From NCBI GenBank assembly GCA_964602655.1, contig CAZRSF010000004.1, positions 1 through 37,474 of the forward strand: a DNA stretch of 37,474 bases. Reading direction: 5' to 3'. The translations under genes were made by a program, and so were the position numbers. Under the pieces are notes generated by a model that saw nothing but the letters and a program-made list of their open reading frames with translations, made no database searches and was not told where the DNA came from. The DNA is from an uncultured Candidatus Moduliflexus sp. (GTDB taxonomy: Bacteria > Moduliflexota > Moduliflexia > Moduliflexales > Moduliflexaceae). Position 1 is the first letter of the stretch. Each line of letters opens with the position of its first letter. Of the stretch, positions 1 to 37,474 are shown in pieces.

Positions 1-8093: not shown

Positions 8094-9218
8094 TTACCTC
8101 TTTCCACCTGCTTCGCTGTAAACATGCAGCAATTCGCGGGCGGCGCGTTCCCAGGAAAAACACTGAGCTTGCGCGTACCCTTTTTCTTGAAGTGACCGAT
8201 AGAGATTGGCGTCAGTCAAGACAGAGCGCATGGCGTCTGCCATCTCGCGGATATTCAGCGGATCAACGAGAATGGCGGCGTCTCCGACCACTTCCGGCAG
8301 CGAGGCCGCATTCGAACAAATCACCGGCACGCCGCAGGCCATCGCCTCTAATGGCGGCAGGCCGAAGCCTTCATATAACGAGGGAAAGACAAATAACGAT
8401 GCGCCGCGATAGAGATCGAATAAGCCGTCGTCTTCGACGAAATCGGTAAAAATTATTCGACCGCCGGGGTCTAAACGGGCGGCAAGATCATATAACTCGT
8501 GGCGCCGCGAGTCGCGTTTCCCGGCAATCACAAGCTGCGTCTGCTGATAGACCTCCTGATGCGTCATAAACGCCTGCGCCAATGTGGTAATATTTTTGTA
8601 GCCGTGATGCTTGCCAACGTAAAAACTATACCGTCCTTCGATGCCGTAGCGGCGTTTCAAGGCCATCTCACGCGAGTCATGCGTGTTTGCCTGTTCTGGT
8701 TGCTGGCATTGCTCATCCGCGCCATTGGGAATGACGTAAATGTTGTCTGGCGACACATGAAAAAAACGAGTCAGGTCTTTTCGAGAATGCTCCGAAACGG
8801 TGAGGATCGCTCTGGCGTACTTCGCCGCATAACCGAGCATGTATTGCGCGTAATAATGGGCAATTTTCGATGGGCATTCTTCGGGATAGAGATAATAGAT
8901 CAAATCGTGAATCGTCACAACATACGGGCAAGAAGGTATCATCGGCACATTGAAATTGGGGTAGTGCATCAAATCGATCTGTTGTTTGCGAATTTCTATT
9001 GGAAGGCGATATTGTTCCTTGATCGAATAAATCGGCGTCCAGGCTGGCAGATGCACCGGAATGAAATTGTCCTGCTGTATTGGAAGCATTTCCCCAGGCT
9101 GCAAAAACAGCACATAGTCATGCGGCGCATCAATGTGTGCCAAATGAATCAGCAGGTTTCGCAAATACCGTCCAATGCCGGTATTCCCAAGCATGCGCGC
9201 GTCAATTCCGATTCGCAT
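8094..9218 (-). CDS. Glycosyltransferase family 4
   Basis: Start chosen at MRIGIDARML (9218), the typical GT4 N-terminus. The ORF-track start at 9236 (MGKNEC) is an alternative. Carries the motif FPSLYEGFGLPPLEAMACGVPVICSNAASLPEVVGDAA. Paralog of the 16892-18025 gene. Confidence 0.8.
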   Translation of the reverse strand: MRIGIDARMLGNTGIGRYLRNLLIHLAHIDAPHDYVLFLQPGEMLPIQQDNFIPVHLPAWTPIYSIKEQYRLPIEIRKQQIDLMHYPNFNVPMIPSCPYVVTIHDLIYYLYPEECPSKIAHYYAQYMLGYAAKYARAILTVSEHSRKDLTRFFHVSPDNIYVIPNGADEQCQQPEQANTHDSREMALKRRYGIEGRYSFYVGKHHGYKNITTLAQAFMTHQEVYQQTQLVIAGKRDSRRHELYDLAARLDPGGRIIFTDFVEDDGLFDLYRGASLFVFPSLYEGFGLPPLEAMACGVPVICSNAASLPEVVGDAAILVDPLNIREMADAMRSVLTDANLYRSLQEKGYAQAQCFSWERAARELLHVYSEAGGKR

Positions 9219-10470
9219 ACATTCGTTTTTTCCCATAAGAAAACAGAGAGACTAACGCGGCAGCAGCGTAAATAATCACAAACGGAATCAGCGGAGCGCG
9301 AAAACGCGGCATGGAGGTAAAAAATATCGGAATCAGCATGGAACTGCCTAACAGAACGTAAATCAGAATATGCTGTTTCCAGCATATATACGAACCGAGA
9401 AGACCACATATCCCGAAAATTGCAATGCCTGTCCAGGCGATTCGATCCGCTGGATGCGGATAGGGACTCCAGAAAATTTTCAACTTCCTCCACACCAAAT
9501 TGGCGAATTGATCAGGATGTCCAAACATAAATTGTTTCGCCAACTGCGCAGCGCGTTCGTCTCTGGCTTTGACATCGGTCAAGGCGAGATCGGAAAATGG
9601 CTGATACGCTTCTGCCGGCGGCGTCCAGCCATTCGCCTGACCGCGTTCCAATAGCGTCAAATTATAATCGGTCGAAGGGCTATTGCCAAGATACATCGTC
9701 CAGCCGCCGTTGGAATTGACCAGCAGAAATGCGCCCGTGACGCGGTAATTCCGGTATGTCCAGGGGAGAATCACGCATGCCGCGACAAGACCGATGATCA
9801 TCAGCAATGCCGCGCCTTTTACCGGTGTTCGCCAATAGCGCATGATCACCCATAGCACGACACAACTCGCCATCGTGATATTTGACGCTTTGTTCAGCAT
9901 GAGCAAGCCGAAGGCGGCTCCGAGACCAGCGGCGTGCCAATAGATATGTTTTTCAGTTTCAGACAGGAGGAATGTCATGACGAGCAGCGTCAAAAAAATC
10001 GAAAGCCCTTCCGTCAGCGGCACATGGACTAAAAGTAAGAAAAACGGATAGCAACAACTGATGACGCCAGCCGCGATGCCAACCCGCTTTCCATATAAAT
10101 GCTCTCCGACCAGATAGGTCAAGCCGCAAGAAAACGCGCTGATAATTGCCAGCCCTATGCGCCCCCAAAATAGCTTGACGCCGAACAGAGCATACCACAG
10201 CGCAAGATACAACGGCGTGAGCGGCGGGCGGAATGTGCCGGGGATATTCGGATCATACGGAGGATCGATGGTGCTGGCGAAGAGATGCCGCTCGACCAGA
10301 TTTTTTGCGATCTGGTGATAGGACTCGGCATCAACGGAGAGGCTCTGGGGTCTATTTAAGGAAGGGCTGATGACAAAAATAAAGAGCATTCTGACCAAAA
10401 ATGCAATTCCAATCGTACTGATACAAACAATAATGCGTTGCTCAGGAATTCTGCTCTGGGTTATTTGCAT
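9202..10470 (-). CDS. GT-C fold membrane glycosyltransferase (ArnT / PMT / GT39-GT83-like)
   Basis: Polytopic membrane protein with a PMT_2/ArnT-like N-terminal region (first loop with an acidic DxE-like motif SVDAESYHQIAKNL). About 11 predicted transmembrane helices. Confidence 0.65.
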   Translation of the reverse strand: MQITQSRIPEQRIIVCISTIGIAFLVRMLFIFVISPSLNRPQSLSVDAESYHQIAKNLVERHLFASTIDPPYDPNIPGTFRPPLTPLYLALWYALFGVKLFWGRIGLAIISAFSCGLTYLVGEHLYGKRVGIAAGVISCCYPFFLLLVHVPLTEGLSIFLTLLVMTFLLSETEKHIYWHAAGLGAAFGLLMLNKASNITMASCVVLWVIMRYWRTPVKGAALLMIIGLVAACVILPWTYRNYRVTGAFLLVNSNGGWTMYLGNSPSTDYNLTLLERGQANGWTPPAEAYQPFSDLALTDVKARDERAAQLAKQFMFGHPDQFANLVWRKLKIFWSPYPHPADRIAWTGIAIFGICGLLGSYICWKQHILIYVLLGSSMLIPIFFTSMPRFRAPLIPFVIIYAAAALVSLFSYGKKRMYANRN

Positions 10471-10520
10471 AATGGCAAGAAAGGAGATTTGCAGAAAATA
10501 TAAACGTCTTCATCTCTCTT

Positions 10521-12053
10521 TCATGTTTCAGATCGGAGTTGCTTTTTTATACTACTCTCTTGTGAACCAATCATACCAATGCTCATAGTCAATCCTGCCA
10601 AAAACCAAAAATTCGGGGCTAATGGAGGAAAGAGCCAGAGCACATCGGCAATATTATGCACTAACGAAGCGATAAGTCCGGCAATGCCGCCATTCATTAA
10701 ACCTTGCAAACGAATATCGCTTATGCCGGCTCGCCATTTCATCAGGGTCATGAATAATTTTCCTAATGTCCATAACAATATAAGAAAGCCGACGATACCG
10801 AGTTTGACAAACAGATACACATACAAATTATCAACGACAAGGTCTGCACCCATTCCAATCCCGAATAATTTCCGAAAAAAGGGGAGCTTATTAAACATTT
10901 TTATTGCAGATTCGACACGTTGCAAACGTCCGGCGCTGAATTGATCCGGATCCGTTGCCAAACGACGAAAATTGTACCGCGCAAATTCCGGACGATCTGC
11001 GTTTTGATTGATAAACACAAAGAGGCTGATACCAAAAATAAGCGCGATTGCAAGCGTTTGAATTTTAATTTTTTTGCCAAAGATCGCTAATATCAGAATG
11101 CCAATAACTCCACCCAACAAGGCCCCGCGTGAATAGGTGAGGAATAATGCGTACCAGATACCGATAAATACGAGCAAAAGTATTATTTTTTTCCAACGAC
11201 TCTGCATGGCAAGAATGATTCCACCTAAAAACGGCAGGAACATCGCTAAATGGCCTCCAAAAATATTACCATTTTGAAACGTGGAATACAACTTTTGGCG
11301 ATTTCCTTCGATATAATTCCAACGCCCGCCGAATTCCGCATATCGAATCATGTTATATTGTTCAGTGATTCCTGGTACAGCGACATTTTCGAATCCTCGA
11401 CGTAATTGTAACGCGCCATAAAGACACACCAACACAAGAGAGATGATCAATACGAACAACAAAGCTCTCAGTCGAAAATGATTTTTCATCACCGTACATG
11501 TAAGGAAATAGACGGGAACAAATCCGAAAAACGCAGCAAATTCGATAAGAATCACTTTCGGAGGATTGTGATACATCAGACTGATTCCTGAATTTATCAC
11601 TCCAGAGAGCATAAAAACAAGCAACACACGAAATAGTGGCGTTTGAGTGGCGAGATGTTTAGAAAATAGCAAGCTGAGAGACCATAGGATAAGGGAGAAT
11701 AGTATCAGAATATTGGCAGACGTGAAGGGAACGCCAGAGATCGTTCTTCCAGACTTCGGGATCGTCACAGAAACGAAAAACGAGAGGAAAAAGAAAAGGA
11801 AGAGGAGGCGATGTTGAGAGGCTTGCGCGTCAGAATGAATAGAGATGGTATCTACGATAGATTGAGAACGGGAAAACGCATTGGCGTATAATATAACGGC
11901 GAATCCAGCAAATCCGGCGGCACCGATAAGCGTTGCTATCGGGGAAACTACAGTTGAAAGCAAGCCGATCCCTGTTCCTAAGATCAGGATACTGGTATAT
12001 TTCAAGAACTCTGGAGCGAGTTGGTTGGAAAAATTTCCTTGTGGTCTCATCAT
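10521..12053 (-). CDS. O-antigen ligase / Wzy-like polysaccharide polymerase family membrane protein
   Basis: 510-aa polytopic membrane protein with a large periplasmic loop, topology typical of the Wzy_C / O-antigen ligase family. The gene is AT-rich. Confidence 0.6.
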   Translation of the reverse strand: MMRPQGNFSNQLAPEFLKYTSILILGTGIGLLSTVVSPIATLIGAAGFAGFAVILYANAFSRSQSIVDTISIHSDAQASQHRLLFLFFFLSFFVSVTIPKSGRTISGVPFTSANILILFSLILWSLSLLFSKHLATQTPLFRVLLVFMLSGVINSGISLMYHNPPKVILIEFAAFFGFVPVYFLTCTVMKNHFRLRALLFVLIISLVLVCLYGALQLRRGFENVAVPGITEQYNMIRYAEFGGRWNYIEGNRQKLYSTFQNGNIFGGHLAMFLPFLGGIILAMQSRWKKIILLLVFIGIWYALFLTYSRGALLGGVIGILILAIFGKKIKIQTLAIALIFGISLFVFINQNADRPEFARYNFRRLATDPDQFSAGRLQRVESAIKMFNKLPFFRKLFGIGMGADLVVDNLYVYLFVKLGIVGFLILLWTLGKLFMTLMKWRAGISDIRLQGLMNGGIAGLIASLVHNIADVLWLFPPLAPNFWFLAGLTMSIGMIGSQESSIKKQLRSET

Positions 12054-12066
12054 TCGCCTCTTTTAC

Positions 12067-13158
12067 TCATTTCATTTCCTTCGACACCTGTTGCGTCAGG
12101 CTTTTTATAGACGTCATCAGTTCTTCTGTCGCTTTCTCATGACCAGCAACGTTCCAATGCCCATCATGCTGAAAATGATATTGCATCGGATTGCCGCCGG
12201 CCTCAAACACCGGACGTAAATCCACAACAGTAAAACCGTATCCACGCAGCAATGTGACAAAACGTTCGTGCATTTTCCTCTCGACCTCCTGATTATCGCC
12301 AAGCCACAGGGCACGGGAGGGAATTAATACCAGAAACATTTCAGAAATAGCATATTTTTGCCGCAATGCAAGCAATTTTTCGCAAGATTTATCAAGAATC
12401 TCTTCTGAATAGGTCAAACGAGAGATTGCGTCCGTATAATCATCAATGATGCCGTATCGCACGGCAATCGTATTTAGAAGCGGGTTTTGGTGGAACAGGC
12501 CAATCACAACGTTATACAACGCTAATTGCCGTCCTAAAAAAATTTTTAGTCGGAAAAATACGCCACGATGAATTTTATCATAGTATGGGGTGGAATCCGA
12601 AGACGCGTTTAATGGCGGTGAGCTGGTCTCAATCGGGGAATTCTGTGGTTGATTCATATAATCTTTCAGGTCATTTTCCATACATATTCCGACAACCAGC
12701 CGCTTAATCGTCGCGCCATGCTCAATGGCATATCGCACCAATTTTTCATAGCCATTAAAATCCGTTGGAATGCTGATATTATAAACTGGTTCGCCTAACC
12801 TGGCTTCTAATATATTCGAGTAACGCTGCTCTTCTTCCACGCCATGCCCGTAGCTGAACGAATCGCCGACAACGAACAGATCATCGGCGGTCGAATGTTT
12901 CAAATCTTTGACATCTCGCAGACCATATTGATTGAATCGTACCGTGACATTAAAATCGCCGGCTTTCATCCAATGATGGAATTCCGAATTTTCCTGTCCT
13001 AACAGCACCCCGTCCTTATTGAAATAAAATTTAACCATTGAGGACGGATCATAGACCGGAAACAACCATCGAACAGCAAATTCAAGGAAGAGAAACGATA
13101 GCCCCGCGGAAAACGTAAACAGCGCAAGATTCTTCGCAATTTTTTTAAGCAATTTCAT
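12067..13158 (-). CDS. Membrane-anchored SGNH/GDSL-type hydrolase or glycan O-acyltransferase-like protein (AlgX/AlgJ-like)
   Basis: Start re-picked at MKLLKKIAKNLALF (ATG 13158) to avoid a 150-bp overlap with the upstream GT4. N-terminal transmembrane anchor. Block-I GDS motif LFVVGDSFSYGHGVE. AT-rich gene. Confidence 0.55.
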   Translation of the reverse strand: MKLLKKIAKNLALFTFSAGLSFLFLEFAVRWLFPVYDPSSMVKFYFNKDGVLLGQENSEFHHWMKAGDFNVTVRFNQYGLRDVKDLKHSTADDLFVVGDSFSYGHGVEEEQRYSNILEARLGEPVYNISIPTDFNGYEKLVRYAIEHGATIKRLVVGICMENDLKDYMNQPQNSPIETSSPPLNASSDSTPYYDKIHRGVFFRLKIFLGRQLALYNVVIGLFHQNPLLNTIAVRYGIIDDYTDAISRLTYSEEILDKSCEKLLALRQKYAISEMFLVLIPSRALWLGDNQEVERKMHERFVTLLRGYGFTVVDLRPVFEAGGNPMQYHFQHDGHWNVAGHEKATEELMTSIKSLTQQVSKEMK

Positions 13159-13166
13159 CGTATTTT

Positions 13167-14270
13167 TCACCGCGCAATTAAGGGGGTATACATCTCCAAA
13201 AGGCGTTCTGACATTATCGCGACAGAATATGATTCCATTACACGCTTTCGACCCGCTGCTCCAAGACGTTCGCATTCCTGAGGCGAGAAAAGCAGTGCGT
13301 TGATGTGAGCAAGGCATGCCTGAAGATCATGTTCCGGGAAAATTCTCCCGGCCTCGCCGATCACTTCAGGAATAGAGCCGGAATCCGAGCCAATAACTGG
13401 TACTTCACAACTCATCAATTCAATAACGGCTCTGCCGAATTGCTCTTTCCAGCGCGGCGTTGTTTGAGACGGCACAATTCCAATATCCATGCAATTCAAA
13501 TATGCTGGGAGCTTCTCATATTCAATATTCCCGGCTAAATGGACACGGTGCGCGACGCCCTGTTCGGCGACGCGCGTTCGAAATCCCTGTTCTGCCTCCC
13601 CGCTGCCAACCACCAACAGATGTGCTTGTTCAGGCAGAGATCGCATCATCTCCACTAACAGAAAAATACCTTTACTCTCTAATAATCTTCCACAATAGCC
13701 GATGACGAATTTTCCGTCAAGTCCTAATCGCGCTTTTAAATCGTCAACACAGAGCTTTCGAAACATCCTGTGATTCACGCCGAGCGGAAAGACTGTGATT
13801 GGTTTTGTCAAGCCTTCCTGTTGTAATGTGTCTTTGACACCGGAACTACAGACAAACGCCTGTTCCGCCTGTCGTATGACATACGCCATCGGCAGGCGAA
13901 ACAACGGATGAACATTGCCCGGAATATTTTCGGCAGAATAGACGAATATTCGGCTTTTCAGACCGCAAAGATTTCGAAATAGCACAGTCTGAAACGCAAT
14001 CATTCCGCTGATCTCTTCGAAGATATGGAGAATATCCGGTCGGATGACGCGAATATCATGGAGAAGACGCGGGGAAAAGCAGGCTCCACGAATATGCCAA
14101 GGGAAAAAAAGGCGCCGTTGAAAAATACTCGAATGTAGTGTGGGCTCTATCGTTTCAGTATCAGGAATAACTACTGAGCATTCGAATGCATGATTGTTAG
14201 CCTGCACATATCGTAAAAAATCAGTTACTTCACGAACAAAACTTTTCGTAATAATCAATACGCGCTTCAT
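13167..14270 (-). CDS. Glycosyltransferase family 4
   Basis: Motifs GYCGRLLESKGIFLLVE and IVPSQTTPRWKEQFGRAVIELMSCEVPVIGSDSGSIPEVI (EX7E-like). AT-rich gene. Confidence 0.8.
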   Translation of the reverse strand: MKRVLIITKSFVREVTDFLRYVQANNHAFECSVVIPDTETIEPTLHSSIFQRRLFFPWHIRGACFSPRLLHDIRVIRPDILHIFEEISGMIAFQTVLFRNLCGLKSRIFVYSAENIPGNVHPLFRLPMAYVIRQAEQAFVCSSGVKDTLQQEGLTKPITVFPLGVNHRMFRKLCVDDLKARLGLDGKFVIGYCGRLLESKGIFLLVEMMRSLPEQAHLLVVGSGEAEQGFRTRVAEQGVAHRVHLAGNIEYEKLPAYLNCMDIGIVPSQTTPRWKEQFGRAVIELMSCEVPVIGSDSGSIPEVIGEAGRIFPEHDLQACLAHINALLFSPQECERLGAAGRKRVMESYSVAIMSERLLEMYTPLIAR

Positions 14271-14279
14271 TTCGAAACG

Positions 14280-15158
14280 TTACCATGCAAAAATATGCGA
14301 ATCCTCTTCTTCCTTAATGGAATACCCCAATTTTTTTAAGAGCGCAACTAATTTGGGGTGTTGAGGCTGTTTTGACGCATCAAGATGATATGAGGAAATC
14401 GACCATTTGGGACGGTAGGCGCGGATAAGCTCTCTTGCGCCGAGTATGGCGGATTCTTCAGCGCCTTCGATGTCTATTTTGATAAAATCTACTCGTGCTA
14501 ATCGTAATGTCTCCATCAAATGGTCAAGCGTTGTCACCTCAACGGTTTGATAAAACGTATGATAATTTGTTGGGGCTTGAGGAATCATGCTCGAATTCAG
14601 ACAATAATCAGAAACACAGATGTCTGCTAAGCCTGGTTGATCGGCGACTGCACAGGGAACAACAGTGACATTGGCAATATTATTGGCAAGGAGATTTTTA
14701 TGGATCACAGTATGCGTGACGGGTTCGATAGCGACAATCTGCCCGCTTCGACCAATGTATTCGGAGAAATACAGCGTTGTTGTGCCAATATTAGCCCCCA
14801 CATCCAATACCGTGTCCCCCTCATTGATAAAGACATGACGCGAAAAAAATCGAGGCAGCACGAATGTTTCCGTAAGTACTTGGGTAATGCCCAGTAAAAA
14901 GAAATGAGGATCATGGATGATAAAATCGGGGGTGAAATACACTTTATATGGAGGAAGATCGAAATACTGTTCTCCATCTGGAGGAGTAACCAAACGTTTA
15001 TGCAAAAACCGGTCAACAATTCGGTCTCGGTAAATATACGCATGGCGGATGATTTCCAGCCGTTCTGCTACTGTAAGATATGGGTTGCCCCACAATAGTT
15101 GCAATCGCTGCCTGATCGTTCTGATAATTTTGTCGAGTGGTAAATTACAATTCCTCAT
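14280..15158 (-). CDS. FkbM-family SAM-dependent methyltransferase
   Basis: Motifs VLDVGANIGTTTLYFSEY ... IVAIEP ... FIKIDIEGAEESAILG are characteristic of Methyltransf_21 (FkbM). AT-rich gene. Confidence 0.8.
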   Translation of the reverse strand: MRNCNLPLDKIIRTIRQRLQLLWGNPYLTVAERLEIIRHAYIYRDRIVDRFLHKRLVTPPDGEQYFDLPPYKVYFTPDFIIHDPHFFLLGITQVLTETFVLPRFFSRHVFINEGDTVLDVGANIGTTTLYFSEYIGRSGQIVAIEPVTHTVIHKNLLANNIANVTVVPCAVADQPGLADICVSDYCLNSSMIPQAPTNYHTFYQTVEVTTLDHLMETLRLARVDFIKIDIEGAEESAILGARELIRAYRPKWSISSYHLDASKQPQHPKLVALLKKLGYSIKEEEDSHIFAW

Positions 15159-15179
15159 GTATTCAAATTCTCCGTTCTT

Positions 15180-16001
15180 TTACTGTACCAGTTGTTTCAA
15201 AAGGAGAATTCCGTGTATTGCCCAAGACGTTATGTTGCCATAATGCTTTCGATAAAACCGCCGCAAGCTGTCATCTCGCAACCGTTGCAGCCGTCGCGCC
15301 TGTTCCGGCGATTTCTGGCTGCTGCCGCGATTATGATGATAGACCGCGAGTTCGCCGAGATAATAGGTCGCCCAGCCTGCTCGCGCCGAGCGATAACACC
15401 AGTCAATATCTTCGGCGTACATAAAAAAATCTTCGTTTAATAGGCCGATCTGCACCATCGTTTCGCGGCGAATCATGAACACCGCACCGATCAAATAATC
15501 TACCGCAAAATTTGTTGTGACATCATGGCGCGTCATCCGACTTTTCCAACGCATTCGCCGCGACGGGCTGATTTTATCGCGCAGCATGTCGAGCGGCATT
15601 CTTGGAAAATCGTCGAACGACGCCTGCCACGATCCATCCGAATTCAAGAGGCGCGTTCCCGCAATACCGACCGTCGAATGCGCGTCGAGAAACGCGACCA
15701 TCTGCGCTATCGCGTTATCGCGCAACGCCGTATCGCTGTTCAACAGGAGTAGATACCGCGCCGAAGCCTGCCGCAACGCCTGATTATTCGCTTTGGAAAA
15801 CCCGACATTTTCCTGATTGCGAATCAGCCGCACTTGCGAAAACTGCTGCGCCACCATCTCCGCGCTGCCGTCGGACGAGCCGTTATCCACCACCCACACC
15901 TCGAACGTAATTTCTAATGTGTGCCGATAGACCGATTCAAGACACTGCCGCAGCAAGTCCCGCGTGTTCCAGTTGACGATAATCGCAGAAACGTCAATCA
16001 T
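15180..16001 (-). CDS. Glycosyltransferase family 2
   Basis: N-terminal VSAIIVNWNTRDLL ... VWVVDNGSSDGS and a DxD-like motif. 4-bp overlap with the upstream methyltransferase. Confidence 0.85.
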   Translation of the reverse strand: MIDVSAIIVNWNTRDLLRQCLESVYRHTLEITFEVWVVDNGSSDGSAEMVAQQFSQVRLIRNQENVGFSKANNQALRQASARYLLLLNSDTALRDNAIAQMVAFLDAHSTVGIAGTRLLNSDGSWQASFDDFPRMPLDMLRDKISPSRRMRWKSRMTRHDVTTNFAVDYLIGAVFMIRRETMVQIGLLNEDFFMYAEDIDWCYRSARAGWATYYLGELAVYHHNRGSSQKSPEQARRLQRLRDDSLRRFYRKHYGNITSWAIHGILLLKQLVQ

Positions 16002-16882
16002 GGTTTCGTTCCGATCATAAGCAACGTCCGGCCTGTCGGCAAATCCAATACCGGCTTTGTGGCGCGATATAAATGCGGAAAAATCAGCGCGTTATATCCG
16101 GCAATCAGCGCGGTAATCAGCGGAAAACAGCGATTGTAGAGCGGTTGCAGTTTGCCCAGCGTCCGAATGCCGATGACATCTTGAATCCCGGCGCGTCCTT
16201 GCAAAAAACCGTGATCGCGAATCATCCAGGGATGAATCAGATTGCAAAACGTTTTCACTTTCGGCGGATTCGAATAGCCGCGATAGGCGATACGCAGACC
16301 AGCCAGTTTCACTTCCTCGGTCAATTCGTCTAAATCGAATTCCCGCACATGCCCATACGCTTTTTCGCCATACACCGCTTCGTCGTCGTCTTTCTCATGC
16401 TCGTGAAGATGCTTGTTCGGCGTCGTGATAATCATGCTGCCGCCTGGTTTCAAGACTCGATGAATTTCGCGTAGCACGGCCTGATACTGTTCGAGATGCT
16501 CGATCACCTCGACAAACAAGGCAACATCAACAGAATTATCGCCAAACTGCGGCAGGCCGTTTTGCAAATCGTGATGAAAAAATTCGACATCGAGCGGCAG
16601 ATCGGGATGGCTCGCGCGGGTCTGCTTAGCATTTTCGCGGGCATGTCCGATTTCACGTTCGCGAATATCCAACCCGACCACGCGGAATCCGTTCAACGCA
16701 AATGTCAACGCTTTGATGCCAGGCCCGCAGCCGATGTCAAGCAGGGTTTTGCCCTTGCCGTCAGGGAAAAAGATGTCCATGACATCCCAGAATTGCGTTT
16801 CGCACGGGCATTTGATGCGTCCGCTGAATTCTCCTAATCGCGTAGGAGGAATCGCGTTCCATAACATATCTCGATAAGCCAT
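15998..16882 (-). CDS. Class I SAM-dependent methyltransferase
   Basis: Motif I LLDIGCGPGIKALTFALNGFRVVGLDI plus an acidic post-I motif. Rossmann-fold methyltransferase. Confidence 0.8.
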   Translation of the reverse strand: MAYRDMLWNAIPPTRLGEFSGRIKCPCETQFWDVMDIFFPDGKGKTLLDIGCGPGIKALTFALNGFRVVGLDIREREIGHARENAKQTRASHPDLPLDVEFFHHDLQNGLPQFGDNSVDVALFVEVIEHLEQYQAVLREIHRVLKPGGSMIITTPNKHLHEHEKDDDEAVYGEKAYGHVREFDLDELTEEVKLAGLRIAYRGYSNPPKVKTFCNLIHPWMIRDHGFLQGRAGIQDVIGIRTLGKLQPLYNRCFPLITALIAGYNALIFPHLYRATKPVLDLPTGRTLLMIGTKP

Positions 16883-16891
16883 AAAAATCCC

Positions 16892-18025
16892 TTATACGAT
16901 AGAAGTCAACACGTCAAGAGTTTTTTGCGCGCACAACTCCCAGGAAAACTGTTTGGCTCGCATCTGCCCCATTTCTCGGTAGGCTCGATGCAGGTCGCGA
17001 TCCGTCAATAATTGATGCAGCCGCTCCGCCATGTTGTCAACGCTGTACGGATCGAACAGCATCGCGGCATCCCCGGCGACCTCCGGCAGCGACGATGTAT
17101 TGGAGCAGGCCACCGGCACGCCGCACGCCATCGCCTCTAAGACCGGCATCCCGAAGCCTTCGTACAACGATGGCAGCGCAAAGACATCCGCGCCGTTAAT
17201 CAGCGCCGGCATATCCTGATCCGGCACGTAGCCTGTCCAGATCACCTCTTGCTGCAACGAGAGTCGCGTAATCGTGCCTAAAATTTCATCTTCCGGCAAA
17301 TCGCGATATTGCTGGCCGATCAGCACAAGTTTATGCGGGATGCGATGCCGTTGCTTCAACAGGTAAAACGCCTGGATCAAGCGCGGGATATTTTTCCGGC
17401 GCTGCAACGTGCCGATGCACAGGATAAACGGTTCGGGCAAACGATAGCGATTCAGCGTCGCCTGGACAACATCGCGTTCGAGCGGCTGAAAGCGCCTGTG
17501 GACGCCATGATGAACGGCGATGACCTTCTCCGGCGCGATATTGTAATAGGCTAACACATCCTGGCGTGTGGCTTCCGAAACCGTGATAATTTTGGCGGCG
17601 GCGCGGATACTGTGCTGCGTGGAACGCTTCAGCCAATAGCGCAGAGCCCGAGAAAAACAATCAGGGAAAAAGAGAAATGCGACATCGTGTATTGTCACCA
17701 CACTTTTTTTCGGCAAATACCAGAGCGGCATGGTGGACGTCGGGAAAAAATAGGCGTCTTGCGGATGCTTGATGAGTTCGAGCGGCAAACGAAGCTGCGC
17801 CCATAACAAAGGAAATTCGAGGACTCTCGCGGCGACTTCCGATGCGCCTGTCGGCGTGATGCCTAACGTGTTCAGCGGCGCGGGATCGGCGTGGCGCAGA
17901 TAGAGCGTGAACCGGTGTGCGGTGTCCGGCGCATTGATCATGGCTTGAATCAGATGGTACGCATAATAGCCCACGCCCGCTTTCTGTCCCGCTGCTGCGC
18001 CTGTCGCTTCGATGCCGATCTTCAT
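16892..18025 (-). CDS. Glycosyltransferase family 4
   Basis: MKIGIEATGA N-terminus. Motif FALPSLYEGFGMPVLEAMACGVPVACSNTSSLPEVAGDAA. Its ATG overlaps the stop of the upstream hybrid kinase (ATGA). Confidence 0.85.
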   Translation of the reverse strand: MKIGIEATGAAAGQKAGVGYYAYHLIQAMINAPDTAHRFTLYLRHADPAPLNTLGITPTGASEVAARVLEFPLLWAQLRLPLELIKHPQDAYFFPTSTMPLWYLPKKSVVTIHDVAFLFFPDCFSRALRYWLKRSTQHSIRAAAKIITVSEATRQDVLAYYNIAPEKVIAVHHGVHRRFQPLERDVVQATLNRYRLPEPFILCIGTLQRRKNIPRLIQAFYLLKQRHRIPHKLVLIGQQYRDLPEDEILGTITRLSLQQEVIWTGYVPDQDMPALINGADVFALPSLYEGFGMPVLEAMACGVPVACSNTSSLPEVAGDAAMLFDPYSVDNMAERLHQLLTDRDLHRAYREMGQMRAKQFSWELCAQKTLDVLTSIV

Positions 18026-20127
18026 GATGCCAAATACTCCTTCTGCACTCCGTTCATCGGAAGCAGCACCTCGAAACTCGTGTGGCCGGGGCGCGACATC
18101 ATGCGGATTTCGCCATGATGACGTTCCACAATTTGCTGCGCAATGCCAAGCCCTAAGCCAGAGCCTTCGCCCTGATCTTTCGTCGTAAAATAGGGATCGA
18201 AAATTTTCCCTTGAATTTCTGGCGGAATGCCAGGGCCGGTATCGGTAATGCGCACCGCGATTTTTCGTTCCGCTGGCGGGGAAATCTTCTGCGCAATCCC
18301 TTCAATGATTTCATCGCCCGATTCGACCTGCTTCGGGGACAGATACGTTTCGATGGTCAGCGTTCCTTTCCCTTTCATCGCCTGAATCGCGTTATGAATG
18401 ATATTCGTCCAGACCTGATTCAATTCGTTCACATAACAGGGGATTTTGGGGAGTTCGTCAAAGTGTTTGATCACCTCAATCCCATATTTTATTTGACTTT
18501 GCAGGATGATCATCGTCGTTTCGATCCCCTCATGAATATCCACTTCTTCGACTTTGGCCTGATCCAAACGGGAGTAGAGTTTCAGCGCATTCACAATGCG
18601 CGTAATCAGCCGAATGCTGGTTTTTATATCGCGCGAGGCGATGACGATTTTATGACATTTTTCTAAGAAATCAAGCACGCGTTCGGAATGATAGGCCCGC
18701 AACAGTTGCAACAATTCGGCATTTAGCCCGTCACTCAACCCGAATCGGGACATTTGCTTGGCAATCTGTCGAATATTCGGCAACCCGCTTGTCTCCAGGA
18801 ATTGTTCATATCGTTTGGTTTCTTCTCGCAGCGACATCGTGCTTTTGCGCTCTTTTTCGAGCGATTCGATGAATGCTGCGATGATATTCAATAAGCTCGC
18901 ATGCGCTTCGCGCGCTAACGGTTCTCGCGTCAATTCGCGGAAACTCTCCACAATCGAAGCGAGCGCCGTCGTCATATTCGACGTTGCCGCATTGATCGCT
19001 CCGGCGGGCGTGTTGATTTCATGCGCCACGCCCGCGACAAGCTGCCCGAGCGACGCCATTTTTTCCGACTGCACTAATTGCGCCTGCGTCGTTTTCAGTT
19101 GGGTAATCGTCTTTTCAAGCTCAAGATTCGATTGCTCCAACTGTTTGAATAATAAGGCGTTATCGAGGACGATTGAGGCTTCGTTCGTAAACACCTGGAG
19201 AATGTCTATCGTTTCCGGGTGAATCGCGTTCTCTTTCGTGGTGCCGATTCCTAAAATCCCGATCACGCTGTTACGAATCTTCAGAGGAAACGCAAGAAAC
19301 GTCGCGACTTGATGGTCGTCTTTGACCTGTTTCCGCTCCTGTTGCGACTGGTCGGCGTCTTTCAAAATCGTGACTTGCACATGCTCGATGTTTTCTAACG
19401 GCTGATGCTCTTTATACTCTTCGATCATGCGTTGTTTGACGGTTTGCAGAAATTGGCGGCTGACGGGCGCCATTAAAAATAAGAAATTATGGTAGAGTTT
19501 TTCTTCCTGGAGAAAAATCGAAGCGACCTGGAATTCGCACACTCTGGCGAGCAGGCTGAAAATAGACTGAATCGAGGTAAAAAACGAGTACATGTTAATG
19601 GCGAGATAACTCAATTCATTGACGATGGTCGCCTGAAACAACTGCTGATCCAGAATATGATTCACTTGTTCCAAAACCGATATTTCGGTGATCGGCTGAC
19701 AAGCATCAGCCGCTGTCTGGCCGGATGTCGCATATTCTTCGTGTTCGACGTTGTCGGATCGGCAGCGCTCAAGCATGGCTTGAATTTTCGAAAATAACTC
19801 GTCTTCCGCGTCGAAATCCTTGGTAATAAAATCGTCTGCGCCCGTTGACATGCCCCAGAAGCGATCTTTTTTTTGCCCTCTGGATGTGAGAATAATAATC
19901 GGGATGGCTTTCGTGCGTTCATCGCTTTTTAAGAGCCGACAGACTTGATAGCCGGTCATTTTCGGCATTTCGATATCTAACAGCACCAAATCCGGTTTCG
20001 TCTGATAGGTTTTCGAAATCGCCTCAATCCCGTCAGACGCGCTGACCACTTCATATCCCTGGGATTCTAATAAAAAGCGAACGACTTCGATAATAGTCGG
20101 ACTATCGTCAGCAATCAAAATTCTCAT
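18022..20127 (-). CDS. Hybrid two-component protein: N-terminal REC receiver, then GAF, then HisKA/HATPase_c histidine kinase
   Basis: REC: ILIADDSPTIIEVV...LLDIEMPKMTGYQVC. Central GAF-like region. H-box GVAHEINTPAGAI. G-boxes DTGPGIPPE and GSGLGLGIAQQIVERHHG. Confidence 0.85.
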   Translation of the reverse strand: MRILIADDSPTIIEVVRFLLESQGYEVVSASDGIEAISKTYQTKPDLVLLDIEMPKMTGYQVCRLLKSDERTKAIPIIILTSRGQKKDRFWGMSTGADDFITKDFDAEDELFSKIQAMLERCRSDNVEHEEYATSGQTAADACQPITEISVLEQVNHILDQQLFQATIVNELSYLAINMYSFFTSIQSIFSLLARVCEFQVASIFLQEEKLYHNFLFLMAPVSRQFLQTVKQRMIEEYKEHQPLENIEHVQVTILKDADQSQQERKQVKDDHQVATFLAFPLKIRNSVIGILGIGTTKENAIHPETIDILQVFTNEASIVLDNALLFKQLEQSNLELEKTITQLKTTQAQLVQSEKMASLGQLVAGVAHEINTPAGAINAATSNMTTALASIVESFRELTREPLAREAHASLLNIIAAFIESLEKERKSTMSLREETKRYEQFLETSGLPNIRQIAKQMSRFGLSDGLNAELLQLLRAYHSERVLDFLEKCHKIVIASRDIKTSIRLITRIVNALKLYSRLDQAKVEEVDIHEGIETTMIILQSQIKYGIEVIKHFDELPKIPCYVNELNQVWTNIIHNAIQAMKGKGTLTIETYLSPKQVESGDEIIEGIAQKISPPAERKIAVRITDTGPGIPPEIQGKIFDPYFTTKDQGEGSGLGLGIAQQIVERHHGEIRMMSRPGHTSFEVLLPMNGVQKEYLAS

Positions 20128-20148
20128 CAGAAGAGAACGCCGCCGCGC

Positions 20149-22356
20149 TTATACCAGACTTTTAATCGTCTCAAGCAAGCGGTGTTGTTCGAAATTTCCT
20201 TTCGTAATATACGCATTGGCCCCAACCTGAAGCCCGCGTTTTTTATCGCTTTCTCGCGCTAATGAGGTCACAATAATCACCGGCACATTCGCATATTGCG
20301 GAATCTGGCGCAGGCGCTGCGTGAAGGTAAACCCATCCATGCGCGGCATTTCGATATCGGTGATAATCGCCGCATACGTGGTCTGTTCGAGATGTTGGAG
20401 CGCGTCAACGCCATCGTTCGCGACATCAACCAGATAGCCGGAAATTTCTAAAATATGCTTTTCGATTTCCGCAGTATTCATCGAATCTTCAACGACAAGG
20501 ACGCGCGGCGCGATATATGATGGCGGTTGGGCTGAGACTGAAGGCGTTTCGAAGGTCATCCGCGCAATTCGGGCGAGCACTTCGGGAATATGCAGCAGCA
20601 GCATCACCGAGTTATAGCTCGAAATGGCCGCGCCTGCAATCATTTTCGTCGCATTGCGGATATGCGGCGGTAATTGTTTCACGACGACATCCTGCTCATC
20701 CATGATGGCATCAACAATAAGACCGACGCGTTTTCCCTGCGCGCGAGCAATCAGCACGAAATACTGCTCGGGGGATGTCGCGGCGGATGGGCGACATTGC
20801 AGCACGCTGCCGAGTTCGACTAAATAAATCAATTGATTTCTATGACGAATCGCCAGATGTCCCGTCACCTGAAAGCAGGTTCGAACAGGCACATGCAGCG
20901 TCTCTTCGATGGCGTCAATCGGGATGGCAAAGACGCTGTTGCGAGTGGTGATAATCAAACTTCGCAGCGACGTCAGCGAGACCGGAACCGTCAAGACGCA
21001 GGATGTCCCTTTCTGCGGCGTAGAGGCGAGCGTCACGGTGCCTTTCAGCGCCTCAATCGTGGATTTCACGATGTCCATGCCCACGCCGCGCCCTGACATG
21101 TCGGTGATCAGGTCGCTGGTACTCAACCTCGGCAAAAAGGCTAAATTGATAAGTTCCGCCTCATTCAGACTTTGCGCCGCCTCTTCTGTCAACAGGCCGC
21201 GTTGAATCGCCCGCGCTTTGAGCTTTTCACACCGAATTCCTTGCCCATCGTCGGTGACTTCGATCCGAATGTGTCCGCTTTGATGCGACGCGGAAATCGT
21301 GATCAGGCCGGTCGGCGATTTCCCTTGTTTTGAGCGTTCTTCAGGAATCTCGATGCCGTGATCGATACAATTCCGCAGCAAATGATTCAATGGCGCGTCC
21401 AATTGTTCGATGATTTTTTTATCCAGCGTCGTGTCTTCTCCGAACATTCTCACCTCAATCTGTTTCCGCGCGTCTTTCGCCATATCGCGCACCGCCCGCG
21501 GAAATCGTTCGAAAATGTCAGCGAGGGGAAGCATTCGCATATTCAGCACATCGTCGTATAATTCCGTAATCGCCATTCCTCTGACGGCGAAATCGTCACG
21601 CTGCATACGGAACAACTGTTCAATCTCTTTCAACAACGACAGGCTGTGTTCGAGAATGGCGTCGAACGCGGGTTGATGCGTTCGATTGAAATGATGGTGG
21701 CGCTGAAGCGACTTTGTCAGAATTCTGGCTTTTCGCTGCACATCTTTCAGCGCGCCGAGACGATATTCTGATTTTTTATGGCTGATGGCGATTTCCCCGA
21801 TCAGCCTGACAGCATGATCTAATTTTTCTACGGCGACTCGAATCGTCTCGCCGCTTTTCGCCGTGTCAAGCATGCGAACTTCCGGCGTCTGAGCGCCAGC
21901 GATGTCAGGCGATTCTGCCAGTCTTCCACGTGTTTTTTGACTCTCATCGGTATCAGGCAGCGCAACATCTTGTCCTTGAGCGGCCTGGAGTAACGCTTCG
22001 CGGATTGGCGCAATATCGAGAGAATCGGCCTCGTCGCGTTGGACTGCTTGAGTGCAGGCGCTGAGCATATCAACGCTTTCGAACAGCAATTCGATGATAG
22101 AAGGCGTGAGGGCGATATTCCCATCTTGCAAGGCGATAAGCACATCTTCGATGTTATGGGTCAGTTGGCTGATTTGATCGATATGGAGAATGTTGGCAGA
22201 ACCTTTGAGGGTATGAACCGAACGCAACATGTGCTTCAAACGGTCAGTCTGCTGAGGCGATTTTTCTAATTGAATCAACCCCTCGTTGACTGTTTGAATC
22301 GCCTCATTCGCTTCTTGCGTAAACTTGCCGATAAAGATGGATCGATCAAATTTCAT
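20149..22356 (-). CDS. CheA-like histidine kinase fused to a C-terminal REC domain (HPt, dimerisation, HATPase, CheW-like, REC)
   Basis: HPt with SVHTLKGSA. N-box LLRNCIDHGIE. G1 DDGQGI. G2 GRGVGMDIV. CheW-like segment. C-terminal receiver VLVVEDSMNT...ITDIEMPRMDGF. Confidence 0.85.
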   Translation of the reverse strand: MKFDRSIFIGKFTQEANEAIQTVNEGLIQLEKSPQQTDRLKHMLRSVHTLKGSANILHIDQISQLTHNIEDVLIALQDGNIALTPSIIELLFESVDMLSACTQAVQRDEADSLDIAPIREALLQAAQGQDVALPDTDESQKTRGRLAESPDIAGAQTPEVRMLDTAKSGETIRVAVEKLDHAVRLIGEIAISHKKSEYRLGALKDVQRKARILTKSLQRHHHFNRTHQPAFDAILEHSLSLLKEIEQLFRMQRDDFAVRGMAITELYDDVLNMRMLPLADIFERFPRAVRDMAKDARKQIEVRMFGEDTTLDKKIIEQLDAPLNHLLRNCIDHGIEIPEERSKQGKSPTGLITISASHQSGHIRIEVTDDGQGIRCEKLKARAIQRGLLTEEAAQSLNEAELINLAFLPRLSTSDLITDMSGRGVGMDIVKSTIEALKGTVTLASTPQKGTSCVLTVPVSLTSLRSLIITTRNSVFAIPIDAIEETLHVPVRTCFQVTGHLAIRHRNQLIYLVELGSVLQCRPSAATSPEQYFVLIARAQGKRVGLIVDAIMDEQDVVVKQLPPHIRNATKMIAGAAISSYNSVMLLLHIPEVLARIARMTFETPSVSAQPPSYIAPRVLVVEDSMNTAEIEKHILEISGYLVDVANDGVDALQHLEQTTYAAIITDIEMPRMDGFTFTQRLRQIPQYANVPVIIVTSLARESDKKRGLQVGANAYITKGNFEQHRLLETIKSLV

Positions 22357-22907
22357 ATTTCATGTGAAGAATCGTCCCAGATTCGAAAGACTCGCGTCAG
22401 CGCCAACAAGCCAAGCGCGTTCTGAAATTTCCCGGAGCGAATTTCCTGCCGCAAGGCATCGAGCGTCACTTCTCTGACGGCAATGGCTTCGCCGTCGTCC
22501 AATTCCGGCTCATGCGTTTTACGGGCATTCCGCGCCACGAATTGATGGCAATAATTATTCTGAAACGCCGGGTTCGGCTCCACTGCGCCGCAATACGTCC
22601 ACTCGTTCGAGGTATAGCCTGTTTCTTCTCGCAATTCCCGCATCGCCGCTTGCTGCGGCGTTTCTCCTGATGAAATGCCTCCGGCAGGAATTTCTGTGGT
22701 GATTGCTTGTGTCCCAAAACGATACTGATCCACAATAACGATGCGGTCTTCAGGCGTCATCGCGACCACGTTCACCCAGTCCGGCATTTCCAGCACGACC
22801 GCTTTGAGCAAAGAAGCATTACGCGGATTTTCGACCCAATCGAAACGAAGTCGGAAAATGCCCGCGTTCAAACCGAATTCCTGACGAAGATATTTCCAGG
22901 GCTGCAT
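22353..22907 (-). CDS. NUDIX hydrolase (ADP-ribose pyrophosphatase-like)
   Basis: Nudix box GGISSGETPQQAAMRELREETGY. 4-bp overlap with the downstream cheA-like gene. Confidence 0.8.
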   Translation of the reverse strand: MQPWKYLRQEFGLNAGIFRLRFDWVENPRNASLLKAVVLEMPDWVNVVAMTPEDRIVIVDQYRFGTQAITTEIPAGGISSGETPQQAAMRELREETGYTSNEWTYCGAVEPNPAFQNNYCHQFVARNARKTHEPELDDGEAIAVREVTLDALRQEIRSGKFQNALGLLALTRVFRIWDDSSHEI

Positions 22908-23659
22908 TATTTCAACACATCATCCATCGAATAGAGGCCGGGCTGCTGATGTACGAGAAATTCGGCGGCTTTGATCGCGCCTGTCCCGAAGATGCGCCGA
23001 GACGTGGCGCGGTGAGTGATTTCCACGACTTCGTCCACTCCGGCAAAAATAATCGAATGCTCGCCGACAATCGTTCCGCCGCGCACGGCGTGAATGCCGA
23101 TTTCCTCTTTCTTGCGCAACGTATCTTTGCCGTATCGGCCATACGTGAAATTCTTACTGTTATTCAGTTCTTCATTGATCGCATTCGCCAGCATATAGGC
23201 CGTTCCGCTTGGCGAATCCAACTTCTTGTTATGATGCCGTTCCACGATTTCGATGTCGAACGTTTGCGACAGGACGCTTGCGGCTTTTTGCACGAGTTTC
23301 AGCAGCAAATTGATGCCGAGCGACATATTGCCGGAATGCAGGAGCGCGACCGTCTTCGATAACTCGCGGATTCTGGCAAGAATCGGCTCTTCCAGGCCGG
23401 TCGTGCAAATGACTGCCGGAGTCTTTGTCCGTTCCACGTAATCAAGCAGCGGCATCATCAACGTATGATGTGAAAAATCAATAATCACGTCGCTTTTGAT
23501 ATTGATCGCATCGAACGATTGAAACACCGGAAAATCCGGATGGTGCTTCGGCAGCATCGTATCCACGCCGATGAGCGTCAAATCGCTGCGTTCATGCAGC
23601 ATTTCCGTCACGATCTGTCCCATTTTTCCAAAACATCCGCATAACAAAATATTCAACAT
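22907..23659 (-). CDS. dapB: 4-hydroxy-tetrahydrodipicolinate reductase
   Basis: Start re-picked at MLNILLCGCFGKMG (ATG 23659), with SD GAGAGGAAA. The GTG-initiated extension in the ORF track would read through a hairpin. C-terminal DapB motifs ERHHNKKLDSPSGTA. Confidence 0.85.
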   Translation of the reverse strand: MLNILLCGCFGKMGQIVTEMLHERSDLTLIGVDTMLPKHHPDFPVFQSFDAINIKSDVIIDFSHHTLMMPLLDYVERTKTPAVICTTGLEEPILARIRELSKTVALLHSGNMSLGINLLLKLVQKAASVLSQTFDIEIVERHHNKKLDSPSGTAYMLANAINEELNNSKNFTYGRYGKDTLRKKEEIGIHAVRGGTIVGEHSIIFAGVDEVVEITHRATSRRIFGTGAIKAAEFLVHQQPGLYSMDDVLK

Positions 23660-23681
23660 CGCGATTTCCTCTCTGAATGAC

Positions 23682-23710
23682 CTGTCAGACACGTTCGAAG
23701 TGTCTGACAG
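23682..23710 (-). other. Perfect 11-bp-stem hairpin (CTGTCAGACAC-gttcgaa-GTGTCTGACAG) in the dapA-dapB intergenic spacer
   Basis: Perfect inverted repeat. No U-tract, so more likely an RNA stability/processing or regulatory stem-loop than a terminator. Confidence 0.4.
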
Positions 23711-23721
23711 GTTGCTGTTTG

Positions 23722-24606
23722 TTACGCCATCAATTTATAGGCACGCAATTCTTTTTTCAGCCGTTCGATGTTTGATTCGCTCATGTCGGTCAACGGCAGC
23801 CGCAAGCCGCCGACATTCAGCCCCATCAAATTCATCGCCGTCTTGACCGGAATCGGATTGGTTTCGGAGAACAGTGCGTCAATCAAGGGTTTCATGGTCA
23901 ATTGCAATTCCTGCGCCCGTTTGATATTGCCGTCAAGATACGATTTCGCCATCAGATGCGTGTCTTTCGGCGCAATATTGGCGACCACGGAAATCACGCC
24001 GACGCCGCCCAACGACATGAGCGGCACGACCATATCGTCGTTCCCGGAATAGAGCGCGAAATCCGGCGGCGCGAGTCGGGCGATTTCGGCGACTTGCGCG
24101 ATATTCCCGCTCGCTTCTTTCACGCCGCAAATATTGCGATGTTCCGCCAATTTTGCCACCGATTCCGGCAGTAGATTCACGCCCGTGCGTCCCGGCACGT
24201 TATACATAATGATCGGAATGTTAACGGCATCGGCAATCGCGGTAAAATTCGCGATCAGCCCTTTTTGCATCGGCTTGTTGTAATACGGCGTAATGCACAA
24301 CAGGGCGTCCGCGCCGACTTTTTCAGCGTGAATGCTCATTTGCACCGCATACGCCGTGTCGTTGCTGCCGCTGCCCGCGATCACCGGAACCCGCTTTTTC
24401 GACACTTCGACGGCGCATTCAATCACTTTTTTGTGTTCGTCATCCGATAACGTCGGCGATTCGCCGGTCGTGCCGCATACGATAATCGCATCCGTACCTT
24501 GCTGAATCTGCCATTCGATGAGTTCGGCCAATTTATCGAAATTGACGGCATTATCTGCCGTAAACGGCGTGACAATCGCCACGCCCGATCCTGTAAAAAT
24601 CGCCAT
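23722..24606 (-). CDS. dapA: 4-hydroxy-tetrahydrodipicolinate synthase
   Basis: Start re-picked at [15 protein letters not shown] (ATG 24606), SD GGAGGAAAA. Conserved GTTGE motif ([11 protein letters not shown]). Conserved lysine region. Confidence 0.9.
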
Positions 24607-24647
24607 ACACTTTTCCTCCGGTGTTAAATGTAATGATGGTTGTCCTG

Positions 24648-25487
24648 CTATGGCTTGCGCACAATTCCCACGACATTCGGAATCGGGCGAGCGCCGGTAT
24701 GAAATCCATACGTGCCGACGAGTTCGCACGCATAATCGCCAGTGTTGACGTAAAGCTGCGCTTCGCTGCCGCCCTCGACATACATGGCGCGCGCCATCCG
24801 AATCGGCAGCGCCAGCAGAATCGTATTCAACTCATTGACGCTGTATTGCGAGCGGGAATGAATGAACAACACACGCCCGTCTTTATCCGTCGCAATTGCC
24901 GCAATACTCCAGCGTTTGTCCGGGTTATGCCGCCAGAGATTCGAGCCTTTGCAGGAAATCATGCGGATGCTTTGCACCAATGTTGCATATTTCGGCATCC
25001 AGTCATCGAAATTCTCGCATTGCCGGTCAAGAATCATCACCGGCGGCAACTTCGAATTTTTCGGATTGAACGCTAAGATCGCTTTATCTTTTGAGAGTTT
25101 GGGGTTGTTGACATGGTTTTTGGTGCGCATGAGCGAGACGCTGGATAGATAGTCGGTTTGATACATGCTCGCGTTAATCGCGGCGACAAGCTGATGACGT
25201 TCGCTCCACTCTTTTGCGGTCAACGCTTCGCGTTCTGGCGTTGCCGAGGCGTTCAGCAGGCGAAAGTCGAACTGTTCGGGGTGAATGCGCAGGATGCGAA
25301 TCAGGGAATCGCCGGATTCCGAGGGAATTGGCGCGGAAAAGACGCCGAATTCCAGCCCCGGCTCTAACAAATTCCAGGTATTCAACACCTGCTGCGATAA
25401 TTTATCCCGTTCCTCTTGCGCGTCTGCGATGGCGATCATGATCGTCATCGTAAGAAACACGCAGGAAATTTGTCCGAGTCTTCTCAT
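24648..25487 (-). CDS. Secreted phosphodiester glycosidase family protein (NAGPA-like / DUF2233)
   Basis: Start chosen at [24 protein letters not shown], which gives a clean signal peptide. The ORF-track N-terminal extension has none. Rest of the protein resembles the bacterial phosphodiester glycosidase domain family. Confidence 0.55.
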
Positions 25488-25507
25488 GCAATACAATGGA
25501 AGGAGAT

Positions 25508-25538
25508 GATAGAGCCTCTCGCGCGGAAAGGCTCTATC
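25508..25538 (-). terminator. Hairpin GATAGAGCCT-N11-AGGCTCTATC (10-bp perfect stem) between the pepP-like stop and the next gene; candidate partial terminator/attenuator
   Basis: Perfect inverted repeat. Pyrimidine-rich tract downstream on the minus strand, but not a clean U-run. Confidence 0.4.
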
Positions 25539-25608
25539 TGGTTCATGCGTATGCTTCAAAACGGCGTAACGGTTGCGCAGGCAGGCAAAGAATGTCAAAT
25601 GAAAAACG

Positions 25609-27393
25609 TCAAGATGATGAAATTTCCCGCGTGATCTCTTGTAAATAGGCGCATTCTTCAGAAGAAAGAAATGGGGAAATTTTTTCCCGCACCTCGCGAT
25701 GATACGCATTCACCCAGCGGAGTTCTTCGCAGGTCAGCAGCGTCGCGTCAATCAGGCTTGCGTCAAGCGGGCAGAGCGAAATCGTCTCGAATTGATAGAA
25801 TGTGCCGAATGGCGTTTCTTCTGTCGGAATCACGACGATCAAATTTTCGATCCGAATGCCGTATTCCCCTTCCCGATAGAGTCCCGGCTCATTCGAGCAG
25901 ATCATGCCGAGTTCCAGCGGCGTCTGATTTTCGGGGCGAATCCCTTGCGGCCCTTCGTGGACGCTCAGAAAATGGCCGATGCCATGCCCCGTGCCGTGCC
26001 GGTATTGCAACCCCTCTTTCCAGAGCGCGATTCGCGCTAACGCATCCAATTGCGCTCCGCTTGTGCTCTGCGGAAATTTGGCGGTGGCTAAAGCGATATG
26101 GCCTTTCAAGACGAGCGTAAAATCGCGCGTTTGCTGCTGAGTTGGCGGCGACAGGGCAATCGTACGGGTAATATCGGTTGTGCCGTCGAGATACTGCGCC
26201 CCGGAATCTACCAATAACATGCCTTCCGGCCTGATTGACAGGGCAGAGTCCGGCGCGGCGGTGTAATGGCAGATCGCGCCGTTCGCCTGATACCCGACAA
26301 TCGGATAAAAGCTGAGTCCCTGAAAATGCGCCTGCTGGCTGCGAAAATGATTGAGCGGCTCGACAATCGAGACTTCCGTGAACGGCTCTTTACCGACATG
26401 ACCTTGCAGCCAGTAGAGCCACTTCACCAGCGCGACGCCGTCGCGGAGGTGCGCCTGGCGCGTTCCGTCCAATTCTGTCGCATTTTTGCTCGCTTTCAGA
26501 TGCAAAATAATATTGGACGCGCCAATGAGCACGCAATGATCGGGCGTCGCGTCTTTCACCGCCTGCGAGGTCTTTTCAGGATCAATCAGCACGACGGCCT
26601 GTTCGGGAATGTCTTGTATATACCGCCAAAACTCGTCGTAGCCGGAACAGGAGACGCCGTCCTCTTGCAATGCGGCGGCGACTTCGGCGGACAGTTTGGC
26701 CGGTTCGATAAACAGCCGCGCAGTAGTGTTCGTGATCGCCGCATACGCAATCGTAAACGGATTAAACTCCACATCGCTGCCGCGAATATTGAACATCCAG
26801 ACGATTTCGTCTAAGGTCGAAATCAGGTGAATGTCGGCAGGGAATGTTTGCATTTCATGACGAATTCGCGCAAATTTCGACTGCCGCGTTTCGCCGCTGA
26901 ATGCGATATCCAGCAGGAACACCGGCGTGGCCGGAATCGGCGGGCGGTCTGTCCAGATTAGCGCGGCCAAATCTTCGTCGCGCCAGAACGATACCCGTTT
27001 GGCTTCGAGTGCTTCGGCAAGTTCATCTACCTGTTCGATAGACATGACCGCGCTGTCAAACCCAACCAGCGCCCCTTCCGGCAGTTCTCGCGCGAGCCAT
27101 TCGGTATGCGTCGGCACACCCGGCATTTTCAATTTGAAGAGTTCGATGCCGGAATCGATCAATTGCTGCGCCGCTTGAATAAAATAGCGGGAATCCGTCC
27201 ATAATCCTGCGCGATCTGGCGTCACCACAAGCGTTCCTGCCGAGCCGGTAAAACCTGATAACCACGCCCGCGTTTTCCAGTGCGGCGCGGGGTATTCGCT
27301 CTGATGCGGATCGCCGCTCGCCACAATCCAGACGGCCAAATTGCGCTCTCGCATGAGCGCTCGTAACGCGTGAATTTTTTCCGATGTTGTCAT
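25609..27393 (-). CDS. Xaa-Pro aminopeptidase (M24B family, with N-terminal creatinase-like domain)
   Basis: Start re-picked at MTTSEKIHALRALM (ATG 27393). The ORF track begins at a TTG. M24 metal-ligand regions HGTGHGIGHFLSVHEGPQ and EPGLYREGEYGIRIENL. Confidence 0.85.
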   Translation of the reverse strand: MTTSEKIHALRALMRERNLAVWIVASGDPHQSEYPAPHWKTRAWLSGFTGSAGTLVVTPDRAGLWTDSRYFIQAAQQLIDSGIELFKLKMPGVPTHTEWLARELPEGALVGFDSAVMSIEQVDELAEALEAKRVSFWRDEDLAALIWTDRPPIPATPVFLLDIAFSGETRQSKFARIRHEMQTFPADIHLISTLDEIVWMFNIRGSDVEFNPFTIAYAAITNTTARLFIEPAKLSAEVAAALQEDGVSCSGYDEFWRYIQDIPEQAVVLIDPEKTSQAVKDATPDHCVLIGASNIILHLKASKNATELDGTRQAHLRDGVALVKWLYWLQGHVGKEPFTEVSIVEPLNHFRSQQAHFQGLSFYPIVGYQANGAICHYTAAPDSALSIRPEGMLLVDSGAQYLDGTTDITRTIALSPPTQQQTRDFTLVLKGHIALATAKFPQSTSGAQLDALARIALWKEGLQYRHGTGHGIGHFLSVHEGPQGIRPENQTPLELGMICSNEPGLYREGEYGIRIENLIVVIPTEETPFGTFYQFETISLCPLDASLIDATLLTCEELRWVNAYHREVREKISPFLSSEECAYLQEITREISSS

Positions 27394-27487
27394 AAGGCAA
27401 TAAAAAGGAGCGCAAAGAAGTTCTTGCAAAAGAGGCAGCAACTTCGCCGCGCCCCTGAAGGATTGTTACCTTCCATGTTTATGAGTG

Positions 27488-27499
27488 AATACATGTATT
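27488..27499. promoter_or_regulatory. Perfect 12-bp palindrome AATACATGTATT in the promoter region of the long minus-strand operon
   Basis: Seen directly, ~95 bp upstream of the pepP-like start. A +strand TTGACA overlaps its edge. Confidence 0.25.
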
Positions 27500-27612
27500 G
27501 ACATAGAAGGTTACGGGGCAGTATTGGTATTTATCGGAGTATTTGTGTAACGCCATGTGTCCAATATCTCAGGGTTTTTAATTCGATCTACGGTTAGCAA
27601 TGGCCACCTTAT

Positions 27613-28281
27613 CTATAGATATTCTTTTACACCGCGAAAGGTGACTCGATGAATCGGGCAGGGGCCATGCGCCTTGATGGCGTTACGGTGCTGCTGCGTG
27701 CCGTAGCCTTTATGTCCGGCAAAGCCGTAAGATGGAAATTGCCGGTCGTATTCCTTCATCAGGCGGTCGCGCGTGACCTTGGCGATAATTGACGCCGCCG
27801 CAATCGAGAGACTCAAGCTGTCGCCTTTGATGATGCTGCACTGCGGCATGGGCATTTTCGAGAGTTTGACCGCGTCCAGGAGGAGATAATCCGGCGGGAT
27901 AGGCAGATTGGCGACAGCTTCTTTCATCGCAACATGCGTGGCTTGAAGCACATTGATACGGTCAACGATGTCCGCAGCGGCCATGCCGACGCCGATACTC
28001 AGCGCATGTTCCTGGATGACTGCAAAGAGTCTCTCGCGTTGATGCGGCGTCAGTTGTTTGGAATCGTTGATTTCGGCGTGCATCCAATCGCGCGGCAGGA
28101 TGACCGCCGCGGCGACCACCGGCCCGGCAAGGCAACCGCGTCCGGCTTCATCAAGCCCGGCGACAGCGGTCGCGCCCTGCTGATACGCATAGCGTTCGTA
28201 GCGCAACATACGCTCCATACGGTCAGCTTCGTTTTGCGGCGTTAAAAATCGGTCAGGAAATATGAGTTGGCGACGAGACAT
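27613..28281 (-). CDS. rnhB: Ribonuclease HII
   Basis: Active-site motif AGLDEAGRGCLAGPVVAAAVIL. RNase HII length and conserved C-terminal region. Confidence 0.9.
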   Translation of the reverse strand: MSRRQLIFPDRFLTPQNEADRMERMLRYERYAYQQGATAVAGLDEAGRGCLAGPVVAAAVILPRDWMHAEINDSKQLTPHQRERLFAVIQEHALSIGVGMAAADIVDRINVLQATHVAMKEAVANLPIPPDYLLLDAVKLSKMPMPQCSIIKGDSLSLSIAAASIIAKVTRDRLMKEYDRQFPSYGFAGHKGYGTQQHRNAIKAHGPCPIHRVTFRGVKEYL

Positions 28282-28660
28282 AACAATAAAAGTACCGGCA
28301 GGGCTTAGGTTCTCAATATCGCTCGTGGTGAGCCTGCCGAATCATGAACGCCGTTCCTCTTCGACAAGCTCAGGCAAATGAAAAAATCCTGTAAACTCTA
28401 CAGAGCTTAACAGTCCCGGGGGGCCTTTTTAATTAGGCGGCAAGGATGCTGGAAGAAATTAATACACAGTGCTGGAAATAATTACACACTTCATGGCAGG
28501 GTTTTGTGTACTTATTTACGAAACTCAGTACTAATATCATCTGTCTTGTCCGTCTTTCATGAATTTAGATACTTTTGTTGAGTAATTTCTTGCAGAAAGT
28601 TAAGCGGAAGACTCAGTAAGCGTTAAAGTCGTCTCCACATATGTCTTTGAAATGCCGGGA

Positions 28661-29815
28661 TCAGGTCATCGAGCGCTTCAGCACTTCAATGCAGCATTCT
28701 ACATCATAGGCGGTGGTAAATGACGAGGTGCTCGCCCTTACAGTTCCCCCAGAAGCGACAGTTCCAAGAAATCGGTGTGCCCATGGCGCACAGTGGATAC
28801 CAGCACGGACAGCGATATCCTTCGCGCCCAATGCTGCTTCTGTGATTTTGGGGTTTATATCCCCGACAGCAAAAGAAAGAGTACTCCACCATGGAACGCC
28901 ATTAGGAGGAGCGTACACTTTTACAGCGGGCAATTTCTCCAGTTCATTACGTAATTGAGCAGCAGATTCCATCGCATGGGTCACAATCGCATTGCGTCCT
29001 TTTTTTTGAAGCCACTCCAATGCAGCCTTGAGTCCGGCAATAGACCAGATGTTATGACTACCAGCCTCGTATGACGAAGGCACATCATCGGGCATGGCAA
29101 TGCTTTCGGAAAACGTCCCTGTGCCACCATAAAACAGGTGAGCTGGCCGCCATGTGTCGGCAAGTACCAATCCAGCAGCTCCATATGGCCCATATAGTGA
29201 CTTGTGGCCGGCAAAGATAAGCGCATCTATCAATCCCACATTCAACGGCAACGGAAATAGACCAGCCGCCTGTGCACCATCAACAATCACAACAGTATGT
29301 GGGTTGTTATTCTTCGCCATTTTTGCGATTTCAATGACCGGGGGCATGACCCCGCATACGTTACTAGCCTGGGTTATGCAGACCAAAGCAGGTCGTTCTC
29401 CCTGAAACATTGCTTCCAAACGGTCCAACTGGCAGGAATAAGAACTCTGATCGAAAGGTATCTCGCGTACAATAATGCCAATTTTATTCCGTAAAAACTC
29501 TATTGGACGTAAAACCGCATTATGCTCAAAGGGCGTGACGTAAACCACATCGCGCGCCTGAAGTGAAACGCCCTGAATGGCAATGTTGAGTGAAATCGTG
29601 GCTGAGGGGGTAAAAATGATTCGTTCAGGCGAAAGAGCGCCCAACCACTCAGCCAGCAAGGCACGCGTTTCTTCAAGCAATTGCGCACCTTTGCGCGCCA
29701 TAGGACTCCCGCCGCGTCCGGCATTGCCACCATAACGTCTGTAAAATTCGTCGGCAGCCTGATAGACACACTCCGGTTTTGGGAAAATAGTAGCTGTGTT
29801 ATCAAGATAAACCAT
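28661..29815 (-). CDS. Class V aminotransferase-fold PLP enzyme, cysteine desulfurase-like (NifS/SufS-type)
   Basis: MVYLDNTATIFP start. PLP-lysine region FAGHKSLYGP. Catalytic-cysteine loop VRAGIHCAPWAH resembles the SufS/CsdA RxGHHCA motif. Confidence 0.75.
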   Translation of the reverse strand: MVYLDNTATIFPKPECVYQAADEFYRRYGGNAGRGGSPMARKGAQLLEETRALLAEWLGALSPERIIFTPSATISLNIAIQGVSLQARDVVYVTPFEHNAVLRPIEFLRNKIGIIVREIPFDQSSYSCQLDRLEAMFQGERPALVCITQASNVCGVMPPVIEIAKMAKNNNPHTVVIVDGAQAAGLFPLPLNVGLIDALIFAGHKSLYGPYGAAGLVLADTWRPAHLFYGGTGTFSESIAMPDDVPSSYEAGSHNIWSIAGLKAALEWLQKKGRNAIVTHAMESAAQLRNELEKLPAVKVYAPPNGVPWWSTLSFAVGDINPKITEAALGAKDIAVRAGIHCAPWAHRFLGTVASGGTVRASTSSFTTAYDVECCIEVLKRSMT

Positions 29816-29969
29816 TTTTTTCCTTTTTAAAAGAGATTAATCGCAAACCAAAACCATTCGCCGTCGCATATCCAGCCGATCAATGCCAATCCCTAAATGA
29901 TCGATACAAGCAGGGCAGCGTGACATCGTCACATTCGCAAACTGGGACTGAACATTGGTACTATCGGCT

Positions 29970-30890
29970 TTATGATTTCTTTTTCATCCCATCTAATAAC
30001 TTTTTGGCAATAGCGGGTTCCACATAGATTATTTCTTTTCCTTTTCGAAGACTGTCGAGGACATTCCCAAGACGGATCGCCTTGAACGCATTGCATATGA
30101 GTCGGGGACTTAAATGAATAAATTCTTTGTCTGGATACTCTCTAATCATTCTATGGTAGAAACCGATCTCTGATCCGATGACGAATTTCTTGTTATGTAA
30201 TTTCCCTATGAGATTAGCCATTTCACCAGTTCCCACTGAGTAATCTGCCATATCTACAACTTCAGGCTTGGCTTCGGAATGCACCAGGAGACAACCATCC
30301 GGGTGTTCTCTTCTGACCCTTTCGACATCCGATGTGTCTATAGAATTATAAACATTGCAAAATGGATTTCCAGGATAGGGAATCACCTTTTTTTTGCATT
30401 TTTGAATGGCATGTAATGCGCAGTTGCCATCCCCTACGAAGAGCACCTCAGGCGCATCGACACGATTTATTGTCGAGACCACTTCTCCAGGCAGTGCAAA
30501 AAAATCCGCGAGAGACTTCACTTCTAAAGGCGCTACCGCATAGCACACCATAGGTACACCAGGATGATCCCGTTTGAACTCCTGAATTTTTTCAAAGATT
30601 AAGTTCTTATGATTAGCTACGGGACATTCGGCTAACGTCGGCACATAAACTGTCAACTCACGATCGGACAAAAGCATTCGTGCCGTTTCCGCAAAGAATG
30701 TAGGACCGAGTACCATAATATCTTTTTTATCATCAGGAAGGTTCATGATCCCTTCGAAGAATCCCCGACTATCGGATAGGCTGTCAGCGACAGGCTGTAC
30801 CTCTTCAGGTGTGTAGGAATGCCCGATGATTCGGATGTTTTTCTCTCTCTTGAGAGAGATGATTTTTTCTACAAGTTCTCTGTTTTCCAT
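29970..30890 (-). CDS. nadA: Quinolinate synthase A
   Basis: Collinear similarity to NadA, e.g. IIGHSYTPEEVQPVAD, FMAETA, PDGCLLVHSEAKPEVVDMADYSVGT, FVIGSEIGFYHRMIREYPDKEF. SD GAAGGA. AT-rich gene. Confidence 0.85.
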   Translation of the reverse strand: MENRELVEKIISLKREKNIRIIGHSYTPEEVQPVADSLSDSRGFFEGIMNLPDDKKDIMVLGPTFFAETARMLLSDRELTVYVPTLAECPVANHKNLIFEKIQEFKRDHPGVPMVCYAVAPLEVKSLADFFALPGEVVSTINRVDAPEVLFVGDGNCALHAIQKCKKKVIPYPGNPFCNVYNSIDTSDVERVRREHPDGCLLVHSEAKPEVVDMADYSVGTGEMANLIGKLHNKKFVIGSEIGFYHRMIREYPDKEFIHLSPRLICNAFKAIRLGNVLDSLRKGKEIIYVEPAIAKKLLDGMKKKS

Positions 30891-31075
30891 ATAAATTCCT
30901 TCGGTTTAGTTACGAAACCATTCCCTCACAAAATTTGTCGCATTTCGACTCACCAACAGACTTTTTAACACTCTCTGGAAATACAGAGCCTCATCTCCCA
31001 TCTTTGCCGAATTCTACGAGTGAATCTGGTAATCCACGAATAAAAGCACGATAAAAACCTTAAAATTTAAAGAAT

Positions 31076-31118
31076 ATAGCCCCCACAGGCAAGAACTTAG
31101 CAGTCCTGTGGGGGCTAT
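31076..31118 (-). terminator. Rho-independent terminator of rplS (14-bp perfect stem ATAGCCCCCACAGG / CCTGTGGGGGCTAT followed by a U-run)
   Basis: Perfect inverted repeat 19 nt after the rplS stop. On the minus strand it is followed by AUUCUUUAAAUUUUA. Confidence 0.7.
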
Positions 31119-31137
31119 AGCAGGGTTTCAACGCAGT

Positions 31138-31518
31138 TTAAATCGCTACAGCAGCCTTCGCTTTTGGCGTGTCCATAAAACGGCGTTCTTTGATACGCGC
31201 GTCTTTACCGCGTTTTTTGCGCAGATAATACAATTTGGCGCGACGCACTTTACCGCGACGAAGCACTTCGATTTGGGCGACATTCGGCGAATATAATGGA
31301 AAAATACGTTCCACTCCGACGCCGAATGACATTTTACGAACGGTAAAGGTGGAGCGTTTCATGCCGCGTCGTTTGCGGATGACCACCCCTTCGAACATCT
31401 GGATGCGTTCTTTGCCGCGTTCCCGCACTTTTACATGAATTTTAACCGTATCTCCCGGGCGAAAATCAGGGAGATCGGTGCGCATTTGCTCTCGATCAAT
31501 GGCTTCTATCAATGTCAT
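31138..31518 (-). CDS. rplS: 50S ribosomal protein L19
   Basis: [29 protein letters not shown]...FTVRK...[11 protein letters not shown]...RRAKLYYLR aligns to bacterial L19. SD AAAGGGGAAG. Confidence 0.95.
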
Positions 31519-31696
31519 GGTTTTCTTCCCCTTTCATTAAAGTACGTATTATCGCAACGACGCTTGTTTTCCGGCGGTTGTCATAGACAATCTTCAAAAA
31601 ACATCATGTCCGATAATACAGTTCTTCTGTCTGTGATGTTTGCCGACTGTTCGGCTCGTGTGCAGAGCGCAAACGGGATGTTTGCGATGCATCGGA

Positions 31697-32386
31697 TCAT
31701 ACGTCACGCGCAAAAAGACGATCAATCATGATTGCCGCTGCGCTGCGCACGGACAGGTGATTGTAATCCCCAAGTCCGCGAATAGGTTCCAACACAACAT
31801 CGCCATGCGTCTTGATACATTCCGTCTCAAGGCCATATCCCGTGCCGAGCACGATCAGATAGGGCGTGGCAATGTTTTCCTTCATCGTGATTCCGGCGTC
31901 CTTGAAACGCCATAACGGCTTCTGACACAACTCAGCCACATATTCCCGCGCGCTGGTAATAACCACCGTCGGTTTCGCACCGCATTTTTCGTGGAGCTGC
32001 CGAATCACGTCTGCTAATGAATCCGCTAAATAGGTCGTGGCAAATGCCACCTGCCGCGTTTGATTATATTGGCTGCCGAAGCCTTCCACCCAGTGTTTGA
32101 TGATGCGTCGGCAGAGTTCCTGCTGCGAAATCAGCGGCGTGACCATGTAATAGCCGCCTAAATCATACGTGCGCACCAAACGCGAAATATCGTGAATATC
32201 ATGATTCGTAATCGAAGTGGATACGACATCGCCGTTTTTATCGAACACCGGATAATGGACTAATGCGACGCTAATATTCGAATACACGTTGTTCTTCCCC
32301 GACGCGCTATCTGCGTTGTCGTTCACGATTGCAATAAATCCGGCCGGCGTTGTTTCGTGCGCAGCAACGCCTGCTCTTGTCGCCAT
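31697..32386 (-). CDS. Putative SPOUT-superfamily (SpoU/TrmL-like) RNA methyltransferase inserted between trmD and rplS
   Basis: SpoU-like motif order: ...[16 protein letters not shown] (motif 1-like), [12 protein letters not shown] (motif 2) and [22 protein letters not shown] (motif 3, SLNvsvAAaI-like). The ATG at 32386 overlaps trmD by 64 bp. An in-frame GTG at 32287 with SD GGGGAAG would avoid the overlap. Confidence 0.45.
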
Positions 32387-33006
32387 TCTTCAATGTGTTT
32401 GTGATGACCGGACAACAGCACGTCCGGTACGGTCATACCGCGAAATTCCGCCGGACGGGTATAATGCGGATAATCCAACAGCCCGTCGTAAAACGAATCG
32501 CTGATGACAGATTGCGCATTTCCGACAACATCGGGAATCATACGCGACACGACATCAATCACGACCATTGAGGCGAGTTCGCCTCCAGTCATGACATAAT
32601 CGCCAATTGAGATTTCCTGATGCACTAACACAATCCGCACGCGCTCGTCCACATCCTCGTAATGACCGCATAACAGAATCAATTCTTCATGAGTTGCGAG
32701 CGATCTGGCGAGATTCTGCGTCAATGTTTCGCCCTGCGGCGTCAAATAGACCACATGTGGCGCAGTCAACTGATGCGCAGCAATCACATGTTCGACGGCC
32801 AGAAAAATCGGCTCCGGCTTCATGACCATCCCGCCGCCGCCGCCATACGGAACATCGTCTGTCGTATTGTGCTTATCCTGCGCGAAATCCCGAATGTTAT
32901 ACAGATGCACCTCAATCAAATTCCGGTCAATCGCCCGTTTCAGCATGCTATGCTGCAACATGCCATCAAACATGCCTGGAAATAAGGTCAGCACAAAGAC
33001 TTTCAT
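32323..33006 (-). CDS. trmD: tRNA (guanine37-N1)-methyltransferase
   Basis: Start re-picked at [13 protein letters not shown] (ATG 33006), one nt after the rimM stop. TrmD motifs YGGGGGMVM and [11 protein letters not shown]. Confidence 0.9.
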
Positions 33007-33007
33007 G

Positions 33008-33532
33008 CTACAGATCAAGCAAACCGTCAATCGGACGAACAATAATTTTATTGAGTTCCCGGTCAACCGTCATCACAATTTCTTTGATCGAAGGAATCAG
33101 GAATTCTTTGTCCTCACGGCGCGCAACATAGACATCATGGCTGCCGGTTTCGATAATATCCGTCACCTTGCCGAGGTATTCGCCTTGCTCGGTATATACG
33201 TCAGCGTCGAGAATTTCATAGTGATAATAGACTCCTTCCGGTAGTTCCGGCGAAGTCTCGACCGCTAACGAGCTTCCAACCAACCGCTCAGACTGTTCGA
33301 CCGACGTATATTCCTCAAAATAGAGGAAGGCACACCCATGATGATAGCGCGCGCGCTCAAGCTTGAGCAGTTGGACGCGTCCATCGGGCAGTATGGCATG
33401 TACGCTGTCAAGGTGTTCGAATCGATCAGGGATATCGGTGAGAGGCAACACCTTCACTTCTCCGCGAATCCCTCGCGTTTTAACGATCTTCCCAATGGTA
33501 ATCCATTCGGTTCGGTGCTCTGTCTGTTTCAC
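33008..33532 (-). CDS. rimM: Ribosome maturation factor RimM
   Basis: N-terminal [22 protein letters not shown]-barrel C-terminal domain. Conserved position between the KH gene and trmD. Confidence 0.9.
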
Positions 33533-33629
33533 GTGGTTCCCTATCTTTTTACGGACACCGTCAAAAACGCGAACTCCCCTTCGAAGAACTGTCAGGGGAG
33601 ATCACATACGTGAAAGATGACCAGCAACG

Positions 33630-33860
33630 TTATTCCAAAATTTCAAGAACGGTTCGTTTGTCCATCTTTGCGCTGGACGCGTTGAGAATCGTGCGGATGG
33701 CATGAGCGGTGCGCCCTTGCTTGCCGATCACTTTTCCCATATCTTCTTTGGCAACGCGCAATTCAAGAATACGGGTCTGTTCTCCTTCCACTTCTTTCAC
33801 ATCTACGAGTTCAGGATGATCCACTAACGAACGCACAATCGTTGCAATCAAGTCTTTCAT
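33630..33860 (-). CDS. KH-domain RNA-binding protein (YlqC/UPF0109 family)
   Basis: 76 aa with the [20 protein letters not shown] motif. Canonical position between rpsP and rimM. Confidence 0.85.
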
Positions 33861-33889
33861 GCCGTGTCCCTCCAGGCGATGATCGAGTG

Positions 33890-34183
33890 TTAGGCTGCTG
33901 CGGCTTCGGTTGTTGCTGCTCTCTCGCTCTGTTTTTCCGATCTGGGCAAAATATTATTTTTTTTCAGCAGCGAAGCAACAGTATCGGTCGGTTGACCGCC
34001 GTTATTCAGCCAATATCGGATGCGATCTTCTTTTAATGTCACTTCCGCTGGATTTTTCAACGGATTATATGTTCCGACAGTTTCAAGAAATTTTCCGTCC
34101 CGCGGAGCGGTTGAATTTGCCACAACAATACGATAAAAAGGTTTTTTCTTTGCGCCGATACGTTTCAGTCGTAATTTTACCAC
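33890..34183 (-). CDS. rpsP: 30S ribosomal protein S16
   Basis: Start re-picked at GTG 34183, which gives [22 protein letters not shown] (the canonical S16 N-terminus) with a perfect SD GGAGGAG 5 nt upstream. The ORF-track 17-aa N-terminal extension has no RBS. Confidence 0.9.
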
Positions 34184-34294
34184 GATAACTCCTCCGTCAT
34201 CATTGTGAGATGTTCCGGTCTGCTGCTTCAACAAACACTGGAACAGGTTTAGGTCTCATGAATGCCTGCGCTGCGCCGACATTCCTCTGTCAGT

Positions 34295-35644
34295 TTAAAA
34301 CGGCCTCGTCCCGCGTGAAAACCGTTTCGGCATGTGCCGAAAACGCTTTCCTCCGCTTTCAGTCAGCTTTTTCATTAATTTTCGCGCTTGATCGAACTGT
34401 CGTAAGAGATTATTGACATCCCGAATATCCGTGCCGCTGCCCTTGGCGATGCGCTGTTTGCGTTTGCTGTTAATCAGGCGCGCATCAAGGCGTTCTTTCG
34501 GCGTCATCGAACTAATCATCGCCTCTAATCGGGAAAATTGTTTTTCGTCAACCTGCAAATCTTTTAAGGCGGCTTTATTCACGCCCGGCAGCATGCCTAA
34601 TAGCTGGTCAATCGGGCCCATCTGGCGCACCTGGCGCAATTGGTCACGGAAGTCATCCAACGAAAAACTTTGATCGCGAATTTTTCGTTCTAATTCTTCG
34701 GCTTTTTTCTCGTCCATCGCTTTTTCGACTTTTTCGATGAATGAGAGTACGTCGCCCATGCCTAAAATGCGAGACGCCATCCGTTCCGGATGAAAGAGTT
34801 CGAGTTGGTCTAATTTTTCGCCGACGCCGATGAATTTGATTGGCCGATTAGTCACCGCTTTAATCGAAAGCGCCGCTCCGCCACGCGCGTCGCCGTCCAT
34901 TTTCGTTAAAATCACGCCGGAAATATCCAAATCTTTGTTGAACTGCTCGGCCACCGTCACCGCGTCCTGACCGGTCATCGCGTCTGCGACGAACAGCACT
35001 TCTTTCGGCGATAACAGCCCTTTCAGGTCGCGAAGTTCCTGCATCAACGCCTGATCGATATGGAGGCGTCCGGCCGTATCCACGAGCATGACATCAAAGC
35101 CTTCGGATTTGGCTTTTTGATGCGCCATCTGGCAAATCTTGCGCGGGTCTTTTTCTTGCAAGTCAGCGAAGACATCAAGCCCTAATTGCTGTCCCAACAC
35201 CTGCAATTGCGTAATAGCTGCCGGACGGTAAACATCGGCAGCGACCATTAGGGGTTTATGGTGGTCTTTGGACAACATGCTCGATAGTTTGCCGACAGAT
35301 GTCGTTTTTCCCGAACCTTGCAAACCAACAAGCATAATGACGGTTGGCGATGTCTCTGCAAAGGTTAAACCGACATATTCTTTCCCCATCAATTCTGTCA
35401 ATTCTTCATTGACCACTTTCACAAGCTGCTGGCCTGGCGTGAGGCTTTTCAGCACTTCTCGCCCAACAGAGCGAATACGGACACGCTCCACAAAATCTTT
35501 GACCACATGAAAGTTGACATCCGCCTCTAATAAGGCCATGCGAACGTCTTTGAGCGCGATCTTAATATTCTGCTCGCTTAACTTGCCATGGCCGCGAAGC
35601 GTTTTAAAGGCTGATTGTAATTTGTCGGCTAAACTATCGAACAT
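34295..35644 (-). CDS. ffh: Signal recognition particle protein Ffh
   Basis: N domain, GTPase motifs GLQGSGKTTS, DTAGR and TKMDGD, and a Met-rich M domain. 449 aa. Confidence 0.95.
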   Translation of the reverse strand: MFDSLADKLQSAFKTLRGHGKLSEQNIKIALKDVRMALLEADVNFHVVKDFVERVRIRSVGREVLKSLTPGQQLVKVVNEELTELMGKEYVGLTFAETSPTVIMLVGLQGSGKTTSVGKLSSMLSKDHHKPLMVAADVYRPAAITQLQVLGQQLGLDVFADLQEKDPRKICQMAHQKAKSEGFDVMLVDTAGRLHIDQALMQELRDLKGLLSPKEVLFVADAMTGQDAVTVAEQFNKDLDISGVILTKMDGDARGGAALSIKAVTNRPIKFIGVGEKLDQLELFHPERMASRILGMGDVLSFIEKVEKAMDEKKAEELERKIRDQSFSLDDFRDQLRQVRQMGPIDQLLGMLPGVNKAALKDLQVDEKQFSRLEAMISSMTPKERLDARLINSKRKQRIAKGSGTDIRDVNNLLRQFDQARKLMKKLTESGGKRFRHMPKRFSRGTRPF

Positions 35645-35723
35645 AACACAGTCTTTCGGGTTGAAATCTGCTCAAAATCCTTTATTCATGGGATAGACAG
35701 CTATTTTCACAAAATGCGTGTCA

Positions 35724-35752
35724 CACTGTATGGTTGGCCTGGAAATTGTCAA
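35724..35752 (-). promoter_or_regulatory. Candidate sigma70-type promoter for ffh (TTGACA-17 nt-TACAGT on the minus strand)
   Basis: Hexamers read on the minus strand about 80-110 nt upstream of the ffh ATG. Spacing is 17 nt. Confidence 0.3.
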
Positions 35753-35856
35753 GAGGAAAATCAATCTTGTGCGAGACGTATCGCGGACTGGACTACAGCG
35801 CAGGGGAAAGCATCCCCCGCGCGATGATCGAGACCTTCTTTCTCCTCTGCCTGAAT

Positions 35857-36783
35857 TTAGAGATCGATAATGTATTTCATCGGGTTCGTGGCAACGCCGC
35901 CGACCCTGACTTCATAGTGCAGATGCGAGCCGGTGCTGCTGCCGGTGTTGCCGACATACGCAACGACTTCGCCGCGCTTGACCTTCTCGCCGACCTTTTT
36001 GTCTAATTTGGAACAATGGCCGTAAAATGTCTGATAACCGTACCCATGATCAATCACAAGCACTAAGCCATACGCGCCTTTTCTGTCGGAATAGGACACC
36101 ACGCCGTCTGCGGGCGCGGCAATCGGCGTCCCGGTTTTGGTCGAAATATCAATCCCGGCGTGCATGGATTGACGTCCGGTAAACGGCGATTTGCGCTTGC
36201 CGAAACCGGAGGTAAGCCATCCGCGTACCGGCCAGACTGATGGGGTTGACGCTAACAATGTGTGCTGATCCTGGAAAAATTCCATCAATCGTTGAGATTG
36301 CTCTTCCTGATCAATGGCGGCGTTTTTCAACTTCTCCAAATTGGCAATTTTTTCCGTCATGCTTTCTTCGCTTTTTTGGTCGAAGCTTTCGACCATGCCG
36401 ATAATATCGGACGAATCTTCGCCCCCCATGCCGAGATTGATTTCATTTCCTATCGGATTTTCCACGCCTGCCATCAACATCAATTTCGCATTCACCAGCT
36501 TCAAACGCGACACCATCTGGCGTAGCTCTGTGGTATCTTTCTCATATTGTTCGATCAGATTCTTCTGTTCTCGCGTTACTTTTCTGGCAACGGGAAGTTC
36601 CTGAATCGTCTGTTTCATCGTCTGATAGCGCGTCACCATAAAATAGGACGTCGCTGCGCCGACGATAACTACCACCAGCGCGAGCGCCAGCGCTCCTCGC
36701 GTCAAAAGATACGGCACTTTAACCTGTCGAAAGTGCGAGGTGGCATCAGGTACGATAATTAAGGTAAAATATTTTTTTGACAT
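35857..36783 (-). CDS. M23-family peptidase (LytM/NlpD/EnvC-like) with N-terminal transmembrane anchor and coiled coil
   Basis: C-terminal HxxxD/HxH motifs GIDISTKTGTPI ... GSHLHYEV. Coiled-coil region 60-200. Strong SD GAAGGAGAG. Confidence 0.85.
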   Translation of the reverse strand: MSKKYFTLIIVPDATSHFRQVKVPYLLTRGALALALVVVIVGAATSYFMVTRYQTMKQTIQELPVARKVTREQKNLIEQYEKDTTELRQMVSRLKLVNAKLMLMAGVENPIGNEINLGMGGEDSSDIIGMVESFDQKSEESMTEKIANLEKLKNAAIDQEEQSQRLMEFFQDQHTLLASTPSVWPVRGWLTSGFGKRKSPFTGRQSMHAGIDISTKTGTPIAAPADGVVSYSDRKGAYGLVLVIDHGYGYQTFYGHCSKLDKKVGEKVKRGEVVAYVGNTGSSTGSHLHYEVRVGGVATNPMKYIIDL

Positions 36784-37245
36784 AGCTCTCCTTCGCCTGC
36801 GACAACATGCAAACCTTTAGACTAACATGGTCACAGAGACCTGGAAGAAATCATGAATTTTCAAGTGGTTATGATAACATGCAGGTATGCTGAATCATAC
36901 TCGTATTTTTAGCAAATCTGTCAAGTTTTTAACGATTTTTCTCTTGCGGCAAAATGTAAAGAGGAGAATAACGACACGAAAAGAATGGGTTTGTGGGCAA
37001 AGACCTCTGCGTCGCACACACGTAAAGATAAATAACAAAAAAGTATTTTTAATAAATCAATTTTACAAAAATGTGAAAAATTTTATGTGGCTGAATGACT
37101 TTTTTCTTTCGCTGACGTTTCTGCATAGCGGTATCAACGAAAATTTTGAGATGACGCCATCCGCTGAATTTAAAGGCATCACAGGGAGAATACGAAATTG
37201 TACACGGCATAATAGTGTCGAGATATTGTCTCAAGAGGAGGTGGT

Positions 37246-37261
37246 TGGCATGATGATTGTA
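37246..37261 (+). promoter_or_regulatory. Sigma-54-like -24/-12 element TGGCATGATGATTGTA about 150 bp upstream of glnA
   Basis: Matches TGGCAC-N5-TTGCW at 13 of 16 positions (GG conserved, GC to GT at -12). glnA is a classical sigma-54 target in many bacteria. Overlaps a 4-codon SD-preceded mini-ORF. Confidence 0.25.
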
Positions 37262-37408
37262 TAAAGTACAATGCAAGCGAGAACGTCATTATGGGGCGTG
37301 GTGGAAGATACATCAAGCCATCTTCATAAAATAATAACACATCCTCTACAAGGGAGGTTAGTGCGCGATTGGGCAACATGTCGCAACCGGGCGCTTACCT
37401 GAGAACAC

Positions 37409-37474
37409 ATGACAGAGATTCTTGAACGCGTAAAACAAGACAATATTAAGTTCGTACAACTCCAATTTACTGAC
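37409..37474 (+). CDS. glnA: Glutamine synthetase type I, N-terminal 22 codons (3'-truncated by window edge)
   Basis: MTEILERVKQDNIKFVQLQFTD matches the conserved GS-I N-terminus (..VKFV.LRFTD..). Not in the ORF track because it is shorter than 60 aa. Confidence 0.7.
   Translation, partial: MTEILERVKQDNIKFVQLQFTD

Follow-up and report, generated by a model that had tools for sequence, protein, structure and literature searches.

Gene content of the locus

The window (the whole stretch of 37,474 nucleotides that was analysed) is a metagenome-derived contig, and it carries a putative surface-glycan cluster with operon-like packing, on one strand throughout and with gaps of 8-50 nt (Table 1). 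The identities which a first-pass annotation had given to the genes were upheld by Pfam. Four genes form the centre of this cluster. The Wzy-like protein has 12 hydrophobic segments and reaches 34.3 bits with Pfam Wzy_C, just over the cut-off of 31.7; this family also includes WaaL ligases, and the NCBIfam matches of the protein are all sub-threshold. It is the most diverged core gene in the locus, with positional homologues that are 44-70% identical. The true start of the SGNH gene is Met54 of the 416-aa ORF 12067-13317, according to the alignment with orthologues of 362-363 aa. Its product has a single hydrophobic segment (aa 11-29) and matches PF16822 (ALGX, 33.8 bits, cut-off 26.5) and PF13472 (Lipase_GDSL_2, 33.6 bits, cut-off 32.9), each match spanning only the C-terminal ~65 residues. 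The GT4 enzyme GT4_c is a core gene of the variable block (47-69% identity with positional homologues), and the FkbM protein exceeds the curated cut-offs of both PF05050 (Methyltransf_21, 87.3 vs 22.7 bits) and TIGR01444 (101.7 vs 37.7 bits).

Table 1. Features of the cluster, with base composition where it was calculated.
Feature	Position	Strand	Assignment	GC	GC3
GT4_a	5563-6651	-	Pfam; conserved arm (5563..9236)	0.558	0.645
Radical SAM, B12-binding	6648-8087	-	Pfam; conserved arm (5563..9236)	0.541	0.648
GT4_b	8094-9236	-	Pfam; conserved arm (5563..9236)	0.509	0.572
GT-C	9202..10470	-	GT-C-fold (PMT_2) membrane glycosyltransferase, right-hand anchor; Pfam PMT_2 39.6 bits	0.500	0.567
Low-GC block	10350..15260	.	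Between maximum-likelihood change points	43.4%	
Wzy-like	10521..12053	-	Wzy-like / O-antigen-ligase-family polytopic membrane protein, 510 aa; Pfam Wzy_C	0.421	0.427
SGNH	12067..13158	-	SGNH/AlgX-like acyl-esterase or O-acetyltransferase, N-terminal membrane anchor, 363 aa; Pfam ALGX, Lipase_GDSL_2	0.440	0.456
GT4_c	13167..14270	-	GT4 glycosyltransferase, 367 aa; Pfam Glycos_transf_1 104 bits	0.469	0.443
FkbM	14280..15158	-	FkbM-family SAM methyltransferase type 'A', 292 aa; Pfam Methyltransf_21, NCBIfam TIGR01444	0.433	0.416
GT2	15180..16001	-	GT2 glycosyltransferase, left-hand anchor; Pfam Glycos_transf_2 95.8 bits	0.530	0.631
Class-I methyltransferase (MT11)	15998-16882	-	Pfam; conserved arm (15998..22356)	0.515	0.576
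GT4_d	16892-18025	-	Pfam; conserved arm (15998..22356)	0.560	0.675
REC-GAF histidine kinase	18022-20127	-	Pfam; conserved arm (15998..22356)		
CheA-CheW-REC hybrid kinase	20149-22356	-	Pfam; conserved arm (15998..22356)		

The centre lies between two conserved arms, formed by GT-C, GT4_b, the radical SAM protein and GT4_a on one side and by GT2, the methyltransferase and GT4_d on the other. GT-C is 73-76% identical to its counterparts in the close clade, its first 40 aa being only 35-45% identical vs 60-92% further in, and the other three genes of this arm (74-91% identity with the close clade) are syntenic wherever related loci extend there. GT2 is the left anchor in the window and in loci L003, L004 and L006 (77-80% identity with L003 and L004), and the gene order of the second arm is repeated in these same three loci. 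Its two signalling kinases, the first of which overlaps GT4_d by 4 nt, are found in the clade of the window and in Vecturithrix. Among the genes 5563-18025 no Pfam match was obtained to a flippase (Wzx) or initiating phosphoglycosyl transferase family; these functions may be encoded elsewhere in the genome.

The drop in GC content and its borders

Sliding GC is 0.40-0.50 over 10251-15250 and 0.51-0.60 on either side. A maximum-likelihood two-change-point fit over 5000-20000 (log-likelihood gain 61.7) places the change points at 10350 and 15260, the left one within GT-C, ~40 codons from its 5' end, and the right one within GT2, ~27 codons from its 3' end. The block is the lowest-GC 4.8-kb stretch in the whole window, where non-overlapping stretches of the same length have a mean GC of 0.516 (sd 0.025, minimum 0.472). 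The dip that had been seen by eye is thus confirmed, as are its borders near the 5' end of GT-C and the FkbM/GT2 junction. However, the contrast first estimated (~40% against 55-60%) was too large, since the drop is of about 10 points (44 vs 53) and not of 15-20: the stretch originally delimited, 10380-15170, has 43.5% GC vs 53.1% in 5563-10379 and 53.7% in 15171-18025. Most of the contrast sits at third codon positions (GC3 0.436 in the block vs 0.617 in the flanks), and low GC3 is also found in housekeeping genes of the window such as nadA (0.42), rplS (0.48) and a class-V aminotransferase (0.46).

The tetranucleotide signature (composition-corrected TETRA) bears out an atypical block only marginally: its correlation with the rest of the window (r = 0.489) is the lowest of all chunks, yet it is near the range of the other 4.8-kb chunks (0.52-0.66), and the measure is noisy at this length. 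Neither integrase or transposase domains (Pfam) nor tRNA genes are present in the window, and the border repeats are only short and at chance level.

Related loci in Moduliflexota

The window derives from a relative of Candidatus Moduliflexus, and its cluster recurs in eleven related loci; synteny was seen in L003, L004, L006, L007, L009, L010, L011, L013, L017 and L019. Most of these relatives are metagenome contigs, and the comparison is made between species or genera of the uncultured phylum Moduliflexota (KSB3). The centre always contains GT4_c and the Wzy-like 12-segment membrane protein, which occupy one site in all related loci that reach it, in two classes of the phylum; SGNH is found there in most. 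The closest homologues of these three genes are their positional counterparts in Moduliflexota (64-70% identity for Wzy), and the Wzy-like homologue is 64% identical in Ca. Moduliflexus flocculans and 46% in Ca. Vecturithrix granuli. Among 5.8 billion proteins, 52 Wzy-like homologues were found, nearly all full-length (~500-550 aa) with few fragments, and each of those whose context was read falls in this cluster.

What else the centre holds varies from locus to locus, namely decoration genes for methyltransferases (FkbM or class-I), for SGNH/AlgX-like enzymes and for additional GT-C-like transferases (Table 2). At least seven gene sets lie between the shared anchors, and methyltransferase, SGNH and extra GT-C-like genes have been gained or lost in at least four slots. 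The extra proteins of ~500 aa give weak PMT_2 matches, one of them over the cut-off. SGNH is 73-84% identical to the copies of L003, L004, L010 and L013, is in two pieces in L007 and L017, and is absent from L009, L011, L006 and L019. FkbM is the sole gene among the four of the block with a patchy distribution: its type A is 84-85% identical to the first gene of the central block in L011 and L012, is absent from L003, L004 and L013, and shares just 23-26% identity with the FkbM genes that L006, L007, L010, L013 and L017 carry in other slots.

Table 2. Gene order of the centre, from the left anchor to GT-C.
Locus	Genes
Window	FkbM(A)-GT4_c-SGNH-Wzy
L003	GT4_c-SGNH-Wzy
L004	MT11-like-GT4_c-SGNH-Wzy
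L013	MT-GT4_c-SGNH-Wzy-FkbM(B)
L011	FkbM(A)-512aa-GT4_c'-MT-Wzy'
L009	509aa-GT4_c-Wzy-MT
L007	VapBC-GT4_c-split SGNH-Wzy-FkbM(B)
L017	L007 set + MT of L009

Divergence and replacement of the centre

The centre turns over: the DNA around the Wzy and GT4_c alleles is much younger than the alleles themselves, and loci that agree in their flanks can differ in the entire centre. Between close relatives the dS of Wzy is 4-7 times that of the flanks. In the pair L007/L009, dS is 0.20-0.34 across five flank genes and 1.46 at Wzy; in L004/L010 it is 0.08-0.45 in the flanks, 0.275 in SGNH and 1.00 at Wzy. The GC3 of SGNH is as low as that of Wzy while its dS is flank-like, which indicates that low GC3 alone does not inflate dS. 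Loci L007, L009 and L017 have flanks that are 88-97% identical, yet they hold three distinct gene sets. L011 and L013 share ~81% nucleotide identity over OMP-CoaE to the left of the centre and over GT-C-GT4_b to its right, but their centres cannot be aligned. A decayed 3' fragment of GT2 (its last ~60 codons, homologous to window 15180-15402) adjoins FkbM(A) upstream in L011.

Neighbour-joining trees (p-distances, 8 taxa) place L011 differently according to the gene. By the flanks it groups with L004/L010 for GT-C (100% bootstrap) and within the close clade for GT4_b (100%), whereas of the centre genes Wzy excludes it from the group made up of the close clade and L007/L009 (89%) and GT4_c joins it to L007/L009 (83.5%). 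The GT4_c tree is at odds with the flanks for L012 as well. The evidence that exchange has taken place in the window itself is indirect: its Wzy, SGNH and GT4_c take their place in the expected clade, and its own dS excess against L003, L004 and L013 is only about two-fold and near saturation (1.65-1.99 for GT4_c, 0.56-1.19 in the flanks).

The AT-rich block thus falls on the stretch between shared anchors that differs among relatives, be it in the genes carried, in protein or synonymous divergence or in the place taken in trees. This supports part of the idea, put forward in the first-pass annotation, of a laterally exchanged four-gene cassette. The block is not a discrete four-gene insert, given that GT4_c and Wzy are present at the site in all relatives reaching there. 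The mosaic origin proposed at the same time is likewise retained in part: the borders of exchange in the relatives (3' of Wzy / 5' of GT-C; 3' of GT2) match the change points of the window, but all versions of the block have the same low GC and mobility genes are lacking.

Base composition across the related loci

In 11 of 11 loci the centre is poorer in GC than the arms, the difference being 3-11 points for GC and 5.5-19 points for GC3. Low GC in all versions of the block is not a sign of recent import into this genome. The GC of Wzy is 0.41-0.45 regardless of that of the arms (0.48-0.57). It is also observed that Wzy stays at 41-45% GC over divergences where synonymous sites are saturated.

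In the trio L004/L010/L013, parsimony at SGNH third positions gives 19 W->S vs 20 S->W changes, small counts that are reliable only for SGNH; the implied equilibrium GC3 is 0.44 and the present one 0.45. In the arms of the same trio S->W changes are in excess (parsimony, small counts), and the conserved arms appear to be held above their own mutational equilibrium. Because GC is low whatever the GC of the host, and SGNH does not drift towards the GC of its flanks, the low GC looks like a maintained property of the block rather than a donor footprint. The wider claim, that it is an actively maintained equilibrium state of this gene class, is tentative and somewhat doubtful.

Origin of the variable block

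The region 10350-15260 probably makes up the hypervariable centre of a cluster for surface-glycan biosynthesis that is kept throughout the candidate phylum Moduliflexota, and three other origins were weighed against this. An assembly or binning chimera, with AT-rich DNA from another organism fused into the contig, might be suspected in metagenome-derived sequence, the more so as the Logan contigs of run SRR8925824 end within the block, at 11157 and 14989. However, two contigs assembled independently from this run are 100% identical to window 5489-11157 and 14989-16301 and cross both GC borders, which rules out an assembly artefact as the cause of the dip, and ten further loci, which come from different samples and assemblers and include two published genomes, have the same gene order; the probability of a chimera is negligible. 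If the four genes had arrived recently and together, as one island from a low-GC donor that does not belong to Moduliflexota, this would account for the step-like 10-point drop with its sharp borders and for the lowest tetranucleotide correlation of all chunks. Such an import would also fit the homologues of FkbM, which beyond a group at 58-85% identity are at most 48% identical and belong to unrelated taxa (Promethearchaeota, Tepidisphaeraceae and Oligoflexia MAGs). Against it, Wzy, SGNH and GT4_c have positional orthologues in the relatives at 64-84% identity, the Wzy-like homologues with known context all lie in this cluster, the relatives show the same dip, the tetranucleotide deviation is marginal, and integrase, transposase, tRNA and flanking repeats are all missing in the window. 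Even FkbM(A) is 85% identical in L011, like the flanks there (GT-C 74-76%, GT4_b 80-81%). A foreign island is largely refuted for three of the four genes and is very improbable as a whole.

A purely vertical history is more likely than either of these, although it is unlikely too. According to it the four genes would be ancestral, would evolve faster and would drift to AT, codon selection (or biased gene conversion) being weak in genes for membrane proteins and decoration that are poorly expressed, with no lateral exchange. The phylum-wide conservation of position agrees with this, as do the Wzy and GT4_c trees, which recover the major clades, the compositional equilibrium and flank-like dS of SGNH, and the low GC3 of nadA, rplS and the aminotransferase. 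GC3 moreover follows protein conservation over 11 genes of the locus (Spearman 0.94 and 0.81). Nevertheless, quicker protein change does not lift the dS of Wzy 4-7 fold and leave flank-like that of its neighbour SGNH, which is just as rich in AT, and it does not fit the discordant placement of L011 by flank and centre genes (84-100% bootstrap), the different centres and common flanks of L011 and L013 with the GT2 scar in the former, or the three gene sets of L007, L009 and L017.

If the block is a hypervariable centre, homologous recombination would exchange centres through crossovers in the conserved arms (at the GT-C 5' end and the GT2 3' end), and the partners would be Moduliflexota lineages rather than an outside donor. 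The low GC would be standing in every lineage, near mutational equilibrium, and not a fading donor signature. The block may determine the fine structure of the glycan: GT4_c would form a lineage-specific linkage, and the Wzy-like protein would polymerise or ligate the unit made by GT4_c on the outer side of the membrane, so that both would have to co-vary. SGNH is predicted to O-acetylate or de-acetylate the glycan and FkbM to O-methylate a sugar, and phage or grazer pressure may maintain the diversity.

Comparison with known polysaccharide loci

Conserved arms around a low-GC exchangeable centre are a pattern already known from O-antigen and capsule loci. In Streptococcus pneumoniae cps and similar Wzy-dependent capsule loci, conserved flanking genes act as recombination anchors, the centres hold lower-GC serotype-specific genes (wzy, glycosyltransferases, acetyl- and other modifying transferases), and the entire centre is replaced between identical flanks. 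The present locus shares the anchors and the lower-GC exchangeable centre, but lacks regulatory genes of the cpsA-D type and a flippase. The likeness is one of locus architecture in a between-species comparison, serotype switching belonging to cps, and by analogy the block may be serotype-determining. In Vibrio cholerae O1 the methyltransferase WbeT/RfbT converts serotype Inaba to Ogawa. Like the gene of the window it is FkbM-related, and it lies within an O-antigen locus, where its presence or absence alters the antigen. The FkbM protein of the window matches Pfam V_cholerae_RfbT weakly (20.5 bits, E 3e-4), and membership of that family was rejected as the score is below the cut-off of 27.9. 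Filamentous organisms are also the bearers of the cyanobacterial hormogonium polysaccharide (hps) glycosyltransferases. GT4_c has its top NCBIfam similarity in HpsO (185.8 bits, E 1e-54, under the equivalog cut-off of 575), a likeness at family level only, and GT2 weakly matches HpsE and HpsN.

The O-antigen (rfb) clusters of Salmonella enterica and Escherichia coli have conserved ends and a form-specific centre (glycosyltransferases, wzx, wzy) of much lower GC, which declines towards the specific genes and is lowest in the processing genes (PMC3715488). Their Wzy alleles at one position are so divergent that they are 'unlikely to have diverged in situ', and the low GC of wzx and wzy in many polysaccharide clusters 'needs explanation' (PMC3715488). 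Conserved ends and a lower-GC variable centre with divergent Wzy alleles are likewise found here. In contrast, there is no wzx or initiating transferase within this cluster, homology between the Wzy-like proteins is clear in every case (44-76% identity) and none is unalignable, the GC contrast is weaker (44 vs 53%, against 28-37 vs 51-52% in rfb), and the genes of the locus include those for a GT-C enzyme, for a B12 radical SAM protein and, in some of the phylum, for two signalling kinases. Besides, the rfb work compares serotyped strains, whereas species or genera of an uncultured phylum are compared here.

Implications for Moduliflexota

In the genome paper on KSB3/Moduliflexota, polysaccharide or glycosyltransferase genes are nowhere mentioned, and the architecture of arms plus low-GC centre now extends to this uncultured filamentous wastewater phylum. 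With its phylum-wide presence and its defined variable region, the surface-glycan locus could be used to mark strains or types of bulking filaments, and could guide work on the diversity of phage or grazer receptors. The block, which can be traced over lineages of differing GC, is also a natural test of why wzy-type genes are AT-rich. If a maintained low GC were general, the classic view that low-GC wzx and wzy genes were imported from low-GC donors would not hold, and their low GC would report either selection for AT-rich coding or the lack of a GC-raising force, be it codon selection or biased gene conversion.

Base composition of the block and its borders

The glycan cluster has a clear anatomy, in which conserved arms enclose a centre of variable gene content whose alleles show an excess of age and whose gene trees conflict with those of the arms. 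In the window, a sliding profile gives a GC content of 0.40-0.50 over 10251-15250 and of 0.51-0.60 on either side, and the borders lie at 10350 and 15260 in a likelihood fit with two change points. The first-pass annotation had described here an AT-rich four-gene cassette of mosaic origin (10380-15170), with about 40% GC against 55-60% as judged by eye. The dip and its limits were borne out, this interval being the lowest-GC stretch of its length in the window (the others have a mean of 0.516, sd 0.025 and minimum 0.472). The drop is real but smaller than supposed, about 10 points instead of 15-20: the interval has 43.5% GC and the adjacent cluster DNA 53.1% and 53.7%. The proposed tetranucleotide analysis is little informative; after correction for base composition the block is only marginally atypical (r 0.489 vs 0.52-0.66 elsewhere).

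The amino-acid composition of membrane proteins was rejected as the cause of the dip, since GC2 hardly differs, third codon positions carry most of the effect, and the dip extends to GT4 and FkbM, which are soluble. A chimeric assembly is excluded by two contigs of an independent assembly (run SRR8925824), which cross both borders at 100% identity. Some housekeeping genes within the window likewise have a low GC3 (nadA 0.42, rplS 0.48, class-V aminotransferase 0.46) and, therefore, low GC alone is weak evidence for foreign origin in this genome.

Other parts of the window also depart from the average. A second low-GC stretch lies over nadA and the class-V aminotransferase, with the ribosomal protein genes rplS and probable rpsP beyond it, and two small ORFs, the first of which found no match in a Pfam search, are sharper compositional outliers than the block.

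Features of the window and of related loci (L numbers)
Feature	Locus	Position (strand)	GC	GC3
Wzy-like	window	10521-12053 (-)	0.421	0.427
SGNH, from Met54	window	12067-13158 (-)	0.440	0.456
GT4_c	window	13167-14270 (-)	0.469	0.443
FkbM	window	14280-15158 (-)	0.433	0.416
Seven adjoining cluster genes	window	(-)	0.50-0.56	0.57-0.68
Second low-GC stretch	window	28250-31000	0.41-0.46	
Probable rpsP	window	33890-34234		0.38
First small ORF	window	1484-1921 (+)	0.36	0.31
Second small ORF	window	36887-37264 (+)	0.36	0.39
Vault-like gene	window	2989-5478 (+)		
Two kinase genes	window	18022-22356 (-)		
GT4_b gene call	L003	12807-13826		
Gap before radical SAM gene	L003	13827-14371		
Decayed GT2 fragment	L011	1881-2060		
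Homologue of that fragment	window	15180-15402		
VapB-VapC pair	L007	7363-7763		
SGNH as two ORFs	L007	9149-9996		
SGNH as two ORFs	L017	6022-6869		
Accessory protein	L009	7343-8872		
Accessory protein	L010	6158-7678		
Accessory protein	L011	2987-4525		
Accessory protein	L012	2723-4264		
Accessory protein	L012	5397-6875		
Accessory protein	L019	14340-15824		

Genes of the cluster

The gene labels of the first-pass annotation were confirmed by Pfam: the Wzy-like protein matches Wzy_C with 34.3 bits, barely over the cut-off, SGNH matches ALGX/GDSL, GT4_c matches Glycos_transf_1 and FkbM scores 87.3 bits, with PMT_2 (GT-C fold) in one flank and GT2 in the opposite one. In the Wzy-like protein there are 12 hydrophobic segments, in SGNH one N-terminal anchor and in GT4_c and FkbM none. 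As first listed (12067-13317), the SGNH ORF shares 150 nt with the GT4_c gene, and alignment to orthologues of 362-363 aa places its real start at Met54. All the cluster genes lie on the minus strand with intergenic gaps of 8-50 nt. A scan for promoters and terminators gave the same counts as shuffled sequence and marked no separate transcription units.

The NCBIfam search gave no equivalog-level name for the block genes, the FkbM domain being the one exception, and a sub-threshold resemblance of GT4_c to HpsO. Neither a flippase nor an initiating transferase was found by Pfam among the cluster genes. Related to the marks of an island, there is no tRNA in the window (tRNA scan), no mobility gene and no border repeat (repeat search). 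Adjoining the cluster, an 829-aa protein with MVP_shoulder (E 1.7e-27), Vault_3 and Band_7 domains, and no NCBIfam family match, is on this domain evidence the product of a bacterial vault-protein-like gene.

Related loci and their gene order

Relatives were found via the protein database, contig look-ups and a profile scan; single-protein scans of radical SAM against genome contigs and of GT-C against metagenome contigs yielded none. L003-L015 are the contexts of protein-database matches, and L017 and L019 come from the profile scan of GTDB species representatives, which found four genomes, all Moduliflexota. In 5.8 billion proteins searched there are 52 Wzy-like homologues, about 500-550 aa at full length apart from a few fragments, including those of Ca. 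Moduliflexus flocculans (64%; L003), Ca. Vecturithrix granuli (46%; L006) and a 'candidate division KSB3' MAG. KSB3 genomes have about 50% GC and more than 7 Mb, and the paper describing them does not mention polysaccharide or glycosyltransferase genes (PMC4312070).

In their flank proteins, the window and L003, L004, L010 and L013 share 73-91% identity, hence the window is a relative of Moduliflexus. The order in its clade and in Vecturithrix granuli is CheA-HK-GT4_d-(MT)-GT2-centre-GT-C-GT4_b-(slot)-radical SAM-GT4_a; the other loci have a right arm identical in order and a different left part. The two kinases (a REC-GAF histidine kinase, HK, overlapping GT4_d by 4 nt, and a CheA-CheW-REC hybrid kinase) are syntenic with the cluster in L003, L004 and L006 and not in L007, L009, L011 and L013; glycan synthesis may be signal-controlled through them.

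GT4_c and the Wzy-like gene keep one position in all loci long enough to include it. An SGNH gene is carried by the window, L003, L004, L010 and L013; L007 and L017 have it as two ORFs, and L006, L009, L011 and L019 lack it. The constant position of the former and the presence of SGNH in several relatives rule out a foreign four-gene island.

Variable gene content

The comparison across relatives that the first-pass annotation proposed shows at least seven gene sets between the left anchor and GT-C. Another slot, which separates GT4_b from radical SAM, is empty in the window and contains an SGNH-like gene in L004, an FkbM gene in L006 and a protein of about 500 aa in L010. Accessory proteins of about 490-513 aa recur in variable slots. 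Five of them (all except L012 2723-4264) were scanned for PMT_2, with weak matches in three (E values between 0.007 and 4e-6, a single one passing the cut-off) and none in those of L009 and L019; on these matches the accessory proteins are probably extra GT-C-fold transferases. In L007, the slot between the methyltransferase and GT4_c carries a VapB-VapC toxin-antitoxin pair.

Counterparts of the window's FkbM type (A), 84-85% identical, are confined to L011 and L012, where they head the centre; the type is missing from L003, L004 and L013, and shares only 23-26% identity with the type of other slots (B). Between the window and L011, FkbM(A) is 85% identical in protein and 80.5% in nucleotides, the arms there being 74-81% and 78%. 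From these sequences, loss and transfer can explain its patchy distribution equally well.

Divergence and exchange

Within the window's clade, protein identity is 73-93% for the arms, 65-78% for GT4_c and 59-76% for Wzy. Synonymous divergence is highest in Wzy for the two closest comparisons tabulated, and low codon bias does not account for this excess, since SGNH is equally AT-rich. For the window's own alleles, which fall within the expected clade (Wzy, SGNH, GT4_c), an approximately two-fold dS excess is suggestive and, near saturation, not decisive.

Synonymous divergence (dS, NG86; pairs with L003 have no GT4_b value, its gene call being shorter)
Pair	Flanks or arms	GT4_c	SGNH	Wzy
L007/L009	0.20-0.34 (five genes)	0.41		1.46
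L004/L010	0.08-0.45		0.275	1.00
Window vs L003/L004/L013	0.56-1.19	1.65-1.99	0.83-1.34	1.17-1.74

The GT4_b call of L003 gives 339 aa vs 371-380 aa elsewhere and is followed by a 545-nt gap into which the alignment with the window runs on; a frameshift may be the reason, or a gene call that was cut short.

The trees disagree between arms and centre. The GT-C tree joins L011 to L004/L010 (100% bootstrap) and the GT4_b tree puts it inside the close clade (100%); in the Wzy tree it lies outside a group formed by that clade and L007/L009 (89%), and in the GT4_c tree it joins L007/L009 (83.5%). Likewise, L003 pairs with L004 for Wzy (98.5%), and L004 with L010 in the arm trees (100%). L011 and L013 share about 81% nucleotide identity on the left (OMP-CoaE) and on the right (starting ~200 nt before the Wzy 3' end and running into GT-C-GT4_b), and their centres contain different genes that do not align. 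Directly upstream of FkbM(A), L011, otherwise devoid of GT2 at this site, retains a decayed GT2 3' fragment (aa 208-269, the last ~60 codons, 53% identity) that is interrupted by stops and frameshifts; hence the source of the L011 centre must once have had the GT2-FkbM(A) junction that the window has. The borders of exchange in the relatives (GT2 3' end; Wzy 3' end / GT-C 5' end) fall at the GC change points of the window, and the identity of GT-C among close relatives is only 35-45% over its first 40 residues vs 60-92% beyond them.

Proposed mechanism and comparison with known loci

What stands of the proposed mosaic cassette is a variable, exchange-prone region that is no foreign four-gene island. 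Homologous recombination would bring about the exchange, its crossovers lying in the arms. GT4_c would make a lineage-specific linkage, and the Wzy-like protein, as a polymerase or a ligase, would handle the resulting unit on the outer side of the membrane and for that reason co-vary with it. SGNH and FkbM would add or remove acetyl or methyl groups, and phage or predator pressure could keep the diversity.

The overall pattern matches the O-antigen clusters of Salmonella and E. coli, whose processing genes have a low GC content that, as noted in PMC3715488, 'needs explanation'. In contrast to them, the GC contrast is milder here, the Wzy alleles are still alignable, the cluster lacks wzx, GT-C and radical SAM genes are extra, and the units compared are species or genera instead of serotyped strains.

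Meaning of the low GC content

The centre has a lower GC content than the arms in all 11 loci (by 3-11 points in GC and 5.5-19 in GC3), with Wzy at 0.41-0.45 throughout and the arms at 0.48-0.57. GC3 rises with protein conservation across the 11 genes of the cluster in the window (Spearman 0.94 and 0.81). The substitution counts of the trio L004/L010/L013 give no sign of amelioration towards the host value: by parsimony, on small counts, SGNH third positions show 19 AT->GC vs 20 GC->AT changes, with an implied equilibrium GC3 of 0.44 and a current value of 0.45, and in the arm genes GC->AT changes are in excess. An import of recent date from a low-GC donor does not fit; what fits these sequences is low GC as a standing state, either of the block itself or of the pool from which its alleles come. 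The most interesting residue of the analysis is this evidence for a low GC content that is maintained and not inherited from a donor.
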